Source of the DNA: Acidobacteriota bacterium
Lineage (GTDB): Bacteria; Acidobacteriota; UBA6911; RPQK01; JAJDTT01
Direction: 5' to 3'
NCBI GenBank assembly: GCA_965263035.1
Contig: OZ253580.1
Location: forward strand, 4,768,001 to 4,832,000
Length of the DNA stretch: 64,000 nt
Shown here piece after piece: positions 1-64,000 of the stretch. Position numbers and translations under genes: made by a program. The first letter of the stretch is position 1. Each line of letters starts with the position of its first letter. Under the pieces are notes generated by a model, which was not told the origin of the DNA, ran no database searches, and was given only the letters and a program-made list of their open reading frames with translations.

Positions 1-106
1 GCCGCTCGATCTCCTTGAAACCGAGCACGTCGCAGTAGAAACGGAGTGAGCGGTCCAGATCGCTGACGGTGACCGCGACGTGATCCAGATTCCTTACCCA
101 ATTCAT
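1..106 (-). CDS. VOC/glyoxalase family protein, N-terminal part (runs off the window)
   Basis: Manual translation MNWVRNLDHVAVTVSDLDRSLRFYCDVLGF; AGGAGG RBS upstream on the minus strand. Confidence 0.8.
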   Translation of the reverse strand, partial: MNWVRNLDHVAVTVSDLDRSLRFYCDVLGFKEIER

Positions 107-387
107 GCCAATCCTCCTGGTTGGAAACTCGTTTCGATCAGATCCGTGAGTCGCTCGGCCGGGACTCGGCGGACCGGCCGTCCTATTCCTTAGGAACGGG
201 CCGATTATCAGTGACAAATGGAATTCAGATCAAGTCGGGTGCATGGTGCCATTGCCGCAGGGCGTTTTCGAGGCAGGAGGATAGGAACTCACTCCCAAGA
301 GAGCAAAAAAACAGCCAGAATGAGCACGTTTCCCCGAAATTAGACCCCTCTGTGTTCAAGTCAGCCTCAGACAGGTCGAACGTCCTA

Positions 388-1497
388 TCAATCGCTCGAA
401 TTCCCCGACTGAACCCGTATCATGTCCGACAAACGCACCTGCTCTGCATCGGCGCCACGGTGCAACATCACAATGTGGTCCGGTTCCGACATGAACCAAG
501 CGAAGGAACTCCATGCCAACTCACTCACCGAGCCCTTGAACGCTGTGTCGTCCCGATCTGAGTAGGCTGTCACGAACGCCACTTGCTCCTCGCGGAACCC
601 CGCTTCCGTCGCAATCGCCATTAACGATGTGAGCCGCGCCTCACTCACCGGCCCGGCCGTCGCAACAACCTCCACAAACACCAACAGAGGCTCGGTCGGT
701 CCGAGGTCCACCAAGATAAGGTCCGGTAAATTCCGGTCTGGCTGGATCGTTAGGCCGATGGCCTGTGCCAGTTGGTCATCCCGCGCAACTACCTGATTTC
801 GGCTCTCGCTCAGCCAGATCACACCCGGCTGTTCAAGGAAACGCGGCGCAAAATCTTCGACCACGGCTCTTGAGATCACAGAACTCGGCCCGGGCTCCAT
901 ATGGCGGGTTTCCCCGCTCGGGAACGTCACAAGCACTCCTACCTGGCGGGCCACAGCGCCTCGGCGCACAATCGCCACCCGCGCCAATGCGCCCGCGGAC
1001 AGGTTTGTCGACTGCCATTCCTCGATTGCTGCTTGCAGCGCCTGTCCCGTCAAGCCGGAATCGAACAGAGATGCGAATTCCTCAGCCAATGCATAGCGCG
1101 GACGCGGCGACGTCGTCGGAAGCCCTTCGCGCTCCTTCACTGCGCCCATTCGCACCAATCCCTCGCGCAACGTCTCATCACGGATCGGCTCACGTGTATT
1201 CACTGCATACCACCGCCCCCCGATATTGCCTGCGGATGCGCGCATCGACTCCTTCAACCAGGCCTCCCGGTCCGCATCTTCTGCCAATGTCGCCTGCGCG
1301 TCAGTCATCCGTGTCACTTGATCCGGTCGGAGCCAGCACTCCGCACCCTCGACAGCACCGATGTACAGCATGACAAATACCGTCTTCGCCGCGATCTCAC
1401 GGGTTACGTAATTTCGATTCGCTGTTCCATGGGGAAAAATCGTCCGCAGCCGTTCATGGATATCGGGTACTGGCAACAACGGCGGTAATGGCATCAC
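388..1497 (-). CDS. BsuBI/PstI-family type II restriction endonuclease
   Basis: TREPIRDETLR N-terminal motif and PD...VEVVATAGP PD-(D/E)xK-like core; start overlaps the MTase stop. Confidence 0.85.
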   Translation of the reverse strand: MMPLPPLLPVPDIHERLRTIFPHGTANRNYVTREIAAKTVFVMLYIGAVEGAECWLRPDQVTRMTDAQATLAEDADREAWLKESMRASAGNIGGRWYAVNTREPIRDETLREGLVRMGAVKEREGLPTTSPRPRYALAEEFASLFDSGLTGQALQAAIEEWQSTNLSAGALARVAIVRRGAVARQVGVLVTFPSGETRHMEPGPSSVISRAVVEDFAPRFLEQPGVIWLSESRNQVVARDDQLAQAIGLTIQPDRNLPDLILVDLGPTEPLLVFVEVVATAGPVSEARLTSLMAIATEAGFREEQVAFVTAYSDRDDTAFKGSVSELAWSSFAWFMSEPDHIVMLHRGADAEQVRLSDMIRVQSGNSSD

Positions 1498-3395
1498 CCG
1501 GTCCCGCTGATGTACAGACGTTCCACTGCACGTTCCAGCGTCTCGCGCGTCACACGTTTCTTCATCAGCCGCTCAATTTTCTTTATGTCTCCCGGTGGCG
1601 GCAACGGCAGCGCTCCTAGCTCATAGGCCGACACCGCGACGCTGCCGTTGATGCATCGGAATACCTGATCGACCACGTTGCTATTCAACAGAACGGCCAA
1701 CGCCGCCGGCGCCACGCGCGGAGTGCCGTTGAGCGGCTTGATCATGTTCAGGTGATTCTCGATAACGACCGCGCCATGGTCCTCGATGAACGTTGCCGGC
1801 AGTTCCGCCGCAATTAAGCGCCGGCATTGTTCCTTCGCTGTCGTCCTTTGCAACAACACGCACGGGAAATCTGTCACCACCCAGAATTCGTTTGTTCTCG
1901 GCTCGAAATAAGGCTTGTGATTTCGCTTTTCCGCCCGGAACTTGAACACACCTTCCGATCGAACCGATTCCGCCCACACCAACGGATAACGCCCCTTACC
2001 GGGTCGGTCCCGCAGACTCGGCTTGTGCCGGTTCCAGACCAGTGGTCCCGTGCTCACTTTGTAGCCATAATCGGCCAATCGGTACGGCAACATACCTGCC
2101 TGACTCACCAGCGCGTTCTGTGCTTCGGTTCGCGGCATCAGCCATGGCTGATCCGGGTTTTCAGGCAAGTTGAATGTCCCTGCTGTGGTCGCTTTGATCG
2201 AGCCGTCCGGCCCCTCTGAGAGGTGGTGAACTCTTCCGACACCTGGATCGCCACCGCGTTGATACGTCGCCAACAGCGCTTCCTGCAACACATCAGCAAA
2301 GACACCCTTGCGCTTCCCGATGAAGTCAATGCTCACCGGCGGCGCTTCCCGGCCAAGCAGACCGCGGAGCGCCTTGAAATACTCACCAGCAAGGAAGCTT
2401 GTCGGAGTCACGTATGCAATGACCCCGCCCGGCCGCGTGAAGCGAAGCGCCAAGTCAGTGAATACGCCATAGAGGTTCGCATGTCCAAAGAGGCTGCGGC
2501 GAAACTTCTCACGCAACTCCGGCGACAGCGTGATGCGTCCGTAAGGAGGATTACCGACCACCAGTTCAAAGCCTTTGCCCACGGGCGCCTGCTCGAGGCT
2601 GTCGCACACTCGCACAACGGAATGCAGACGTGTCCCTGCCTCGCTGCATAGGTCTCCGAGCGTCACATCGAGGAACACTTGCGATATCCAAGCCGCAAAC
2701 GGGTCCCGCTCGAACCCGCTCAATCGGCGCTGAATGTTCTTGAGCGCGATCTTGGGGCTGCTCTCTTTATGGCTTTCTGCCATCCGTCGTGCCACCGGCG
2801 CCAGGAATGCACCCGCGCCACAGGCTGGGTCGAGCACTCTCGCTGAACGCCAATCGACACCGGCCTCCGTCGCCATGTCCAGCAGCCGCTCGCACAGCGC
2901 CGGCGGGGTGTAATAGGCTCCCAACCGCGCCCGGAACCTGGCCGGCATCATTCCGGTGTACAGCACTCCAATCATGTAGCTGGCGTCCAGGACATCCAAC
3001 CCGGCCGCAGCCCTTCCGATGCTCTCCGCTTGATCGTCGGCCTCCGCCGGTACTGAAGAGACACCGATGTCCGTAGGCAGTTCGCACAACGACCAATCAC
3101 GACCGGACACCGCCTGGAGTTCTTTCCAATAGGCAGACACCACGCCAAATACGACCGCCCGCGCAAAGTCCAGCCTATTTTCATCCTTGACAGAGGACGC
3201 GAGCTTTCTGGCACTCAATGATCCGTCTTTCACAATTTCCCGGGCTGATGTTTCCGGGATCCCCCGTGCATCTTCAATCAGGTTCATCGATGTTGTAGCC
3301 ACGATGCCTCGATCATTGACTGGTGTCCCAACCAAACCAGAAAAACCGTTGTTTTTCGGGGAGGGTTGACGACTCTCTGCAATAGCGGTCCTCAT
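1494..3395 (-). CDS. N6-adenine DNA methyltransferase (Eco57I/BsuBI-like), cognate of the adjacent REase
   Basis: GAYYTPP, VLDPACGAGAF (motif I), VVGNPPY (motif IV). Confidence 0.9.
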   Translation of the reverse strand: MRTAIAESRQPSPKNNGFSGLVGTPVNDRGIVATTSMNLIEDARGIPETSAREIVKDGSLSARKLASSVKDENRLDFARAVVFGVVSAYWKELQAVSGRDWSLCELPTDIGVSSVPAEADDQAESIGRAAAGLDVLDASYMIGVLYTGMMPARFRARLGAYYTPPALCERLLDMATEAGVDWRSARVLDPACGAGAFLAPVARRMAESHKESSPKIALKNIQRRLSGFERDPFAAWISQVFLDVTLGDLCSEAGTRLHSVVRVCDSLEQAPVGKGFELVVGNPPYGRITLSPELREKFRRSLFGHANLYGVFTDLALRFTRPGGVIAYVTPTSFLAGEYFKALRGLLGREAPPVSIDFIGKRKGVFADVLQEALLATYQRGGDPGVGRVHHLSEGPDGSIKATTAGTFNLPENPDQPWLMPRTEAQNALVSQAGMLPYRLADYGYKVSTGPLVWNRHKPSLRDRPGKGRYPLVWAESVRSEGVFKFRAEKRNHKPYFEPRTNEFWVVTDFPCVLLQRTTAKEQCRRLIAAELPATFIEDHGAVVIENHLNMIKPLNGTPRVAPAALAVLLNSNVVDQVFRCINGSVAVSAYELGALPLPPPGDIKKIERLMKKRVTRETLERAVERLYISGTG

Positions 3396-3496
3396 GATTG
3401 ACGGATTCGCGATGTTTGGCTGCCGCTGGGTTCCCCGATCAGTCGAGACGCACTCGACCGCAGTCTTGCACCAACATGCTACCGAAGCCGCCTGAC

Positions 3497-3661
3497 CTCA
3501 TCCTGGGCGAAAGTCGTCACGGCATTCGACCGGGCTTGCGTCGTGTCGGACGGTATTGCTCTTCGGTCACATTCACCCGGAATGTGCCCTCGTCGCGCCT
3601 TGTCTGGCAGGTGCATCCCGGGTTGTATTGCCTTGCACGACTTTCACCGGCGGACTGCTTA
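3497..3661. mobile_element. Diverged copy of the ~166-bp MITE-like repeat
   Basis: AAAGTCGTCACGGCATTCGACC start and GACTTTCACC..CGGACTGCT end match the copies at 24678, 54714 and 56149. Confidence 0.65.
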
Positions 3662-3673
3662 TACTCCTCCTCC

Positions 3674-5017
3674 ATGGTACGCACACACTACCTCTACCTC
3701 GTGGCCCTGGTGGCGGCCGTCGGTGGATTCATCTTCGGATACGACCTTTCCATCATCGCCGGCGCCAGCCTCTTCCTGAAGGAAGAGTTCGCCCTGAGCC
3801 CGTTCTGGCTGGGATTTGCCGTCAGCAGCGCCGTCATCGGGTGCATCATCGGGCCGCTGTTCGGAGGCGGTCTCACCGATCGTTGGGGTAGAAAGAAGAC
3901 TCTCTTCTTTTGCGCGATCCTGTTCGGAGTCTCGGCCATCGGGACGGCGCTGCCCCGGACCATGACGGAGTTCTATATCTTCCGGATCGTGGGCGGAATC
4001 GGCGTGGGCTTGGCCTCCATCATCTCCCCCATGTACATCGCCGAGGTGGCGCCGGCCCGGATGCGGGGACGGCTGGTTCTGGTCAACCAGGTGGCCATCG
4101 TGGTCGGTTCGTTGTCCTCCATCATCGTCTCCTACTATCTCTCTCTGATCGGATCCTGGCGTTGGATGTTCGCGTCCGAGCTGGTGCCCATCGTGATTCT
4201 GCTGGTGGGCCTGGCCTTCATCCCCGAAAGCCCCAGGTGGTTCGCCCAGGTGAATCGGAAGGAGGAAGCCCGGGACGTGCTGACCCGGATCGGCGGCAGC
4301 GCGTACGCCGCGGCGGAGTTGGAGGAGATCGCCCGGTCGTTGAGAAAGAAGATGGGTAGCTTCCGGGACCTGCTCCGGCCCGGTATGAGGACCGCGCTGT
4401 TCATCGCCCTGACCCTCGCCGTCCTGCAGCAGTTGAGCGGGACCAGTCCTCTGCTGTTCCACACTCCCCTCATCTTTCAGCGGGCGGGGTTCGAGAACAT
4501 TTCCGACGCCATTCTGCAGTCCATCATCGTCAACGTCTGGAACCTGACCTGGACCTGCATCGGACTCTGGGCCGTGGATCGTTACGGCAGGCGCCCGCTG
4601 CTGATGGCAGGAACCTCCGCCATGGCGGTGGGCTTCCTGCTCATGGGCATCTTCTTTTACTACGATCTGGCCGGGATCTTTCTCCTGCTCACCATGTTTC
4701 TGGTGGTGGGCGGCTACGTGATCAGCCTGGCGCCTCTGGCCTGGTTGATCATGTCCGAGATCTTTCCCACGCATCTGCGGGCCAAGGCCATGCGGGTGGC
4801 GGCGCTGGGCCTCTGGGTGTCGGCCTATCTGGGCGCTCAGTTGTTGCCCCCCATGATGTCCTACTTCAAGGAGAGCCTGGGCACCGAAGCGCACGCGTTT
4901 TGGATCTTCATGGCCGTCTGTATCTTTGCCGTCGTATTCGGATGGAAAATGGTCCCCGAGACCAAGGGCCGGTCCCTGGAAGAGATCGGCCGGTCGTGGA
5001 CCCGGAACCTGAAATAG
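3674..5017 (+). CDS. Sugar porter family MFS transporter
   Basis: GGFIFGYD, DRWGRK, PESPRW, DRYGRR, PETKG motifs; start moved to ATG 3674 because the upstream in-frame part is the MITE. Confidence 0.92.
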   Translation: MVRTHYLYLVALVAAVGGFIFGYDLSIIAGASLFLKEEFALSPFWLGFAVSSAVIGCIIGPLFGGGLTDRWGRKKTLFFCAILFGVSAIGTALPRTMTEFYIFRIVGGIGVGLASIISPMYIAEVAPARMRGRLVLVNQVAIVVGSLSSIIVSYYLSLIGSWRWMFASELVPIVILLVGLAFIPESPRWFAQVNRKEEARDVLTRIGGSAYAAAELEEIARSLRKKMGSFRDLLRPGMRTALFIALTLAVLQQLSGTSPLLFHTPLIFQRAGFENISDAILQSIIVNVWNLTWTCIGLWAVDRYGRRPLLMAGTSAMAVGFLLMGIFFYYDLAGIFLLLTMFLVVGGYVISLAPLAWLIMSEIFPTHLRAKAMRVAALGLWVSAYLGAQLLPPMMSYFKESLGTEAHAFWIFMAVCIFAVVFGWKMVPETKGRSLEEIGRSWTRNLK

Positions 5018-5054
5018 CCTCGCAAGAGGTCCCGTCCCTGCCGGAGGCTGGAAC

Positions 5055-6302
5055 ATGTTCTTCAACCAGGCGAGGGCCAGAACCTTCATGCAGGAGTGCG
5101 GTCTCGACGCACTTGTCGCCGCCTCCCATCTGAGCATCACCTATTTCACCGGTTATTTCTGCTGGCTGGACCCCACCATTCGGGGCTATATGCTGCAGCC
5201 GGGAGCCCCGGCCAGCCTGGCGCTTCCCGGTTACGCGGTCTTTCCGTTGGAGGGGGAGCCGGCGCTGGTGCTCAATCCTCTCTTCGCCGTCAACGGTGCG
5301 GACCTCTGGGTCCGCGACCTCCATGTCTTCGGCGCCTCGGGCGTGGACGGAACCCTCACCTCCGACGTGCTGCCGGACAATTACCGCCGGATCCACGACC
5401 TGTTGCTGGAGCCGCCGCGGGCGTCCAGCTCCCTGGAGGCGTTGGTGCGCATCCTGGAAGCCAGGGGCCTGACCGAGGGACGGCTCGGCGTGGAGTTGGA
5501 AGGCCTGACAACGGACCGGAAGGAAGAGCTGGCCCAGGCACTTCCAGGAGCCGCCCTGCTCGACGCATCGAACCTGATCCGACTGATCCGGATGGTCAAG
5601 AACGATTACGAAATCGACCTGCTGACCCAATCGGCAGCCATCAATGAGCAGGCGGGGATGCAGGTCCTTTCGGAAGCGCGACCGGGAACGACCCTGGGAG
5701 AAATGAATGACCGTTACCGGGTCCTGGCGGCCCGGGAGGGCGCCGACTTCGATCACTTCTGTATCGGATTGGGCGGGCTCGGCATGGCGACCGAACCGGA
5801 CTACGCCCTGGGCGAAGACGACGTCATGATGGTGGACTTCGGTTGCATCTACCGGCGTTGCTTCTCGGACACCGGGACCACCCTGGCCCTGAAGGAGCTG
5901 CCCGATCCCCTGATGCGCCGGTTCGAAGCGGTTCGGGACTGTGTTGCGGCGGGGGTGGATGCGATGCGGCCCGGCGTCCGCTGTTCGGCCGTGAGAGGGG
6001 CCATGTGGCAGGTGCTGGAAGAGTTGGGATTGACCGCTTCCTATCCCCATGGCCACGGGGTCGGTCTTGACGTGCGGGACTATCCCACCGTTGTGGCCGA
6101 CAATGGCTTGCGGGTGAGCGACGACTGCATCGACGTGGCCTCGGACATGCCCTTGGAAGAGGACATGGTCCTGAACCTGGAGGCGTCCATGTTCCTCCCG
6201 GGAGTCGGTTCGCTGCAGATGGAGCATTCCCTGGTGGTCACCGCAGACGGATGCCGCAATCTTGTGCCCCAGGATCGATCGCGGCCATTCATACTCCGTT
6301 GA
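5055..6302 (+). CDS. M24 family (Xaa-Pro-type) metallopeptidase
   Basis: Creatinase-like N-terminus; D,D,H,E,E ligands (VDFG, SDTG, HGHGVG, NLEAS, MEHS). Confidence 0.85.
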   Translation: MFFNQARARTFMQECGLDALVAASHLSITYFTGYFCWLDPTIRGYMLQPGAPASLALPGYAVFPLEGEPALVLNPLFAVNGADLWVRDLHVFGASGVDGTLTSDVLPDNYRRIHDLLLEPPRASSSLEALVRILEARGLTEGRLGVELEGLTTDRKEELAQALPGAALLDASNLIRLIRMVKNDYEIDLLTQSAAINEQAGMQVLSEARPGTTLGEMNDRYRVLAAREGADFDHFCIGLGGLGMATEPDYALGEDDVMMVDFGCIYRRCFSDTGTTLALKELPDPLMRRFEAVRDCVAAGVDAMRPGVRCSAVRGAMWQVLEELGLTASYPHGHGVGLDVRDYPTVVADNGLRVSDDCIDVASDMPLEEDMVLNLEASMFLPGVGSLQMEHSLVVTADGCRNLVPQDRSRPFILR

Positions 6303-7107
6303 GGGTCCGTGTCCAGTCGACGGCAACAAAAGGGTGGCTGAACCCCTCGATCCCCACACGGCCGGGGAGATCCGAAAGCGAAGCCGAACCTTCTTCGAAG
6401 AGGAGCTGGATCGCTACAACGACGTATCCCCGCCATCCATCCAGGATGACGACCGGACCCGGCGACTGCTCGAATCGTTGCCGGTGTCATCCGAGGCCAA
6501 GCTGATCGACATCGGCTGCGGCACCGGCATCGTCGCATCACACTTGAGACGACTCTACCCGCAAGCGGACGTGTGCGGCATCGATATTTCTCCCAGGGTC
6601 ACGGCCAGAGCCAAGGAATTGGACCGCACCGGGAGCATCGATTTCGTCGTGGCGACGGAGTCGGAACTCCCGTTCCCCGACTCCGTGTTCGACTCTGCCG
6701 TGTGCCGATTCTCGCTCCACCACTATCCCGACTTGGCCGCCCACTTCCGGGAGGTTCGCAGGATTCTCAAAACCGGTGGAATCTATCTGATCGTCGAGGT
6801 TCTTCCCGAGGCCGGCCCGTTTCAGGCGATGCTGAATGACGTGTTTGCCGCCGCGGAGCGGGAATCGACCGGCCACGTGGCCTACTATTCGCTGGAGGAT
6901 TACAAGGAACTGCTTCCGCACGCGAAGCTGAAGTTACGGTCGGTCCGGCCCTTCCCCCTCCAATTGAAGATGGGCAAATATCTGACCCACTGCCGAGAGA
7001 TCCGGAAGACGCCGGCGTCCTTCCAGAAACGGATCTCGTTTGAGGAAAGGGACGACTGGTTTTCAGTCCGACTGCCAGCGGCGGGACTGTATGCCGAAGC
7101 CGAGTGA
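6262..7107 (+). CDS. Class I SAM-dependent methyltransferase (true start possibly GTG 6334)
   Basis: LIDIGCGTG, LPFPDSVFD, RILKTGG motifs. Confidence 0.85.
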   Translation: MCPRIDRGHSYSVEGPCPVDGNKRVAEPLDPHTAGEIRKRSRTFFEEELDRYNDVSPPSIQDDDRTRRLLESLPVSSEAKLIDIGCGTGIVASHLRRLYPQADVCGIDISPRVTARAKELDRTGSIDFVVATESELPFPDSVFDSAVCRFSLHHYPDLAAHFREVRRILKTGGIYLIVEVLPEAGPFQAMLNDVFAAAERESTGHVAYYSLEDYKELLPHAKLKLRSVRPFPLQLKMGKYLTHCREIRKTPASFQKRISFEERDDWFSVRLPAAGLYAEAE

Positions 7108-7168
7108 GAAGCCGCCACGCCTGGAAGTCAGCGACGACGGCCGGGAGGGACCGCCGGCTCGGTGCTCG

Positions 7169-8149
7169 TCACTGATCGATACGGTACAGGGGCTCCAGTC
7201 CCGCCGCGATCCGGTCCAGGTTCTCGGCCGCGCACGCCGCCCGCTTGCGCGAGGTGCCGTCGGTGACCCCGGCGATGTGGGGTGTGGTCACCGCATTCGG
7301 CAATCGGAAGATGGCTGAGGAAAGATCGGGCGGTTCCTGGCTGTAGACGTCGATCCCGGCGCCCCCAATCCAGCCTTCCACCAGGGCCTGCTCCAGAGCC
7401 GCCTCGTCCACCAATTCTCCGCGGGACACGTTGACCAGGAATGCGGTGGACTTCATCAGCTTCAGCCGGCGGGTGTCGATGACGTGCCGGGTCTCCTGGT
7501 TGAGATGCAGATGCAGGGAGACGACGTCCGATTGGGCGATGACGTCGTCCATGTCGGACGGTTTCCCGGCGAACTCCAGCCCCAGCTCGCTCACCTCATC
7601 CGCACCGATGTCGCGAATGTCGATGGCGAGAGTCTTCATCCCGAAGCCCGGAGCGCGTTTCGCCAGCTCGATACCGCTGGCCCCCAAGCCGAGAATACCC
7701 AGTTTCCACCCGACCATCTCGGCGCCGAGCGGCTTGTAGAGTTCGCCGCCGGCCAGGATCTCCTTCGATTCCTGGTACCTGCGGGCCAGCATCAGAATGA
7801 ACATCATGGCGCAGTCGGCCAGGGCCACGGCGCTGAAGGCTCCGGGGCAATTGGAAACCGGCATGCCCTTGGCCTTCCAGTATTCGAGGTCGAAGTGGTC
7901 GAACCCGGTCCCCAGGACCTGCCAATGACGGACCTTGCCGGCCGCGGCCAGATCGACCATCTCCCGGGTTCCCACCGATCCGCCGTGATCGATGACGGCA
8001 TCGATGCCTTCGAACTGCGGGGCCAGGGGCTGCTCGTAGTCGGCGATGCGCAGGTCGTGATTCTTCGTCACGGCGCTGACCAGGTCGGTTCCCCAGCGCT
8101 CGAACAAATCGGGTAGGGGCAGGAACAGCACCTTCAGTCTTTCACTCAT
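7169..8149 (-). CDS. D-isomer-specific 2-hydroxyacid dehydrogenase
   Basis: GILGLGASG, VNVSRGELVDE, TPHIAG. Confidence 0.9.
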   Translation of the reverse strand: MSERLKVLFLPLPDLFERWGTDLVSAVTKNHDLRIADYEQPLAPQFEGIDAVIDHGGSVGTREMVDLAAAGKVRHWQVLGTGFDHFDLEYWKAKGMPVSNCPGAFSAVALADCAMMFILMLARRYQESKEILAGGELYKPLGAEMVGWKLGILGLGASGIELAKRAPGFGMKTLAIDIRDIGADEVSELGLEFAGKPSDMDDVIAQSDVVSLHLHLNQETRHVIDTRRLKLMKSTAFLVNVSRGELVDEAALEQALVEGWIGGAGIDVYSQEPPDLSSAIFRLPNAVTTPHIAGVTDGTSRKRAACAAENLDRIAAGLEPLYRIDQ

Positions 8150-8213
8150 CTTTCGGTCCTCTTCTCAGTGGGTCGCCTGACTTCCATTCGCGGGGTAGAC
8201 TACTAAAGCGTTT

Positions 8214-10016
8214 ATGACCGCTCAAGGAGGGGACCTGTCCCAATCGAACGTTGTGGCGCCGCCGAGGACTCGAATCGTCAATTCAGGGCGGTGCCGGTCT
8301 TTTGCGGCACTGGTCCTGCTCACTGCCCTCGATCTTCCCGCCGAATCGAATTTCGGGCCGGACCTCTTCAGCGACCAGGCTCAGGCAGTCGGAATCGATT
8401 TCGTGCACTTCAACGGGATGTCGGGAGAGAAGTACTACTGTGAGATGGTGGGATCGGGCGGCGCCCTGTTCGATTACGACAACGACGGAGACCTGGACCT
8501 CTATATCGTCCAGGGCAACATGTTGGGGCCGGAAAAGACGCTGAAGGACTCCCTCTTTCCGCCGCGGGTCCCGTTGCCTCCGAGAGACCGTCTGTATCGA
8601 AACGACCTGGAGCTCCCGGCAGACGCGAGCCGGAACCTGCGCTTCACCGACGTGACCGGGGAGAGCGGCATCGAGGCCACCGGATACGGCATGGGAGCGG
8701 CGGCGGCCGACGTCGACAACGACGGCTGGATCGACCTCTTCGTGACCAACTTCGGGCGGAACCAGCTGTTTCGCAACAACGGGGACGGCAGCTTCAGCGA
8801 GGCCGCGTTACCGGGAGAGGCCACGCCCCGCTGGAGCGTCAGCGCGGCATTCCTGGACTACGACCGCGACGGGTGGCTCGACCTCTTTGTCGGCAACTAC
8901 GTCAACTTCAGCTTCTCCCACACCAAGGGCTGTTTCGGTTCGACGGGACGTGTCGACTATTGCGGGCCGCTCAGTTACGAGCCGGTCCCGGACCAGTTGT
9001 TTCGCAACCGGGGAGACGGGACCTTTGAGGGTGCATCAGGCGCTTCCCAGATCGCCCGCCAATACAACGGTTCCCTGGGGGTGGTCACGGCCGACTTCAA
9101 CCTGGACGGGTGGATCGACCTCTACGTGGCCAACGACCAGCGGCCCAATCACCTCTGGATGAATCAGAAGGACGGGACCTTCAGCAACGAGGCGTTACTG
9201 GCCGGCTGCGCCTTCAACAAGGATGGGAAGGCGGAGTCGAGCATGGGCGTGGACGCGGCGGACTTCGACAACGACGGCGACGAAGACCTGTTCATGACTC
9301 ATCTTCTGAACGAGACCAACACGCTCTATCGAAACGACGGCACCGGCTGGTTCGAGGACCACTCCTCGGGTACCCGGCTCGCCCCCCCCAGCGTCCCCTT
9401 CACCGGATTCGGAACGGCCTTTCTGGACTACGACAACGATGGCTGGCTGGACGTCCTGGCTCTGAACGGACATGTCTCCACCCTCGAGGTCCTGGCCAGG
9501 GACAATGACCCCTACCCGCTTCATCAGCCCAATCAACTCTTCCGCAACCTGAACGGGGAACGGTTCGAGGACGTGACCGGTGGGGCCGGCCGGGTCTTCG
9601 AGCTCTCGGAAGTGAGCCGGGGCGGGGCCTTCGGGGATGTGGACAATGACGGCGACACGGATGTCCTGGTGGTCAACAACAACGGCCGGGCGCGACTGTT
9701 GATCAACCAGATGGGCCAGCGGCGCCATTGGCTGGGACTACGAATGTTGGACCGGCGGCTCAAAAGGGACCTGTTGGGCACTCGGGTGGGTGTATTCCTG
9801 CCCGGGGGACGGACCCTCTGGCGCCGGGTCCGGACCGACGGGAGTTTCGCCTCGTCCAACGATCCCAGGCTGCTCTTCGGACTCGGAGACGAGACGCGGG
9901 TGTCGAAGGTCCGCGCCCATTGGACAGACGGAACCGTGGAGGAATGGAGCGGCCTACCCATCGACCGATATACGGTTCTCTATCGAGGTACCGGAAAAGC
10001 GGTGACGAACCGATGA
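8214..10016 (+). CDS. CRTAC1-family protein (FG-GAP repeats + ASPIC/UnbV domain), copy 1
   Basis: Repeated DxDxDGxxD loops; C-terminal GSFASSNDPRLLFGLG. Confidence 0.88.
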   Translation: MTAQGGDLSQSNVVAPPRTRIVNSGRCRSFAALVLLTALDLPAESNFGPDLFSDQAQAVGIDFVHFNGMSGEKYYCEMVGSGGALFDYDNDGDLDLYIVQGNMLGPEKTLKDSLFPPRVPLPPRDRLYRNDLELPADASRNLRFTDVTGESGIEATGYGMGAAAADVDNDGWIDLFVTNFGRNQLFRNNGDGSFSEAALPGEATPRWSVSAAFLDYDRDGWLDLFVGNYVNFSFSHTKGCFGSTGRVDYCGPLSYEPVPDQLFRNRGDGTFEGASGASQIARQYNGSLGVVTADFNLDGWIDLYVANDQRPNHLWMNQKDGTFSNEALLAGCAFNKDGKAESSMGVDAADFDNDGDEDLFMTHLLNETNTLYRNDGTGWFEDHSSGTRLAPPSVPFTGFGTAFLDYDNDGWLDVLALNGHVSTLEVLARDNDPYPLHQPNQLFRNLNGERFEDVTGGAGRVFELSEVSRGGAFGDVDNDGDTDVLVVNNNGRARLLINQMGQRRHWLGLRMLDRRLKRDLLGTRVGVFLPGGRTLWRRVRTDGSFASSNDPRLLFGLGDETRVSKVRAHWTDGTVEEWSGLPIDRYTVLYRGTGKAVTNR

Positions 10017-11785
10017 GCCGGGGAATGAGACGACGCCGAGCGCAGGGAGACCGGCGGACGCCCGTTGCAGGCGCGGGTCTTCTGATTCTGAGCCTGTTTT
10101 TCATGTCAGGTGTCGTGTTCTCCGCCCCCGGCATCTTTACCGACCAGGCTCAGGCGGTGGGAATCGATTTCGTGCACTTCAACGGGATGTCGGGGGAAAA
10201 GTACTACTGTGAGGTGGTGGGACCGGGCGGCGCCCTGTTCGATTACGACAACGACGGAGATCTGGACCTCTATATTGTCCAGGGCAACATGCTGGGGCCG
10301 GAAAAGACTCTGAAGGACTCGCTCTTCCCGCCGCGGGTCCCCTTGCCGCCGAGCGACCGCTTGTATCGAAACGACCTGGAGGTCCGGGCGGACGGGAGCC
10401 GGGTCCTGCGCTTCACCGACGTCACCGGGGAGAGCGGCATCGAGGCCACCGGATACGGCATGGGTGCGGCGGCGGCCGATGTCGACAACGACGGCTGGAT
10501 CGACCTCTACGTGACCAACTTCGGGCGGAATCAGCTGTTTCGAAACAACGGGAACGGCAGCTTCAGCGAGGCCGCATTGCCGGGAGAGGCCGCGCCCCGC
10601 TGGAGCGTCAGCGCGGCGTTCCTGGACTACGACCGCGACGGTTGGCTCGATCTCTTCGTCGGCAACTACGTCAACTTCAGCTTCTCCTATACCAAGGACT
10701 GTTTCGGTGCGACGGGGCGCGTCGACTATTGCGGCCCCCTCAGCTATGAGGCCGTCCCGGATCAGTTGTTTCGGAATCGGGGAGACGGGACGTTCCAGGA
10801 CGTATCGGCTTCCTCCCAGATCGCCCGCCAATACAACGGTTCCCTGGGGGTGGTCGCGGCCGACTTCAACCAGGACGGCTGGATCGACCTCTACGTGGCC
10901 AACGACCAGCGGCCCAATCATCTCTGGATGAATCAGAAAGACGGCACCTTCAGCAATGAGGCGTTGCTGGCCGGCTGCGCCTTCAACAAGGACGGGAAGG
11001 CGGAGTCGAGCATGGGCGTGGATGCCGCCGACTTCGACAACGACGGCGACGAAGATCTGTTCATGACGCATCTCCTGAACGAGACCAACACGCTCTATCG
11101 GAACGACGGCACCGGCTGGTTCGAGGACCAGTCCTCGGGGACCCTGCTCGCGTCCCCCAGCGTCCCCTTCACCGGATGGGGAACGGCCTTTCTGGACTAC
11201 GACAACGACGGCTGGCTGGACGTCCTGGCGTTGAACGGCCATGTCGACACCCTCGAGGCCCTGGCCAAGATCAATGACCCCTACCCGCTTCATCAGCGCA
11301 ATCAGCTCTTCCGCAACTTGGACGGGGGACGGTTCGAGGACGTGACCGGTGGGGCCGGACGGGTTTTCGAACTCTCGGAAGTGAGCCGGGGCGGGGCCTT
11401 CGGAGATGTGGACAACGACGGCGACACGGATGTCCTGGTGGTCAACAATAACGGCCGGGTGCGGCTTTTGATCAACCAGATCGGCCAGCGGCGTCATTGG
11501 CTGGGATTGCGGTTGTTGGATCGGCGGCTCAAGAGGGACCTGCTGGGCACTCGAGTGGGGGTATTCCTCCCCGCAGGGCGGACCCTCTGGCGCCGCGTCC
11601 GGACCGACGGGAGTTTCGCTTCGTCCAACGATCCCAGGTTGATCTTCGGACTCGGAGACGAGACGCGGGTGTTGAAGGTCCGCGCCTATTGGCCGGACGG
11701 AACTGAGGAGGAATGGAGCGGTCTGTCCATCGACCGATATACGGTTCTTTATCGGGGCAGCGGAGAAGCGGTGACGAACCGATGA
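10013..11785 (+). CDS. CRTAC1-family protein, copy 2 (close tandem paralog of copy 1)
   Basis: Highly similar to 8214..10016 over the mature region; ATGA overlap with copy 1 gives start 10013. Confidence 0.88.
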   Translation: MSRGMRRRRAQGDRRTPVAGAGLLILSLFFMSGVVFSAPGIFTDQAQAVGIDFVHFNGMSGEKYYCEVVGPGGALFDYDNDGDLDLYIVQGNMLGPEKTLKDSLFPPRVPLPPSDRLYRNDLEVRADGSRVLRFTDVTGESGIEATGYGMGAAAADVDNDGWIDLYVTNFGRNQLFRNNGNGSFSEAALPGEAAPRWSVSAAFLDYDRDGWLDLFVGNYVNFSFSYTKDCFGATGRVDYCGPLSYEAVPDQLFRNRGDGTFQDVSASSQIARQYNGSLGVVAADFNQDGWIDLYVANDQRPNHLWMNQKDGTFSNEALLAGCAFNKDGKAESSMGVDAADFDNDGDEDLFMTHLLNETNTLYRNDGTGWFEDQSSGTLLASPSVPFTGWGTAFLDYDNDGWLDVLALNGHVDTLEALAKINDPYPLHQRNQLFRNLDGGRFEDVTGGAGRVFELSEVSRGGAFGDVDNDGDTDVLVVNNNGRVRLLINQIGQRRHWLGLRLLDRRLKRDLLGTRVGVFLPAGRTLWRRVRTDGSFASSNDPRLIFGLGDETRVLKVRAYWPDGTEEEWSGLSIDRYTVLYRGSGEAVTNR

Positions 11786-13266
11786 GCAGGCGGACGGGAC
11801 GACGGCGGTTCTCGGAAGACCGGCAAAGGCGGGACGCGACGGCGGTTCTGCTGATTCTGGGCTTGATCTCCATGGTCCGCTTCGTGAACCCGGCGCCAAT
11901 CGAGAAGCTTCCTCCCGTGCCGGACCTGACTTCTTGGAAGGATGAGTTCGACGCCACGGCGTGGGAACAGATCGAGGCGGCGGTGAACCGACTGCGCTCG
12001 GAGCCCAAGGCCGCGGAGGCCAACGGCCGGCTGGGCATGATTCTCCATGCCCATGAGCGGTACAAGCTGGCGGAGCCGCTTTATCTCAGGTCTCACCTGT
12101 TGGCCCCCGATCATTACCCCTGGGCCTACTACCTGGGAGTCGTCCGGGTCCCGCTGGGACAGCTGGAGGGCGCCGCGGCCGGGTTTCGTCAGGCCGTGGC
12201 CCTCAAGCCGGACGACCTCCCGGCGCGCCTTGCGCTGGCGGACGTTCTCCGCGAGCTGGGCCAGTCGGATGAAAGCCGCGAGGCGTACGAACGGATCATC
12301 CGGGACCACCCCGGCTCGCCTGTGGCCCATTATGGTCTGGGGCGGGTCCACGCCGGGACAGGCGATCTGCAAGGGGCGGTCAAACACTTACGGAAGGCGT
12401 GCGAGTTGTTTCCTGAATTCGGGGCCAGTCACTACGCTATCGGTCTGGCCTATCGGAACCTGGGCGAGGGGGCCAAGATGCAGGAGCATCTCGTCCGGTT
12501 CCGGCAAAGCTCGACCCAGGAGCCTCCCCGTCAGGACCCGTTGCTGGACGCGATCGAGTCACTCGGTTCCAGAGCCGCCTGGTACCTGGAGAAGGGGATC
12601 GCCCTTCGCGACCAAGGAGATTTCCGAGCCGCAGCGGCCGCTTTCCAAAAGGCCCTGGAAATCGACCCGGATCACTCGGTGGTCCACGGGAATCTCTCCT
12701 CCTTGTACGTTGTATTGGGTGACGCGGCAAAGGTGGAGGAACACTACCGCAAGGCGGTGGCCATCGACCCGGGCATGTACAAGACGCACTACAACTTCGG
12801 CATGTTCCTGGGCATGTCCGGCCGCAAGAGGGAGGCCGAGGAGATGCTGAGAAAGGCTCTGGCAATCAATCCCTATCACTCCCTGAGTCACAACAACCTG
12901 GGATACCTGCTGGCGCAGCAGGGCCAAGCCGAAGAAGCAGCACGGCATTTCCGTCTGGCCATCCAGTACGAGCCCAATTTCCATCTCCCCCACTTCAATC
13001 TGGCCCGCCTGCTCATGACCCAGGGAAAGCCCGCCGAAGCGGTTCGGCACCTGGAGAAGACGCTGGAGCCGGAAGATGAGGGCACGCCCGTGTACCTGCA
13101 CACCCTGGCCCTGGCCTGGATCCAATTGAAACAGTTTCAGAAGGCCAAGGAGGTGGCGATGAAGGCGAAGCAGCTGGCTGGTGCATCCAGGCAGCATTCC
13201 CTGCTGCGGGAAATCGAAGAACTCCTGACCCGGTTGGAGCGGGTGAGTGCGCTTGGCACCGAATAG
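11782..13266 (+). CDS. Exported tetratricopeptide-repeat protein
   Basis: Many TPR units (e.g. AHYGLGRVH, HNNLGYLL, HFNLARLL); ATGA overlap with the upstream gene. Confidence 0.88.
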   Translation: MSRRTGRRRFSEDRQRRDATAVLLILGLISMVRFVNPAPIEKLPPVPDLTSWKDEFDATAWEQIEAAVNRLRSEPKAAEANGRLGMILHAHERYKLAEPLYLRSHLLAPDHYPWAYYLGVVRVPLGQLEGAAAGFRQAVALKPDDLPARLALADVLRELGQSDESREAYERIIRDHPGSPVAHYGLGRVHAGTGDLQGAVKHLRKACELFPEFGASHYAIGLAYRNLGEGAKMQEHLVRFRQSSTQEPPRQDPLLDAIESLGSRAAWYLEKGIALRDQGDFRAAAAAFQKALEIDPDHSVVHGNLSSLYVVLGDAAKVEEHYRKAVAIDPGMYKTHYNFGMFLGMSGRKREAEEMLRKALAINPYHSLSHNNLGYLLAQQGQAEEAARHFRLAIQYEPNFHLPHFNLARLLMTQGKPAEAVRHLEKTLEPEDEGTPVYLHTLALAWIQLKQFQKAKEVAMKAKQLAGASRQHSLLREIEELLTRLERVSALGTE

Positions 13267-13279
13267 GACGAGGGTTCCG

Positions 13280-15001
13280 ATGAGCCGGTTTCTGCCCGCG
13301 TTCGTTCTGACTCTGGCCGGAATCCTGTCAGGCGGACGACTGGAGGCGGGGGAGGATTCCGTAGTCCGGGAATCGGCCCGAGAGTTGGGTCTGGACTTCC
13401 ATCATTTCATCGGCGCCACCGGAGAGTTCCATCTGCCCGAGATCATGGGCTCCGGAGTGGGGCTGTTGGACTACGACGGCGACGGTGACCTGGACGTCTA
13501 CCTGATCCAGGGAGCGATGCTTGACCCGGCCCAGACCCTCTCCCAATCTCTGTATCCGTTCCCCGGACGCCGGCCGCCCCGCAACCGCCTCTTCCGCAAT
13601 CAGTTGAAGGAGACGGGCCGGCTCGGGTTCATGGATGCGACCGGCGTCGCCGGTGTGGGACACGAGGGGTACGGGATGGGCCTGGCCGTCGGCGACTACG
13701 ACGGCGACGGCGATCTGGACCTCTATCTGACCAATTTCGGACCCAACGTGTTGTATCGGAACCGCGGCGACGGGACCTTCCAGGACGTGACGCGAAACGC
13801 CGGCGTGGACGACCCCAGGTTCAGCACCAGCGCCACCTTTCTGGACTACGACGGGGACGGCGACCTGGACCTCTACGTCGCCAACTACGTCTCCTTTACC
13901 GTCAGGGGGAACAAGGCCTGCGGCGAGACCCGCCGGGACTACTGTTCGCCCAGCGTCTACGAGCCGTTACCGGACCGGCTGTTTCGGAACCTGGGGAGCG
14001 GCAAGTTCGAAGACGCCAGCGAGGAAGCCGGACTGGGTGTCGCCTTCGGAGCCGGACTGGGCGTCATCGCGGTGGACGCCAACCGGGACCGCCGGTTGGA
14101 TCTCTACGTCGCCAATGACGGGACTCCCAATCAACTGTGGATCAACGACGGCAAGGGAGGCTTCGAGGATTTCGGGCTGATGTCGGGGGTCGCGTACAAT
14201 GCCGACGGCGTGGCGGAGGCGGGCATGGGCGTGACGGCCGCCGATTTTGACGGCGACGGCGACGAGGACATCTTCGTCACCCACAACCAGCGAGAGACCA
14301 ATACCCTCTACCTGGGCGACCTGGCCACGGGCTTCACCGACGCCACCTCTCGATTCGCGCTGGCCCAAGCGAGTGTTCCGTACACCGGATTCGGGACCCT
14401 CTGGTTCGATTACGATCTCGACGGCTGGCTGGACCTGTTTGTGGCCAACGGGGCGGTCACCGTGGATGAGAACCAGCCCTCCGATTCGGATTATCCTTAC
14501 GCCCAGAGGAACCAGCTCTTTCGGAACCACGGCCGGGGAGCGTATCGGGAGGTGGCCGCGGCTGCCGCGGGACCGGGAATGGAACTGGTCGAAGTCAGCC
14601 GGGGAGCCGCCTTCGGGGACCTGGACGACGATGGAGACGTGGATGTGGTGCTGGCGAACAACAACGGTCCGGCCCGTCTTCTGCTCAACCGGATGGCATC
14701 GGGGAGCCGCTGGCTGGGCGTGCGCCTGGAAGGCGAGAATAGCCCCTACGCCGGAATTGACCAGGCGGGCGTCGCCGTGTTGCGGGAGGGACTCCCGCCC
14801 CTCTGGCGCCGCTGCCGCACCGACGGCAGCTATTTGAGCGCCCATGACGGGCGGGTCCATTTCGGACTCGGTGCAGACGTTGAGCTCAAGGGCGTTGCCG
14901 TCGAATGGCCGGATGGCCGATGCGAGATCTGGTCCGGCATCAGTTCCGGCCGCTACGTGACGTTGCGCCGTGGTTCGGGGCAGCCTTGCGATTCCGAGTG
15001 A
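13280..15001 (+). CDS. CRTAC1-family protein, copy 3
   Basis: Signal peptide, DYDGDGDLD repeats, GSYLSAHDGRVHFGLG. Confidence 0.88.
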   Translation: MSRFLPAFVLTLAGILSGGRLEAGEDSVVRESARELGLDFHHFIGATGEFHLPEIMGSGVGLLDYDGDGDLDVYLIQGAMLDPAQTLSQSLYPFPGRRPPRNRLFRNQLKETGRLGFMDATGVAGVGHEGYGMGLAVGDYDGDGDLDLYLTNFGPNVLYRNRGDGTFQDVTRNAGVDDPRFSTSATFLDYDGDGDLDLYVANYVSFTVRGNKACGETRRDYCSPSVYEPLPDRLFRNLGSGKFEDASEEAGLGVAFGAGLGVIAVDANRDRRLDLYVANDGTPNQLWINDGKGGFEDFGLMSGVAYNADGVAEAGMGVTAADFDGDGDEDIFVTHNQRETNTLYLGDLATGFTDATSRFALAQASVPYTGFGTLWFDYDLDGWLDLFVANGAVTVDENQPSDSDYPYAQRNQLFRNHGRGAYREVAAAAAGPGMELVEVSRGAAFGDLDDDGDVDVVLANNNGPARLLLNRMASGSRWLGVRLEGENSPYAGIDQAGVAVLREGLPPLWRRCRTDGSYLSAHDGRVHFGLGADVELKGVAVEWPDGRCEIWSGISSGRYVTLRRGSGQPCDSE

Positions 15002-15093
15002 AGGGCCGGGTCACGGACGCACGGGACGTCTGTCGAGAACGGGAGTCGGCAGTATACTGGGACGAAAGGGGCGATAGCCGGACGAGTCGAATC

Positions 15094-17097
15094 ATGGAAA
15101 CAACGCATTTGGCCGGGAAGAAGATTTGGGAGCGGCTCTGCTTGGGCCGTTCGTGGGGCTGGTTGAAGACGGGGGTCCTGGTTCTGGTCCTGTCCGGTTG
15201 GAGCCAGGAAGCCGCTGGGCAGAAGGAAGACTCCGAGGCCGCGGCGCGAGTATTGGCTGTTCCCGGCACGGTTCTTGCGCCGGAATGGATGGAGTTTCGC
15301 AAGGAACTGCAGGTCGAAAGCAAGGACACCCTCGGCGTGTTTCACGATTTTCGGTTCTCGGACCGCGTCGAAGAGAGCGGAATCGAGTTCGTTCACCGGA
15401 TCGTGGATGACTCGGGGAAGTACTGGAAACCGGTGCACTACGACCACGGGAACGGAATCGCCGCCGCGGACGTGGACGGCGACGGGCTCGAGGACATCTA
15501 TTTCCTCAACCAGATTGGAGCCAATCAACTCTGGCGAAACCTGGGCCGGGGCCGGTTCCGGGACCTGACCGAAATGGCGGGAGTGGGCTTGGCCGACAGG
15601 ATCAGTGTGGCGGCCTCCTTCGCCGACGTCGACAACGACGGCGACGCCGACCTCTTCGTCACCACCGTGCGTCGCGGGAACGTCCTGTTCGAAAACCGGG
15701 GAAAGGGCCGGTTCCGGGACGTGACCAGGGAATCGGGCCTCGTCTACTCGGGGCACTCATCCGGAAGCGTGTTCTTCGATTACGATCGAGACGGCCTCTT
15801 GGACCTGTTCGTGACCAATGTGGGCGTGTACACCACCGACCAGGTCGGCAGGGGAGGTTACTTCGTCGGAGTGGACGATGCCTTCGGGGGGCACCTGCGG
15901 CCGGAGCGTACGGAGAAGAGCCTGCTCTACAGGAACCTGGGCAATCGCCGGTTCGAGGAGGTCTCCCAGAGACTGGGACTCGTCGATGAAGGTTGGAGCG
16001 GCGACGCCAATCCCATCGACGTCAACCGGGACGGTTGGCCCGACCTCTACGTCCTGAACATGCAGGGCAACGACGAGTACTACGAGAACGTGGAGGGCCG
16101 GAAGTTCGTCAAGAAGAGCCGGGAGCTGTTTCCCGCGACCCCTTGGGGCTCGATGGGGATCCAGGTCTTCGATTTCGACAACGACGGGCGCATGGATATC
16201 TTTCTGACCGACATGCATTCGGATATGAGCGAAAACATCCCTCCCCTCTTCGAGAAGCTCAAGTCGCAGATGCTATGGACTCCGGCACGCTTGGCCGTTC
16301 CGCGCGAGCAGAGCATCTACGGGAATGCGTTCTATCTCAACCAGGGTCAGGGCCGATTCCGGGAAGTCTCCGACCAGGTCGGCGCCGAGAACTACTGGCC
16401 CTGGGGGCTCAGCGCCGGAGATCTGAACGCCGACGGCTACATCGACGCCTTCATCGCGTCGAGCATGAACTATCCGTTTCGTTACGGGGTCAATTCCGTC
16501 CTGCTCAACGACCGGGGAAAGACCTTTCGGGACAGCGAGTTCATTCTGGGCGTGGAGCCCAGGCGCGGGAACCGTACCGCCGGACCCTGGTTCGAACTGG
16601 ACTGTGACGGCGAGGACAAGACGCATACCGGGTGCCAGGGACGAAGCGGCCGATTCACGGTCTGGGCCGCCTTGGGGACCCGGTCATCGGTGATATTCGA
16701 TTTGGATGGAGACGGCGACCAGGACATCGTCACGAACGAGTTCAACTCCGAACCGATGGTGCTGGTCAGCGATCTGGCCGAGAGAAACCGGATCCGCTAC
16801 CTGAAGGTGAAGCTGCAGGGTGGGCGCAGCAACCGGGACGGACTTGGCGCCCGGGTGACGCTGCAGGCCGGAGCCCGAAGTTATACTCGGGTCCACGACG
16901 GCAAATTGGGCTACCTCTCGCAGAGCCGGTTGCCCCTTTACTTCGGACTGGGGAACGCGAGCCTCGTAGACCGGATCGAGGTGATCTGGCCCTCTGGAGA
17001 ACGCCAAGTCGTTTCCGGACCCATCCAGGCCAACCAACAGCTGGAAGTCAAGGAACCGGCGGGCCAGGCGCCGGTTCCGAATGAGGTGAAACCATGA
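15094..17097 (+). CDS. CRTAC1-family protein, copy 4 (divergent subfamily)
   Basis: FG-GAP loops, GYLSQSRLPLYFGLG ASPIC motif; start uncertain. Confidence 0.85.
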   Translation: METTHLAGKKIWERLCLGRSWGWLKTGVLVLVLSGWSQEAAGQKEDSEAAARVLAVPGTVLAPEWMEFRKELQVESKDTLGVFHDFRFSDRVEESGIEFVHRIVDDSGKYWKPVHYDHGNGIAAADVDGDGLEDIYFLNQIGANQLWRNLGRGRFRDLTEMAGVGLADRISVAASFADVDNDGDADLFVTTVRRGNVLFENRGKGRFRDVTRESGLVYSGHSSGSVFFDYDRDGLLDLFVTNVGVYTTDQVGRGGYFVGVDDAFGGHLRPERTEKSLLYRNLGNRRFEEVSQRLGLVDEGWSGDANPIDVNRDGWPDLYVLNMQGNDEYYENVEGRKFVKKSRELFPATPWGSMGIQVFDFDNDGRMDIFLTDMHSDMSENIPPLFEKLKSQMLWTPARLAVPREQSIYGNAFYLNQGQGRFREVSDQVGAENYWPWGLSAGDLNADGYIDAFIASSMNYPFRYGVNSVLLNDRGKTFRDSEFILGVEPRRGNRTAGPWFELDCDGEDKTHTGCQGRSGRFTVWAALGTRSSVIFDLDGDGDQDIVTNEFNSEPMVLVSDLAERNRIRYLKVKLQGGRSNRDGLGARVTLQAGARSYTRVHDGKLGYLSQSRLPLYFGLGNASLVDRIEVIWPSGERQVVSGPIQANQQLEVKEPAGQAPVPNEVKP

Positions 17098-18110
17098 GCA
17101 ATAAGGTGGTGCGGCGGTGGATGGGCGTTCTGGCAGCGGCTGCGATCGTTGCGGCCGGACCGGGTTGCGGCGGTCCGTCCCAAGAGGCGCCGGAGCCCGA
17201 CGAAACTGCGGTTGAGGAAACCGCGCTTCCCAGCTTGGTGACGCAGGCGGAGCACGAGTCCACCAAGGCCAAGTTGACGGTGCAGTTCAGCGACGATTTC
17301 AACCAGGCTTACGGTCCGCCGGACCAGTTCGACCTGAAACGTTGGATCCGCTTGCCAACGGCCCGGGCGCGAATCCGGGATGGACACTGGTTGCTGGAAA
17401 TCGAGCGGGCGCCCCCTCCCGGACCCGGCGACGCCGTTCTGGGCGGTTTTGGCACGACCGGGAAATATTTCAATCCCGGATTGGCCGGGACCAACGGCGC
17501 AGAGGTGACCGTCGGCGTGTTCAGCCACGAGGACTACCCGGAGGAAATGAACAAGCCGGGACAACTGGTCCAAGCGTGGAGCATCACGCTGGGCAGTTGG
17601 CACGGGTTCGTGGGTGGCCAGAAGGACGAGGATCGGGGAGTACAGCTCCATTTCGATCTGTTGCGAGACGATGGGCTCTTCGTCTACCTGGTGCGCGGTC
17701 TCAGGCCCGATGACTTCGACAAGTATCCGAGGGACGCCTTCGGGACCGAAGAGGGCAAGAACATGACTCCCCAGGAACTCAGGGTCGCCCATGAAGCGGC
17801 CATCGAAACGGGTGGTCCCTACGTGACCGTCCCCTGCCTGGCGCTCGCCACCCGGGTTTATCGGGACCCGGCGGAGATCGACGACTTGTTGGAGCGACCT
17901 CGGCGCTGGGGAGTCTACCTGACCGACGACGCCAACACCGTCTACTGGACCCTGGACGACCAGGTGATGGACGTCTTGGACATCACCGGTTACTTCAGTT
18001 CCGGATCCAAGTCGGTGGAGGACGGCGCACTCATCACCATCATGGGAGTCGCCACGAACCAGCTCAACGTCTGGAAGATGGACGATCTGGAGTTTCGCGC
18101 GTCTCCCTGA
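17094..18110 (+). CDS. Hypothetical lipoprotein
   Basis: Basic N-terminus, hydrophobic stretch, Cys at AAGPGC; ATGA overlap with CRTAC1 copy 4. Confidence 0.7.
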   Translation: MSNKVVRRWMGVLAAAAIVAAGPGCGGPSQEAPEPDETAVEETALPSLVTQAEHESTKAKLTVQFSDDFNQAYGPPDQFDLKRWIRLPTARARIRDGHWLLEIERAPPPGPGDAVLGGFGTTGKYFNPGLAGTNGAEVTVGVFSHEDYPEEMNKPGQLVQAWSITLGSWHGFVGGQKDEDRGVQLHFDLLRDDGLFVYLVRGLRPDDFDKYPRDAFGTEEGKNMTPQELRVAHEAAIETGGPYVTVPCLALATRVYRDPAEIDDLLERPRRWGVYLTDDANTVYWTLDDQVMDVLDITGYFSSGSKSVEDGALITIMGVATNQLNVWKMDDLEFRASP

Positions 18111-18127
18111 CGGCCGGCCGGTTCCGA

Positions 18128-19090
18128 TCAGGGGCTCGTTTCGGATCCACCCGGAGCGGAAGTGTTCACAAAGGCCTCGTCAGACCACTGGACGTTGCCG
18201 CCCTTGTCGACGATTCCTATGGCGATGGTGGAGAGGCGGAATGGACTGTCCTCTTCAGGTACCTCCAGGCACATCTCCAGGATCGTGGGCTCCTGGAAGT
18301 CCCAGGGGAAGGACGCGGTCTTTTCTCCCGTGATCTCCCGGCTGGATGGGTTGCCGGTGGGTGTCCCCTCCAGATCGAAGGCTCGGAAATGGAGTTGAGT
18401 GCCGGCAGGGGCGCTCTGTTCCGGATCGGCCGTCACCGAGGCAAGACCGAGATCCCTGCCGGCTCCGAAGACGCCGGTCAGTACTTGGCAGTCGCCATTT
18501 CCCAACCATTGCTCCGGAGCTTGTCCGGCAACCGAGAAGACCTCCTCGATCTCGCCATCCACCCGATCCTCCACCAGATAACGCCCCTGAACCTGCAGCG
18601 AGTCGGCCGAGCAGGGAGACGGGACGAACACCGAGACGGCTCCCACCACGAGTTCCCCAGAGTCGGTCGTCAAGGTCAGGATTCGGGCACCACCCATGGG
18701 CAGGGTCGTGCGGAGCAGATTGCCTTCAACCGGCTCGCCGTCGAAGAGCACGTTTGGAGCTTCGGTGCTTCCTCGATGGAAGAGCAGCGCCACGTCGCAG
18801 GACTGCGGATTCGGGTCCTGGTGCGTGAGGACAATTTCGGCGTGGGCGTTGCTCCCTCCCAAGGGGCCCATGAAGACGTGGGGAAGCACGGCCGCAGTGG
18901 CGCAAGGTTCGCCGTCCCGGAGGGAAAGACAGTAGCCGGGCTCGACCGCGCGGGCATCCTCGTCGCTGGAGGCCGTCAACGGAGAAGCGGCCATCGCCGG
19001 AAGCAGGACCACGGTGAAGCTCCAGGCCACCGCCGCATAGAGGGCACGCAGCAAGCTGATTCCTAACGGTATTGATTTCGACATTCCCAA
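18128..19090 (-). CDS. Secreted protein consisting only of the Cys-rich domain found at the C-terminus of the two LRR proteins
   Basis: Signal peptide, then YCLSLRDGEPCATAAVLPHVFMGPLG...KGGNVQWSDEA, collinear with the ends of 28373..30898 and 31018..33543. Confidence 0.85.
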   Translation of the reverse strand: MGMSKSIPLGISLLRALYAAVAWSFTVVLLPAMAASPLTASSDEDARAVEPGYCLSLRDGEPCATAAVLPHVFMGPLGGSNAHAEIVLTHQDPNPQSCDVALLFHRGSTEAPNVLFDGEPVEGNLLRTTLPMGGARILTLTTDSGELVVGAVSVFVPSPCSADSLQVQGRYLVEDRVDGEIEEVFSVAGQAPEQWLGNGDCQVLTGVFGAGRDLGLASVTADPEQSAPAGTQLHFRAFDLEGTPTGNPSSREITGEKTASFPWDFQEPTILEMCLEVPEEDSPFRLSTIAIGIVDKGGNVQWSDEAFVNTSAPGGSETSP

Positions 19091-19147
19091 CTCGGATTCC
19101 CTTCGGGGTCACCAAGTGTACAAAGAAGTTATAAACTCGGCGACTCG

Positions 19148-20506
19148 GTGAGAAACACAGGGCAGGAAATGCGTGGCAAGGACGCCAATACGGCGAAACG
19201 AAATTCAGCCCTCTCGCCATCCAATGGCCGGAGATCGGTTCGGGGGACCCGGGGGTGCGCGAGTCGCTTCACCCGCCCAATTCTTATCCTCGCGTGGTTT
19301 CTGAATTCGAGCCTGCTTCCCGGACAGGACTGGCCCGAATTTCGCGGGCCGACGGCCCAAGGGCACTCGGATGCCGTCGACCTGCCTCTGACCTGGAACG
19401 AATCCGCAAACGTCGTCTGGAAAGTGCCCATTCCCGGACAGGGATGGTCCTCGCCCGTCATGCGGGACGGCAGGATCTGGCTGACCACAGGAACCTCCGA
19501 GGGCGACTCACCGCAGGCCCGCCACTCGCTTCGCGCCCTGGGGCTCGATTTCGATTCGGGCCGTCTCCTCCACGATGTCGAGGTCTTCGCACTGGAAGGC
19601 CCCCCCTCGCTGCACACGAAGAACTCGTCGGCCTCTCCCACGCCCATCCTGGAAGAGGACCGGGTCTACGTCCATTTCGGAGACTTCGGCACGGCGGCCC
19701 TCGACTCCCGGGGCAAGATTCTCTGGAAGAGCCGGCGCCTGCGCTATGTGGAGCAGTACGGACCGGGGGCCACGCCGGCGCTCGCGGATGACCTGCTTCT
19801 GATCAGCTGCGACGGCACCGATACGCAGTTCGTGGCGGCCCTGGACAAGAACGACGGCACCGTGCGTTGGAAGACCTTGCGTGAGGACGGCGACATGGCC
19901 TACTCGACGCCTCTGGTCATCGCCGCCGCCGGCCTGCGCCAGGTGATCAGCACCGGGGCCAACCAAGCCGTCTCCTACGAACTGATCACGGGGGAGAAGC
20001 TCTGGTGGATCCGATACGTCGGCTTCTCCCAGGTTCCCCGGCCCCTCTTCGTCCACGGTCTGGTCTACCTGGTCAATCCCGCGTTGGGGAAACCCATCCT
20101 GTACGCCATTCGGCCCGACGGCCGTGGAGACGTCACCAATTCGCACGTGGTCTGGACTTGGCAGCGCGGAGTTCCCGTCACGCCTTCCCCTCTGATCGTG
20201 GGGGAAGAGATCTATTTCGTCAGCGACGGAGGAATCCTCAGCTGCCTGGACGCCAGGAAGGGGACCCTGCACTGGCGGGAACGGCTGGGAGGGAACTTCT
20301 CCGCTTCGCCCGCCTTCGCCGACGGCAAGATCTTCCTGCTCGACGAGGACGGGAAGTCGACGGTCATCCGGCCGGGGCGCAATTTCGACAAGTTGGCCGA
20401 AAACCAGTTGGACGGACGAACCCTGGCGTCCATGGCCATCGCCGGCCGATCGCTCCTGATTCGCAGCGACACTCATCTGTATAGGATCGAAAAAGCCTCC
20501 AACTGA
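19148..20506 (+). CDS. PQQ-binding-like beta-propeller repeat protein (start likely downstream of 19148)
   Basis: DWPEFRGP, GWSSP, YSTP, FSASP repeats. Confidence 0.88.
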   Translation: MRNTGQEMRGKDANTAKRNSALSPSNGRRSVRGTRGCASRFTRPILILAWFLNSSLLPGQDWPEFRGPTAQGHSDAVDLPLTWNESANVVWKVPIPGQGWSSPVMRDGRIWLTTGTSEGDSPQARHSLRALGLDFDSGRLLHDVEVFALEGPPSLHTKNSSASPTPILEEDRVYVHFGDFGTAALDSRGKILWKSRRLRYVEQYGPGATPALADDLLLISCDGTDTQFVAALDKNDGTVRWKTLREDGDMAYSTPLVIAAAGLRQVISTGANQAVSYELITGEKLWWIRYVGFSQVPRPLFVHGLVYLVNPALGKPILYAIRPDGRGDVTNSHVVWTWQRGVPVTPSPLIVGEEIYFVSDGGILSCLDARKGTLHWRERLGGNFSASPAFADGKIFLLDEDGKSTVIRPGRNFDKLAENQLDGRTLASMAIAGRSLLIRSDTHLYRIEKASN

Positions 20507-20508
20507 TA

Positions 20509-20602
20509 GGAGGGGCGATTTCCAATCGCCCATTCCTCCGTTCCCCTGCGCGCCATTCCCCCATTCCCATTCCCGGATTCGGCGGTTGGAAACCGCCGCT
20601 CC
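20509..20602. repeat. Inverted pair of GGAG-foot REP-like hairpins
   Basis: GGAG-GGGCGATTTCCAATCGCCC on + and GGAG-CGGCGGTTTCCAACCGCC on -. Confidence 0.7.
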
Positions 20603-20734
20603 ACTCCCATCCTTTTACCTTCCGGGATTTTACCGGACTCTGGCCGGTGCGGGAGATTCTTAGTAACGTAGACGAAACTCGAAAGCAGCCGAGCCAAATC
20701 GAAATCACACCATCGCAGAGGGAGAACAGGAAAA

Positions 20735-22081
20735 ATGAACAAGCTTTCAAGGCGCGGATTCGTCGGAGCCTCACTGGCAGGGGCAGCACTCCCGACGCGT
20801 GTCTGGACTCAGAGGAGCCATCCGGTTCCGGAGGACTTCCGTCCGGTCTCGCTCCGACCGGAGATCCGGAAGGTCGTAGAAGCCTGCCGGCATGCGGCTC
20901 TGGAAGAACTGAAGCCCACCCGGAGTCAGCTGGAACGGGGTCTGGAGTTGCATTACAGCAGCTACGTCGCCGACCTCTGCGGCTGCCTCTATGTGGCGGA
21001 CCCTCTTTTTATCTGGAAGGGAGACCGTCTGAAGGGAGAGTTGGAGAGCTACCGAAACAAGCTGGAGCGGGAGGGTCTGGACCGGGAGGAGATCCAGCAG
21101 CGGGTGCTCAACAGGTGGCGGGACATGAAGGCCTTTGAATCAGCCTTCGACCCGCAATGGCGGGAGGACTACCGGAATTTGTATCGCCTGGCCGGCATGG
21201 ACCTGGCGGTGGAAGATGTCGGCCACTTCCATGAACCTAGTTTCCGCGCCGGTCTCCAGCACACGGCACGGGCCGGCTTTGTTTACGACAAGATCAAGGA
21301 CGACGCCCTGCGGGTATCAGGGGTGGACGACCTGGAAACTGCCCGGCAGAACGAACAGGTCGCCGTCCTCTTGCACCTTCATGGCGCCAACTGGTTTGCC
21401 ATGACTCCCGATCCGGTTCAAACCCTGGATCTCTTCTTCGCCCTGGGAGTCCGTGCCTCCCAGTTGACCTATCACGAGAAGAACAGCCTGGCTTCCTCAG
21501 ACGATTTCGATGGTGAGAGAGACGCAGGACTCAGCTTGCTCGGCAAGCGGGTGGTTCGCCGGATGAACCAGTTGGGAATGATCATCAATCTGGCCCACTG
21601 CGGCCACCGCTCGGGGCTCGATGCCATCGAGGCCTCAAGCGAACCGGTCATGAATGCTCACACCGGCTGCCGGGCTGTCTACGACTATTACAAGAACGAA
21701 GACGACGATTATCTTCGTACGCTGGCCCGGAATGGGGGTATCGCGGGCATGATGCCCGGATACCTGTCGCCAGATCCGGACTCGAAGTTTTCCTTCAACG
21801 CCTGGTTTCCTCACCTGGAACACGCCATCAAGGTGGCCGGCATTGACCACGTGGGCATCCCCTCGGATGTGACCTTTATGCCCAACTACCCACCCCGGCC
21901 CATGTCGTGGAGCAACTGGCCCTACTTCACGGTGGGACTGGTTTGCCGCGGATTCAGTGACGCCGAAATCCGGAAGATCATCGGCGGGAACTTCCTGCGC
22001 CTCGCCAAACAGGTGCTGGACAAGCGCCCCTGGGGTCCCTTCATATCCCGAGGCGAAGGCTACAACTGGGTGGCCACGTAG
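20735..22081 (+). CDS. Tat-exported membrane-dipeptidase (M19)-like amidohydrolase
   Basis: SRRGFV Tat motif; GLSLLGKRVVRRMNQLGMII, GIDHVGIPSD, KIIGGNFLR. Confidence 0.8.
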   Translation: MNKLSRRGFVGASLAGAALPTRVWTQRSHPVPEDFRPVSLRPEIRKVVEACRHAALEELKPTRSQLERGLELHYSSYVADLCGCLYVADPLFIWKGDRLKGELESYRNKLEREGLDREEIQQRVLNRWRDMKAFESAFDPQWREDYRNLYRLAGMDLAVEDVGHFHEPSFRAGLQHTARAGFVYDKIKDDALRVSGVDDLETARQNEQVAVLLHLHGANWFAMTPDPVQTLDLFFALGVRASQLTYHEKNSLASSDDFDGERDAGLSLLGKRVVRRMNQLGMIINLAHCGHRSGLDAIEASSEPVMNAHTGCRAVYDYYKNEDDDYLRTLARNGGIAGMMPGYLSPDPDSKFSFNAWFPHLEHAIKVAGIDHVGIPSDVTFMPNYPPRPMSWSNWPYFTVGLVCRGFSDAEIRKIIGGNFLRLAKQVLDKRPWGPFISRGEGYNWVAT

Positions 22082-22108
22082 CCGCGGGCCAAGTCCAAGC
22101 AGTCCGGC

Positions 22109-23662
22109 TCAATCGGCAAAACGAAACGAAAAGAGCCTGCTCCGGTCGAGGTGGAACTTCAGCACGATGGAGCGCCCTTTCAGGCGACTGACGTCCGAGC
22201 CCTGGGTCCACTTCATGGTATGCCGCAGGCTGTCACCCTTGGCCGCCGCCGCGTTTTTCCGGCCGAATCCCTCGATCGGCGTTCCCCCGGGCTCCAGAAT
22301 CTCGACCGCGACCGACCCTTCACTGGCATCGGCATTGACTACGAGCCGCTCTCCGGACATCCGGATCGGCCTGGTGGTCAGGACTCCGTTCCCGGCATCG
22401 ATAGACACGAAACCGTCCAGGCGAAGTTTGGCCAGACCCACCTTGCCCCCCTGGACCTCATTCCGACTGGTCGACCAGTGGAGACCACTGAAGCCGACGT
22501 AGTAGATCCAGATCTCATCTTCCACCACGACCGGGTGCTGCATCACGTAGACCATGCTGCGGTCAAAGGCTTCGGGCTGGGTCCCCAGAGGCAGGAAGAC
22601 GTTTCGTCCTCCCGCGCGTTCCCAGGTCCGGCCGTCTCGGCTGAAAGCCAATTGGATGTCGACCGTGTCGAGCCAATCGGGTCCGGACCTGATCTGCCGT
22701 GAGGTCGCGGTCTCCAGTCCGGGCAACGTGTGATAGACCGCGATGAAGCCGAAGTACACGTCTTGGTATGGCATCCACTCCATGTTGTAGAACTGCTGGT
22801 TCCAAGGAGGATCTTCCCGGTCGGCACTCATGATCACACCCCGGGACTCCCATTTGAGGAAATCGTCGCTCTCGCTCTGCAGAACCTCCCGTCGCAGGAA
22901 GCTTCCCTCCGCACCCGGCCACAGTTCCTCGCGGAGATCTCGCCGGACCTTCCAGTCCGGTGGATGGTAGACAGGATTGTGCCGGGTGTGGGCGACGTAC
23001 TTGCCCAATCGAGGATCCCACATCACCGAATTTGGGCTGTCGGCCGTCGGAATCACCGGTTTGTCGGTTGCCCGCTTCCAGTGAATACCATCCGCGGAGA
23101 AGGCGACGCCGATGCCGTTGCCCGAGGATTCCAGTCCCGGAGTATCGTGCATGTGGTAGATCATCTTGTAGCGGCGCTCCGGGTCGGTTTCGACCGCGTC
23201 CTTGAAGACGCCTCCCGCAACCTCGCCCCTTCCAGCGGTGAAGACCAGGTTGTTTTCCTTGGATCCCTGGTGTTCCAGCAGGCCCAGGTTGGGCCGCTCC
23301 CAGCGCATACCATCCTTGGAGGTGGCGTAGCCGAGGAATACCTGGCTCCAGTCGTAGACGGCCGCGTCGTACCACATCTTGAAGATCTGCTCTTCGGCGT
23401 CGTAGATGACGTTCCCCATGACGACGACCAGATCCTGGCCTCCAACCTTCTGCTCCGGCTTCAGCTCGAGAACCGGATTCCCCTCGTACTTCACCGGTTG
23501 ATTCAGCACTCGATAGGCCCGTTCCATGGAGCGAATGATGGAGTCGTCAACGAACAGCTGCTTGTCGGTTCCCACATCGACCACCCGGTCGCCCGGCTCG
23601 GCCCAACCCGAGAATGCGAAGAGCGCAGCCAGGAGCGCCGTCAGCAGTAGACTCTTGATCAT
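22109..23662 (-). CDS. Secreted glycoside-hydrolase-like (five-bladed beta-propeller, GH-J clan-like) protein
   Basis: Signal peptide; QLFVDD, repeated SxDGxxW Asp-boxes, LRLDGFVS. Confidence 0.7.
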   Translation of the reverse strand: MIKSLLLTALLAALFAFSGWAEPGDRVVDVGTDKQLFVDDSIIRSMERAYRVLNQPVKYEGNPVLELKPEQKVGGQDLVVVMGNVIYDAEEQIFKMWYDAAVYDWSQVFLGYATSKDGMRWERPNLGLLEHQGSKENNLVFTAGRGEVAGGVFKDAVETDPERRYKMIYHMHDTPGLESSGNGIGVAFSADGIHWKRATDKPVIPTADSPNSVMWDPRLGKYVAHTRHNPVYHPPDWKVRRDLREELWPGAEGSFLRREVLQSESDDFLKWESRGVIMSADREDPPWNQQFYNMEWMPYQDVYFGFIAVYHTLPGLETATSRQIRSGPDWLDTVDIQLAFSRDGRTWERAGGRNVFLPLGTQPEAFDRSMVYVMQHPVVVEDEIWIYYVGFSGLHWSTSRNEVQGGKVGLAKLRLDGFVSIDAGNGVLTTRPIRMSGERLVVNADASEGSVAVEILEPGGTPIEGFGRKNAAAAKGDSLRHTMKWTQGSDVSRLKGRSIVLKFHLDRSRLFSFRFAD

Positions 23663-23692
23663 GGTTCCCGCTTTCCTTTCGTGAACTTGCTA

Positions 23693-23723
23693 GGAGGGGG
23701 GACATTCTTGCCCCCCTCTTCAT
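23693..23723 (+). repeat. GGAG-foot REP-like hairpin
   Basis: GGAGGGGGGACATTCTTGCCCCCCTCTTCAT, near-identical to the reverse complement of 30944..30975. Confidence 0.7.
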
Positions 23724-23759
23724 TTCCGACCTGGATGGTCTTCTCCCGCAGGTGGAGGG

Positions 23760-24647
23760 TCAGCTCGCCAGTTTTTCCGGCATCGTTTTGCGTTTCCGGA
23801 TCCGAATCGGGACCCGGAAGTTGGCATCGGCGTCCGAATCGGCCTCCGTCTCCCGAGCCAGGAAGAGGGGCACATCCTCCGCCGGGGGATTGGTTCGGTC
23901 ATGGGCCGTGGGAAAGCTGCGCATGATGATCCGCTGTTCCCGGTTCAACGTCTCGATCCACTGGGGATCGCATTGCCGCCGATCTCCCTCCCAGAGCCAG
24001 GAGGGGCAGTAACTCACGAAGATGTTCTTTCGGATCACGTCGGTCTCGTTGACGTCGACCCGGTGCCAGGTCCCGCAGTGCATCACCGTCATGCTTCCGG
24101 CAGGAACCACCAGGGGGACTTCCCCCGGGACGCTCTCGTGAGTGTAGTACAGGTCGAATTCCTGGTTTCGATGACTGCCCGGCATGTAGATGAAGTTCCC
24201 CATTCCGGCATGGGGTAGATCTGTGAGCCAAAGTCCTATGCAGAGACGCAGAGGGAGTTCCTTAGAGAATACGGCATAGGGCGTGGGCCGAGGCGAGTCC
24301 GGGTGCCACATGGACTCGTCCTTGTAGTCCCGGGGCCGGATGAAGATGTCCGAGCGGTGGAGCTTCAAGAGCTCGCCGTAGAGATCGTAGCCGTAGCCCA
24401 CGTGGCGGGAGTGATCGATGAGCTCGCCCAAAACCGGATCCGCAGCGACGCAGTGAGGCTGCCTGAAATCCTTGCCGGGAGCGTAGTTCGGATCGGAGGC
24501 GGCGACGCGATCGATGGCTTCGATGTATCGGTCCACGTCTTCCTGAGGAATGGCGTTCTCCAAGACCAGAATCCCGTTTCTCTGGAATTCTTCCCATTGA
24601 TCCGGGGCAAAACCTGGTGGAGCGATACGGTACGAATTCTCTGGCAC
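23760..24647 (-). CDS. Phytanoyl-CoA dioxygenase (PhyH) family Fe(II)/2OG oxygenase
   Basis: WHPD and GTWH facial triad; GTG start after GAAGGAG. Confidence 0.85.
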   Translation of the reverse strand: MPENSYRIAPPGFAPDQWEEFQRNGILVLENAIPQEDVDRYIEAIDRVAASDPNYAPGKDFRQPHCVAADPVLGELIDHSRHVGYGYDLYGELLKLHRSDIFIRPRDYKDESMWHPDSPRPTPYAVFSKELPLRLCIGLWLTDLPHAGMGNFIYMPGSHRNQEFDLYYTHESVPGEVPLVVPAGSMTVMHCGTWHRVDVNETDVIRKNIFVSYCPSWLWEGDRRQCDPQWIETLNREQRIIMRSFPTAHDRTNPPAEDVPLFLARETEADSDADANFRVPIRIRKRKTMPEKLAS

Positions 24648-24677
24648 GGGAGTCTCTCCTTCCAATTCTGGGTATCC

Positions 24678-24833
24678 TAGCAGCCCGTGGTAAAAGTCGT
24701 CGCGGCATTCGACTGGGTCTGCATCGTGCGCGGACTGCGTTGCGCCTCGGTCACATAGGGTCGAATATGCTCCCTCACCGCGCCTTGTCCGGCGGGCGCA
24801 GCCCCGGTCTCGGTGCTACGCGGGACTTTCACC
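24678..24833. mobile_element. MITE-like repeat copy with right end truncated
   Basis: TAGCAGCCCGTGGTAAAAGTC left end; similarity to the other copies stops at GACTTTCACC. Confidence 0.75.
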
Positions 24834-24835
24834 TA

Positions 24836-24996
24836 GGAGTCTGCGCGGTAGAAATGATCGTAGCGAGAAAGTGGGGAATCGAGGCCAGATTTTCTCGATT
24901 TTGAGGTGCATAGTTGTTCTATTCGCCGAGAAATCGGGGAAATATGGACCGATTCTACCGCTTTCGCAGTAGATCGATTTCTGCAGCGCAGGCTCC
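24836..24996. mobile_element. Second MITE-like element (~161 bp)
   Basis: Imperfect ~24-bp TIRs GGAGTCTGCGCGGTAGAAATGATC / GATCGATTTCTGCAGCGCAGGCTCC; CCTAGG at both junctions. Confidence 0.7.
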
Positions 24997-25037
24997 TAGG
25001 CAAGGGCGAGGGTTAACGCAAAGGTGAACGGACTCTA

Positions 25038-27677
25038 ATGTCTGGGGTTTCGCTCAAGGATCATCAAACCGGCTGGCCGCGGTATTTGGCCACCGTTGCC
25101 GTCTGGATCGTGTCCGGCTTTTTCTTTTCCTGTCAGAGCCAGTTTGATCCTTCCCCACAGGGGGACCCCAAGACAACCCACGACCCCCGTCTTTTTGAAG
25201 TATCCCGGCAGCTTCAGGTGCCGGACGGATTTCAGGTGGAACTGGTCTATTCGGTGCCGCTGGAGGAACAGGGTTCCTGGGTGGCGTTGACGCCGGATTC
25301 CGCAGGGCGGCTGATTACCGCGGATCAATTCGGGAGTCTTTACCGAGTGACGGTCGGAGCTGGAGATTCCGGTACGAAAGTCGAGAAGTTGAATCTTCCC
25401 ATCGGCCACGCCCAGGGGCTTCTCTATGCCCATGACAGCCTCTATGTCACGGTCAACCTGTATCGGACCTCGAAGGAGAAGGTTGCGCAGGGCAGTGGGT
25501 TCTATCGGGTGCTGGACACGGATGGAGACGACCGGTTCGACGAGGTCAAGCTGTTGGGGCAATTGGAGGCTGTGGACAACGAGAATGGGCATGGAGAGCA
25601 CGGGCCCCACGCCGCGGTGCTCGGTCCCGACGGTCTCATTTATCTCGTTGCGGGCAATGGCACCAAGGTTCCGGATGGTTTGGCACGATCCTCTCCGTTC
25701 AGGAATTGGGCCAACGATTTGCTGATCCCCCCCGAGCCGGGATTTGTGCCGGCCGGCTGGGTTGCCCGTACCGACGAGACGGGTTCTGTCTGGGAATTGT
25801 TTGCTGGAGGATTGCGGAACTCCTACGACCTGGCATTCAACCCCGACGGCGAGCTGTTCGCCTTCGACGCGGACAGCGAAGCAGGCATTGGCACGCCCTG
25901 GTACCGCCCCACTCGAATCAACCAGGTGGTCTCGGGAGGGGAGTATGGCTGGCGCTACGACACCGGGCGTTTGAGACCTTATGGAAAGTGGCCTGAATAC
26001 TACCCCGACAGTGTCGGCAGCGTGGTCGATATGGGGTTTGGGTCGCCGACCGGTCTCGTTTTTGGAACCGGCGCTCATTTTCCGGCCAGGTATCAGCGGG
26101 CGTTGTTCGCGTGTGATTGGGCGTCGGGGAAGATTTATGCCGTTCGCCTGAAACCGCAGGGGGCTGGTTATACGGCGACCTTCGAGCCATTCCTGACGGG
26201 GAGTGCCTTGCCCTTGACCGACGTTGTGATCAACCGGGATGGGGACATGTATTTTACGGTGGGTGGGAGGGAGTCCAAGTCGGGTCTTTTTCGAATTCGC
26301 TACCGTGGAGACGAAGTCACCGATCCGGTCGAGACCATCGCCCATCCCGCAGCCGACCGGGCACGGCGAATGCGAAGGCGCCTGGAGCAATTCCATGGTC
26401 AAAGGGATGCTCACGCGGTGGTGGAGGCGTGGCCTCATCTGGCCAGCCCCGATCGCACACTCCGCTATGCAGCGCGTGTCGCTATCGAGCATCAGAACCC
26501 TGCAGCGTGGCAGGATCGCGCACTGCGCGAGGATGACCATGTCGCGTCGATCCAGGCCATGTTGGCTTTGGCGCGAACCGGCAGGGCAGAGCTGCGGGAG
26601 GCCGTCTTGGGGAGGCTCGGCCGGCTCCCCTTGGAGCGACTTCCCGAGGATCAACTGCTGGAGGCGCTACGCGCCTACAGTCTGGCTTTTATCCGGATGG
26701 GCGGCGCACGCAAGGGATCAGGACAACGGGCCGTCAAACGGCTGGGACGGCTGTTTCCTTCCTCCAGCCGGGCGCTCAACCAGGAGCTTTGCCGGCTGCT
26801 GGTTTACCTGAAAGATCCGAGTGTCATCGACAAGTCATTGAGACTGATCGACTCTGCCGGGAGACAAGATCGGCTGTTTTATTTCGCCACCTTGAGTCAC
26901 CTCAGAGAGGGTTGGACGCTGTCACAGCGCCAAACGTACTTTCGCGCGCTGAATTATTCCCAGGGAGAGTATCTTCGTGCTGAGAAAGCATTCGGGAGGA
27001 AGGGTCTCAACAGCCGTTTCATCTACCTGATTGAGAACTTTCGGCAAACCGCCGTGGAGAGCCTCAGCGAAGGGGAAGCCACAATCCTGGAGGAGATCAT
27101 CAACGATCAACGGGCAATGACGGTGACTGACGAGGGTCCGGCCCGTGGATTTGTGGGAACTTGGCGGGTGGCCGACTTTCTGCCCCGGCTCAAGCAGGTG
27201 GAAAGCGGTCGGTCCTACGAGAGCGGCAAGTCTGCCTACCAGGCGGCAGAGTGCGCTCGATGTCATCGCTTTGGTGATCTAGGAGGCACCACGGGGCCGG
27301 ACATCACCACCGTCGGAAATCGTTTTGACGTGCAGTATCTGCTGGAATCGCTGCTCGATCCCTCCAAGGTGGTCTCCGATCGCTTCTTCAACGAGTCGAT
27401 TGAGATGGAGGATGGCGTCATCCATATTGGCCGGGTGGTTTACGACGATGGAAAACTGTTGCGGGTTCGCAGGGATCCTTTCACCCAATCGGTGACCGAA
27501 GTGGCCGCGGATCGGATTGAAACCCGCACTGTTTCGAGAATTTCGGAGATGCCTGAAGGAATGCTCGACGTTTTTACCGAGGAAGAAGTTCTGGACCTGG
27601 TCGCTTACTTGAGGTCGGGCGGAAATCCGGAAGATCCGGCATTCAACACTCTACGGCCAATCACCAAGGAGCCATGA
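25038..27677 (+). CDS. PVC-type membrane-bound dehydrogenase-like protein with c-type heme domain
   Basis: GLRNSYDLAF propeller, HEAT-like middle, CARCH heme motif, GPDIT...SEMPEG. Confidence 0.85.
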   Translation: MSGVSLKDHQTGWPRYLATVAVWIVSGFFFSCQSQFDPSPQGDPKTTHDPRLFEVSRQLQVPDGFQVELVYSVPLEEQGSWVALTPDSAGRLITADQFGSLYRVTVGAGDSGTKVEKLNLPIGHAQGLLYAHDSLYVTVNLYRTSKEKVAQGSGFYRVLDTDGDDRFDEVKLLGQLEAVDNENGHGEHGPHAAVLGPDGLIYLVAGNGTKVPDGLARSSPFRNWANDLLIPPEPGFVPAGWVARTDETGSVWELFAGGLRNSYDLAFNPDGELFAFDADSEAGIGTPWYRPTRINQVVSGGEYGWRYDTGRLRPYGKWPEYYPDSVGSVVDMGFGSPTGLVFGTGAHFPARYQRALFACDWASGKIYAVRLKPQGAGYTATFEPFLTGSALPLTDVVINRDGDMYFTVGGRESKSGLFRIRYRGDEVTDPVETIAHPAADRARRMRRRLEQFHGQRDAHAVVEAWPHLASPDRTLRYAARVAIEHQNPAAWQDRALREDDHVASIQAMLALARTGRAELREAVLGRLGRLPLERLPEDQLLEALRAYSLAFIRMGGARKGSGQRAVKRLGRLFPSSSRALNQELCRLLVYLKDPSVIDKSLRLIDSAGRQDRLFYFATLSHLREGWTLSQRQTYFRALNYSQGEYLRAEKAFGRKGLNSRFIYLIENFRQTAVESLSEGEATILEEIINDQRAMTVTDEGPARGFVGTWRVADFLPRLKQVESGRSYESGKSAYQAAECARCHRFGDLGGTTGPDITTVGNRFDVQYLLESLLDPSKVVSDRFFNESIEMEDGVIHIGRVVYDDGKLLRVRRDPFTQSVTEVAADRIETRTVSRISEMPEGMLDVFTEEEVLDLVAYLRSGGNPEDPAFNTLRPITKEP

Positions 27678-28303
27678 TGCGAACCCTGAAATTGCTGTTT
27701 TTGGCCGCCGGGCTTGCGGGGACCGCAGGCTGTGCGCTGCCATCGGACGACTCGCCACCCGATGGATTTACCAAGCTGTTCAACGGCCACGATCTGACCG
27801 GTTGGAAGGATGATGGCAGCGGGCACTGGCGGGCCGAGAACGGCATGATTCTTTACGACGGCGGAGGCTGGGAACCTGCACCCAAGACGGTGTTCGAGCG
27901 CAATTTGAGCACGGAAAAGGAGTACGGCGATTTCATTTTTCTCATCGATTGGAAGATTGAGAAAGACGGCAATAGTGGAATCTTTCTGCGTGGCGAGCTG
28001 CAAGTGGAGATCTGGGACAGAACGGCAGTCGTTTACTCATCTCCCCACGGGTCGGGTGGAATTGTGGGTTACACCAGCAAGGGACAAGACCCACTACGGA
28101 CAGTCGACCGTCCGCTGGGAGAGTGGAACCACTTTGAGATCCGCGTCCAGAATGAAACCGTCACCGTGCATCTCAACGACCAGCTTGTGATCGACAGGTT
28201 TGCGGCCGACTTCAAACGGGCCGAAGGCCCTATCGTTCTCCAGCATCATGGTTGGCCGCTGTGGTTCAAGAACATTTACGTCAAAGAGTTGGACGGACAT
28301 TGA
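27674..28303 (+). CDS. DUF1080 (3-keto-disaccharide hydrolase-like) lipoprotein
   Basis: LFNGHDLTGW, GNSGIF, GEWNHFEI, GPIVLQHHG, FKNI. Confidence 0.9.
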   Translation: MMRTLKLLFLAAGLAGTAGCALPSDDSPPDGFTKLFNGHDLTGWKDDGSGHWRAENGMILYDGGGWEPAPKTVFERNLSTEKEYGDFIFLIDWKIEKDGNSGIFLRGELQVEIWDRTAVVYSSPHGSGGIVGYTSKGQDPLRTVDRPLGEWNHFEIRVQNETVTVHLNDQLVIDRFAADFKRAEGPIVLQHHGWPLWFKNIYVKELDGH

Positions 28304-28372
28304 CGAGGGCTTACGGCAGGGACTGCTGCCGAAGTGTCGATACCTGCCCTTTCTTTCTCCCCTTCACTCATC

Positions 28373-30898
28373 TCAAGGACTGGAGTCGGAAACAGCCGAA
28401 GAATCATTCGAAGAATCAAGACGGGTAAACGCTTCGTCACTCCATTGCACGTTCCCGCCCTTTTGCACGATCCCAATGGCAATGGTGGAGAGCTCGAAGT
28501 CGCTGTTTTCTTCCGGTACGTCCAGGCACATCTCCAGGATGGTGGGTTCCTGGAAGTTCCAGGGAAAAGACGCCGCCTGTTCTCCCGTGATCTCCAAGCT
28601 GCCGGGTGATTCCGCCGTCGGATTCCCCTTCAGATCGAAGGAGCGGAAATAGAGTCGAGTGCCGGCCGGGGCGCCGCGTTCCGGCTCGGCGGTCACCGAG
28701 GCGAAACCAAGATCCCTTCCGGCGCCGAAGACGCCGGTGATGTCCTGGCAGTCCCCATCCCCCAGCCACTCACGCGGGGTCTGGCCCGAGACGGAAAATA
28801 CCTCCTGAATATCTCCGTTTGCCTCTTCCTCCACCAGGTACCGCCCTTGAACCCGCAGCGAGTCGACCGTGCAGGGCGAGCGGACGAACACGGAAACGGC
28901 TCCAACCACCAACTCCTCCGAGTCCGCCGTCAAGGTCAGGATTCGGGCTCCACCTCTGGGAACGGTAGCCTCGTACAGGTTCCCTTCAATAGGTTGTCCG
29001 TCGAACAGAATCTCCGGAGCTTCGAAGGTTCCCCGGTGAAAGAGCAGCGCCATTTCGCAGGATTGGGGATCAGGGTCCCGGTTGGTGATCAGGATTTCAG
29101 CTTCGGCGGTGTTCACCCCGAGAGGGCCCATGAAGACATGGGGCAGAACGGCTGAGGTAGCACAGGGATCGCCGTCCCACAGGGAGAGGCAGTACGGAGG
29201 GGGATAGCGCTCTTGATCGATGTCACTGGGAGGCCGCGACGATCTCACGTCGGCGACCGCTGCCGGAGATGAACCGTCGCTGTTCGAGGCCCGTAACTCG
29301 ATCGACTTGTACGCGACCTCCGTGGGGAGACCCGTCAAGGTCCACTCGATGGTCACTCCCTTGCCCGGTCTCAACCAGGTCTTGGGGATCTCCGTGCTGT
29401 CGACCAAGATCTCGAAATCGAATCCCCGAAGGCGGTACCGGTAAACGGCGGTGGGGTCGCCGGGATCGTCCCAGGTCACCTTGATCCGGTCCGGCCCGAC
29501 CCAGCGTGCGCCCAGGTTCAACACGTACAGGTCGGGCAGACGACTCAGCTCCGGAGGTACAGGTCCCGTCAATCGGTTTCCCCGAAAGCTGAACTGCCAC
29601 AGGGTGGACAGTTGCCCCAACTCGGCCGGAAAGGGACCGCTCAACCGGTTGTGCTGGAGATGCAAGAACAACAGCTCCGACAGTTGACCCAGTACAGGCG
29701 GGATGGGCCCCGTCAGCCGGTTGTGGTCGAGGTGTAAGGTGCCCAGCCGGAACAATTGGCCCAGCTCGTTCGGGATGGAGTCCGTCAGCCGGTTGTGGTC
29801 CAGGCGCAACCCTATGAGTCGGGACAGTTGGCCCAGTTCGAGCGGAATCGGACCCGTCAGGACATTGTGTTCGAGGCGCAACCATTCCAACCGGGAAAGC
29901 CGGGCCAACTCGGCCGGGATGGGCCCCGTCAGGCGGTTGTGATGGAGCCGCAGCCAATCCAGCCGGGACAGTCGGGCCAACTCGAGCGGAATCGGGCCGG
30001 TCAACTGGTTTTCACCGAGCAACAGCCATCGCAAGCGGGACAGTTCGGCGAGCTGGGGTGGGATGGGACCCGTCAGCCGGTTGCCGCCGAGCACCAGCCA
30101 TTGAAGTTGGGACAGTTGGGCGAGTTCGTTGGGTATCGGACCCGTCAGGTGGCTGTCTGGTAGGTACAATGACCGTAGTTGGGACAGTTGGCCCAGTTCC
30201 GCCGGTATCGGACCCGCCAGTTGGTTCTGGCCCAGGCTCAGGTGTTGCAAATGGGACAGTTGAGCCAGTTCTTTCGGTATCGGACCGGTCAACTGGTTGT
30301 CGCGTAGTGAAAACACCCTCAACTGGGACAATTGGACCAGTTCCTTTGGAATCGGACCCGTCAGATGGTTTTCTCCGAGTGACAACTGTTCCAATCTCTC
30401 CAGTTGGGCCAGTTCGACCGGGATTGGCCCGTTCAGTTGATTTCCGGTGAGTCCCAACGATTGCAGTCGGGTCATTTCGCCGATTTGTCGTGGAATCGGA
30501 CCCGTCAACTGGTTGTAGTAAAGGTGCAACTCCTGCAATTGGGTCAGATTTGCCAGTTCTGCTGGAATCTGGCCGGTCAACTGGGTTTCTCTGAGTTTCA
30601 AGGCCGACACTCGACTTGGCGATCCGGAGATGGTGATTCCTTGCCAGTCGGAGATTGCCAAATCGGCATCCCAGTTCAGGGAGCCGGTTCCGGCCAACTC
30701 TTCGCGCAGCCCCAACAGGACGGTACAGTCTGCGACCAAGCCGCGGTTCTTGTCCGGATCGGGTACGGCCGTGCCATCATCGCAGGCCAGCAGACGAGCA
30801 TTGCCCGTCGTGAGAAGGAGGACGAATGTGAGGCTCCACAACGAGGTGGCCCCGATGGAAGCCGGGGCTCCGTTTCGCGATAACATCGGTATACCCAT
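28373..30898 (-). CDS. Secreted plant-type LRR protein (cap + 15 x 24-aa LRR + FN3-like + Cys-rich C-terminal domain)
   Basis: NxLTGPIPxELxxLxxLxxLxL repeats counted in the translation. Confidence 0.92.
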   Translation of the reverse strand: MGIPMLSRNGAPASIGATSLWSLTFVLLLTTGNARLLACDDGTAVPDPDKNRGLVADCTVLLGLREELAGTGSLNWDADLAISDWQGITISGSPSRVSALKLRETQLTGQIPAELANLTQLQELHLYYNQLTGPIPRQIGEMTRLQSLGLTGNQLNGPIPVELAQLERLEQLSLGENHLTGPIPKELVQLSQLRVFSLRDNQLTGPIPKELAQLSHLQHLSLGQNQLAGPIPAELGQLSQLRSLYLPDSHLTGPIPNELAQLSQLQWLVLGGNRLTGPIPPQLAELSRLRWLLLGENQLTGPIPLELARLSRLDWLRLHHNRLTGPIPAELARLSRLEWLRLEHNVLTGPIPLELGQLSRLIGLRLDHNRLTDSIPNELGQLFRLGTLHLDHNRLTGPIPPVLGQLSELLFLHLQHNRLSGPFPAELGQLSTLWQFSFRGNRLTGPVPPELSRLPDLYVLNLGARWVGPDRIKVTWDDPGDPTAVYRYRLRGFDFEILVDSTEIPKTWLRPGKGVTIEWTLTGLPTEVAYKSIELRASNSDGSSPAAVADVRSSRPPSDIDQERYPPPYCLSLWDGDPCATSAVLPHVFMGPLGVNTAEAEILITNRDPDPQSCEMALLFHRGTFEAPEILFDGQPIEGNLYEATVPRGGARILTLTADSEELVVGAVSVFVRSPCTVDSLRVQGRYLVEEEANGDIQEVFSVSGQTPREWLGDGDCQDITGVFGAGRDLGFASVTAEPERGAPAGTRLYFRSFDLKGNPTAESPGSLEITGEQAASFPWNFQEPTILEMCLDVPEENSDFELSTIAIGIVQKGGNVQWSDEAFTRLDSSNDSSAVSDSSP

Positions 30899-30943
30899 TG
30901 CTCAGGTTACGTTACATTTCCAGCCGCCGGTTTCGCGTCCGCG

Positions 30944-30975
30944 ATGAAGAGTGGGGACAAGAATGTCCCCTCTCC
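30944..30975 (-). repeat. GGAG-foot REP-like hairpin
   Basis: Reverse complement GGAGAGGGGACATTCTTGTCCCCACTCTTCAT. Confidence 0.7.
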
Positions 30976-31017
30976 CAGTTCTTTGCGGACTTGTCATGAC
31001 TGACTCCTGATCCGAGC

Positions 31018-33543
31018 TCAACGTCCGGACTCCGACCACGCCGAGGGATTCTCCGACCCGTACCTGTCCACGACGGCTTCATCACTCCACTGCACATTGC
31101 CTCCCTTCTGGACGATTCCGATGGCGATGGTGGAAATCTGAAATTCGCTGTCCGTTCCCGGAAGCTCCAGGCACATCTCGATGATGGTGGGCTCCCGAAA
31201 GCGCCATGGAAACGAAGCGGTCTGTTCCCCGGTGATCTCCAGGCTCCTGAGCGGGTTATCCAGGGGGTTCCCTTCCAGATCGAAGGAGCGAAAAAGGAGT
31301 CGAGCGCCTTCTGGGGCTTCTCGCTGGGGATCGGTGGTCACGTAAGCGAGACCCAGATCCCGTCCGGCGCCGAAGACTCCGGTCAAGACCTGGCAGTCCC
31401 TGTCTCCCAGCCATTCCTCGGAAGATTGGCCCGAAACGGAAAAGATCTCCTGGATCTCTCCCCCCATCGGGTATTCCACCAGATAGCGTCCCTGAACCTG
31501 CAGCGAGTCGGCCGCACAGGGCGAGCGGACGAAGACCGAGACCGCGCCGACCACCAAGTCCGCCGCATCCGCCGTCAAGGTCAGGATTTGGGCTCCTCCC
31601 GTAGGAACGCTGCCTTGGAAAAGATTCCCTTCAATTGGCTGGTGGTCGAAAAGGATCTCGGGAGCATCGGACGTCCCCCGATGAAAGAGCAATGCTACAT
31701 CGCAGGCCTGTGGATCAAGACCCCGGTGGGTAATGAGTATTTCAGCTTCGGCCGTGTTCTCCCCGAGAGGCCCCATGAAGACGTGGGGAAGAACGGCTGC
31801 GGTGGCACAGGATTCCCCGTCCCACAGGGAGCGACAATAAGGTTCCGCATCCGGCTCCTGGTTCGTGTCGTCGTCCGTGTCGTCGAGAATCTCGCGCGAT
31901 TCCACCGGGGCCCGTGCCTCCCGGCCGGGACCGTCCTTGTTGATCGCCCGCACCGCGATGGTGGTGTAGCCGGCAGCGGCCGGCAGATCCGTCAATGTGG
32001 ATTCGATGGTCAAGCCTTCCCCTGCCGTCAACGCCGTCTCCGGAATCTCCTTCCTGGGGATCCAGTCCCGGAGGGTCAGGGACCAGAGACGGAATTCGTA
32101 GGTGACCGTGGGATCGCCGGGGTCGTCCCAGGTCACCTTTACGCGGCCCGGACCCACCCAGTTCGCCTTCAAGTTCAACACGTACAGGTCGGGCAGATGT
32201 CTCAGCCGTGCGGGAACCGGTCCCGTCAATTGGTTGCCCAGATAGCTGAACTCCTGCAGGCGGGTCAGTCGGCCCAGCTCAGCCGGGAACGGTCCGGTCA
32301 GCCGGTTGTGCTGGAGGTGCAACTGCCAGAGTCTGGTCAGTTGGCCCAGTTCCGGAGGAATCGACCCCGACAGTTGGTTGTTGTGGAGGTGCAACCACTC
32401 CAACCGGGTGAGGCGACCCAGCTCCGGTGGGATCCGTCCCGTCAACAGGTTGTCGGAGAGGTCCAGGTAAGCCAGATTGGTCAATTGGCCGAACTCGGCC
32501 GGGATCGGTCCCGACAACTGGTTGTGGGAGAGATTCAACGAACCGAGACGGGTCAATTGGATCAACTCCACCGGGATCGGTTCCGTCAGCCGGTTGTCGG
32601 AGAGATTCAATCCTCCCAACCGGGCCATCCGGCCCAACTCCTTCGGAATCGCTCCCGTCAACTGATTCGACGACAGATCCATTGAGGACAGATTGGTCAA
32701 CCGCCCCAACTCCTTCGGAATCGGTCCCGACAGACGATTGTCGTGAAGCTCCAGCCAGGTCATCCCCGTCACTTGCCCCAACTCCGGCGGGATTCGTCCC
32801 GTCAGCCGGTTCGAGAAAAGGTGCAACACCAGCAATCGGGACAGTTGGCCCAATTCACCCGGGATCGGTCCCGTGAGCCGGTTCTCACCGAGCCGCATAC
32901 TGTGTAGCCGGGACAGTTGCCCCAACTCTGCCGGGATCGGTCCCGTCAGTTGGTTGTCGGAGAGGTTCAACGCGTTCATCCGCGTGAGTTTCCCCAACTC
33001 GACTGGGATCCCTCCCGTTAGCTGGTTTTCGTAGATCCACAACTGCCCTAGCTGAGACAACTGGCCCAACTCGACTGGGATCTCTCCGGTCAGTCCGTTG
33101 GAGTTGAGCAGTAAACTCGTGAGCCGGGACAGTTGTCCAAGTTCTGCCGGGATCCCTCCCGTCAACTGATGGTCGGAGATATCCAAATACCGCAGATGGG
33201 ACAGTCGGCTCAGTTCCGGCGGGATCCGTCCCCTCAACCGGTTGCCGAAGATCTCAATCCTGGTGACGCGTGCCGGCGCCCCCGTGGCCCTGATTCCTTC
33301 CCAATCGTTAATGGGCAAACCCGCGTTCCAGTTCAGGGATCCAGCCCCGTCCAACTTGTCACGAGCGGCCAGCAGAGCTTTGCAGTCCTCGACCAGGCCG
33401 GGGTTGCTCTTCGGATTCGGCACCGCCCGGCCGTCGTCGCAGGCCTGCACCAGGGGATTTCCGGTCGTTAGAAGAAGAACGAGCGTGAGGATCCATCCCG
33501 CAGTGGAAGGAAACCATCCTCGCCAAGCCGTCGTGTTACTCAT
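31018..33543 (-). CDS. Secreted plant-type LRR protein, paralog with the same architecture (15 LRRs)
   Basis: Same cap (CDDGxAVPxPxxNxGLVxDC), 15 repeats, FN3-like and C-terminal domain; start placed at MSNTTAW. Confidence 0.92.
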   Translation of the reverse strand: MSNTTAWRGWFPSTAGWILTLVLLLTTGNPLVQACDDGRAVPNPKSNPGLVEDCKALLAARDKLDGAGSLNWNAGLPINDWEGIRATGAPARVTRIEIFGNRLRGRIPPELSRLSHLRYLDISDHQLTGGIPAELGQLSRLTSLLLNSNGLTGEIPVELGQLSQLGQLWIYENQLTGGIPVELGKLTRMNALNLSDNQLTGPIPAELGQLSRLHSMRLGENRLTGPIPGELGQLSRLLVLHLFSNRLTGRIPPELGQVTGMTWLELHDNRLSGPIPKELGRLTNLSSMDLSSNQLTGAIPKELGRMARLGGLNLSDNRLTEPIPVELIQLTRLGSLNLSHNQLSGPIPAEFGQLTNLAYLDLSDNLLTGRIPPELGRLTRLEWLHLHNNQLSGSIPPELGQLTRLWQLHLQHNRLTGPFPAELGRLTRLQEFSYLGNQLTGPVPARLRHLPDLYVLNLKANWVGPGRVKVTWDDPGDPTVTYEFRLWSLTLRDWIPRKEIPETALTAGEGLTIESTLTDLPAAAGYTTIAVRAINKDGPGREARAPVESREILDDTDDDTNQEPDAEPYCRSLWDGESCATAAVLPHVFMGPLGENTAEAEILITHRGLDPQACDVALLFHRGTSDAPEILFDHQPIEGNLFQGSVPTGGAQILTLTADAADLVVGAVSVFVRSPCAADSLQVQGRYLVEYPMGGEIQEIFSVSGQSSEEWLGDRDCQVLTGVFGAGRDLGLAYVTTDPQREAPEGARLLFRSFDLEGNPLDNPLRSLEITGEQTASFPWRFREPTIIEMCLELPGTDSEFQISTIAIGIVQKGGNVQWSDEAVVDRYGSENPSAWSESGR

Positions 33544-33694
33544 CTTCTGTCCCTGAAGGCGAGAAATCGGAGAAAAGAGGCTCACGCCCGTCGGTTTGGA
33601 TGAAGATAACGCATGTTCGGTCCGGGCGAAATTCACAGGAGTTCCCCCAAAAAAATGGGGAAAGTCCTGGGAATTCGCTGTTGCCGGGGCAGAG

Positions 33695-33703
33695 TGGTAT
33701 AAT
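33695..33703 (+). promoter_or_regulatory. Extended -10 promoter element (TGnTATAAT)
   Basis: TGGTATAAT ~40 bp upstream of the 33742 CDS. Confidence 0.5.
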
Positions 33704-33741
33704 TCGAAATCGCTTCTCAGTCAACAACCGGAAAGCTCCGA

Positions 33742-35658
33742 GTGGTGAAACGCTGGCAACACCGCAACCGTCCCAGGTTCTCCGGACTCGGTTCGTTTTT
33801 CTTCGGGGTGGCCTGTATCGCGCTGTTGTGGTTTGTTTCGTCCACGGGCCGACTCCAGGCGCAATCCTCCGGCGATGAGGCCCTTCCCGAGCCGACGTTG
33901 ATCTCGGTCTTTCCTCCCGGCGGGCAGCAGGGATCCCGGATCGAACTCGAGATCCGGGGGGAAGCGCTGGACGGCGCCTATTCGGTTGTCTTCGGTTCCG
34001 TCGGCTTGGAGGCTCAGGTCGGTGAAGTCGAGAAGCTTGAGGCGCGGGAACCGGCGACGCCGTCTCCCAAGAAGAAATCGTACCCCCTCTTTCGAGTGAC
34101 GGCGCACCTCACCGTGGACTCGTCGGTTCCCGCCGGAACCCATCGGTTTCGCTTGGTTTCTCATCGAGGGGTTTCCAACGCGCTCCATTTCCGGGTCGAC
34201 GAAGACACCGTCACCAGCGAGATCGAAACCCCACATCCATCGGCCCGGCAGGCGCAGGAGATCGACCTCCCTGTCATCGTCAACGGCCGTATCGGCGAGC
34301 ATGGCGAACTGGACGCCTATCGGTTCGACGCGGTTGCCGGTCAGGAGCTGACCTTCGTAATCACCCAGGCCGCACACTTCGAGCCCCGGCTTGCCCTTTA
34401 CCGTCCGACCGGGAGCTGGCTCGATCCCGACCGTCCCACCCGGCTCCTTTTCCGGGAGCAGGTGTCTTCCGACCTGATTCCGGTTCGGCACCGTTTCTCC
34501 TACCGTGTGGCGGAGTCGGGACTCTACCTGTTGGAGGTTGCGTCGCTCTTGGGAAAAGGGGGCCCCGACTGTGGCTATCAGCTTCGGGTTCTGACCGCCG
34601 GCCCGGCTCCGCAGGCAACGTCTGAACCCACGTGGACCGAACGACACTTCACCCGGAAGATCGATGCCGATTGGACCGACCGTCTCCGATCCCGGACCGT
34701 CCTCCAGGAGCAGCCGCATTCCCAAGGCCGCGAGACGGCCACCGGGGCCGGCAGCCTGGCGGTCTCCCCGGATGCTACGCCGTCGGCGACGGATCGAACC
34801 CCCCAGGGTCTGGCCCGGCTGCTGGAGCGGGAGCCCAACGAGCTGCGCGGACAGGCGTTGCCGGCTTCCATAGGGGAGCTCATCGACGGCACTATCGGCG
34901 CCCCGGGCGACCGCGACACCTACACCTTCGAGGGGGAGGCGGGCACCCAACTGATTCTCGAGCTGGCGACGCCGCGGGTGGGGCCGCCCCATTTCAATCC
35001 GCGCGTGGAGCTGTACGAAGACCAGGGTGGTTCGGTGCTGGCCAACGTCCACAAGTATGGAACGATCTACAACGGCGGCGGTATTCCGAGTTCCTTCTTG
35101 AAGACGGTCGAACCCAAGATGGCCTACACGCTGGAGCGAAGCGGCCGGTTCTTTGTGGAGGTTCGCGACGTCACCTCGCGTTACGGCGGCCCGGACTACG
35201 AGTACCGGTTGCTGGTTCGAACCCCGATTCCCCATGTCGGGGCCTTCGACGTGGACCCCGTCGAACGCATCAACCTGGTCCCGGGAATAGCCAGAAAGCT
35301 GAGCATCGTCACTCACCAGGAAGAAGGCTTTGCCGGTGAAGTCCTCTTCGCCTGTTCCAACCTGCCGCCCGGTGTCCAGATCTTCCCGGGTGCCGATGTG
35401 GAGAAGAAGAGTTCCGCATCCGTCAGCAAACAGGAGGAAAGTTTCCTGCCCGGAATACAGAAGACGACCCTGGTCCTTCTGGCCGAACCGGATGCTCCGG
35501 TGACCCGCATGCCCGAGTGGATTCGGATCACCGCCAGACCCGTGGTCGGAGGACGGGTCGGCGCGGACCTGCCCGTCTTGGAAGTTCCGCTGATGGTGGT
35601 CGCACCGGCCGATCCGGAGAGCAACTCCGGGGAAGGGGACTCCCAATCGTCGTCATGA
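33742..35658 (+). CDS. Secreted PPC-domain protein of DUF1549/DUF1501 operons
   Basis: SVFPPGGQQG start, EREPN, GTIGAPGDRDTYTF pre-peptidase C-terminal repeats. Confidence 0.8.
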   Translation: MVKRWQHRNRPRFSGLGSFFFGVACIALLWFVSSTGRLQAQSSGDEALPEPTLISVFPPGGQQGSRIELEIRGEALDGAYSVVFGSVGLEAQVGEVEKLEAREPATPSPKKKSYPLFRVTAHLTVDSSVPAGTHRFRLVSHRGVSNALHFRVDEDTVTSEIETPHPSARQAQEIDLPVIVNGRIGEHGELDAYRFDAVAGQELTFVITQAAHFEPRLALYRPTGSWLDPDRPTRLLFREQVSSDLIPVRHRFSYRVAESGLYLLEVASLLGKGGPDCGYQLRVLTAGPAPQATSEPTWTERHFTRKIDADWTDRLRSRTVLQEQPHSQGRETATGAGSLAVSPDATPSATDRTPQGLARLLEREPNELRGQALPASIGELIDGTIGAPGDRDTYTFEGEAGTQLILELATPRVGPPHFNPRVELYEDQGGSVLANVHKYGTIYNGGGIPSSFLKTVEPKMAYTLERSGRFFVEVRDVTSRYGGPDYEYRLLVRTPIPHVGAFDVDPVERINLVPGIARKLSIVTHQEEGFAGEVLFACSNLPPGVQIFPGADVEKKSSASVSKQEESFLPGIQKTTLVLLAEPDAPVTRMPEWIRITARPVVGGRVGADLPVLEVPLMVVAPADPESNSGEGDSQSSS

Positions 35659-38240
35659 AGGTCCGGGTGTCCGATTGGATCACTTCCCAATGGAATCGAT
35701 GCGGGCGGAGGCCCGGCCCCATTCTCTGCTCGACGGTCATCGTCGTTTCCTCAGTCCTTGTTTGCGCGATGGCCGCCTTCGAGGCGCCGGCGCCGAGCCA
35801 CTCCCCGACACTGCTCGCTCTGAGATTGGTCCCGGAGCAGGCGCACTTGACGGGTCCGGAGGCTGCCCAGCGTTTCGTCGTCATGGGGACGTTCGCCGAT
35901 GGTCTGGAGAGGGATCTGACCTCGGACAGCCGGCTTCGAATTTCCGATCCTGAACTGGCGCGCGTGGGTGACGCCGGCAGGGTCGTCGCCCTGGCGCCGG
36001 GCGAGGTGACTCTCCGGGCCCGGATCGGGGGGCGCGAAGCCCAGTCCCGGATTCGAATCGATCCCGGCGCGGCTCAGAGACCCTTCCGTTTCGACCGCGA
36101 TATCGCCTCCATTCTGACCAAACGGGGCTGCAACGCCAGCGAGTGCCACGGCAGCGTCAAGGGAAAGGGAGGTCTCAAGCTCTCCCTCGACGCTCTCTAT
36201 CCGGAAGAGGACCACGAGTGGATCGTGAAAGGGGGGATCTACCAGGTCCTGGTCATGGAATCGGGCGGTCCGCGGGTGCCGCGCGTGAATCCGGAGCGTC
36301 CGGAGGAGAGCCTGCTGCTGCAGAAGGCCGCCATGCAGGTGATCCACGGCGGCGGTGAGCGCCTGGGCGCCGACTCTGCGGACTACGCCGCCCTTCTGGA
36401 TTGGATCCGGGAAGGGGCCGAATATGGCGACCGAAATGAAGATGGGCGGATAGTCCGGGTGACGGTCTTCCCGCAGGAATCCGTCTTGGACGGCAAGGGT
36501 GTACAGCAGCTTCTGGTGACCGCCTACGGACCCGACGGCCGTGGCGAGGACATCAGTCACCAGGCTCGCTACGTCTCCCAGAACCCCCACGTCGTGACGG
36601 TCGACGAAAACGGCCGGGTCACGGCCGCCGGGACGGGAGAGACCACCATCCTGGTCCGCACCGCCGGTCACGCCCTCAGCGCACGCTTCGGAGTCGTGGA
36701 TGCGTCGGCCCCAGTCGACTTCAGAATCGAGCCCCGCAATCTCATCGACGAGCACGTCTTCGCCAAACTGCGAAAGTTCCAGATCCGTCCTTCTGCGCTT
36801 TCCAGCGATTCGGAATTCCTGCGCCGCGTCTGTATGGACATCACCGGCACCCTGCCGCCGCCGGATCGCGTCCGGGAATTCCTGGCCGACCGCGACCCGC
36901 GGAAACGGGACAAGCTCATCGAGACTCTCCTGGACTCTCCCCAGTACGTGGACTATTGGAGTTTCCTGTTCGGGGACCTGTTCCGGGTGACCTACACCTC
37001 CGTGGGCTCGCTCAAGGAGGTCAAGGCATACGGCGACTGGGTCCGCAACGGCATCCTCCAGAACAAGCCCTACGACCGCATGGCGCGGGAACGTATCGCC
37101 GCTCAGGGGTACGCGGCTCCCACCCGTCACTTTTTTCGTTATACCGAACTGGTCGTGCCCCACGAGATCATGGCCGAGCAGGTCCGCGTCTTCATGGGGC
37201 GCCGGCTGGATTGCGCCCAGTGCCACAACCATCCCTTCGAGACCTGGAGCCAGGACCAGTTCTGGGGAATGACCGCCTTTTTCGGCAACGTCACGCAACT
37301 TCTGGATTCCCAATTGGTTTTCGACAATCCGGAGGGTGGGCGATCCTACGACTTGAAACGGGAGGGCATCAAAACCGTCCATCCACGCCGGAAGGAAGAA
37401 GTCCGGGCCGGGTTCCTGGACGGGTCATTCCCGACAGGGGAACAGGAGCGCGATCCGCGCCTGGCTCTGGCCGACTGGATCATCGCCCAGCCCGCCTTCG
37501 CCCGGACCGTCGTGAACCGGGTCTGGGGCTATTACTTCGGCCGGGGAATCGTGGACCCTGTGGACGATTTCAAGGTATCCAACCCGCCGACCCATCCCGA
37601 GCTGCTGTCGGCGCTGGCGGAAGACTTCGTGGAGCACGGCTACGACCTGAAGCACCTGATGAGGCGGATCGTCCGGTCGTGGACCTACCAGACTTCGGGA
37701 GTCCCCAACCGGACCAACCAGGAAGATGGAATCAACTATGCGCGGGCTTTGGCCCGGCCGTTGCAGGCCACCGTCCTGCTGGACGCCATCTCCCACGCCA
37801 CCGGGGTCCCGGAGGAGTTCCCGGTGCACCCCAAGACCGTGCGCACCGGCGCGGCTCGTCCGGGGGCCCGCGCCATCGACCTGATTCCCGAACTGTTTCC
37901 CTGCCATTTCCTCAACGTCTACGGACGGTCCATGCGCAAGTCGCTTCCGGAAAAGCCGTCCCTGACCTTGGCCCAGGCCCTGCACATGTGGGCGGGATCG
38001 ACTTATACGACCAAAATCACCCAGGAGGGCGGACGTCTCGACCGGGCGCTGCGGGAAGGCCTATCCGATGCCCGGATCATCGAAGACTTCTACCTGGCAG
38101 CGCTTTCGCGCTATCCGACCGAACGGGAAAGATCCGACCTGGAAGCGTATGTCCGAGAGGGATCCTCCCCGCGGCCGGAGCAACTGGCGAACCTGATGTG
38201 GGCCCTAATCAGCTCGCGGGAGTTTGCATACAATCATTGA
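35655..38240 (+). CDS. DUF1549/DUF1553 domain protein with Ig-like repeats
   Basis: GCNASECHG, EFLRRV, CAQCHNHP, PTHPELL, EFAYNH; ATGA overlap start. Confidence 0.88.
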   Translation: MKVRVSDWITSQWNRCGRRPGPILCSTVIVVSSVLVCAMAAFEAPAPSHSPTLLALRLVPEQAHLTGPEAAQRFVVMGTFADGLERDLTSDSRLRISDPELARVGDAGRVVALAPGEVTLRARIGGREAQSRIRIDPGAAQRPFRFDRDIASILTKRGCNASECHGSVKGKGGLKLSLDALYPEEDHEWIVKGGIYQVLVMESGGPRVPRVNPERPEESLLLQKAAMQVIHGGGERLGADSADYAALLDWIREGAEYGDRNEDGRIVRVTVFPQESVLDGKGVQQLLVTAYGPDGRGEDISHQARYVSQNPHVVTVDENGRVTAAGTGETTILVRTAGHALSARFGVVDASAPVDFRIEPRNLIDEHVFAKLRKFQIRPSALSSDSEFLRRVCMDITGTLPPPDRVREFLADRDPRKRDKLIETLLDSPQYVDYWSFLFGDLFRVTYTSVGSLKEVKAYGDWVRNGILQNKPYDRMARERIAAQGYAAPTRHFFRYTELVVPHEIMAEQVRVFMGRRLDCAQCHNHPFETWSQDQFWGMTAFFGNVTQLLDSQLVFDNPEGGRSYDLKREGIKTVHPRRKEEVRAGFLDGSFPTGEQERDPRLALADWIIAQPAFARTVVNRVWGYYFGRGIVDPVDDFKVSNPPTHPELLSALAEDFVEHGYDLKHLMRRIVRSWTYQTSGVPNRTNQEDGINYARALARPLQATVLLDAISHATGVPEEFPVHPKTVRTGAARPGARAIDLIPELFPCHFLNVYGRSMRKSLPEKPSLTLAQALHMWAGSTYTTKITQEGGRLDRALREGLSDARIIEDFYLAALSRYPTERERSDLEAYVREGSSPRPEQLANLMWALISSREFAYNH

Positions 38241-38246
38241 GGAACG

Positions 38247-38270
38247 GGAGCGGCGGCTTTCTTGCCGCCG
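38247..38270 (+). repeat. GGAG-foot REP-like hairpin
   Basis: GGAG-CGGCGGCTTTCTTGCCGCCG; same core at 48225..48246. Confidence 0.65.
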
Positions 38271-38349
38271 GACTCCAATGCAACAATGGGCCAAATAAGG
38301 AACGGACGACCGCAACGTCGCCCCCCCAACGAGTAATGGAGAAGGAAAG

Positions 38350-39696
38350 TTGAAAGAATACCGGTGTTTCCAGTGCAGGCGGACCAAACTCGGGCGCCGC
38401 GACTTCCTCCGCGTAGGTTCCCTGAGCTTTCTCGGGATGAACGCCGGCGACCTCCTCAGTCTGGAGCGTCTCCAAGCGGCGGCCGGCGCCAAACCTCCCG
38501 CGGGCCAGGCTCAGGCCTGCATTCTCCTCTTCCTGGAGGGCGGCCCCAGCCAGATGGATACCTGGGATCCCAAGGGGAACACCAACTTCGGCTCCATCGC
38601 CACCAACGTCGACGGCATCCGGATCTCCGAACTCCTGCCCCGGACGGCCGGGCACCTGGACAAGCTCTCGCTGATCCGGTCCATGCGGACGCAGGAGACC
38701 AACCACCCCCAGGGGACCATCGAGTCCCTCACCGGCCATCGGCCCAGCCCCACCATGAAGTTCCCGGGGTTCGGCTCGATCGTGGCCAAGGAAATGGGTC
38801 CCCGCAACGGCATGCCGCCGTTCACCACGGTCCCCATGCCTTGGGAGAACGACTTCTACAACTACGAGGAGGCCTTCAAGGGCTCGTACATCGGCGCCGA
38901 GTACGACGCCATGGTCCTGCCGGACCCCAGCGGAGAGGAATATGTCGTACCCGACCTCCGGTTGCCCAAATCGGTCTCCGCCGCGGCCATCGAAGACCGG
39001 AAGACCCTGCTCAGCATCGTGGACCGGCATTACCGGGCCACCCAGGAGGTGGCCGAGTTCGGCAAGATGGACACTTACCGCGAGCAGGCACTGGGCATGA
39101 TCCTCTCGTCTCACGTCCAGAAGGCGTTCGACCTCTCCAGCGAATCAGAGAAGACCAGGGACGCGTACGGACGCCACCGCTTCGGCCAGAGCGTTCTGAT
39201 GGCCCGCCGCCTGGTGGAGGCCGGGTGCCGCTTCGTCACGGCGGCCGGTTACAAGCACGGGCAGTGGGACACGCACGGGAGCAACGACAAGCGGCTCAAG
39301 GAAGACCTGACCCCTCCCCTGGACCAGGCGCTCACCGCGCTGTTGGAAGATTTGGAACAGAGGGGTCTGTGGGAATCGACGGTGGTGCTGGTCATGGGTG
39401 AGTTCGGGCGGACTCCCCACATCAATCCCGGCCTGGGTCGGGATCACTGGCCCCACTGCTGGTCGTTGGCCCTGGGAGGCGGCGGTATCCAAGGGGGGCA
39501 GGTCATCGGCGTCAGCGACGACCGGGCCGCCTTCGTTGCGGAACGCCCGATCTCCATCGGCGACCTCTACGCCACCATCTACAAGGCGCTGGGTATCGAT
39601 TGGACCAAGACCTACATGGCTCCCGTTGGACGTCCCGTCTACATCGCCAACGGTTTCGACGACACCATGGGGCAGCCCATCCCGGAATTGATCTGA
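38350..39696 (+). CDS. DUF1501 domain protein
   Basis: RRDFL Tat-like motif, GGPSQMDTWDPK, WDTH, GEFGRTP, GRDHWP. Confidence 0.92.
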   Translation: MKEYRCFQCRRTKLGRRDFLRVGSLSFLGMNAGDLLSLERLQAAAGAKPPAGQAQACILLFLEGGPSQMDTWDPKGNTNFGSIATNVDGIRISELLPRTAGHLDKLSLIRSMRTQETNHPQGTIESLTGHRPSPTMKFPGFGSIVAKEMGPRNGMPPFTTVPMPWENDFYNYEEAFKGSYIGAEYDAMVLPDPSGEEYVVPDLRLPKSVSAAAIEDRKTLLSIVDRHYRATQEVAEFGKMDTYREQALGMILSSHVQKAFDLSSESEKTRDAYGRHRFGQSVLMARRLVEAGCRFVTAAGYKHGQWDTHGSNDKRLKEDLTPPLDQALTALLEDLEQRGLWESTVVLVMGEFGRTPHINPGLGRDHWPHCWSLALGGGGIQGGQVIGVSDDRAAFVAERPISIGDLYATIYKALGIDWTKTYMAPVGRPVYIANGFDDTMGQPIPELI

Positions 39697-39709
39697 CGAT
39701 TCGCGCGTT

Positions 39710-42463
39710 GTGACCGCCGCTGATCGCCCCAATTCGCCCTGGCCGCTGGGCTCCTGTCCGACTCTGGCCCGATCCGTTCCGAAACGGATGCACGCGCTGA
39801 CCCTGTACCGGGACCGATACGGTCCGCCCCGGGACGTGGTCCGGCTGGAGCAGGTCGAGGTTCCACGCCTGCGCGCCGCCGACGCCCGGGGTGTCCTCGT
39901 ATCCGTGCTGGCCAGCGGACCCAACTTCAATACCAATTTTGCGGCTCTGGGGCTGCCGGTTCCCGTCTTCGCCCGGGGCGACAGCGCCACCCTGCACATT
40001 CCGGGAAGCGACGCCCTGGGCATCGTGGTGAATGCGGGCCCGGCGGTCCGGTCGGTGAAGGTGGGACAGGCCGTCATTCTCGATTCCTGGACGGGTCACA
40101 ACATCCGCGGCTACGAGACCCACGACGGCTTCAATGCCCAGTTCGCCCTGGTCGACGAAGAGCGCGCCATTCCGCTGCCCCCGTCCCTCGGCGGCCACAG
40201 CCCCGAGCAGCTCTCGGCCATGCTACTCACCTACGGCACAGCCTACCGCACCGTAGTCGAGCGTCTGGCCGTCGGTCCGGGAGATTCCATGCTGGTCCTG
40301 GGAGGCGGGAAGGGAACCAGCTTCGCCGCCGCACAACTGGGAAAGGCCCTCGGAGCCCGCGTCGTCCTGATGGGTTCGAATCCGAAGTTGGGCCGATCCC
40401 TCATCGAACGGGGAATCACCGACGCCTTCGTCGACCGGCGGCAGATCCCGGCCGAGGTCTTCGGCGTGGTCGACGTGGCGGAAGAATATGACCGGTGGTA
40501 CGCTCGGACTGAGCCCTTTCGCCGGATCGTGCTGGCCGCCAATCAAGGTCGTCCTGTGGACACGGTCTTCGAGCATACCGGGGGCGCCAACTTTCCTCTG
40601 CTGGTTTCGGTTCTCGGCCCGAACGGACGACTCGCCTTCTTCGGCGCCACCGGCCGGGGCCTCAAGGGCGAATACAAGGAGACCTTCTTCTACGACGGAC
40701 GGCGCTTCGTCATGGACGCCCGCTGGGTCTGGATGCGCCAGAAGCAGGTCCTCTTTCGGAGCGGGACCCCGGCGGAGATCTTCTCGGAGATCGGTCTGCT
40801 GCCGGGGCGAAGAGGGCTGGTCTGGGGCGCCGACCGGTACGCGCGGGATTTCGTCGAGGCCGCACTGCAGCGGCGGGCGGACCTGGCGGTGGTCGCCTCC
40901 CGTTCCCGGGAATCGGAAGGGCTGGCCGCTCTGTTCCGGATGGGCCTCACCGAGTCGCAGGTCATCGATCGCGATCGGTTCCGTCTACCCGACGACATGC
41001 CGGATCCCTTGACCGACGAGGGGACGCCGAATCCCGCCTACATGTCCGATTTCATGATGGACGCCCGGGCTCTGGGCCGGGCCATCTGGGGGGTCTTCGG
41101 TCCTCGGGTCAATCCGGACTTCATCGTGGAGCGGCCCGATCAGAGTACGCTGCACGTGAGCACATTCCTGCTGAGGGACCATGACGAGAAGGACGAGATG
41201 CCGTGCGGCGTCGTCGTCGCCCGCGGGTCGTCCGACCTGACCGTCTCCGGCTCCCACATGTATCGAGCGGCCCAGGCTCGGGAGACGGTCCGACTGCTGG
41301 CCCGGAATCGAATCGTCATGGACCAGGAGGACCTGGAGGTGGTGAGCCTGTCCGGACTGCCGGAGATCCAGCAGAAGATGCTGGACGGCACCATGGCGAA
41401 ACCCAAGGGGGTGGCGCTGGTCCAGGCGGACGCCGCAGGCCGGAGGATCTCCGACTACGAAGCCGAGTACCTGGGCAAAAAGCTCCGAGAGGCCGACCCG
41501 GAAAACGGCCGGTTCATCGCCTTGAGCCTGATCGACGAGGTAGGAATCCTCACACTCCAAAGGCCGGACGCCTTGAACGCTCTCAATCAGGAACTGCTAG
41601 ACCAGCTCGCCGGGTTGGTGGAAGAGGTCGAGAAGCACGGGTCCCTCCACGGAGAAAAGACGAGCGCCCTGATCCTGCGTGGCTCGGGACGAGCTTTCGT
41701 GGCGGGGGCCGACGTCCAGGGCTTCGTGGGCCGGGACGCGGAGGCCATCCGGCGTCTGGCAGCGGAGAACATGGCTCTCTTCCGGCGGCTGGAAACCCTG
41801 CCTCTTCCGGTGGTGTCGATCGTGGACGGCTTCGCGCTGGGAGGCGGCAACGAGCTGGCCATGAGCACCCACTATCGAATCGTCACTGAGAACGCGGTCA
41901 TCGGGCAGCCGGAAGTGAAGCTCGGCATCATTCCCGGATACGGGGGCATGCAGAGGCTGCCGAGGCTTATCGGTCCGCGGAGAGCCGCGGAGATGGCGGT
42001 CAACGGAGAATCGGTGGACGGACGCACGGCGGTGATGATCGGGCTGGCCCAAGAGTTCCATCCCTCCTGCACCGCCCTGGCCAGAGCGTTTCAGGTGGCC
42101 GGCGAGCTCCGGTCCGGGACGCATCGGCCCGAAGCGTCCGATTGGGATCGCCTCGCTGCCACCCACGGTCCCGAAATGGATACGCTCTACCAAAGCGAGG
42201 CCGTGACCACACTCTTGAATGCGCCGGCTCCCACCGGCAGGGGCGCGGAAGATCTGCGGGCCGCTCGCGAGTTCGCGGCCCGGTTGGCGCTGACGGCCCT
42301 GCGGTTCGGTTACGAGCACGGGTTCGCCCGCGGCATGGACAACGACGCGAGACTGTTCGGTGAAGCCGTGGCGTCGGCGTCCGGTCAGTGGTGGGTGCGG
42401 CGTTTTCTGGCGAAAGATCCCAGGCAGTCCACTTTCCTGACCTTGCTGGCGCCCGAGGTGTAA
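39710..42463 (+). CDS. Fusion of a crotonyl-CoA carboxylase/reductase-like MDR domain and a C-terminal enoyl-CoA hydratase
   Basis: NFN, HIPGSDALGIV, GYETHDG..AQF, WMRQK, GSH (Ccr-like); FVAGAD, GGGNEL, GQPEVKLGIIPGYGG (crotonase, both catalytic Glu). Confidence 0.85.
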   Translation: MTAADRPNSPWPLGSCPTLARSVPKRMHALTLYRDRYGPPRDVVRLEQVEVPRLRAADARGVLVSVLASGPNFNTNFAALGLPVPVFARGDSATLHIPGSDALGIVVNAGPAVRSVKVGQAVILDSWTGHNIRGYETHDGFNAQFALVDEERAIPLPPSLGGHSPEQLSAMLLTYGTAYRTVVERLAVGPGDSMLVLGGGKGTSFAAAQLGKALGARVVLMGSNPKLGRSLIERGITDAFVDRRQIPAEVFGVVDVAEEYDRWYARTEPFRRIVLAANQGRPVDTVFEHTGGANFPLLVSVLGPNGRLAFFGATGRGLKGEYKETFFYDGRRFVMDARWVWMRQKQVLFRSGTPAEIFSEIGLLPGRRGLVWGADRYARDFVEAALQRRADLAVVASRSRESEGLAALFRMGLTESQVIDRDRFRLPDDMPDPLTDEGTPNPAYMSDFMMDARALGRAIWGVFGPRVNPDFIVERPDQSTLHVSTFLLRDHDEKDEMPCGVVVARGSSDLTVSGSHMYRAAQARETVRLLARNRIVMDQEDLEVVSLSGLPEIQQKMLDGTMAKPKGVALVQADAAGRRISDYEAEYLGKKLREADPENGRFIALSLIDEVGILTLQRPDALNALNQELLDQLAGLVEEVEKHGSLHGEKTSALILRGSGRAFVAGADVQGFVGRDAEAIRRLAAENMALFRRLETLPLPVVSIVDGFALGGGNELAMSTHYRIVTENAVIGQPEVKLGIIPGYGGMQRLPRLIGPRRAAEMAVNGESVDGRTAVMIGLAQEFHPSCTALARAFQVAGELRSGTHRPEASDWDRLAATHGPEMDTLYQSEAVTTLLNAPAPTGRGAEDLRAAREFAARLALTALRFGYEHGFARGMDNDARLFGEAVASASGQWWVRRFLAKDPRQSTFLTLLAPEV

Positions 42464-42472
42464 CCGGGGCCG

Positions 42473-43015
42473 TCAACGGTTTCTGGCCGGATCCTCCAGG
42501 AACAGCTTGAAGCGGACTTGCTCCCAATCACCCCAGTTCCTTCTTCTCTGGAAGAGGAAGTGGACCTCCGAATCTTCGGTGCCGCGAAAGGCGCGGAGAG
42601 TGTTCTCCCAGTTCTGCACCTGGTCCTGGTATTGGGGCCGGCCCGTCTTGCTCAACTGTCTTTCTTCTGCCGTCCCCATCGGGACGGCTGTCGACCGCAG
42701 ATACAGAGTCCCGACGATGGGAATGACTCGATCCGACTCCGTTTCAGTCCGCGCTTCGCCCGGGACGGTGGCGACGACCTCTTCGCCCTTCAGAAAGACC
42801 AGGGAACAGCCTTCCTCCTCGCGCCGGACTTCCAGATCGAAGCCACCCCGGTCCAACCGCTGGCCGTCCTCCGTGTAAAGGTCCCGATCCAGCCGGATCT
42901 CGGTCACATAGACCTCGACGGCTGCCCGCACCTGACCCGCACCTACAGCCAGGATCGCAATCAGGTGGACTCCGGCGACGAAATGCAGACATCGGAGTAG
43001 ACGGGTCCCATTCAT
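42473..43015 (-). CDS. Hypothetical secreted protein
   Basis: Signal peptide ending VRA; start overlaps the hicB stop. Confidence 0.65.
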   Translation of the reverse strand: MNGTRLLRCLHFVAGVHLIAILAVGAGQVRAAVEVYVTEIRLDRDLYTEDGQRLDRGGFDLEVRREEEGCSLVFLKGEEVVATVPGEARTETESDRVIPIVGTLYLRSTAVPMGTAEERQLSKTGRPQYQDQVQNWENTLRAFRGTEDSEVHFLFQRRRNWGDWEQVRFKLFLEDPARNR

Positions 43016-43227
43016 GAGACGATTCCCGTTTCTCGGATGGCCTCAGGGGGCACACCGCGCAATTCTTTCTCGCGGCGTTCCTTGAGGATGAGCGCTATGG
43101 CCTCCGCCAGATTGTCACGAGCCTCATCCTTGGACTTGCCCTGACCGTTGGCGCCAGGGATTTCCGGGCAGTAGGCAATATGCCACTCTCCGTCCCGCTC
43201 GATAATGGACGTGAACGGATTCGTCAC
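43012..43227 (-). CDS. hicB: HicB-family antitoxin (short form)
   Basis: IAYCPEIPGANGQGKSKDEARDNLAEAI. Confidence 0.85.
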   Translation of the reverse strand: MTNPFTSIIERDGEWHIAYCPEIPGANGQGKSKDEARDNLAEAIALILKERREKELRGVPPEAIRETGIVS

Positions 43228-43343
43228 CGTTGAAGTCTCCCAAAATATCGCCCCTCAGGTCAAAGGGCGATTTGACCCTCAAGGTGAATCTCATCGGGCT
43301 CACGAGGCGACTCGCCATTCAGGGATAGGCGACCCGTGGTACT

Positions 43344-43703
43344 TTGACGGGAAATGTCGCTCTTGATCACGCGGAATCCAGGGAGTCGAAAGTGATCCTT
43401 GACCTCAAGTGTTATGCGTACCGCGAGGCTGACGCTTGGGAAGCAATCTGCGTCGACTTGGACATTGCGACGTGTGGCTCGTCTCTCGACGAAGTCAAGC
43501 AATCCCTCGCCACCTCCATAGAACTTTATTTGGGGAGGGTCGCCGAGTTGCCGGCCCACGAACAAAGCGACTTCTTGGCGCGCAAGTCTCCTTGGCATTT
43601 TCGCGCCAAGCTGGCGTTCACGACTTGGTTGTCTGGTCTTCGAGGCTCAGCCGGTCGATTTCGGGGCTTTTCGTTCCAACATGACCTTCCCGTGCTTCCC
43701 TAA
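43344..43703 (+). CDS. HicB-like fold protein
   Basis: WEAICVDLDIATCGSSLDEVKQSLATSIELYL. Confidence 0.7.
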   Translation: MTGNVALDHAESRESKVILDLKCYAYREADAWEAICVDLDIATCGSSLDEVKQSLATSIELYLGRVAELPAHEQSDFLARKSPWHFRAKLAFTTWLSGLRGSAGRFRGFSFQHDLPVLP

Positions 43704-43840
43704 CGCAACAGGACCTTTGGCAACCCGGACTGCCGACGAATTCCGGACAAGGTGACTGCGGACAAGGTGACTGCCCGTACCTCGTCGCCATCCTTTCCAG
43801 GTACCGGAACGATCAGGCGTTTTCCGCCTACCCATCCCCA
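43700..43840 (-). pseudogene. 5'-truncated HicA-like toxin relic with an internal 15-bp duplication
   Basis: GKRLIVPVP...TLSGIRRQSGL resembles the HicA C-terminal half; GGACAAGGTGACTGC x2 at 43745..43774; no GSH motif or plausible start. Confidence 0.6.
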
Positions 43841-43939
43841 ACCTGGCGAAGCCGAAACCAAAATGTTTTCGGCGGAGCGGCGGCATTCCAGCTCCCGGAC
43901 CTTCAATTGGCCTCGTCGTGCTCCGGTTTGGACCGAAGA

Positions 43940-43966
43940 GGGCGCCCACAAGGGGCGCGCCCCTAC
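43940..43966 (-). repeat. GTAG-foot REP-like hairpin
   Basis: Reverse complement GTAGGGGCGCGCCCCTTGTGGGCGCCC. Confidence 0.7.
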
Positions 43967-44041
43967 CAATAATTCTTCGTCCATTCGCACAAGATTTTGA
44001 GAGTAGGGAACTGAAAGTGCCGGTGGCTTCCGGACTGGAGG

Positions 44042-45511
44042 TTAACTTCGCTGGAGTAGCCGCCGTGAGAGGTCGTTGTAACCCCCCACGTCGGTGAGTC
44101 GCCGGTCCCGTCCCTGGAAGAAGTAGGTGAGTCCTTCGTGGTCCAGGCCCAGCAGCGAGAGGATGGTGGCGTGCAGGTCGTGGACGTGAACCTTGTCCTC
44201 GGTCGCCTTCATTCCCAGGTCGTCGGTGGCGCCGATGGCCTTCCCTCCCTGGATTCCGGCTCCCGTCATCCAGCATGAGAATCCGTACGGGTGATGATCC
44301 CGGCCGAGTTTTCCCTGCACGAACGGCGTCCGGCCGAATTCCCCGGAACAGAACACCAGGGTGCTCTCCAGCAGCCCCCGCTGCTTGAGATCCTGCAGCA
44401 GGCCGGCGATGGGCTGGTCCACCTTTCTGGAGTTGTCCCAATGGTTCCGGGAACATTGCTCGTGGCCGTCCCAGTCGGTGCTGATCAGGTGTACGAAGCG
44501 GACGCCGCGTTCCAACATGCGCCGGGTCAGCAGGCACATCCGCCCGAACTTCCGGCTCTTTTCCTGGTCCAGTCCGTACAGCCGGCGGATGTGTTCCGGC
44601 TCCCGGGAGAGGTCGACGAGTTCCGGCGCGGCGGTCTGCATTCGGAAAGCCAGCTCATAGTTGGAGATGCGAGCCGCCAGACTCGTGTCGTCGGAGCGGG
44701 CCTGGTAGTGCCGCCGGTTCGACTTCCGGATCCAGTCCAGGAGGTTCCGCTGATCCGCCGGGGTCATCTCCTGGGGAGGAGTCAGGTCCTTGAGAGGGGC
44801 GCCCTCGGAGCGCAGCAGGGTGCCCTGGTAGATGGCGGGCAGGAACCCGGAGCCGAAGTGGTTCCGGTTGGTCCGGCCCCACAAGTTGCCGTCGGTCATC
44901 ACCATGTAGGCGGGAAGATTGTCGTTCTCGCTCCCCAGGCCGTACAGGATCCAGGACCCGACGCTGGGATGTCCCGTGAGGATGGAACCGGTGCAGAGGT
45001 AGTTGGTCGCCGGACCGTGGACGAAGGAATCATGGTAGCAGGAGCGGACCACTGCCAAGTCGTCGGCGTGCGTGGCCACCTTCCGCATGAGATCCGAAAT
45101 CTCCAGCCCCGACTCCCCGTACCTGCGAAAGGGGATGTCCGAACCCATCAGCTTGGCTTCGCCGGCGGCGATATTGGCGAAATTGAGATCGCCCGAGGCG
45201 AAGCTCTGGGGAAGGTTCTGGCCGTCGTAGCGCGTCAGAGCCGGCTTGGGATCCAGGGTGTCCACATGGCTGGCGCCTCCCTGGAGATAGATGAAGACCA
45301 CGTTGCGGCCACTTGCGCTCTGGTGAGGAGGCTTGGGTGCGAGCGGGTGCAGAATCGATTCCCGGGTCCCCTTGGCGGAGGCCGTCCGGAAGAAGGATTC
45401 CCGCTCCAGCAGATGGATCAGCGGCAGGGAGCCGAAGCCCATTCCCCACTTGCTCAGGAACTCGCGTCGTGAGCCGGCCGGTTCATGGCGATGGCAGTGG
45501 AAGGGATTCAT
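44042..45511 (-). CDS. DUF1501 domain protein
   Basis: SRREFL, GGASHVDTLDPKP, WDGH, GEFGRTP, GRDHHP. Confidence 0.92.
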   Translation of the reverse strand: MNPFHCHRHEPAGSRREFLSKWGMGFGSLPLIHLLERESFFRTASAKGTRESILHPLAPKPPHQSASGRNVVFIYLQGGASHVDTLDPKPALTRYDGQNLPQSFASGDLNFANIAAGEAKLMGSDIPFRRYGESGLEISDLMRKVATHADDLAVVRSCYHDSFVHGPATNYLCTGSILTGHPSVGSWILYGLGSENDNLPAYMVMTDGNLWGRTNRNHFGSGFLPAIYQGTLLRSEGAPLKDLTPPQEMTPADQRNLLDWIRKSNRRHYQARSDDTSLAARISNYELAFRMQTAAPELVDLSREPEHIRRLYGLDQEKSRKFGRMCLLTRRMLERGVRFVHLISTDWDGHEQCSRNHWDNSRKVDQPIAGLLQDLKQRGLLESTLVFCSGEFGRTPFVQGKLGRDHHPYGFSCWMTGAGIQGGKAIGATDDLGMKATEDKVHVHDLHATILSLLGLDHEGLTYFFQGRDRRLTDVGGYNDLSRRLLQRS

Positions 45512-45526
45512 GGAATAAACCGCTTC

Positions 45527-48148
45527 TCAATCAATATGGCTGAACTCGTTGACATTAAACAGTCCCAGGCAGAACTGGGTCAAGGCTGCGGCCCGCCGCC
45601 GTGGAATCTTCTCGAGCTGGGCCGGAAGCTCGAACCATTTCTCTACCTTCACCTCCCGGGCTCGGGCCGACATCAGTTCCAGGGCTTCCTTCTTCTCCGT
45701 GGCGGACGGCGCCCGGCTCAGGGCAAGCCGCCACGCCTTCTCCACCCAGGCTCCCGGGTCGTCCCCCTCGCTCTCCACCAGTCGGGACGCAAAGGCCACT
45801 GCCTGCCGGAACGCCATCCGGTTGTTGAGGAACCAGAGGGCCTGCGGCGCTACCGTGGTGACGTCACGGCGGGGGCAGCTGACGGCGTTCTGGGGGCTGT
45901 CGAAGACGTCGAACATGGGAAACCGGAGATTGCGGCGGCTGAGGATATAGACGCCCCGGCGGAGTTGGGAGAGGGGGTCCGCGACGGTCAGCCAACCTTT
46001 GGGACCTCCCAGGCTTTCCATCTCTTCAGCTCCGAGTGGCGGCGCCGCCGGACGGCCGTACACCCCGAGATTCAGGGTGCCGGCCACCGCAAGGGTGGCG
46101 TCCCAGAGGACTTCCGCTTCCAACCGCCGCCGGTTCATCCTCCAGAGGAGACGGTTTTCGGGATCCAGCGAGTAAGCGGCCGGATCGCCGTGCAAGCTCG
46201 ACATGCGGTAAGTGCTGGAGTTCAGGATCAGCCAGTGCATCGCCTTGAGGCTCCAGCTCCGGGCCGTGAACTCGACGGCCAGCCAATCCAGGAGCTGTGG
46301 ATGACTGGGCTGCTCTCCCTGGCGGCCGTAGTCGTTGGGAGTTCCCACCAGTCCTTGTCCGAAATGCCATTGCCAGAGCCGGTTCACCATGACCCGAGCG
46401 GTGAGAGGGTGGTCCGGACGGCTCAGCCAGAGCGCCAACTGCTTGCGGGGGCGGTTCCCCATTGATCCCGAGAAGACGCCATTGGGATCGGTCTCCCGGC
46501 TAAGCACCGCCGGCAAGCCGGGTCCGACCCGTTCCTCCTTGCGTCTGAACTCGCCTCGACTCAAGACGTGAACGGGTGCGGAAGCCTCCCGATCGTAATG
46601 ATCCAGCACTGAAGCGGTCGGTAACTCAAGCAGTCCTTCGAACCGGACCAGATTGGAGCCCTCGATCTCGGAGACCTTGAGTACGGCCCGGGCCAGCCCG
46701 AAAAGCAATTTTTGGTGTTCGTCCTGCTCCGGCTCGGTCAGAGCCTCCTCGAATTTGACGGCACGGACCGCCTCCATCAGGAGTTTGGCCAATTCTTCCT
46801 GCTCCGGGGTCCGCCGATCATTGTCCGTCTCGTAGGCTTCCACCACTTCCGGTGAAAATTGCGCCTTCTTCTCCTGTTCGATCCTCTTTTTGACCCGTTT
46901 CTCGAATCGGCGATAAGCGGAACGGCTTTCGTCCACGGCGATGACGGCGGGGTAGTCGATGTTCCGCGAGACCGCCTGAATGGGACTCATGATGGGGACG
47001 TCGACCTTGTGGCTGTTGGCGAACAGGGCCTGGAAGGCGTAGTAGTCCCTCTGGCTGATGGGGTCTGCTTTGTGATCGTGACAGCGGGCGCAGCCCAGAG
47101 TGAGCCCCAGAAAGGCGGCGCCGGTGGTGTCCGCCCAATCGGTCAGTTCTTCGGCGCGCAACTGCTGGGCGTCCTGCATCGACTCCAGCACCTCGGGCCC
47201 GAACGTGTAGAGGCCGGTTCCGACCCGTGCTTCCAGGTATTCGTTCTTCTTCAGGGGAATGGTCCGGCTCCCCAGGAGCTCGAATCGTTGGGGCCAGAGC
47301 TCGTCGCCTGCGACCTGCTCCTGCAGGAAACGGTCGTAGGGCTTGTCCTCGTTGAACGACTTGATGACGTAGTCCCGATACCGCCAGGCGTTGGGGTAGT
47401 AGTGGTCCGACTCGTATCCGCTGCTGTCGGCATAGCGGACCACGTCCAGCCAGTGCCGGGCCCAGCGCTCGCCGTAGCGTGGCGATTCCAGCAGCTTGCC
47501 CACCATCTTGCCGTAGGCCTCGGGCGAGTCGTCTTCCAGGTGCCGGTCCACCTGCTCCGGCGTCGGCGGAAGTCCGATGAGATCGAAGTAGGCTCTTCGG
47601 ATCAGGGTTCGCCGGTCGGCCTCGGGCGCCGGTTTCAAGCCCTTTTCCTGAAGCCGGGCCAGCACGAATGCATCGATGGGGTTCCGGACCCAGCCGTCCG
47701 CTTCCGTCTCTGGAACGGGTGGCCGCCGGAGCTTCCGGAACGACCACCAGGAGGGTGGGGAGGGGCCGTCTTCCCGGACGCCGGTCCAAGGAAGGCCGGC
47801 GTCGATCCAGCGGCGCAGCACCTCCAGATCCGCAGCCGCCAGCGGAGAGCCGCCCGGGGGCATTTTCAGCTCGCCGTCATGGGAAGCGGCCAGAAACAGC
47901 AGGCTTGAGCCGGCGTCTCCGGGAATCGCCGCCGGACCCCGCTGGCCGCCTTCCAGCAGAGTTTGCCTCCCGCTCAGATCAAGTCCCCCCTGGCGCGCCA
48001 CGCCATGGCAGGCAAGGCAGTCCCGCTCCAGAATCTCAAGAGCGGCCCCCACCACCGATCCGTCCGATTCCGTAGCGATAGTACTACCGGTCAGGAATGG
48101 CAGCGACCAGAACACGATGGCCAGGAAGGCATAAAGCCGGTTGATCAT
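45527..48148 (-). CDS. Planctomycete cytochrome c + DUF1549/DUF1553 (PSD1) protein
   Basis: CLACH, YGERWARHWLD, CARCHDHK, HPLTARVMVNRLW. Confidence 0.92.
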   Translation of the reverse strand: MINRLYAFLAIVFWSLPFLTGSTIATESDGSVVGAALEILERDCLACHGVARQGGLDLSGRQTLLEGGQRGPAAIPGDAGSSLLFLAASHDGELKMPPGGSPLAAADLEVLRRWIDAGLPWTGVREDGPSPPSWWSFRKLRRPPVPETEADGWVRNPIDAFVLARLQEKGLKPAPEADRRTLIRRAYFDLIGLPPTPEQVDRHLEDDSPEAYGKMVGKLLESPRYGERWARHWLDVVRYADSSGYESDHYYPNAWRYRDYVIKSFNEDKPYDRFLQEQVAGDELWPQRFELLGSRTIPLKKNEYLEARVGTGLYTFGPEVLESMQDAQQLRAEELTDWADTTGAAFLGLTLGCARCHDHKADPISQRDYYAFQALFANSHKVDVPIMSPIQAVSRNIDYPAVIAVDESRSAYRRFEKRVKKRIEQEKKAQFSPEVVEAYETDNDRRTPEQEELAKLLMEAVRAVKFEEALTEPEQDEHQKLLFGLARAVLKVSEIEGSNLVRFEGLLELPTASVLDHYDREASAPVHVLSRGEFRRKEERVGPGLPAVLSRETDPNGVFSGSMGNRPRKQLALWLSRPDHPLTARVMVNRLWQWHFGQGLVGTPNDYGRQGEQPSHPQLLDWLAVEFTARSWSLKAMHWLILNSSTYRMSSLHGDPAAYSLDPENRLLWRMNRRRLEAEVLWDATLAVAGTLNLGVYGRPAAPPLGAEEMESLGGPKGWLTVADPLSQLRRGVYILSRRNLRFPMFDVFDSPQNAVSCPRRDVTTVAPQALWFLNNRMAFRQAVAFASRLVESEGDDPGAWVEKAWRLALSRAPSATEKKEALELMSARAREVKVEKWFELPAQLEKIPRRRAAALTQFCLGLFNVNEFSHID

Positions 48149-48224
48149 GGATTCGATTCCGGCGCCGGAAATAGGTCTGTCTACAGCGGCAACAGTCTAC
48201 CAAGTCCGGGCAGGACTTGCTGAT

Positions 48225-48246
48225 GGCGGCGGCTTTCTTGCCGCCG
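48225..48246. repeat. REP-like hairpin (same core as 38251..38270)
   Basis: GGCGGCGGCTTTCTTGCCGCCG. Confidence 0.6.
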
Positions 48247-48288
48247 CACGCCGGTGGTCCGTGGGTAAGACAGCCTGAACAATTCCGC

Positions 48289-48711
48289 CTACGGCATCAC
48301 CTGGAGACCCTCCAATTCGGCGGCGATCGACAGCCGCTGGTCAAGACAGACGAATGTGAGAGGGGAACTCAATTGTTCTTGAACCAACATCGCGGCGGCA
48401 AGCTGACCGGCATCCGCGGCGCGCAAGGGATGCCGTGCCAACAGCAGGTTCGCTCGCGCTCGAACGGAGAGGATATCCGTTACCTCATCCCATTTGTTGG
48501 CGAAGGCTTCGAACACTCTGAGCAGGTTGCGACGCTCCAAGCGCGCAAGCGCCCCTTCACGTGTCCGACGTTCAATCGCGCTGACAATCCCGGTTCTTGT
48601 CCAGGCCCAGGTAATGATCCGGTCGTCTTCCGCCAATCGATCACGTGCCCAGCCGCTTTCGGCTTCCGCAATGATCAGCGGCACCAACGCAGATGTATCC
48701 CAGTACCTCAA
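48289..48711 (-). CDS. vapC: VapC-family PIN-domain toxin
   Basis: YWDTSALV, LRAADAGQLAAA, DQRL. Confidence 0.88.
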   Translation of the reverse strand: MRYWDTSALVPLIIAEAESGWARDRLAEDDRIITWAWTRTGIVSAIERRTREGALARLERRNLLRVFEAFANKWDEVTDILSVRARANLLLARHPLRAADAGQLAAAMLVQEQLSSPLTFVCLDQRLSIAAELEGLQVMP

Positions 48712-48989
48712 AACCGGTCCTTCCGATCCTCGGCCAACGCCTCGGAAATACTCACCGGCAACTCCAACGGAGGCTCGTCCAGAATAGCGGCAGCACCGCC
48801 TAGACCCGGTCTTATCACACCGTGGCTGATCAGCCGTTCTCGGGCTCCCTGGTCTTCCCCGGCTGCGGTTGCAACAAGTTTCGCGACCGGTTTGCCGCGG
48901 TCGAGAATCTGGACCTCGCCTCCCCGGCGGACCTCCCGAACATAGTGCGAGAGATTCGCCTTCAACTCGGAAATCGACACAGTAGTCAT
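48708..48989 (-). CDS. Phd/YefM-family antitoxin
   Basis: VSISELKANLSHYVREVRRGGEVQILDRGKPVAKL; overlaps the toxin start. Confidence 0.9.
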   Translation of the reverse strand: MTTVSISELKANLSHYVREVRRGGEVQILDRGKPVAKLVATAAGEDQGARERLISHGVIRPGLGGAAAILDEPPLELPVSISEALAEDRKDRF

Positions 48990-49020
48990 AGTGACTATTC
49001 TAGTCTTTTATTTCTGACTA
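48983..49020 (-). promoter_or_regulatory. Probable TA operator palindromes around a -10 box
   Basis: TAGTCATAGTGACTA over the start codon, TAGTC-N10-GACTA upstream, TAGAAT on the minus strand at 48997..49002. Confidence 0.6.
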
Positions 49021-49187
49021 ATTAAGTCCGAAAGCTTCAATTTGTAGGTTGAAGGATCTGGACAAATGCCGCGCCGTGGCAGAATCGACTTTATCCAGGT
49101 TTCCTGTTAGTCTCGCCGGGTTTCGAGCGGGCGGTCCCTGGTGCGGTGACGGCTCGTAGCGAATCCCATCCAACACGAGAGGCGCTC

Positions 49188-50183
49188 ATGGCATTGACAA
49201 CCGAAGCGACCCCCTCGAAAGGACTTGACCCCGCCGCCCGGCTGGACCTGCTGCGTCAGATGCTCACGATTCGGGCGTTCGAGTACCGGGTGGGGGAGTT
49301 CTACGAACGGGCCGAGATGCCGGGCATCACCCATCTCTCCATCGGACAGGAGGCGGTGGCCGTCGGCGTCTGCGCTCACCTCGACCGAAAGGACTACATC
49401 ACCAGCACCCATCGCGGACATGGCCACTGTTACGCCAAAGGCGCCAGCTTGGTCCCCATGTTCGGCGAGTTGCTGGGCAAGGCGAACGGATACTGCCGCG
49501 GCAAGGGCGGGTCCATGCACATCGCCGACCGGGAAACGGGCCACCTGGGAGCCAACGCCATCATCGGCGGGGGCATACCGCTGGCGGCAGGCGCCGCCCT
49601 CTCCGCCAAGGTGCTCCGGAATCGGGGCGTCGGCGTCTCATTCTTCGGCGACGGAGCCCTCAACGAGGGCATCCTGTTGGAAACGATGAACCTGGCCGCC
49701 ATCTGGAAGTTGCCCGCCATCTTTGCCTGCGAGAACAATCACTATGGGGAATACACCCCCACGGAGCAGGTGACCGCCGGCCGCCTCACGCTCCGCGGAG
49801 AGGCCTTCGGCATCCCCTCGTCGGAAGTCGACGGGATGGACGTCCTGGCCGTCTACGACGCCACGTATCCGGCGGTTCAACGTGCCAGGGAGGGTGGTGG
49901 CCCCAGCTTCTTCGTCTTCGACACCTACCGCTACCTGGGTCACGGCATGTCGGATCGAACCAGGCCCTACCGCTCGCGTGAGGAAGAGGACGAGTGGCGG
50001 AGCCGGCGAGACCCCATCGAGCGATTGAGAAAGCAGCTGTTGGAGGCGGGGCACTACACCGATCCGGAACTGGATGCCGTTGGAGAGGAGGTCCGGGCCG
50101 AGGTGGAGGAAGCCGCGCGATTGGCTCAAGAAGCGCCGTTCCCGGACCCGGAAGAGGTGGACCGACATGTCTTCGCAGACTGA
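49188..50183 (+). CDS. TPP-dependent 2-oxoacid/acetoin dehydrogenase E1 alpha
   Basis: GQEAV, THRGHGH, GKGGSMH, FGDGA...ENN TPP motif. Confidence 0.92.
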   Translation: MALTTEATPSKGLDPAARLDLLRQMLTIRAFEYRVGEFYERAEMPGITHLSIGQEAVAVGVCAHLDRKDYITSTHRGHGHCYAKGASLVPMFGELLGKANGYCRGKGGSMHIADRETGHLGANAIIGGGIPLAAGAALSAKVLRNRGVGVSFFGDGALNEGILLETMNLAAIWKLPAIFACENNHYGEYTPTEQVTAGRLTLRGEAFGIPSSEVDGMDVLAVYDATYPAVQRAREGGGPSFFVFDTYRYLGHGMSDRTRPYRSREEEDEWRSRRDPIERLRKQLLEAGHYTDPELDAVGEEVRAEVEEAARLAQEAPFPDPEEVDRHVFAD

Positions 50184-51168
50184 AGCTCGCCAACTGACCT
50201 TCAGCCAAGCCGTCAACGAGGCGATCCGGGAGGAAATGGATCGCGATCATCGAGTGATCCTGTTCGGTGAGGACGTGGCGGCGGCCGGAGGGGTCTGGAA
50301 GGTGACCGACGGACTCCTGGACCGCTTCGGGGCGGAACGAGTCCTGGATACGCCCATCTCCGAAGCCGGAATCGCCGGTTTGGGCGTGGGGGCGGCCATG
50401 ACCGGTCTGCGGCCCATCGTAGAGATCATGTTCGGTGACTTTCTGCCGCTCGCCTCCGATCAGATCGTCAACCAGGCGGCCAAGACGTATTACATGTCAG
50501 GCGGGATGACCAGCGTCCCCATGGTCTTCCTCACCTCCATGGGCGCCGGGCGCCGTTTGGCGGCTCAGCACTCTCAAAGCCTGCAAGCCTGGTTCGCCCA
50601 TATCCCCGGGTTGAAGGTGGTGCTGCCGTCAAGCCCCCAAGACGCCAAGGGCCTGATGAAGACCGCCATCCGGGACGAGAATCCAGTGGTCTTCCTGCAG
50701 GACAAGGTGGACATCTACCGGAAGGGTCCGGTTCCCGATCCTTCCCACGAGTACACCATCCCCTTCGGTCGCGCCGACGTGAAGCGGGAGGGGGACGATC
50801 TGACCCTGATCGCCACCTCCAGCATGGTCTGGCAGGCCCTGGACGCGGCTTCGGAGTTGGCGGACGAGGGCATCGAGTCGGAGGTCGTCGACCCGCGCAC
50901 CCTGGCGCCGCTGGACGAAGAGGCGCTGCTGGACTCGGTCCGAAAGACGGCTCGCTGTCTGGTGATCGACGAGGGCTACCAGCGCTATGGGGCGGGAGCC
51001 GAGATCGCGGCTCTGATCGGCGAGAATCTGTTCTACGATCTGGAGGCGCCGGTTCGCCGGCTCGGCGCCATGGACGTTCCGGTTCCTTTCTCGCCGACGC
51101 TGGAGGACCTGACCATTCCCCGCAAGGAGCAGATCGTCGAGATCGCCCGCCAGATGTTCGAAGACTGA
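50167..51168 (+). CDS. Dehydrogenase E1 beta subunit
   Basis: GEDV, DTPISEAG, AAQHSQ, DPRTLAPLD. Confidence 0.92.
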   Translation: MSSQTEARQLTFSQAVNEAIREEMDRDHRVILFGEDVAAAGGVWKVTDGLLDRFGAERVLDTPISEAGIAGLGVGAAMTGLRPIVEIMFGDFLPLASDQIVNQAAKTYYMSGGMTSVPMVFLTSMGAGRRLAAQHSQSLQAWFAHIPGLKVVLPSSPQDAKGLMKTAIRDENPVVFLQDKVDIYRKGPVPDPSHEYTIPFGRADVKREGDDLTLIATSSMVWQALDAASELADEGIESEVVDPRTLAPLDEEALLDSVRKTARCLVIDEGYQRYGAGAEIAALIGENLFYDLEAPVRRLGAMDVPVPFSPTLEDLTIPRKEQIVEIARQMFED

Positions 51169-51236
51169 CCGGTCGTCTACAACCGGGCCTCGCCATTGCC
51201 GGGAACTTTCCATCGATTCCAATTCGGAGAGGATTT

Positions 51237-52406
51237 GTGGCCACTGAAGTGATCATGCCTGCGCTGGAGATGTCCCAGGAGCAGGGCGTCCTGGTGCGTT
51301 GGTTCAAGTCCGAGGGGGAGTTCGTGGCCCGGGGCGAACCCCTGATGGAGATCGAGACCGACAAGGCGGTCATGGAGATCGAAGCCGCCGCATCCGGGGT
51401 CCTGTCCAACGTCACGGCCCGGGAGGGGGACGAGATCCCGGTGGGCCAGGGGATCGCGTGGCTCCTGAGCGAAGGTGAAGCGGCCCCCTCGCCGGCGGTC
51501 GGTGCGCCCGGAAAGCAGCGACCGTCCACTCGCCCCGCAACCGCCCGCCGCGCACGCGGCACAAAGACCGGAACCCGCACTCGCTCCCGGCGGGGAAGGG
51601 TCCGGGCGTCCCCCCGAGCCAGGAAGATGGCCCGCAAGTTGGGCATCGATCTGGCCACCGTCACCGGATCCGGCCCCAAGGGCGCCATCCTGCCCCGGGA
51701 TCTTGAGGCGCACGAGGCGGCTTCCAAAAAAGACGCCGCTGCGGAATCGGAATATCGCGTTATTCCCATCCAGGGAACGCGACGCTCCATCGCCCGTCGC
51801 ACGAGCGACAGCTACCGGAATGCCCCCCACATTTCTCTCTCCCTCTCCCTGGACGTGACCGACCTGCAAGCCAGGACGACTCCGCAACGCCGTCTCACGC
51901 CTTGTCTACTGAAAGCGGTGGCCGATGCGCTCATGAAACACCCCCGGCTCAACGCCCATCTGGTGGAGGAGGAGATCCGCGAGTTCAGGGCGGTTCATCT
52001 TGGGGTCGCCGTCTCTCTGGAAGACGGTCTCGTGGTTCCGGTTCTGCGGAACGTGGAGCAGAAGGGAATCGAACGGATCCAGACAGAACTGGCGGATCTG
52101 GCCGATCGATCCCGAAAGCGGAGGCTCCAGCCTGACGAGATGAAGGGAAGCACCTTCTCGGTCTCCAACCTGGGCATGTACGGCATCGAGCAGTTCACCT
52201 CCATCCTGAATCCGCCCGAAGTCGGGATCCTCTCGGTAGGGACCGTCCGCTCCGTGCCGGTGGTGGTGGACGGGCAGGTCGCCGTCCGTTCCAGGATGCA
52301 GGTGACCGTGAACGCCGATCACCGGGCCGTGGACGGCGCCGCGGCGGCCCGGTTTCTGCAGACCCTCAAGGAGTCCATCGAATCCGCCGGCGAGGCGGTG
52401 TCCTGA
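51237..52406 (+). CDS. Dihydrolipoamide acyltransferase E2
   Basis: Lipoyl ETDKA, E3-binding ASPRARK..GSGPKG, catalytic DHRAVDG. Confidence 0.92.
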   Translation: MATEVIMPALEMSQEQGVLVRWFKSEGEFVARGEPLMEIETDKAVMEIEAAASGVLSNVTAREGDEIPVGQGIAWLLSEGEAAPSPAVGAPGKQRPSTRPATARRARGTKTGTRTRSRRGRVRASPRARKMARKLGIDLATVTGSGPKGAILPRDLEAHEAASKKDAAAESEYRVIPIQGTRRSIARRTSDSYRNAPHISLSLSLDVTDLQARTTPQRRLTPCLLKAVADALMKHPRLNAHLVEEEIREFRAVHLGVAVSLEDGLVVPVLRNVEQKGIERIQTELADLADRSRKRRLQPDEMKGSTFSVSNLGMYGIEQFTSILNPPEVGILSVGTVRSVPVVVDGQVAVRSRMQVTVNADHRAVDGAAAARFLQTLKESIESAGEAVS

Positions 52407-52413
52407 GACCAAA
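52358..52413 (+). repeat. 56-bp direct repeat, copy 1 (E2 3' end and stop)
   Basis: 53/56 identical to 52800..52855. Confidence 0.9.
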
Positions 52414-52495
52414 CGTTGAATCAACCGGAGTTCCCAAAAAAATCAGGTCAACTCTTCGCAAGTGGTTGAAAACACGAGAGTCAGAAGATTCGACC

Positions 52496-52575
52496 GTAGG
52501 GGCGACCCTTGTGGTCGCCCTCCCCGGGCCGATCAGTAAGGGGCGACAGCGGGCACGCACAAGGGGCGCCCCTAC
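52496..52575. repeat. Inverted doublet of GTAG-foot REPs (REPIN-like)
   Basis: GTAGGGGCGACCCTTGTGGTCGCCC ... GGGCACGCACAAGGGGCGCCCCTAC. Confidence 0.75.
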
Positions 52576-52620
52576 GTCGCGATCCTCGTTCAACCCTGCC
52601 CCGATCACCGTGAAGTTGTC

Positions 52621-52800
52621 ATGCTAATCTCGAAGGATGGCACTAGCTTCGTTTTGGAAGAGGCTGATGGCTTCGAGCGCGAAGCGACCAAACTTGGCAA
52701 TAGCGATGTGTTCATGAAGTTTCTTGAGGACCGCTCACGCGAGGAAGGTGCGACTCCGATAGAACAATACGCTGAGGAGCTTGGCGCAAAAGATACATAG
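52621..52800 (+). pseudogene. 59-codon antitoxin-like fragment, probably 5'-truncated
   Basis: Manual translation MLISKDGTSFVLEEADGFEREATKLGNSDVFMKFLEDRSREEGATPIEQYAEELGAKDT; lower GC than flanks. Confidence 0.5.
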
Positions 52801-52855
52801 CAGACCCTCAAGGAATCCATCGAATCCGCCGGCGAGGCGGAGTCCTGAGGCCAAA
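52800..52855 (+). repeat. 56-bp direct repeat, copy 2
   Basis: GCAGACCCTCAAGGAATCCATCGAATCCGCCGGCGAGGCGGAGTCCTGAGGCCAAA. Confidence 0.9.
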
Positions 52856-52883
52856 TTCGCGGAGGTCGACTCTGCAGCTCGTT

Positions 52884-54611
52884 TTGCTGATCCTGCTGAT
52901 TCACGCCGGATTTCTCACCGGATACTCGCAGTCCCAAGACGACACAAACGGCATTTTCTCCGACGAGACAGACCAGGCGGGACTCGACTTCGTCCACTTC
53001 AACGGGATGTCGGGCAAGTTCTACTACTGCGAGATGGTGGGCGGAGGCGGCGCCCTGTTCGACTACGACAACGACGGAGACCTGGACCTCTACGTGGTCC
53101 AGGGGCATATGCTGGGGGAGGGCGATCCGTCAGGCGGCGCCGGCGCTTCCCGGGCCGAGCCGGCTCCCATGGACCGGCTCTACCGGAACGATCTGGTCGT
53201 GCAACCGGACGGAACCCGCCGGGTCCGCTTTACGGACGTCACCGCCTCCAGCGGGATCCAGGCACTGGGCTACGGGATGGGAGCGGCCGCCGCGGACTTC
53301 GACAACGACGGCTGGGTCGACCTCTACGTCATGAACTTCGGTCCCAATCAGATGTTTCGGAACCGGGGGGACGGCACCTTCATGGACGTCACGGGGCGGA
53401 CCGGCACCGGCGACGGGAGATGGGGCGTGAGCGCGGCTTTCCTGGACTACGACCGGGACGGTTGGCTCGACCTCTTCCTGGGCAACTACGTCGATTTCAG
53501 GTTCTCCAACCAGAAGCGGTGCCATGCTCCCAGCGGGGCCGTCGACTACTGCGGTCCCCTGGGTTACGAGCCGGTTCCCAACCGCCTGTATCGAAACCGG
53601 CGGGACGGAAGCTTCGAGGACGTGTCGGCCAGGAGCCAGATCTCGAGGGAGTACCATGGAGCGTTGGGCGTGGTGGCGGCCGACCTGAACTCCGACGGAT
53701 GGCCGGACGTCTACGTGGCCAACGACCAGAGACCCAACGACCTCTGGATCAACCAGAAGGACGGGACCTTCATGAACGAGTCCCTGCTCGCCGGCGCCGC
53801 CTTCAACCGGGACGGGATGGCCGAGTCCAGCATGGGAGTCGACGCGGCGGATTTCGACAACGACGGCGACGAAGACCTCTTCATGACCCATCTCAAGAGC
53901 GAGAAGAACACCCTCTACACCAATGACGGCACGGGTTTTTTCAAGGACGCGTCGCTGGAAGCCAATCTGGCCGTCTCCAGCCTCCCGTTCACGGCCTTCG
54001 GCACGCGATTCTTCGACTACGACAACGACGGCTGGCTGGACCTGTTCGCCGCCAACGGGGAGGTCAGGACCATCGAGACCCTGGCGAGACGGGGAGACCC
54101 GTATCCTCTGCATCAGCCGAACCAGCTCTTTCGCAACTTGGGCGATGGACGGTTCCAGGAAGTCACCAGCGAGGCGGGATCGGTGTTCCGGCTCTCGGAA
54201 GTCAGCCGCGGCGCGGCGTTCGGGGACGTGGACAACGATGGGGACACGGACGTGCTCCTATTCAACAACAACGGACGCACCCGGCTGCTGATCAACCGTG
54301 CCGGTTCGGTGAATCGCTGGCTGGGGCTGCGGCTGGTGGGCCGCGAGAGCAATCGGGACGCTTTGGGAGCCTGGGCCGGTGTGTTCAGGAAGGGCAAGCC
54401 AACGCTCTGGCGCCGCGTCCGGACTGACGGCAGCTACGCCTCATCCAACGATCCCCGAGTTCTGGTGGGGTTGGGCGAGACGCCGGAAGTGATCCGCGTG
54501 CGTGCCCAGTGGCCGAGTGGTCTGGTGGAAGAGTGGCCGGACATCGAGCCGGGCCGCTACGTCACGCTCAGGGAAGGGAGCGGGGAAAAGAAGGGGATGT
54601 CGACACGTTGA
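52884..54611 (+). CDS. CRTAC1-family protein, copy 5 (same subfamily as copies 1 and 2)
   Basis: DFVHFNGMSGKFYYCEMVG, VDYCGPL, GSYASSNDPR. Confidence 0.88.
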   Translation: MLILLIHAGFLTGYSQSQDDTNGIFSDETDQAGLDFVHFNGMSGKFYYCEMVGGGGALFDYDNDGDLDLYVVQGHMLGEGDPSGGAGASRAEPAPMDRLYRNDLVVQPDGTRRVRFTDVTASSGIQALGYGMGAAAADFDNDGWVDLYVMNFGPNQMFRNRGDGTFMDVTGRTGTGDGRWGVSAAFLDYDRDGWLDLFLGNYVDFRFSNQKRCHAPSGAVDYCGPLGYEPVPNRLYRNRRDGSFEDVSARSQISREYHGALGVVAADLNSDGWPDVYVANDQRPNDLWINQKDGTFMNESLLAGAAFNRDGMAESSMGVDAADFDNDGDEDLFMTHLKSEKNTLYTNDGTGFFKDASLEANLAVSSLPFTAFGTRFFDYDNDGWLDLFAANGEVRTIETLARRGDPYPLHQPNQLFRNLGDGRFQEVTSEAGSVFRLSEVSRGAAFGDVDNDGDTDVLLFNNNGRTRLLINRAGSVNRWLGLRLVGRESNRDALGAWAGVFRKGKPTLWRRVRTDGSYASSNDPRVLVGLGETPEVIRVRAQWPSGLVEEWPDIEPGRYVTLREGSGEKKGMSTR

Positions 54612-54713
54612 CATAGCAATGCGGTCTACGGACCCCATGACCCGGATACCGGGAACCGAACCTCCGTTCATGAGTGGCCTGACGACCGGCAACTACTGCA
54701 GCAGCGTGCACCT

Positions 54714-54879
54714 TAACAGCCCGTGGTAAAAGTCGTCACGGCATTCGACCGTCCCTGCATCGTGCGCGGACTGCGTTGCTATCGGCTCACATACTCCCGG
54801 TATGCTCCCTCCGTTGCGCCTGGTCCGGCGGGCGCAGGAACGGTCTCGGTGCTCGCGGGACTTTCACCACGGACTGCTA
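54714..54879. mobile_element. Complete 166-bp MITE-like element
   Basis: TA-ACAGCCCGTGGTAAAAGTC ... GACTTTCACCACGGACTGC-TA imperfect TIRs. Confidence 0.85.
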
Positions 54880-55425
54880 ATATATTTCGAAAACGATTCC
54901 AAACCCTGGACTCCACTATTTCCGAACCGGCTGTATTAGAATCGGCGTTTTCTTATATATATGATTATACGTATATTTCGGGACGCAAAGAAACAATATG
55001 GATTCCCGGCCGATATCAATTTTATCCCGCCGTTTTGATTGGCTACACAACCAGCTGCAAATTGTCGTTCGGTTCTCGCAGGAAACCTGAAATTAGTTCA
55101 GTGTCTCGGAATTTACGCGCTTCTGGCTCTCCATGCATTGCATTTCTTGCAATATAGGGCGTCTTTATTCGATTATTCCCCGGGGTACGTTGATAATCGT
55201 TTCCGATGACGGAACGGTGGCAGAGGATAAGCGTTTTCGTCGTACAATCGGCGATCCCGCGGGAAATACCGCACGGAGGCAGGGCAGTGCACTATATATT
55301 GACTATTCCGGAAAATAAATAAGAAATCTATTTTATCGCAATAAAAAGACGATTTCCCATCGGAAAATAGTGAGCGGCAGACCTTGTTCGAAGGGGTGTG
55401 TCTGGTGTAGGATGAAAACGTGCAC

Positions 55426-55546
55426 GAGCCAGCCGGGTGCGGCAACACCCGGCTGGCTCTAAACCAACTCGTCCTATGCTGGAGGAAGAGCCAGCCTGAG
55501 TCCTATTCTACTCGACCCAGAATCCGGTTTCAGTCCAGCATAGGAC
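55426..55546. other. Structured non-coding element: 15-bp stem hairpin plus a 13-bp inverted repeat overlapping a GGAGG
   Basis: GAGCCAGCCGGGTGC-GGCA-ACACCCGGCTGGCTC; GTCCTATGCTGGA (55471) / TCCAGCATAGGAC (55534). Confidence 0.6.
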
Positions 55547-55850
55547 GTCCTCTCTAAAATGGTGGCAGGAAAAGTGCCCGAATTTCTCCGGTTGTCGACG
55601 TTATCTTCAAGATCGACTGTCGGGGCGTTCAGGAATCTGCGCCGGAGGTGGCCATTACGGATTCCTCATGGCGCCATCCCTCCTGCACGATGCCGGCGGC
55701 GAAGAGATTAATTCAGCGCCGGCATCACCGACGGACCGGATCCACACTCCACCTGCAGGAATGACGCCGGCCGTGCTGGCAGTGCCGGCTGAATTGGGCC
55801 GGAGACGCTGGTTGAGTCGACCGGACGCTGAATCAACATTTGGAAGTACG

Positions 55851-56105
55851 ATGATGTCGGAGAATCGAAAGCTGTTTGGCTTGAATGACATCCAAGCCAT
55901 CCGCTTGATCTGCCTCAGTTGCAACGAAGAGCTCCTCTTCCCGAAACACATTCCGGCAAGCGATCATTGCCCCCACTGCAACGTCCGGTTGGATGCGAGA
56001 GGTCTGGAACCGGTCACCGAGCTGAACCTGGCGCGGATCATCCGGCAACTCACTCAGGATCCTAGCGGACTCCTGGACATCCGTTTCGAGGTCATGGACC
56101 CGTGA
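55851..56105 (+). CDS. Small Zn-ribbon hypothetical protein (84 aa)
   Basis: CLSC...CPHC; start placed at ATGATG 55851. Confidence 0.65.
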   Translation: MMSENRKLFGLNDIQAIRLICLSCNEELLFPKHIPASDHCPHCNVRLDARGLEPVTELNLARIIRQLTQDPSGLLDIRFEVMDP

Positions 56106-56148
56106 TCCAGGATCGCGCAAACGACATCCGGGACTTACCTGAGTCCCT

Positions 56149-56314
56149 TACCAGCCCGTGGCAAAAGTCGTCACGGCATTCGACCGTCCCTGCATCGTGC
56201 GCGGACTGCGTTGCTATCGGCTCGCATACTCCCGGTATGCTCCCTCCGTTGCGCCTGGTCCGGCGGGCGCAGGGCCGGTCTCGGTGCTCGCGGGACTTTC
56301 ACCACGGACTGTTA
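56149..56314. mobile_element. Complete 166-bp MITE-like element
   Basis: Nearly identical to 54714..54879, same orientation, TA at both ends. Confidence 0.85.
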
Positions 56315-56560
56315 AACGACCGACTCCGATCCGGCCCGTACACCAGGCGACTCCCCAGCCGGGAATCCTTCCACATCACCTCTTTGGCGCAACCCGACCT
56401 CAACGATCGGGTTGACGCTGATGGTGAAGCACCCAATCCGGTGCAGGACGAAGGCATTTGCGGCAACTCGATGAGATGGCGGTCCACGGATTGACAGGGG
56501 TAGGATGTGTTTATTGCATAGAAGGCCGACGAATACCGACCGGAGCCGAGCGGAGGAAAC

Positions 56561-57580
56561 ATGATCGGAAATTTGATCTCACGGTGTCGGCGCGGGACCG
56601 CGGTCGGGTGGACTGTACTCCTCCTCGCTGGGAGCCTAACGGCTCAGGATGAAGCCTCAACGCCGGCCGAGGTGTGGGAGCGGATCAAGGGAACGGAAGA
56701 TCCGGGAGTCTTTGAGGCGTACATCGATCGATACCAGAACGTTTCGGAGGCCGAAATCTACGTCGAGCTAGCGAAGTTCGAGTTGGAGGCGTTGCCGCCG
56801 GCGGAGTGGAGCAACAGCCTCGGAATGGAGTTCGTGCGGGTACCGGCCGGCGAGTTCCGGATGGGGTCGGAGAGCGGGTTTGCGGACGATGACGAGAAAC
56901 CGGTGACTCGGGTGAAGATCAGCCGGGCGTTCTATCTGGGGAAATACGAGGTGACTCAGGGTCAATGGGAGACGGTGATGGGATCGAATCCCTCGGATTT
57001 CAAGAACTGCGGTCGAGATTGCCCGGTGGAGAGTGTTTCGTGGGACGACGTGCAGCAGTTCGTCAGGGAGCTGAACGGCATGGAGGTTGGAGCGAGGTAC
57101 CGGTTGCCGACGGAGGCCGAGTGGGAGTACGCGGCGCGGGCGGGAACTCGGACGGACACGCCGGCAGGAGATTTAGATTTAGTGGGGACCAGCAACGCGC
57201 CGATGTTGGACCGGATCGCGTGGTACGGCGGCAACAGCGGCGTGAGGTACGATGGCGGGGTCGATTGTTCGGACTGGAATGAAAAGCAGTACCCGTCAAC
57301 GTGGTGCGGGACCCATCCGGTCGGGGGGAAGGCTGTGAATGATTTCGGGCTGCACGACATGCTGGGGAACGCGTGGGAGTGGGTAGAGGACCGATACGGG
57401 GAGTACCCTGGAGGCGGCAGTGTCACAGATCCCAAGGGCCCTGCGACGGGCTCCCTTCGGGTCCGTCGGGGGGGCGGTTGGAGCCACGACGCTCTCGGCT
57501 GCCGGTCGGCGTATCGCGCCGGCGTCATCCCCGGCAATCGCTACCACTACCTGGGTTTCCGCCTCCTGAGGGTCGAATGA
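56561..57580 (+). CDS. Secreted FGE/SUMF1 (C-type-lectin-fold) domain protein
   Basis: FRMGS, YEVTQGQW, RLPTEAEWEYAARAG, GLHDMLGNAWEW, RGG..W, GFRL; GGAGG RBS. Confidence 0.92.
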   Translation: MIGNLISRCRRGTAVGWTVLLLAGSLTAQDEASTPAEVWERIKGTEDPGVFEAYIDRYQNVSEAEIYVELAKFELEALPPAEWSNSLGMEFVRVPAGEFRMGSESGFADDDEKPVTRVKISRAFYLGKYEVTQGQWETVMGSNPSDFKNCGRDCPVESVSWDDVQQFVRELNGMEVGARYRLPTEAEWEYAARAGTRTDTPAGDLDLVGTSNAPMLDRIAWYGGNSGVRYDGGVDCSDWNEKQYPSTWCGTHPVGGKAVNDFGLHDMLGNAWEWVEDRYGEYPGGGSVTDPKGPATGSLRVRRGGGWSHDALGCRSAYRAGVIPGNRYHYLGFRLLRVE

Positions 57581-57809
57581 TCCGTCCCTGCCACGCCGCG
57601 ATAAGTCGATGAACCCGGGCAATCACTCCAATCGTGGACCCCGAGTCGTTCAGACTCGCCGCTCGGCGACGAACTCATGGGGCCAGATTGATTCTGCCCG
57701 CCTGCTGGACCCGGGCAACCGCAATGGTCGCCCCGATGTCGACACGGCATGGCCGGCGGGCCTGTCCGGTCCCGGTGGGCCAGGAAAACACTGCGGCGGG
57801 TTAAAGGAA

Positions 57810-57834
57810 GGGCAACCACGAGGGTTGCCCCTAC
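57810..57834 (-). repeat. GTAG-foot REP-like hairpin
   Basis: Reverse complement GTAGGGGCAACCCTCGTGGTTGCCC directly after the VOC stop. Confidence 0.7.
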
Positions 57835-57835
57835 G

Positions 57836-58345
57836 CTATTCGCTCCATTCGAAGTCGTGCACGATCTGGCCTCCGGTGCCCGTCTCGTTCAGCTCCAGGA
57901 GGTTGCCGTCGGGATCGTAGAAGAAGAGCACGTGCCAATCCCCCTCACCCGAGAAGCGGACCGGAGGCGAGATGAACTCGACGCCCTCCGCCTTCAATTG
58001 TTCATAGATCGCGGGCAGGTTCTCCACTCCGAAGCAGATGTGCGCACTGGGCACGTGGTGGACCTCGTATCTCGCCTGGGGGCTTTCCGGTTTCAACCAC
58101 TGGATGATGTCGAAGGTCAACGCCACCCCTTCGTCGTTCCGGTCGTAGCCCTGGACGCCCTCCGGAGCCCGCATGCGGTATTCGCGCATGTGGCAGCCCG
58201 GCTTGTCCACCATCTCCGCCACCGGGCCCGCGATGTGCTCTTCCGGAGTCACCACCTCCAGGCCCAGCAGATCGCGATAGAAGTGCAGGGATTTCTCGAT
58301 GTCGCTCACCATGACGGCGATGTGGTCGATCTTCTTCAGGTACAT
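57836..58345 (-). CDS. VOC/glyoxalase family protein
   Basis: IDHIAVMVSDIEKSLHFY, HICF, FYDPDGNLLEL. Confidence 0.88.
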   Translation of the reverse strand: MYLKKIDHIAVMVSDIEKSLHFYRDLLGLEVVTPEEHIAGPVAEMVDKPGCHMREYRMRAPEGVQGYDRNDEGVALTFDIIQWLKPESPQARYEVHHVPSAHICFGVENLPAIYEQLKAEGVEFISPPVRFSGEGDWHVLFFYDPDGNLLELNETGTGGQIVHDFEWSE

Positions 58346-58409
58346 CCGATTTGACTCCTTTCGGTTCGTATCTCCCGGGCGCCGGCCTCGGCAGCCGGAC
58401 GTTCCGGCA

Positions 58410-59159
58410 TCACTTGGTGGTATAGCCCCCGTCGGCCACCAGAACCGAGCCGGTGACGAAAGAGGCGTCGTCGCTCACCAGAAAGAGAATGCAGTTGGCC
58501 ACCTCTCCCGGATCGGCGAACCGTTCCAGCAGGTTGCTCTTGCGGTAGGGCGCCAGGTGTTCCTCCGGCACCCCGTCCAGCATGGGTGTGTTCATGGAGC
58601 CGGGGCAGACCGTGTTCACCCGGATGCCCTCCAGGGCGTGGTCGTGGGCCATGCACTTGGCCAGGCCGATGAGGCCGTGCTTGGAGGCGTTGTAGGAAGC
58701 CTGTTTCGCGTTGGACACCACGCCGGAGAGGGACGAAATGCAGACGATGTTCCCCGACTTCTGCTTTCGCATCTGCCGGATGGCGTATTTGGAGCAGAGG
58801 AAAGGCCCCTTCAGATTGACCCCCAGGACAAAGTCCCAATCCTCCTCGGTGGTCTCGGGAACGGCCTTCTCCACCTGGACGCCGGCGTTGTTGATGAGTA
58901 TGTCGATCCGGCCGAATCGGGCGACGGTCTCCTCCATCAGGTTGCGGGCGTCGGCCGCCGACGAGACGTCGGCCTTGACGAAGAGGGCTTCGGTCCCGTC
59001 ATTCTGGAGGGATCGGGCCACCCCTGTTCCCGCATCGACGTTGACGTCGGCGATGACCACTTTGGCCCCTTCGGCCGCGAAGAGTCTGGCGGTGGACGCG
59101 CCCAGGCCACTACCGCCGCCGGTGATGATCGCCACCCTGCCGTCCAGTTTTCCGGGCAT
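58410..59159 (-). CDS. SDR family oxidoreductase
   Basis: TGGGSGLG, NNAG, YNASK. Confidence 0.93.
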   Translation of the reverse strand: MPGKLDGRVAIITGGGSGLGASTARLFAAEGAKVVIADVNVDAGTGVARSLQNDGTEALFVKADVSSAADARNLMEETVARFGRIDILINNAGVQVEKAVPETTEEDWDFVLGVNLKGPFLCSKYAIRQMRKQKSGNIVCISSLSGVVSNAKQASYNASKHGLIGLAKCMAHDHALEGIRVNTVCPGSMNTPMLDGVPEEHLAPYRKSNLLERFADPGEVANCILFLVSDDASFVTGSVLVADGGYTTK

Positions 59160-59297
59160 GCTGCTTTCCTCTTTCCGCGCCGCTCGTCCCCGTTCGATTG
59201 GGCGCTCCGGCTGAATGGGTTCGACTTCCTAACCGGCCCGCTTGGCGGCTTTGGCCAAGCCGTCCGGCACTCGACTTAAGGTATTGAATCCGATGCC

Positions 59298-60347
59298 GTG
59301 AGGCAAGCCGTATCGCCGTCCGGGGAATCCTGCAAGGGGCTCCCGGAACGTGTTAGTGTCCGGCTCGTCATGACTCGATGCGTCGCGACCCTGCTCCCGC
59401 TGCTGTTGCTCTGGGCCTGCGCGGCGCCGGTTCCCGATCCCTCCCGCGACGGACGGCTGAGGATCGCCTTCATCTCCAAGTCCTACACCGATCCCTTCTG
59501 GCTGGACGCCATCGACGGCGCCCAACGGGCGGCAGAGGAGCTGGGGGTGGAACTGCTGTTGCACGCCGCCAAGAGCGAGACTCATGTCGTGGATCAGGTC
59601 CAGATCGTGGAGAACATGATTCAGTTGGAAGTGGACGGCATCGTGCTGGCGCCCTGCGATTCCAACGCCCTGTCGCCTGCCGTGTCGAAGGTGAACCAGG
59701 CCGGGATTCCCATCACCGTCATCGACACCGGGATCGCCGAGGGGGATATCGTCACTTTCGCCGCCACCGACAATGTCCTTTGCGGCACCGTGGCCGCCGA
59801 CCGGCTGGCCGACCGCCTTTCGGATCGAGGGAAGGTCGGCGTCATCGCCTGTCCGCCCAGCATTCTGCCCTGCCGGGAAATCATGAACGGTTTCGTGGAA
59901 GGCCTGCGCAAGTATCCCGACCTGGAAATGGTGGGGTCTCCGCTGGGAGTCCCCTTCTGCGACCAGTCCTTCAACGCCACCACCGACCTGCTGACGGCGC
60001 ATCCCGATCTGGCCGGTCTCTATATCTTCGGTGGTCCCGCGGTTCTCTGCGCCGCCCAGGCGGCCGGGGCCTTCGGAAAGAACCTGGGCGAGGATCTGAT
60101 GGTAGTGGGCCGCGGTTCCATCGGCAAAGCGGGGTTGGGGGACCTGGAGGCGGTCAAGCGTGGCGAGCTGGACGCCATGGTCGCCCAGTTTCCCGCCAAG
60201 ATGGGCTATGCCGGCGTCGACAGTCTGGTCAAATTCCGCCGCGGCATCGAATCTACGCCCTTCACCGACACCGGCGTGGTCCTGGTGACGAAGGAGAACG
60301 TGGACGAGTTCATCCGGCAGATCGAGAGCGGGGAGCCGCTCTTGTGA
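59298..60347 (+). CDS. Sugar ABC transporter substrate-binding lipoprotein (RbsB-like; start probably near 59370)
   Basis: LWAC lipobox, DPFW, VDGIVLAP, ATDN, AQFPAKMG, DTG. Confidence 0.85.
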   Translation: MRQAVSPSGESCKGLPERVSVRLVMTRCVATLLPLLLLWACAAPVPDPSRDGRLRIAFISKSYTDPFWLDAIDGAQRAAEELGVELLLHAAKSETHVVDQVQIVENMIQLEVDGIVLAPCDSNALSPAVSKVNQAGIPITVIDTGIAEGDIVTFAATDNVLCGTVAADRLADRLSDRGKVGVIACPPSILPCREIMNGFVEGLRKYPDLEMVGSPLGVPFCDQSFNATTDLLTAHPDLAGLYIFGGPAVLCAAQAAGAFGKNLGEDLMVVGRGSIGKAGLGDLEAVKRGELDAMVAQFPAKMGYAGVDSLVKFRRGIESTPFTDTGVVLVTKENVDEFIRQIESGEPLL

Positions 60348-61150
60348 TCGTTCCGGAAAGCGCCTCCGGAACCGCGACCGGACCCGCTGGCGGGGCCGGC
60401 CGCGCAGCTCTCCTGGAGGCGGTGGGTATCACCAAACGATTCGGCGCGCTGACGGCGGTCGACGGCGCCGATCTCACCGTCGGCCGGGCTGAGATCGTGG
60501 GCTTGGTGGGCGGCAACGGGGCCGGAAAATCGACACTGATCCACCTCATCTCCGGCGTCGATCGACCCGATCGAGGACACTTCTTGATGGAGGGCCGGCC
60601 GCTTCGACCGGGGAGCCCTGCCGATGCCCGGTTTCAGGGAATCGAGACCGTTTACCAGGACCTGGCGCTCCTGGGCGAACTGGACGTGACCGCCAACATC
60701 TTCATGGGACGGGAGTGGCGCCGGGGCGTCCCCGGGCTCCGCTGGCTGGCGGAGAAGTCCATGAAGGCCAAGGCGGAAGAGTTGATCCGCAGGCTCGGCT
60801 ACGACTTCCGCGCCTCAACCCGGGTGCGTTACCTTTCGGGGGGACAGCGCCAGGCGGTAGCCCTGGCCCGTGCCCTACTGGCCCGCGCCAAGCTGATCCT
60901 GATGGACGAACCGACGGCGGCCCTGGGGGTCGCGGAGACCCGAAAGACGCTGGACCTGATCCGGAGGTTTCGGGACGAGGGAGTCTCCCTGATCGTGATC
61001 GGTCACGAGTTGGACGACATCTTCTCCATCGCCGACCGGATCGTGGTCATGAGGAAGGGGGCGACGGTGGCCGACCTGAGGACCCGTTCCACGAACCAGG
61101 ACGAGGTCGTCGACCTGATGCTGAAGGGCCCGCTTCCGTCCAGGAGTTGA
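60344..61150 (+). CDS. Sugar ABC transporter ATP-binding protein
   Basis: GGNGAGKST, LSGGQRQ, MDEPT; GTGA overlap with the upstream stop. Confidence 0.9.
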   Translation: MIVPESASGTATGPAGGAGRAALLEAVGITKRFGALTAVDGADLTVGRAEIVGLVGGNGAGKSTLIHLISGVDRPDRGHFLMEGRPLRPGSPADARFQGIETVYQDLALLGELDVTANIFMGREWRRGVPGLRWLAEKSMKAKAEELIRRLGYDFRASTRVRYLSGGQRQAVALARALLARAKLILMDEPTAALGVAETRKTLDLIRRFRDEGVSLIVIGHELDDIFSIADRIVVMRKGATVADLRTRSTNQDEVVDLMLKGPLPSRS

Positions 61151-61157
61151 CCGGCCC

Positions 61158-62165
61158 GTGGATTGGAATCGTTCGCTTCAAGTTTTGGTCTCCCGCTTGA
61201 CGAGCCGGGGTCTGCATCCCGCCTTGCTGAAGCTCACCCGGCTCAAGGCGCTGCTGGCGGCCACCCTCATTCTGGTGGCCGTCGTGTCCATGATCTCTCC
61301 CGTCTTTCTCACCACTCGAAATTTCCTCAACATCCTGGAACAGCTCTCCATCAACGCCATCGTCGCGGTCGGCATGACCTTTGTCATCATCGCCGCCGGG
61401 ATCGACCTCTCGGTGGGCTCGATCCTGGCCCTGGGGAGCATGGGAACGGCCGGGCTTCTGGTCTCCGGGATCCCGGTCCCGGGCGCTATCGTAGGAGGGT
61501 TGCTCGTGGGGACCGCCGCCGGTGCGGTCAACGGCGTCGCCGTGGCCTACGGCCGGATCCCGGCCTTCATCATGACCCTGGGGATGCTCAACGTCGCCCG
61601 GGGAACCGTCATGTTCCTGACCAGCGGCAACTCCATCGTCGGCCTCCCGGAGAGCTTCCTGTTTCTGGGCAAGGGGCGCATCGGTCCGATCCCCGTGCTG
61701 GTGTTGATCACCGCGGCGGTCTACCTGATCGGCCACCTGGTGCTGGTGAAGACCCGCTTCGGGCGCTACACCTTCGCCATCGGCAACGATCCCGAAACGG
61801 CCCGCCGCCTGGGGGTCCGCGTCAAGCGCCACCAGTTCCTGCTCTACGCCCTGAGCGGCGGACTGGCTTCCTTTGCGGGGATTCTGCTGGCGGCCCGTCT
61901 GAACTCGGCCCTCACCCTGGCGGGGACCGGGGCCGAGCTGGACGTGATCGCGGCGGTGGTCATCGGGGGGACGAGCCTGTACGGGGGACGGGGCTCCATG
62001 CCGGGGACGCTGTTGGGCGTGATCTTCTTTCAGATCGTCCGCAACGCCCTGAACATCCTGGGCATCTCGGTCTTCGTGCAGCAGGTGGCCGTGGGCGCCC
62101 TGCTCATCTTCAGCGCTCTGGCCGACTTCCTCTACGATCGATGGGGGCGGCAGGAAGGGAGTTGA
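61158..62165 (+). CDS. Sugar ABC transporter permease (RbsC-like)
   Basis: GIDLSVGS, ELDVIAAVVIGGTSLYGGRG. Confidence 0.92.
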   Translation: MDWNRSLQVLVSRLTSRGLHPALLKLTRLKALLAATLILVAVVSMISPVFLTTRNFLNILEQLSINAIVAVGMTFVIIAAGIDLSVGSILALGSMGTAGLLVSGIPVPGAIVGGLLVGTAAGAVNGVAVAYGRIPAFIMTLGMLNVARGTVMFLTSGNSIVGLPESFLFLGKGRIGPIPVLVLITAAVYLIGHLVLVKTRFGRYTFAIGNDPETARRLGVRVKRHQFLLYALSGGLASFAGILLAARLNSALTLAGTGAELDVIAAVVIGGTSLYGGRGSMPGTLLGVIFFQIVRNALNILGISVFVQQVAVGALLIFSALADFLYDRWGRQEGS

Positions 62166-62181
62166 ATCGCTTGGCGCGGTG

Positions 62182-62970
62182 TCAGCCGCTCTCCGCCTTC
62201 CCGGATTGGGAGGCCCGAAAGGTTTCCAAGGCGGACTTGGCCCCGCCGAGCAGAAGGCTGTAGTCGCTCCCGTAGCCCAGGAAGATGAACCCCTGCTCCA
62301 GGCGGTGCGCCAGGTCTTCCGGGCTCCCGACGCCGATGCCGATGGCCACGCCGGTGTCCCGGCCCACCTGCAGAGCCTTGTCGATCACGGCGTCCGTCTC
62401 GGGATTCGGCTGACGCCTGGGGTCCACACCCAGAGCCAGCGACAAATCCCACATGCCCATGTAGAGCAGGTCGACCCCCGGCACGGACGCGATCCGCTCC
62501 AGGTCTTGGACCGCCTCGGCGGTCTCCAGCAGCAGACCCACCAGGATGTTCCGGTTGGCCCGTTCCAGGTAGTCGTTGTAATCGAGGGTGTAGCGGGACG
62601 CGCGCAGAGGACCGAAGCCTCGCTTTCCTTCCGGAGGATAACGGGTGGCGGCCACCACCGCCTCCGCCTCCTCCACGGTCTTCACCATGGGGACGATGAT
62701 CCCCATGGCGCCTATATCCAGAGCCTTCTGTATGGCGAACAGGTCCGAGGGCGGGACCCGGACCATGGGCATGGCGCCGGAACCGTCGATGGCCATGAGC
62801 ATGCGCTCGACCTGAGCCGAATCCAGGGCGTTGTGCTCGGTTTCGACCAGCAGCCATTCGTACCCGGAGTAGGCTAGCAACTCGGCCACCGAGGGACTGC
62901 CCAGTCCCAGAAAACATCCGACGGCGGCTTCACCCGCGATGACCTTCTGACGTATCCGATTGTCCTTCAT
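62182..62970 (-). CDS. HpcH/HpaI aldolase family protein
   Basis: ETEH, KALDIGAMGIIVPMV, RYPPEGKRG, LET; start placed at MKDNR. Confidence 0.88.
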   Translation of the reverse strand: MKDNRIRQKVIAGEAAVGCFLGLGSPSVAELLAYSGYEWLLVETEHNALDSAQVERMLMAIDGSGAMPMVRVPPSDLFAIQKALDIGAMGIIVPMVKTVEEAEAVVAATRYPPEGKRGFGPLRASRYTLDYNDYLERANRNILVGLLLETAEAVQDLERIASVPGVDLLYMGMWDLSLALGVDPRRQPNPETDAVIDKALQVGRDTGVAIGIGVGSPEDLAHRLEQGFIFLGYGSDYSLLLGGAKSALETFRASQSGKAESG

Positions 62971-63324
62971 GTCAGTGAACCTCCGTTGAGAATCGGCCCG
63001 CAGAAGATAAGGGACGGGGAGAGGTGTGTCAAAGCCGGTCGAGGCATCGTGCCAATTGCGGGCGACGAGTCCGCAAGGAGCAAGGGATTGGACCATGCCA
63101 ATGCAACGGGCATGTCAGCGGGTCATGGCCAATCGCTGAGGGCATTCAGGATGCCTTCGATCGTGATTGGGGCAGCGCCGTCCTGACCGCGAAATACCGG
63201 AATGCCATCATCATCGATGGTGACTGTAATTCGCATGGGAACAGCGTCGCATCATCCCATCAATCCGATGGAACTCTGGGCGACCCGAATCGGCGGCTAG
63301 AAAACGACCGCTCCGGGCCGCCGG

Positions 63325-63738
63325 TCACTCGTCCTTGATCTCGGCCTCGAGGATGACAGCGGCTTCTTTTCCGCCGAACCTGGATTGAAACACGGTCATG
63401 CCTGCGAACTCGTACTCAGGGGGCGCCTCGTTCATCTCCTTTTGCATGGTGCTGGTCCGGCTGGTTGCAAGGAGTAGGTAGCGGAAACGCCGACCTTCGG
63501 AGTCCAGCGACATGATGACGACCACCTCGTTGCCGCCGAAAGCGGTCTCACCCCCTTGGGTGCCGGCGAAGCGGTAGCCCCGCGCGCCGACTTCGTTGAG
63601 CTCTTTCTCCATGGTGCCGGTCCGGCTGGTGGCCAGAAGCAGGAACTTGTCTTGTTGCCCGGCATCCTGGTCCTGGGCGGGAAGATTCGGGGCAAGCAGC
63701 ACGAGGGCGGTCGTGAGGGAGCTGAAGATCTTGGTCAA
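63325..63738 (-). CDS. Small secreted hypothetical protein with two internal repeats
   Basis: Signal peptide; FLLLATSRTGTMEKELNE / YLLLATSRTSTMQKEMNE. Confidence 0.75.
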   Translation of the reverse strand: MTKIFSSLTTALVLLAPNLPAQDQDAGQQDKFLLLATSRTGTMEKELNEVGARGYRFAGTQGGETAFGGNEVVVIMSLDSEGRRFRYLLLATSRTSTMQKEMNEAPPEYEFAGMTVFQSRFGGKEAAVILEAEIKDE

Positions 63739-64000
63739 CGTTTTTCCTCCTGTTGGGACTCACTGGGCGTCAGATACGTTTGTTGGTGTCAGTATGAACG
63801 GAAAAACCCAGGAACGGGAGAGGGCGAGGAGTCGTTTAGGTTAAGAGCGAAAATCCAAGTTACGAGGTTTCGTGCGTCAGGCATCTTGATTTCGATCGCC
63901 CATCCGATACCACCGGGGGCGTGCTCCGAGCACAACTTGGTCCCCCGGCCGATTTCGCTATAATCGGGATGAGTGACTGAGAAAATATTTCTATCGTCAT

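What the first reader, a model, noticed from the sequence alone, without database searches (positions are those of the whole stretch)
28373..33543. Receptor-like family: variable 15-LRR solenoid, FN3-like linker and constant domain
Two tandem secreted proteins share one plan: Cys cap, 15 plant-type 24-aa LRRs, an FN3-like domain (KVTWDDPGDPT) and a highly similar C-terminal domain. Scaffold residues (NxLTGPIPxELG) and the 72-bp DNA units are conserved, but the concave-face xxLxLxx positions differ in almost every repeat and between paralogs. Established: such eukaryote-like LRR proteins are typical of sponge and other host symbionts. Inference: a variable/constant binding repertoire, possibly diversified by repeat exchange and displayed through the constant domain, which also exists alone at 18128.
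Basis: partly seen in the sequence, partly recalled or inferred. Interest (0 to 1): 0.7.

Follow-up and report, generated by a model that had tools for sequence, protein, structure and literature searches.

The report
LRR proteins sharing an unknown domain
Two neighbouring genes encode secreted leucine-rich-repeat binding proteins that share an undescribed tail domain with four other genes of the genome; their binding faces differ between gene copies but are kept between species, so this is a stable family of binders, not a fast-diversifying one.

Summary
Genes A (28373-30898, -) and B (31018-33543, -) each encode a signal peptide, a two-Cys cap, exactly 15 plant-type 24-aa LRRs, an FN3-fold linker and a ~254-aa C-terminal domain. 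That domain also stands alone at 18128-19090.

The C-terminal domain matches no Pfam or NCBIfam model. It is predicted as two beta-sandwiches, the first resembling TM1070/ASRT. It occurs six times in this genome. Elsewhere it is fused to other LRR classes, trypsin-like proteases and BNR propellers. In the 301 phylum genomes sampled (probably Acidobacteriota), it was found only in the window's own order.

The diversification reading is mostly not supported:
- A and B are old paralogs (dS about 0.85-1.2), and their 72-bp units are only 44-78% identical.
- Between orthologs the concave residues are under purifying selection (omega 0-0.5; 0 of 75 changed in B of two species). They vary no more than convex-side residues.
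- Constant domains cluster by orthogroup, not by genome.
- Contigs from three other DNA runs show A's LRR almost unchanged.

One part holds: whole 24-aa units are gained and lost in register between close relatives (A orthogroup, 13-17 units).

The function of the shared tail is inferred, not shown. A common attachment or glycan-binding module is most likely.

The parts
28373..30898 (-). Gene A (P0001), 841 aa: signal peptide, Cys cap, 15 LRRs, FN3-like linker, constant domain, 19-aa tail
   Evidence: ORF, translation, Pfam LRR_1/LRR_8
30611..30898 (-). A residues 1-96: hydrophobic N-terminus and N-cap with two conserved Cys (AC-DDG ... DC), then LNW...W.GI...RV leading into LRR1
   Evidence: The signal peptide is inferred from the sequence. 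No Pfam LRRNT hit.
29531..30610 (-). A residues 97-456: 15 x 24-aa plant-specific-type LRR units (15 x 72 bp)
29195..29530 (-). A residues 457-568: capping strand LYVLNL, FN3-fold domain (KVTWDDPGDPT...) and a short acidic/Pro linker
   Evidence: AF2 pLDDT 80.2; Foldseek hits are FN3 domains
28433..29194 (-). A residues 569-822: constant domain (YCLSLWDG ... NVQWSDE), six Cys, predicted as two beta-sandwiches
   Evidence: no Pfam or NCBIfam match
31018..33543 (-). Gene B (P0002), 841 aa, same plan as A. The start is taken at the ATG at 33543; an upstream GTG at 33636 is also open.
32188..33267 (-). B residues 93-452: 15 x 24-aa LRR units
31840..32187 (-). B residues 453-568: capping strand, FN3-like domain and an acidic linker 4 aa longer than in A
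31078..31839 (-). B residues 569-822: constant domain
18128..19090 (-). Gene E: the constant domain alone, 320 aa, with its own N-terminal hydrophobic signal and no LRR or FN3
   Evidence: AF2 model pLDDT 89.8

Best explanation
A and B are two old tandem paralogs in a family of secreted, modular binding proteins. The genome is probably from the Acidobacteriota.

The parts of each protein:
- The head is a 15-unit plant-specific-type LRR solenoid. Its concave face is specific to each paralog but conserved among the orthologs of that paralog in other species. Each paralog therefore most likely recognises its own fixed ligand.
- An FN3-fold domain follows the last LRR strand directly. It acts as a cap and spacer, as the Ig-like inter-repeat domain does in internalins.
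- The C-terminal ~254-aa module consists of two beta-sandwiches, the first TM1070/ASRT-like. The same module is used on other heads: other LRR classes, trypsin-like proteases and sialidase-like BNR propellers. It also occurs alone.

The module most likely acts as a common attachment or targeting module, probably binding a glycan of the cell's own envelope or matrix, or of a host surface. It would bring the different heads to one place.

The family evolves by duplication, gene loss and in-register gain or loss of whole LRR units through unequal recombination. It does not evolve by programmed or rapid diversification of the concave residues.

Shown here: the architecture, the paralog set, the selection pattern, the unit indels, the domain's fusions and its predicted fold.
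Inferred: secretion, ligand binding by the LRR, and the attachment or glycan-binding role of the module.
For: Architecture.

Paralogs: six loci carry the constant domain in the 6.2-Mb genome. They are A, B, C (12 LRRs), D (12 LRRs, frameshifted), E (alone) and F (domain N-terminal to a BNR propeller).

Age of A and B: dS is 1.18 in the LRRs and 0.85 in the constant domain.

Selection between orthologs (NG86):
- B of G000 against G007: 0 of 75 concave residues differ, against 14 of 135 convex variable residues (Fisher p = 0.0025).
- B of G000 against G005: omega is 0.27 concave, 0.42 convex variable, 0.08 scaffold.
- G type, G007 against G002: 0.27, 0.40 and 0.07.
- A of G000 against G007: 0.52, 0.91 and 0.11.
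- Constant domain: omega 0.11-0.32.

Variation within orthogroups, as mean pairwise amino-acid difference, concave against convex variable:
- B: 0.097 against 0.179 (p = 0.014).
- G: 0.237 against 0.294 (not significant).
- A: 0.101 against 0.096 (not significant).

The constant-domain tree groups A, B, C/D, G and F by orthogroup with 97-100% support.

Unit indels:
- A has 15 units here and 16 in G007, through one hybrid 4/5 unit and two extra units between units 12 and 13.
- Seven A-type proteins have 13, 14, 15, 16, 16, 16 and 17 units. All gaps are multiples of 24 aa.
- Database cluster members 98.9-100% identical over their aligned residues differ by clean gaps of 24, 48, 72 or 96 aa.

The module:
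- Six Cys are visible in the sequence.
- AF2 gives pLDDT 89.8 and pTM 0.87.
- The N-terminal half matches 1nc7 (TM1070) at Z 10.5, rmsd 3.3, with 107 of 116 residues aligned. It matches 2ii7 (ASRT) at Z 6.6.
- The ASRT superfamily is predicted to bind sugars (PMC2739507; abstract and part 1 of section 4 read).
- Fusions to LRR_8/LRR_5, Trypsin, BNR_2 and Sortilin-type BNR are seen.
- In F the domain sits in front of the propeller, a position that lectin-like modules take in some sialidases (recalled).
Against: - No binding, localisation or secretion experiment exists. No signal-peptide predictor was run.
- The ASRT-like match is by fold only. There is no Pfam hit even at E <= 10 in any of 26 members. 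The conserved Trp that defines ASRAH at strand 1 (PMC2739507) is not evident by eye.
- The C-terminal half matches only generic beta-sandwiches, at Z about 7, which is the level common for models without a clear relative.
- The omega values are pairwise averages on three or four ortholog pairs. Single positively selected sites cannot be excluded, and A's concave omega (0.52) rests on 9 non-synonymous and 4 synonymous changes.
- Some database length variants may be assembly collapses of repeats.
- The read evidence is from contigs, which drop minority variants.
Confidence: 0.55

Rival explanations
1. The family is a variable/constant binding repertoire whose concave faces are actively diversified by exchange or conversion of repeat units, and which is displayed on the cell through the constant domain.
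For: - Concave positions are the most variable within and between paralogs.
- Whole units are gained and lost in register, creating hybrid units. The A orthogroup ranges from 13 to 17 units, and near-identical database alleles differ by 1-4 units.
- The genome holds 4 LRR-FN3-constant genes, and about 11 LRR ORFs in all.
- Copy number differs between species of the genus: 4 of the 9 genus genomes searched, G000 included, have LRR forms.
Against: - Concave sites are under purifying selection between orthologs: omega 0-0.52, and 0 of 75 changed in B between G000 and G007.
- No two units exceed 78% DNA identity, and A and B have dS about 1.
- Constant domains show no concerted evolution.
- Contigs of three DNA runs from other studies carry A's LRR with 0-3 differences in about 1750 nt.
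- None of the 36 window ORFs scanned has a reverse transcriptase or recombinase.
Confidence: 0.12
2. The constant domain is an oligomerisation platform, since TM1070 and ASRT are tetramers. It would make the LRR heads multivalent. The stand-alone copy E would join or cap such assemblies.
For: - The N-terminal half has the TM1070 fold (Z 10.5).
- A figure legend in PMC2739507 describes TM1070 as a tetramer (section 4, part 1, read).
- A stand-alone copy exists.
Against: There is no test: the complex predictor was not available. Fold likeness does not carry over the quaternary structure. This reading is compatible with the best explanation rather than exclusive of it.
Confidence: 0.12
3. The constant domain is a secretion or sorting signal, in the manner of C-terminal domains recognised by a dedicated export or anchoring machine.
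For: - It is C-terminal in nearly all fused forms, on many unrelated heads.
- It is restricted to one order among the phylum genomes sampled: 11 of 301 genomes, all in that order.
Against: - In F and its orthologs in all 8 other genus genomes the domain is N-terminal to the BNR propeller.
- It exists alone with its own signal peptide.
- At about 254 aa with three likely disulfides it is much larger than known C-terminal sorting domains (recalled).
- No dedicated machinery lies next to the genes.
Confidence: 0.07
4. The constant domain is the active part, an enzyme or effector, and the LRR, protease or propeller heads only target it.
For: One Glu and one Gly are invariant, and several Cys, Pro and Gln are nearly invariant, across 26 diverse members. 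Purifying selection is strong (omega 0.11-0.32).
Against: - No structural match to an enzyme active site was found. All matches are binding-type or structural beta-sandwiches.
- Fusion partners include enzymes themselves (trypsin, BNR propeller), which is the pattern of an accessory module.
Confidence: 0.08

Closest known systems
Listeria internalins (N-cap, LRR, Ig-like inter-repeat domain, C-terminal anchoring modules)
   Same: The order of parts is the same: a capped LRR solenoid, a beta-sandwich domain fused directly to the last LRR strand, then a C-terminal module that differs from the binding part and is shared within a paralog family. It works like a surface adhesin family with paralog-specific ligands.
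   Different: - The units are 24-aa plant-specific type, not the 22-aa internalin type (the 22-aa figure is recalled).
- NCBIfam internalin models score 12-66 bits against cut-offs of 1050-1600.
- The host phylum is probably Gram-negative Acidobacteriota.
- No LPXTG or GW modules are present.
- The C-terminal module is an undescribed domain.
Plant-specific-class LRR ectodomains (PGIP, LRR receptor-like proteins and kinases)
   Same: The 24-residue unit LxxLxLxxNxL(T/S)GxIPxxLGxLxx, an N-terminal cap with LNW...W.G motifs, and ligand-contacting xxLxLxx positions.
   Different: - No transmembrane helix or kinase.
- The plant Cys-pair pattern of LRRNT_2 is not matched (no Pfam hit).
- It is followed by FN3 and a bacterial module.
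- In plant resistance genes the concave sites often show omega above 1 (recalled). Here they do not.
Xanthomonas type III effectors XopL, XopAC and XopAE (plant-type LRR)
   Same: These are bacterial proteins with the same LRR class. They give the best NCBIfam partial matches (E 1e-14 to 1e-41).
   Different: - Scores of 51-141 bits lie far below the cut-offs of 450-600, so A and B are not members.
- A and B have Sec-type N-termini and Cys-rich extracellular-type domains.
- No Fic or E3 ligase-like domain is present.
ASRT/TM1070 (ASRAH superfamily; De Souza, Iyer and Aravind 2009, PMC2739507)
   Same: The first half of the constant domain superposes on TM1070 (Z 10.5, rmsd 3.3, 107 of 116 residues). 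Extracellular ASRAH domains are likewise accessory modules on secreted enzymes and are predicted to bind sugars.
   Different: No sequence-level relation was detected. The defining Trp is not evident. Here the domain is always paired with a second, different beta-sandwich (no internal duplication).
Lamprey variable lymphocyte receptors (variable LRR cassettes on an invariant stalk)
   Same: A variable LRR module sits on a constant C-terminal part, and unit number varies.
   Different: VLR diversity is made somatically from banks of donor cassettes (recalled). Here no near-identical donor units exist (at most 78% identity), the concave faces are conserved between species, and the variation is germline, between strains and species.
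Eukaryote-like repeat proteins of sponge and other host symbionts
   Same: Secreted LRR and FN3 proteins in expanded paralog families. The general enrichment of such proteins in symbionts is reported in the papers listed (listing and abstract starts seen).
   Different: The habitat of this genome was not established here. The shared C-terminal module was not found described: no Pfam or NCBIfam model matches it, and no literature search was aimed at it.

Membership tests
Plant-specific (PS) class leucine-rich repeats | Unit of 24 residues with consensus LxxLxLxxNxL(T/S)GxIPxxLGxLxx | tested here: met
   30 of 30 units in A and B are 24 aa. L11 and P16 are present in 30 of 30 units, N9 in 27, G13 in 28 and I15 in 26.
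Plant-specific (PS) class leucine-rich repeats | Match to curated LRR profiles above threshold | tested here: met
   LRR_1 scores 134.9 and 139.6 bits (cut-off 20.6). LRR_8 scores 107.5 and 99.1 bits (cut-off 27).
Fibronectin type III domain | Seven-strand beta-sandwich superposable on FN3 domains | tested here: met
   The AF2 model has pLDDT 80.2 and six strands assigned. The Foldseek rows are almost all FN3 domains, with prob 1.00 and TM 0.4-0.65, but the best E is 1.1e-3.
Fibronectin type III domain | Sequence match to Pfam fn3 above the gathering score | tested here: not met
   No fn3 hit at E <= 0.1 in A or B. One relative reaches E 0.028. The profile against PDB gives neogenin FN3 at E 0.057. 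Hence 'FN3-like'.
ASRAH/ASRT superfamily (first half of the constant domain) | Eight-stranded beta-sandwich of the TM1070 type | tested here: met
   1nc7_A at Z 10.5, rmsd 3.3, 107 aligned of 116. It is the only match at Z >= 8 among 48,161 chains.
ASRAH/ASRT superfamily (first half of the constant domain) | Sequence relation (DUF1362 profile) and the conserved Trp at strand 1 and Asn at the end of strand 2 (PMC2739507) | tested here: inconclusive
   No Pfam hit at E <= 10 in any of 26 members. A conserved T-N ends an early strand (consensus). No conserved Trp is seen. No profile-profile comparison with ASRT sequences could be made.
Internalins (NCBIfam class 1 internalin models) | Score above the curated cut-off | tested here: not met
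   12.5-65.7 bits against cut-offs of 1050-1600.
XopL / XopAC / XopAE type III effectors | Score above the curated cut-off | tested here: not met
   51-141 bits against cut-offs of 450-600. Only the LRR part aligns.
Programmed LRR diversification (VLR-like cassette copying or DGR-like mutagenesis) | Near-identical donor units or template repeats, and a reverse transcriptase or similar enzyme nearby | tested here: not met
   The highest unit-to-unit DNA identity is 78%. None of the 36 window ORFs scanned has a reverse-transcriptase domain. The rest of the genome was not scanned for one.
Programmed LRR diversification (VLR-like cassette copying or DGR-like mutagenesis) | Excess change at ligand-contact positions between close relatives | tested here: not met
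   Concave omega is 0.00-0.52 and never above that of the convex variable sites. Within-orthogroup variability at concave sites is at or below that at convex sites.

The most novel reading that the evidence does not exclude
The ~254-aa tail is a new, order-restricted, two-sandwich glycan-binding or anchoring module, with an ASRT-like first half. It defines a 'one anchor, many heads' system. The same module would tether LRR binders of two classes, trypsin-like proteases and sialidase-like propellers to one envelope or host glycan, with a free copy (E) acting as competitor or regulator. Length polymorphism of the LRR head (13-17 units among near-identical alleles) would be the fast-evolving variable that retunes binding between strains.
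Probability: 0.25. Interest if true: 0.55.

Novelty: new variant of a known kind. Interest (0 to 1): 0.36.

Why it matters
Eukaryote-like LRR proteins are often cited as host-interaction factors of uncultured bacteria, but their variability is usually read from paralogs alone. Here orthologs from related genomes allow the test. The concave faces are paralog-specific and conserved, so each copy probably has its own stable ligand. The quick changes are whole-unit gains and losses.

The shared tail is a compact, confidently folding domain with no Pfam or NCBIfam model. It has 82 clusters at 50% identity among 1.84 billion representative proteins. It marks a set of secreted binders and enzymes in one bacterial order. 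Finding what it binds would show where all of these proteins act.

Tried and rejected
- Complex prediction for a homodimer of the constant domain was not available.
- Foldseek on the whole constant-domain model gave only generic Ig-like matches (pilins, SdrE, Bap, lectins) with TM at or below 0.25. I rejected these as uninformative for a two-domain model. VIA-align was used instead.
- A profile of the constant domain against PDB sequences gave nothing below E 0.23.
- hhalign of the first against the second half of the constant domain gave probability 0.2%, so there is no detectable internal duplication.
- Pfam at E <= 10 on 26 members gave no family for the domain.
- The ESM Atlas gave only unnamed Acidobacteriota clusters, plus one DUF5719 row at 0.95 with recognition below the usual level. 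This is a lead only and was not followed.
- The listing of cluster members on 8 relatives returned no names.
- The search of earlier findings by sequence and by words found nothing.
- Read laying: the many 'joints' have sides of only 21-27 letters in metagenome contigs. They most likely come from other LRR genes or organisms, so I rejected them as evidence of shuffling.
- RNA-library contigs cover parts of A and B. DNA carry-over cannot be excluded, so this is only a weak hint of expression.
- The A-versus-B dN/dS at concave sites (0.54) was rejected as uninformative because dS is saturated at 2.0.
- The promoter and terminator scan found no more sites than shuffles give.
- The paper search for plant-specific LRRs in bacteria returned nothing on point.
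Full report
**What is there**

On the minus strand lie two ORFs of 841 aa each. A is at 28373-30898 and B at 31018-33543 (from the ATG). They are 119 bp apart.

Each protein has these parts, in order:
- A hydrophobic N-terminus.
- A cap with two conserved cysteines (AC-D-D/E-G ... DC).
- Exactly 15 in-register units of 24 residues, LxxLxLxxNxLTGxIPxxLGxLxx (A residues 97-456, B residues 93-452).
- A 16th truncated strand, LYVLNL.
- The KVTWDDPGDP region.
- About 254 further residues, from YC(L/R)SLWDG to NVQWSDE.
- A 19-aa tail.

Pfam finds only LRR families, far above threshold. Neither Pfam nor NCBIfam finds anything in the last 254 residues or in the stand-alone copy at 18128-19090. The NCBIfam hits to XopAC, XopAE, XopL and the internalins cover only the repeats and lie far below their cut-offs.

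**The variable and constant pattern**

Over the 30 units of A and B, entropy is 2.7-3.5 bits at positions 2, 3, 5, 7 and 8, and 2.6 bits at position 17. At the scaffold positions it is at or below about 1 bit. Positional partners in A and B agree at only 13 of 75 concave residues.

By domain, A and B are 55% identical in the LRRs, 48% in the FN3-like part and 73% in the tail domain. The description is correct.

The DNA units are not close copies of one another. Unit-to-unit identity is 44-78%, with a mean of about 60%. Only units 14 and 15 pair up by position between A and B. Tandem Repeats Finder sees the 72-bp period at 72-81% matches.

**Age of the pair**

Nei-Gojobori dS between A and B is 1.18 in the LRRs and 0.85 in the tail. 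This is an old duplication. The near-random concave identity (17%) needs no special mechanism.

**The family in this genome**

The window lies in a single 6.2-Mb contig. The tail domain occurs at six loci:
- A and B.
- C (12 LRRs, 6.02 Mb).
- D (12 LRRs, 6.17 Mb, frameshifted inside the tail).
- E (the tail alone).
- F (0.90 Mb). Here the domain comes first and a BNR/Asp-box propeller follows. Homologs of F carry PF13088.

A motif scan finds about 11 LRR ORFs in the genome, four of them with the FN3 motif.

**Orthologs and the selection test**

Among the other 8 genomes of the genus, all have the F type. LRR forms were found in three: G002, G005 and G007. G007 has B and A in the same tandem next to the same neighbouring gene. 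G005 has B. G007 and G002 have a further 14-unit type, here called G.

NG86 omega between orthologs:

| Ortholog pair | Concave | Convex variable | Scaffold |
|---|---|---|---|
| B, G000 vs G007 | 0.00 | 0.72 | 0.19 |
| B, G000 vs G005 | 0.27 | 0.42 | 0.08 |
| G type, G007 vs G002 | 0.27 | 0.40 | 0.07 |
| A, G000 vs G007 | 0.52 | 0.91 | 0.11 |

- In the first pair, 0 of 75 concave residues differ against 14 of 135 convex variable residues (Fisher p = 0.0025).
- The A pair rests on few changes.
- The tail domain has omega 0.11-0.32.

With database proteins added, concave sites vary less than or as much as convex variable sites within orthogroups. In B the values are 0.097 against 0.179 (p = 0.014). 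In G they are 0.237 against 0.294 (not significant). In A they are 0.101 against 0.096 (not significant).

The concave faces are therefore paralog-specific and conserved. That is the signature of fixed, distinct specificities, not of ongoing diversification.

**No concerted evolution**

A tree of 20 tail-domain rows groups A, B, C/D, G and F by orthogroup across genomes, with 97-100% ultrafast bootstrap support. A and B appear as sisters at 86/90. D was entered as its two frames separately.

**What does change quickly**

- A has 15 units here and 16 in G007. One unit is missing at 4/5, leaving a hybrid unit, and two extra units lie between units 12 and 13.
- Seven A-type proteins have 13, 14, 15, 16, 16, 16 and 17 units. 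Every gap is a multiple of 24 aa.
- P0044 is identical to A in units 1-11 and carries two more units.
- In other members of the family, cluster mates 98.9-100% identical over their aligned residues differ by clean gaps of 24, 48, 72 or 96 aa.
- The B and G orthogroups are mostly constant, at 15 and 14 units.

This is unequal recombination between units. It is the one part of 'repeat exchange' that the data support. Some database variants may be assembly collapses. The 15-unit form of A is carried by contigs of three further DNA runs.

**Population data**

The stretch is held by 20 public runs from 11 studies. All four runs that I laid are contigs.
- A's LRR array has 0, 3 and 3 other letters in pieces of about 1540-1750 nt in three DNA runs.
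- Differences cluster instead in A's tail domain (28613-29027) and in B's FN3/linker region (31753-32000).
- Contigs of an RNA library cover parts of both genes. This is only a weak hint of expression.
- The many joints have very short sides, and I disregarded them.

**The FN3-like linker**

A nine-sequence alignment gave an AF2 model with pLDDT 80.2. Nearly all of the Foldseek rows shown are FN3 domains (integrin beta-4, DCC, Dscam, fibronectin), with prob 1.00 and TM 0.4-0.65. No row reaches E <= 0.001. The sequence profile only brushes neogenin FN3, at E 0.057. 'FN3-like' is the right wording.

**The tail domain**

- It has 82 relatives at E <= 0.001 among 1.84 billion cluster representatives. 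The 90%-identity collection gave 40 relatives near its length and 85 longer ones.
- It sits at the C-terminus of plant-type LRR-FN3 proteins, of long LRR_8/LRR_5 proteins, of trypsin-like proteases and of Sortilin-type BNR proteins. It sits at the N-terminus of BNR_2 proteins.
- One relative is labelled Acidobacteriota by its source, and the Atlas clusters are Acidobacteriota.
- In a sample of 301 genomes of the phylum it was found in 11. All 11 are in the window's order (11 of 20 there, G000 included), against 0 of 281 outside.
- AF2 on 26 sequences gives pLDDT 89.8 and pTM 0.87, all beta.
- The first half (model residues 24-153) matches Thermotoga TM1070 at Z 10.5 (rmsd 3.3, 107 of 116 residues). 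This is the only match at Z >= 8 among 48,161 chains. Its relative ASRT matches at Z 6.6.
- The second half matches many jelly-roll or GOLD-like sandwiches at Z about 7, which is not diagnostic.
- The two halves are not detectably related to each other.
- De Souza, Iyer and Aravind argue that the ASRT superfamily binds small molecules, most probably sugars, and that its extracellular versions ride on secreted enzymes (PMC2739507; abstract and part 1 of section 4 read).
- The domain has six cysteines, which suits an extracytoplasmic protein.

**Mechanism proposed**

The proposal is heads that recognise and a tail that places.
- The LRR heads bind paralog-specific ligands.
- The FN3 domain caps the solenoid and spaces it from the tail.
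- The tail is a common attachment or targeting module, most likely glycan-binding. It is shared with proteases and sialidase-like propellers.
- The layout parallels the internalins, without family membership.

Only the anatomy, the distribution, the selection pattern and the fold are shown. Secretion, binding and the tail's role are inferred.

They are listed separately with their evidence. Oligomerisation could not be tested because the complex predictor was unavailable.

**Context**

The neighbours are ordinary secreted or periplasmic-type genes: a cytochrome-c-containing 879-aa protein, a 3-keto-disaccharide hydrolase, PSCyt/PSD1 with DUF1501 pairs, five FG-GAP/UnbV proteins and a TPR protein. 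The 36 ORFs scanned include no secretion system, reverse transcriptase or recombinase.

**Verdict**

This is a real and well-described feature. It is a new variant of a known kind: bacterial eukaryote-like LRR surface proteins, here with an undescribed shared tail domain. The diversification hypothesis is largely refuted by its own test, apart from unit-number polymorphism. Interest is moderate.

Noticed in passing
G000:C1:6168103-6170518 (outside the window; loci L006 and L007): Paralog D (12 LRRs, FN3, tail domain) is split by a frameshift inside the tail domain. Truncated tail-only ORFs also exist in G007 (L042, 256 aa) and G002 (L040, 284 aa). G005 keeps only a 30-aa remnant at the site syntenic with E. 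The family shows ongoing gene decay and turnover.
   Followed up: partly
G000:C1:6151263-6190435 (outside the window): An LRR 'island': five long LRR ORFs lie within 40 kb, D among them. Three share a different C-terminal module (…ITGRT..G.ELFSL.F.MPE…). One shares a third module (…FTG.ALEMDADNRIFTTLP) with an ORF at 3.69 Mb. So there are at least three 'variable LRR plus shared tail' sets in one genome.
   Followed up: no
window 28613-29027 (A tail domain), and the equivalent columns in the B and G orthogroups: Strain and species differences in the 'constant' domain cluster in the same surface stretch of the first sandwich (…HRGTFEAPEILFDGQPIEGNLYEAT…) and in one loop of the second sandwich. 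This holds in all three orthogroups and in contigs of two runs. It may be a contact surface of the tail.
   Followed up: partly
window 31078-33267, against L038: Between G000 and G007, gene B has dS 0.058 in the LRRs but 0.169 in the tail domain. Gene A shows uneven dS as well. This mosaic suggests recombination between strains within the genes.
   Followed up: no
window 30782-30790 (A) and 33439-33447 (B), the residues around the first Cys: The first conserved Cys follows the hydrophobic segment directly (…LLA-C, …VQA-C). In B the context fits the PROSITE lipobox pattern as I recall it; in A, C and G it does not. The Cys could be a lipidation site or half of a cap disulfide. This was not resolved.
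   Followed up: partly
C-terminal tails of A, B, C and G, and of distant relatives (alignment A1): The tails end in a loose motif PSAWS(D/E)SG(P/R). Distant members end in …IFADGFESGD(V/T)SAWS…. This is a recurrent terminal motif of unknown meaning.
   Followed up: no
window 8214-17097 and 52884-54611: Five paralogous FG-GAP/ASPIC-UnbV proteins, four of them in a row with a TPR protein between them. This is another expanded family of secreted repeat proteins in the same window.
   Followed up: no
window 388-3395: A restriction-modification pair: a BsuBI/PstI-type endonuclease and an Eco57I/N6-type methylase.
   Followed up: no
window 35517-39696 and 44042-48148: Two PSCyt/PSD1 (DUF1549/DUF1553) plus DUF1501 gene pairs, as are common in Planctomycetota-like and some Acidobacteriota genomes.
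   Followed up: no

Follow-up and report, generated by a model that had tools for sequence, protein, structure and literature searches.

Gene and Domain Organization

The window, a 64-kb stretch of DNA (64,000 nucleotides) from an Acidobacteriota bacterium, contains an intact open reading frame on the plus strand encoding a 917-residue protein, in which a reductase related to the enoyl-CoA carboxylase/reductases (Ecr, including crotonyl-CoA carboxylase/reductase, Ccr) and to propionyl-CoA synthase (PCS) is followed by a crotonase. The gene and its features are located as follows.

39710..42463, plus strand: whole gene, a reductase-crotonase fusion of 917 aa (ORF list, junction sequence, full-length relatives)
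39710..41479, plus strand: reductase half, residues ~1–590, an MDR-superfamily enoyl-CoA reductase of the Ecr/PCS type (Pfam, TIGR01751, PDB, Foldseek)
39923..39934, plus strand: NFNT, residues 72–75, with N74 equivalent to Asn81 of Ccr and T75 to second-shell Thr82 (alignments)
40109..40120, plus strand: GYET, residues 134–137, with Y135 and E136 equivalent to Phe170 (Tyr tolerated) and Glu171 of Ccr (alignments)
40745..41209, plus strand: insertion, residues ~346–500, about 140 aa, 141 in the alignment (6eqo alignment, double matches, DSSP)
41249..41257, plus strand: GSH, residues 514–516, with H516 equivalent to His365 of Ccr (alignment to AntE domain 2)
41507..42460, plus strand: crotonase half, residues ~600–917, an enoyl-CoA hydratase/dehydratase (ECH_1, PDB matches)
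41852..41854, plus strand: E715 in GGGNE (711–715), first catalytic Glu (aligned to 5z7r, 5zai, and 6eqo)
41912..41914, plus strand: E735 in QPEV (733–736), second catalytic Glu (aligned to 5z7r, 5zai, and 6eqo)

The start codon is GTG, 14 nt past the stop of an upstream DUF1501 gene, and the stop codon is found at 42461–42463. Residues W11, L13, P17, and P24 are at least 90% conserved, which places the translation start upstream of M27. The protein is full length, as all of the 120 relatives listed are 888–982 aa long with a coverage of 97–100% and an identity of 63–91%, and identity within the family ranges from 62 to 91%, across phyla. Family members are currently annotated only as "enoyl-CoA hydratase-related," and neither a description of the reductase-crotonase family nor experimental data on it was found in the literature searched; a prior characterization of the architecture, which would have told against the initial reading, did not come to light in these searches.

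Pfam identified ADH_N at residues 90–157 (28 bits, cut-off 23.5), ADH_zinc_N at 206–318 (30 bits, slightly below the cut-off of 31.8), and ECH_1 at 611–801 (138 bits, cut-off 27) in one chain, with no AMP-binding (ligase) domain in the 917 residues. An initial sequence-only reading had described a reductase-first fusion without a ligase and with a domain order opposite to that of PCS. This description is borne out by Pfam and by the alignment to Erythrobacter PCS (6eqo), to which both halves align in reversed order, query residues 611–903 corresponding to chain residues 906–1203 and query residues 35–489 to chain residues 1265–1727.

The Crotonase Half

The crotonase half is most similar among PDB sequences to 5z7r (122 bits), 5zai (118.9 bits), and the 906–1203 region of 6eqo (103 bits), with 3pea and 1dub also found. 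Both catalytic Glu residues, as had been read from the sequence, are present: E715 and E735 align to conserved Glu residues and are invariant in the 121 family sequences (121/121 each), with E715 identified as catalytic by comparison with rat enoyl-CoA hydratase. The C-terminal helical extension of this half resembles that of the PCS dehydratase domain, and one of the best matches, 5zai, is the 3-hydroxypropionyl-CoA dehydratase of M. sedula.

The top crotonase matches also include general short-chain enoyl-CoA hydratases (5z7r, 3pea, and 1dub), and the top sequence matches of the reductase half are crotonyl-CoA carboxylase/reductases. Both observations would suit an enzyme acting on substrates of four or more carbons, or on branched ones, in place of C3 compounds, converting for example (S)-3-hydroxybutyryl-CoA via crotonyl-CoA to butyryl-CoA or ethylmalonyl-CoA. 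Such a conversion would belong to fermentation, to the metabolism of fatty acids or polyhydroxyalkanoates, or to the provision of extender units. We consider longer substrates improbable, for reasons that lie mostly in the fusion partner and the genome described below.

The Reductase Half and the CO2 Pocket

The reductase half is comprised of a GroES-like N-terminal domain and a Rossmann cofactor domain, the make-up of the MDR superfamily. The NCBIfam model for Ecr/Ccr (TIGR01751) matched residues 22–347 with 175.3 bits, under its cut-off of 378.55 bits. Among PDB sequences 4gi2 scored 107.8 bits and 6eqo 70 bits, and the best Foldseek match was 6eqo (E 1.8e-33, 662 aligned columns), followed by 4gi2, 4y0k, and 6owe, with Ecr and quinone reductase structures also among the fold matches. 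The resemblance to Ccr proposed earlier therefore stands as far as an Ecr-like character is concerned, but the score of 175 bits against 378.55 and a PCS-type insertion show that this is no plain Ccr. A search for shorter relatives, as candidates for a stand-alone reductase of the family, gave only fragments and generic quinone reductases.

In work on Ccr (Stoffel et al. 2019, PMC6628652), the CO2 pocket is formed by N81, which holds CO2, F170, E171, and H365; T82 and S119 make up a second shell. Tyr is tolerated in place of F170, with carboxylation staying at 100% in the variant (Table 1), whereas the T82D enzyme is more than 50-fold slower, yet almost fully carboxylating; E171 and H365 are also involved in substrate and NADPH binding. 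HMMER alignments to Ccr and AntE placed NFN, GYE, and GSH of the fusion protein on their Ecr equivalents, and in the alignment to K. setae Ccr all four pocket residues, together with second-shell T75 and S100, correspond. The motifs first noticed by eye are thus the CO2-pocket motifs, and N74, Y135, and H516 are kept in 121/121 family sequences and E136 in 120/121. Conservation is similarly high for T75 (117/121), S100 (119/121), G514 (121/121), and S515 (120/121). Among PCS-sized proteins the pocket Asn and His were found in 6/6 rows and Tyr-Glu in 4/6, the Glu being lost in 2/6. Position 75 is Asp in all six of these rows and is never Asp in the family or in 19 Ecr-sized rows.

These residues make it tentatively possible that genuine reductive carboxylation takes place in the reductase half. 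The enzyme would then convert 3-hydroxypropionyl-CoA to (2S)-methylmalonyl-CoA without ATP, the enolate derived from acrylyl-CoA attacking CO2 held by N74, Y135, E136, and H516. Such an enzyme would be nature's equivalent of the engineered "carboxylating PCS" and, in the fusions with malonyl-CoA reductase (MCR) described below, of the synthetic HOPAC cycle's reductive branch. A carboxylase would be favored by the conservation of all six K. setae Ccr residues (four in the pocket, two in the second shell), by the higher score of the reductase half with Ccr 4gi2 than with 6eqo, by the full carboxylation reported for Ccr with Tyr at the Phe170 position, and by the lack in the family of the PCS-type Asp at the Thr82 position, a substitution that slowed Ccr more than 50-fold (PMC6628652). 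However, the signature is not diagnostic of CO2 fixation and is by itself insufficient, because all four residues are present in PCS as well, which is reported to have almost no carboxylation activity (PMC7918591). Since T82D Ccr still carboxylates almost fully, Thr versus Asp is no switch, and since E171 and H365 serve substrate and NADPH binding as well, their conservation does not demand the use of CO2 (PMC6628652, as above). Also against a carboxylase are the failed TIGR01751 cut-off, the water that would be released next to the active site by the adjacent dehydratase, and the low confidence with which the loops bearing pocket residues (78–92 and 131–137, with pLDDT <50 at 131–137) are modeled in the predicted structure. 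From the residues themselves, CO2 fixation by the family may or may not occur.

The Insertion in the Cofactor Domain

The alignment to 6eqo runs through the insertion of the 917-residue protein. AntE and 9kva each match the protein twice, and TIGR01751 likewise matches the reductase at model positions 3–331 and again at 189–396. DSSP of the predicted model shows strand-helix repeats at 346–420. The insertion adds a β-α-β unit and repeats, in diverged form, the C-terminal half of the cofactor domain of Ecr. It is the double matches of the Ecr sequences and of TIGR01751 that suggest an internal duplication; direct BLASTP of residues 190–350 against 355–570 gave no significant match (E 0.73). An insertion is common to PCS-type proteins and was found in 0/18 Ecr-clade rows.

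Comparison with Known Systems

The best solved-structure match for the whole protein, by sequence (165.7 bits) as well as by fold, is 6EQO, the PCS of Erythrobacter sp. NAP1. PCS, known also from Chloroflexus aurantiacus, shares with the family a crotonase-type 3-hydroxypropionyl-CoA dehydratase and an Ecr-related reductase, the C-terminal helical extension on the dehydratase, the ~140-aa insertion in the reductase, and Asn, Tyr, Glu, and His at the pocket positions. It differs in its ligase-dehydratase-reductase order, where the family has the reductase and then the dehydratase and no ligase, and true PCS relatives (P0171–P0175) carry PF00501 and PF13193. In addition, PCS is ~1,800 aa long compared with 917 aa, is only 30–37% identical, and has Asp after the pocket Asn where the family has Thr. 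The native enzyme is said to give a carboxylation yield of a few percent, and an Asp beside the pocket Asn has reportedly been mutated. Wild-type PCS is described as reducing in preference to carboxylating (PMC7918591 and PMC10266731), and its reductase domain had to be engineered before it carboxylated (PMC10266731).

The Ecr/Ccr enzymes (K. setae 6OWE, M. extorquens 4GI2, AntE 4Y0K, and CinF 4A0S) have in common with the family the MDR fold, the four pocket residues, and the second-shell Thr and Ser. They are ~400–450 aa long and have no insertion, whereas the family has the insertion and a fused crotonase and falls below the TIGR01751 cut-off. The archaeal 3-hydroxypropionate/4-hydroxybutyrate cycle (5ZAI and acrylyl-CoA reductase) carries out the same two successive reactions as proposed here for the family, with two separate proteins in place of one chain.

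In a core-sequence tree built by a quick method, from which P0176, P0301, P0350, and P0331 were left out as weak or fragmentary and for which P0175 gave no match, the family lies outside the PCS clade and forms a separate clade (support 100) on a long stem. Uniting the 23 rows that bear the insertion in one clade was not rejected (p-AU 0.549) and neither was a grouping of the family with Ecr (p-AU 0.588), both resolutions of the trichotomy of family, Ecr, and PCS being compatible with the data. Of the 21 columns that tell the Ecr clade from the PCS clade, 10 show the family on the Ecr side, 4 on the PCS side, and 7 on neither, a further point for the carboxylase. Given these 10 columns, the second-shell Thr, and the unrejected Ecr grouping, carboxylation appears nearly as likely as protonation.

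An MCR-like Fusion Partner in Other Genomes

In other genomes, the family gene is joined in frame (15) or abuts (6) a gene for a ~1,670-aa protein in 21/80 loci, or about 3/10 of the loci in which a partner could be assessed, and ~49 further fusion clusters of 2,026–2,647 aa were found. The partner is a multi-SDR protein, the best PDB matches of which are MCR chains 8hjw and 8hi4. The product of MCR is 3-hydroxypropionate. Both YxxRxxY signature motifs of bifunctional MCR are kept in 13/13 copies examined; these motifs, in SDR1 and SDR3 of MCR, bind malonate or malonate semialdehyde according to PMC10470521. The partner shares ST...YxxRxxYxxxK and YPxRxxY with MCR (R. castenholzii 8HI4; 8HJW) and differs from it in having the C-half-like module before the N-half-like module, in the Lys of YxxxK in the first module, which is Gln with a Lys three residues on, and in an additional N-terminal region of ~565 aa (region X).

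Region X has no family in Pfam or NCBIfam. A PDB sequence search gave a chance match only (E 0.64), its atlas score of 0.76 was below the lead threshold, and the best Foldseek match had an E of 0.012 and a TM of 0.13. VIA wide showed only TPR-like hairpins at residues 289–353, with Z up to 9.9, which is within the noise of helical models. No ligase or CoA-transferase fold was found in region X by any of these routes (Pfam, NCBIfam, PDB, atlas, Foldseek, and VIA).

The fusion and abutment tie the family to 3-hydroxypropionate chemistry. This link is limited to part of the family, because the MCR-like partner is absent from the genome of the window and from 5/5 other genomes with a stand-alone copy (0/6 in all), which would also be compatible with the C4 or longer substrates considered above. 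Against such substrates, the fused and stand-alone members are 62–70% identical with invariant active-site residues, arguing for one substrate throughout the family, and the partner of the fused members carries the malonate-binding motifs of MCR.

Genomic Context

The neighbors of the fusion gene in the window encode LRR and PSCyt/PSD1/DUF1501 proteins and a family-less 180-aa ORF; none is metabolically related to it, and no σ70-like promoter was found in 38000–43300. Some 6.7 kb downstream of the fusion gene there is an operon for a 2-oxoacid dehydrogenase, with synteny in seven related loci, which again would be consistent with longer substrates. Other neighbors that recur among the 80 loci (CoaE, cytochrome bd, LarA-like, PdxA, CorA, a methyltransferase, and a nucleoside transporter) are lineage-specific and offer no hint of the pathway. 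No ligase or CoA-transferase is fused to the family gene in the 917-aa protein or consistently adjoins it in the loci examined.

The check suggested earlier, for epi, ecm, and mcd genes, turned up in the bacterium's own genome an epimerase for methylmalonyl-CoA, two mutases of the MCM family, and a carboxyltransferase of the PCC type. The genome has neither a canonical Ccr nor a recognizable ethylmalonyl-CoA pathway marker above cut-off, a point against ethylmalonyl-CoA and other C4 chemistry; the genome search with TIGR01751 returned the fusion protein (142 bits and a second piece) and nothing over the cut-off. The epimerase and mutases, in a genome with no other Ccr, could serve the methylmalonyl-CoA of a carboxylase, whereas the PCC-type carboxyltransferase counts against one. 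As all of these genes are present, the content of the genome fits either product. The 16 HpcH/HpaI genes were uninformative as a discriminator between products.

The family is widespread and strongly conserved, one scan having turned it up in the genomes of 126 species, with a patchy distribution (8/301 genomes sampled in the phylum). The patchiness, the lack of a functional neighbor in the window, and the lack of experimental data in the literature searched would leave some room for a different role, such as hydration or detoxification of acrylyl-CoA in the opposite direction or the use of a non-CoA substrate. We judge such a role very improbable, as each domain retains a complete and highly conserved active site and has as its nearest relatives enzymes that act on CoA esters.

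Proposed Function

Of the readings weighed here, we favor a bifunctional, NADPH-dependent enzyme that would convert 3-hydroxypropionyl-CoA via acrylyl-CoA to propionyl-CoA, like PCS without its ligase, at a rough probability of 0.42. The C-terminal crotonase would remove water from a short 3-hydroxyacyl-CoA (3-hydroxypropionyl-CoA being the most likely one), yielding reactive acrylyl-CoA, to which the N-terminal Ecr/PCS-type reductase would add hydride, giving an enolate that would be protonated to propionyl-CoA. Fusion of the two activities would stop the toxic acrylyl-CoA from escaping, and the substrate CoA ester would be supplied by a separate enzyme. Substrate, direction, channeling, and an enolate that is mainly protonated rather than carboxylated are inferred from several lines of evidence. 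PCS (6eqo) is the best or near-best solved relative of both halves, and the insertion is of the PCS type. The invariant Glu pair and the nearly invariant pocket would be in keeping with this chemistry, and both 5zai among the top crotonase matches and the MCR-like partner point to C3 compounds. The own genome is able to carry propionyl-CoA further by means of the PCC-type carboxyltransferase, the epimerase, and the two mutases. By analogy, reduction is also suggested by wild-type PCS, whose four pocket residues are identical. Against the PCS-like function stand the missing MCR-like partner where copies stand alone and the lack of a ligase or CoA-transferase nearby.

How toxic intermediates are sequestered and how CO2 is held are questions for which PCS and Ecr serve as reference systems, and both are building blocks of synthetic CO2-fixation cycles. 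New here is the MCR-like fusion. In the family, a reductase scaffold of the PCS type is combined with a pocket and second shell resembling those of Ecr, in a ligase-less protein of opposite order. The family bears on what, besides the four pocket residues, determines whether the enolate is protonated or carboxylated, and on whether nature has already made a carboxylating PCS. A natural ATP-free module, in which one chain takes 3-hydroxypropionyl-CoA through acrylyl-CoA to methylmalonyl-CoA, seems somewhat unlikely when taken whole, with the fusion route and region X included. If it were real, the 2,350–2,650-aa MCR fusions would carry, on one polypeptide, most of the steps that lead from malonyl-CoA to methylmalonyl-CoA and would mirror in nature the reductive branch of the HOPAC cycle, with region X (565 aa) as a candidate for the step that activates 3-hydroxypropionate. 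They might then be part of an unrecognized pathway by which uncultured Desulfobacterota, Deferrimicrobia, Actinomycetota, and Acidobacteriota assimilate carbon. If the family only reduces, it would be a new, compact natural solution to the handling of acrylyl-CoA and a marker of 3-hydroxypropionate metabolism in uncultured lineages.

Presence in RNA Libraries

Contigs from RNA libraries break at 39577–39606; neither these breaks nor the differences in depth between the gene and its neighbors lend themselves to interpretation from contigs. Parts of the gene are uncovered in X14 and X17, which carries no weight as evidence. The whole gene was recovered in contigs of one run and parts of it in three more runs, from two studies, which is consistent with transcription of the fusion gene and falls short of proof.

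Domain architecture of the fusion protein

The stop of a DUF1501 gene lies 14 nt upstream of the start codon, and the gene is intact and, compared with its relatives, full length. Of 483 matches from a word-indexed search of 5.8 billion proteins, the 120 listed are all 888-982 aa long, align over 97-100% of the query with 63-91% identity and share an identical Pfam set. Few of them carry a source name, which is then no more than "enoyl-CoA hydratase(-related)", "zinc-binding dehydrogenase" or "hypothetical protein". The features of the gene and its product are as follows.

39710-42463, + strand: single open reading frame, 917 codons, GTG start
Residues 72-75: NFN(T), reductase motif
Residues 90-157: ADH_N (Pfam), one half of a medium-chain dehydrogenase/reductase
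Residues 134-137: GYET, reductase motif
Residues 206-318: ADH_zinc_N (Pfam), the other half of the medium-chain dehydrogenase/reductase
Residues 514-516: GSH, reductase motif
Residues 611-801: ECH_1 crotonase domain (Pfam, 138 bits)
Residues 711-715: GGGNE, crotonase half
Residues 733-736: QPEV, crotonase half

Pfam found no AMP-binding domain in the 917-aa protein, and the NCBIfam crotonyl-CoA carboxylase/reductase model matched residues 22-347 at 175 bits, far under its cut-off of 378.55 bits. The top match of the whole protein among all PDB chains was 6eqo_A, which Foldseek labels tri-functional propionyl-CoA synthase (PCS) from Erythrobacter sp. NAP1, with its crotonase part (906-1203) aligned to query residues 611-903 and its reductase part (1265-1727) to residues 35-489. 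An AlphaFold2 model of the whole protein (pLDDT 86, pTM 0.86) also placed 6eqo first in Foldseek (E 1.8e-33, 662 columns), followed by the enoyl-CoA carboxylase/reductase (Ecr) structures 4gi2, 4y0k, 9kva, 3krt, 6owe and 4a0s. PCS carries a ligase and has the opposite order, whereas here the reductase precedes the crotonase and no ligase domain is present; the protein therefore amounts to the dehydratase and reductase of a PCS-like enzyme, swapped in order and lacking the ligase. Pfam, the 6eqo alignment and Foldseek thus bear out the ligase-less, reductase-first fusion that had been proposed from the sequence alone.

An insertion shared with PCS

The reductase half is approximately 150 residues longer than an Ecr and has an insertion at residues ~346-500 that is also found in 6eqo, where the alignment continues through it with clear similarity. 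In a 46-row alignment the insertion columns are mostly filled in seven family, six PCS-sized and nine other multi-domain rows and not filled in the 18 rows of the Ecr clade, so that the insertion is common to the family and PCS, whereas the Ecr clade is without it. The insertion opens with a strand-helix repeat (DSSP). The C-terminal half of the Ecr cofactor domain recurs in it as a diverged second copy: the query is matched twice by AntE, by 9kva and by one Ecr-sized protein, and likewise by the TIGR01751 model (positions 3-331, then 189-396). When the two query parts were compared with each other by BLASTP, no significant match emerged (E 0.73).

With residues 1-600 as query, 1.84 billion representatives were searched exhaustively by HMMER; 2,027 matched at E<=1e-3, of which 42 reached E<=1e-30. 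A quick maximum-likelihood tree of the 46 rows, with the insertion columns taken out (four weak or fragmentary rows were left out and one row had no match), contained three supported groups, namely the family (100, on a long stem), the Ecr clade (97) and a group in which PCS-type proteins stand with other multi-domain ones (87), with no resolved order among them. Neither a single group of all 23 insertion-bearing rows (p-AU 0.549) nor a group of the family with the Ecr clade (p-AU 0.588) was rejected. It is thus the common insertion and the fold match, rather than the core sequence, that link the family to PCS.

The insertion-bearing reductase also occurs in several further multi-domain proteins from the protein searches.

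P0334, 939 aa: second reductase-then-crotonase lineage, 34% identity
P0311: reductase followed by a MaoC dehydratase
P0333, 2,640 aa: HpcH/HpaI, MaoC and reductase
P0356, 2,388 aa: crotonase-ligase-reductase

It follows from the P0334 lineage and the other architectures that the reversed order is found outside this family as well, and that PCS belongs to a broader group of such proteins, most of which is unexplored. Precomputed Pfam annotation of P0176 and P0178 (4,553 and 3,910 aa) lists ligase and crotonase with SDR or carboxyltransferase domains.

Active-site residues and the fate of the enoyl-CoA

The CO2 pocket of K. setae crotonyl-CoA carboxylase/reductase (Ccr) consists of N81, F170, E171 and H365, according to passages of Stoffel et al. 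2019 (PMC6628652). There, position 170 is Tyr in some Ecrs and F170Y retains 100% carboxylation, while T82 and S119 are second-shell residues orienting N81, and variants T82D and S119A keep almost full carboxylation at a >50-fold lower rate. HMMER alignments to 4gi2, AntE and 9kva place query residues N74-T75, S100, Y135-E136 and H516 on the pocket and second-shell positions, and the placement is the same when the query is aligned by MAFFT with relatives of Ecr and PCS size. Among 121 family members with 62% identity or more, N74, Y135 and H516 are invariant, E136 is kept in 120, S100 in 119 and T75 in 117 (Ser in three, Ala in one); the crotonase residues E715 and E735 are each present in 121/121. 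The sequence-only reading, which had assigned NFN, GYET and GSH to the CO2-positioning residues and noted both crotonase glutamates, is upheld on each point.

PCS-sized rows keep the pocket Asn and His in 6/6 cases and Tyr-Glu in 4/6, and PCS itself is described, in passages of PMC7918591, PMC10176493 and PMC10266731, as an enzyme that hardly carboxylates unless engineered. The pocket does not by itself mean carboxylation, since PCS-sized proteins mostly retain it and PCS barely carboxylates. The residue after the pocket Asn is Asp in all six PCS-sized rows, Thr in 7/7 family rows of the alignment table (117/121 overall) and G, N, S or T, never Asp, in 19 Ecr-sized rows. At 21 columns with different conserved residues in the Ecr and PCS clades, the family matches Ecr at 10, PCS at four and neither at seven. 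At these positions the family departs from PCS toward Ecr, although its Ecr-like residues may simply be retained ancestral states. With the pocket retained in PCS and ancestral states possible, protonation to propionyl-CoA is rated only slightly above carboxylation to methylmalonyl-CoA as the probable outcome, and CO2 fixation by the enzyme is given roughly one chance in three.

Full-text searches of the literature turned up no description of a ligase-less or reductase-first PCS-like enzyme or of its fusion to malonyl-CoA reductase (MCR); passages of PMC11599936, bioRxiv 10.64898/2026.09.02.748891 and PMC9802188 mention only canonical PCS and MCR. The family is a variant within the PCS/Ecr kind, apparently undescribed in the literature searched. 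Which product the enzyme makes matters for CO2 fixation, natural and synthetic alike.

Distribution and genomic context

One genome per species was scanned; 126 species had a relative, and 80 loci were kept. The nearest relatives (88-92% identity) are titled Acidobacteriota MAGs; the remaining hosts include Desulfobacterota/"Deltaproteobacteria", Deferrimicrobiaceae, Actinomycetota, Gemmatimonadota, Methylomirabilis, Accumulibacter, Propionivibrio and others. Within Acidobacteriota the distribution is patchy, with the gene in 8/301 sampled genomes, including all four other members of the genus studied here.

The genome itself encodes two MCM-type mutases, a methylmalonyl-CoA epimerase above cut-off and one full-length PCC-type carboxyltransferase, with no canonical Ccr. 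A search for epi/ecm/mcd-type genes, as had been suggested, thus recovered the epimerase and the mutases, but this complement fits either product, and the organism could use propionyl-CoA or methylmalonyl-CoA. The sole other Ecr-leaning reductase in this genome is a 354-aa MDR protein (G000:C1:3257958-3258965, - strand) with sub-cut-off scores of 103 and 72 bits on the crotonyl-CoA reductase model.

A malonyl-CoA reductase-like fusion partner

Clustering of neighbouring ORFs and direct tblastn across the 80 loci revealed a ~1,670-aa protein directly downstream on the same strand in 21 (gap -72 to +37 nt), 15 of them in-frame fusions and six separate genes; seven of the 59 partner-less loci have <1,500 nt downstream and cannot be judged. 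A further 49 fusion clusters (P0122-P0170, 2,026-2,647 aa) were found among longer proteins. The partner is absent from the genome studied here and from 5/5 other genomes with stand-alone copies, and the stand-alone form is independent of it.

L071:9980-17731 and L076:2475-7559: examples of partner loci
L076:2475-4169 and 17 aligned copies: region X, ~565 aa, conserved, mostly helical, start of the partner

The partner has two to three adh_short matches, and its best PDB matches are 8hjw and 8hi4 (~1,220 aa), with 6k8v, 8aew, 8hi5 and 8hi6 lower down. Passages of PMC10470521 (mBio) identify 8HI4, 8HI5 and 8HI6 as the bifunctional MCR of Roseiflexus castenholzii and describe a YXXRXXY motif, common to the catalytic SDR1 (Y172, R175, Y178; with K182, T165) and SDR3 (Y743, R746, Y749), through which the carboxylate of malonyl-CoA or malonate semialdehyde is bound. 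In all 13 partner copies examined the two motifs are invariant, as YPGRLPY in the first module, which has Gln at the usual Lys and a Lys three residues further, and as ST...YLFR(T/A)IYTVSK in the second. The partner differs from Chloroflexus-type MCR in that the C-half-like module precedes the N-half-like module and the conserved 565-aa region X lies ahead of both.

Because MCR makes 3-hydroxypropionate, the fusions tie the family to C3 chemistry, and they suggest a route that would run from 3-hydroxypropionyl-CoA via acrylyl-CoA to a C3 or C4 product. The 3-hydroxypropionate would need activation to its CoA ester; neither a ligase nor a CoA-transferase is fused to the protein or recurs regularly beside it in the 80 loci, and region X is located where such an activating module would be expected. 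Sequence, family and atlas searches returned nothing for X, and Foldseek and VIA-align of its model (pLDDT 80.5) returned generic helical hairpins only.

Neighborhood and transcripts

The neighbors in the window are leucine-rich-repeat proteins, two PSCyt/PSD1-DUF1501 pairs, which flank the gene on opposite strands, and a small family-less ORF; neither these nor the 2-oxoacid dehydrogenase operon farther downstream point to a pathway.

28373-30898, - strand: large leucine-rich-repeat protein, 841 aa
31018-33636, - strand: large leucine-rich-repeat protein, 872 aa, adjoining the former
35517-39696, + strand: PSCyt/PSD1 and DUF1501 pair, also with a Big_2 domain
42473-43015, - strand: 180-aa ORF, hydrophobic N terminus, no family match
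44042-48148, - strand: PSCyt/PSD1 and DUF1501 pair
49146-52406, + strand: 2-oxoacid dehydrogenase operon (E1 alpha, E1 beta, lipoyl E2), ~6.7 kb downstream

The 180-aa ORF is kept directly downstream in nine related Acidobacteriota loci, and the 2-oxoacid dehydrogenase operon is syntenic in seven related loci.

Metatranscriptome contigs hold near-identical sequence, including a 2,930-nt contig over 39577-42506 from one run, with parts of the gene covered in two more runs of that study and one run of a second study. These RNA-library contigs are consistent with transcription, DNA carry-over being an alternative source. In all three runs of the one study the contigs break at 39577-39606, the junction between the DUF1501 gene and the fusion gene.
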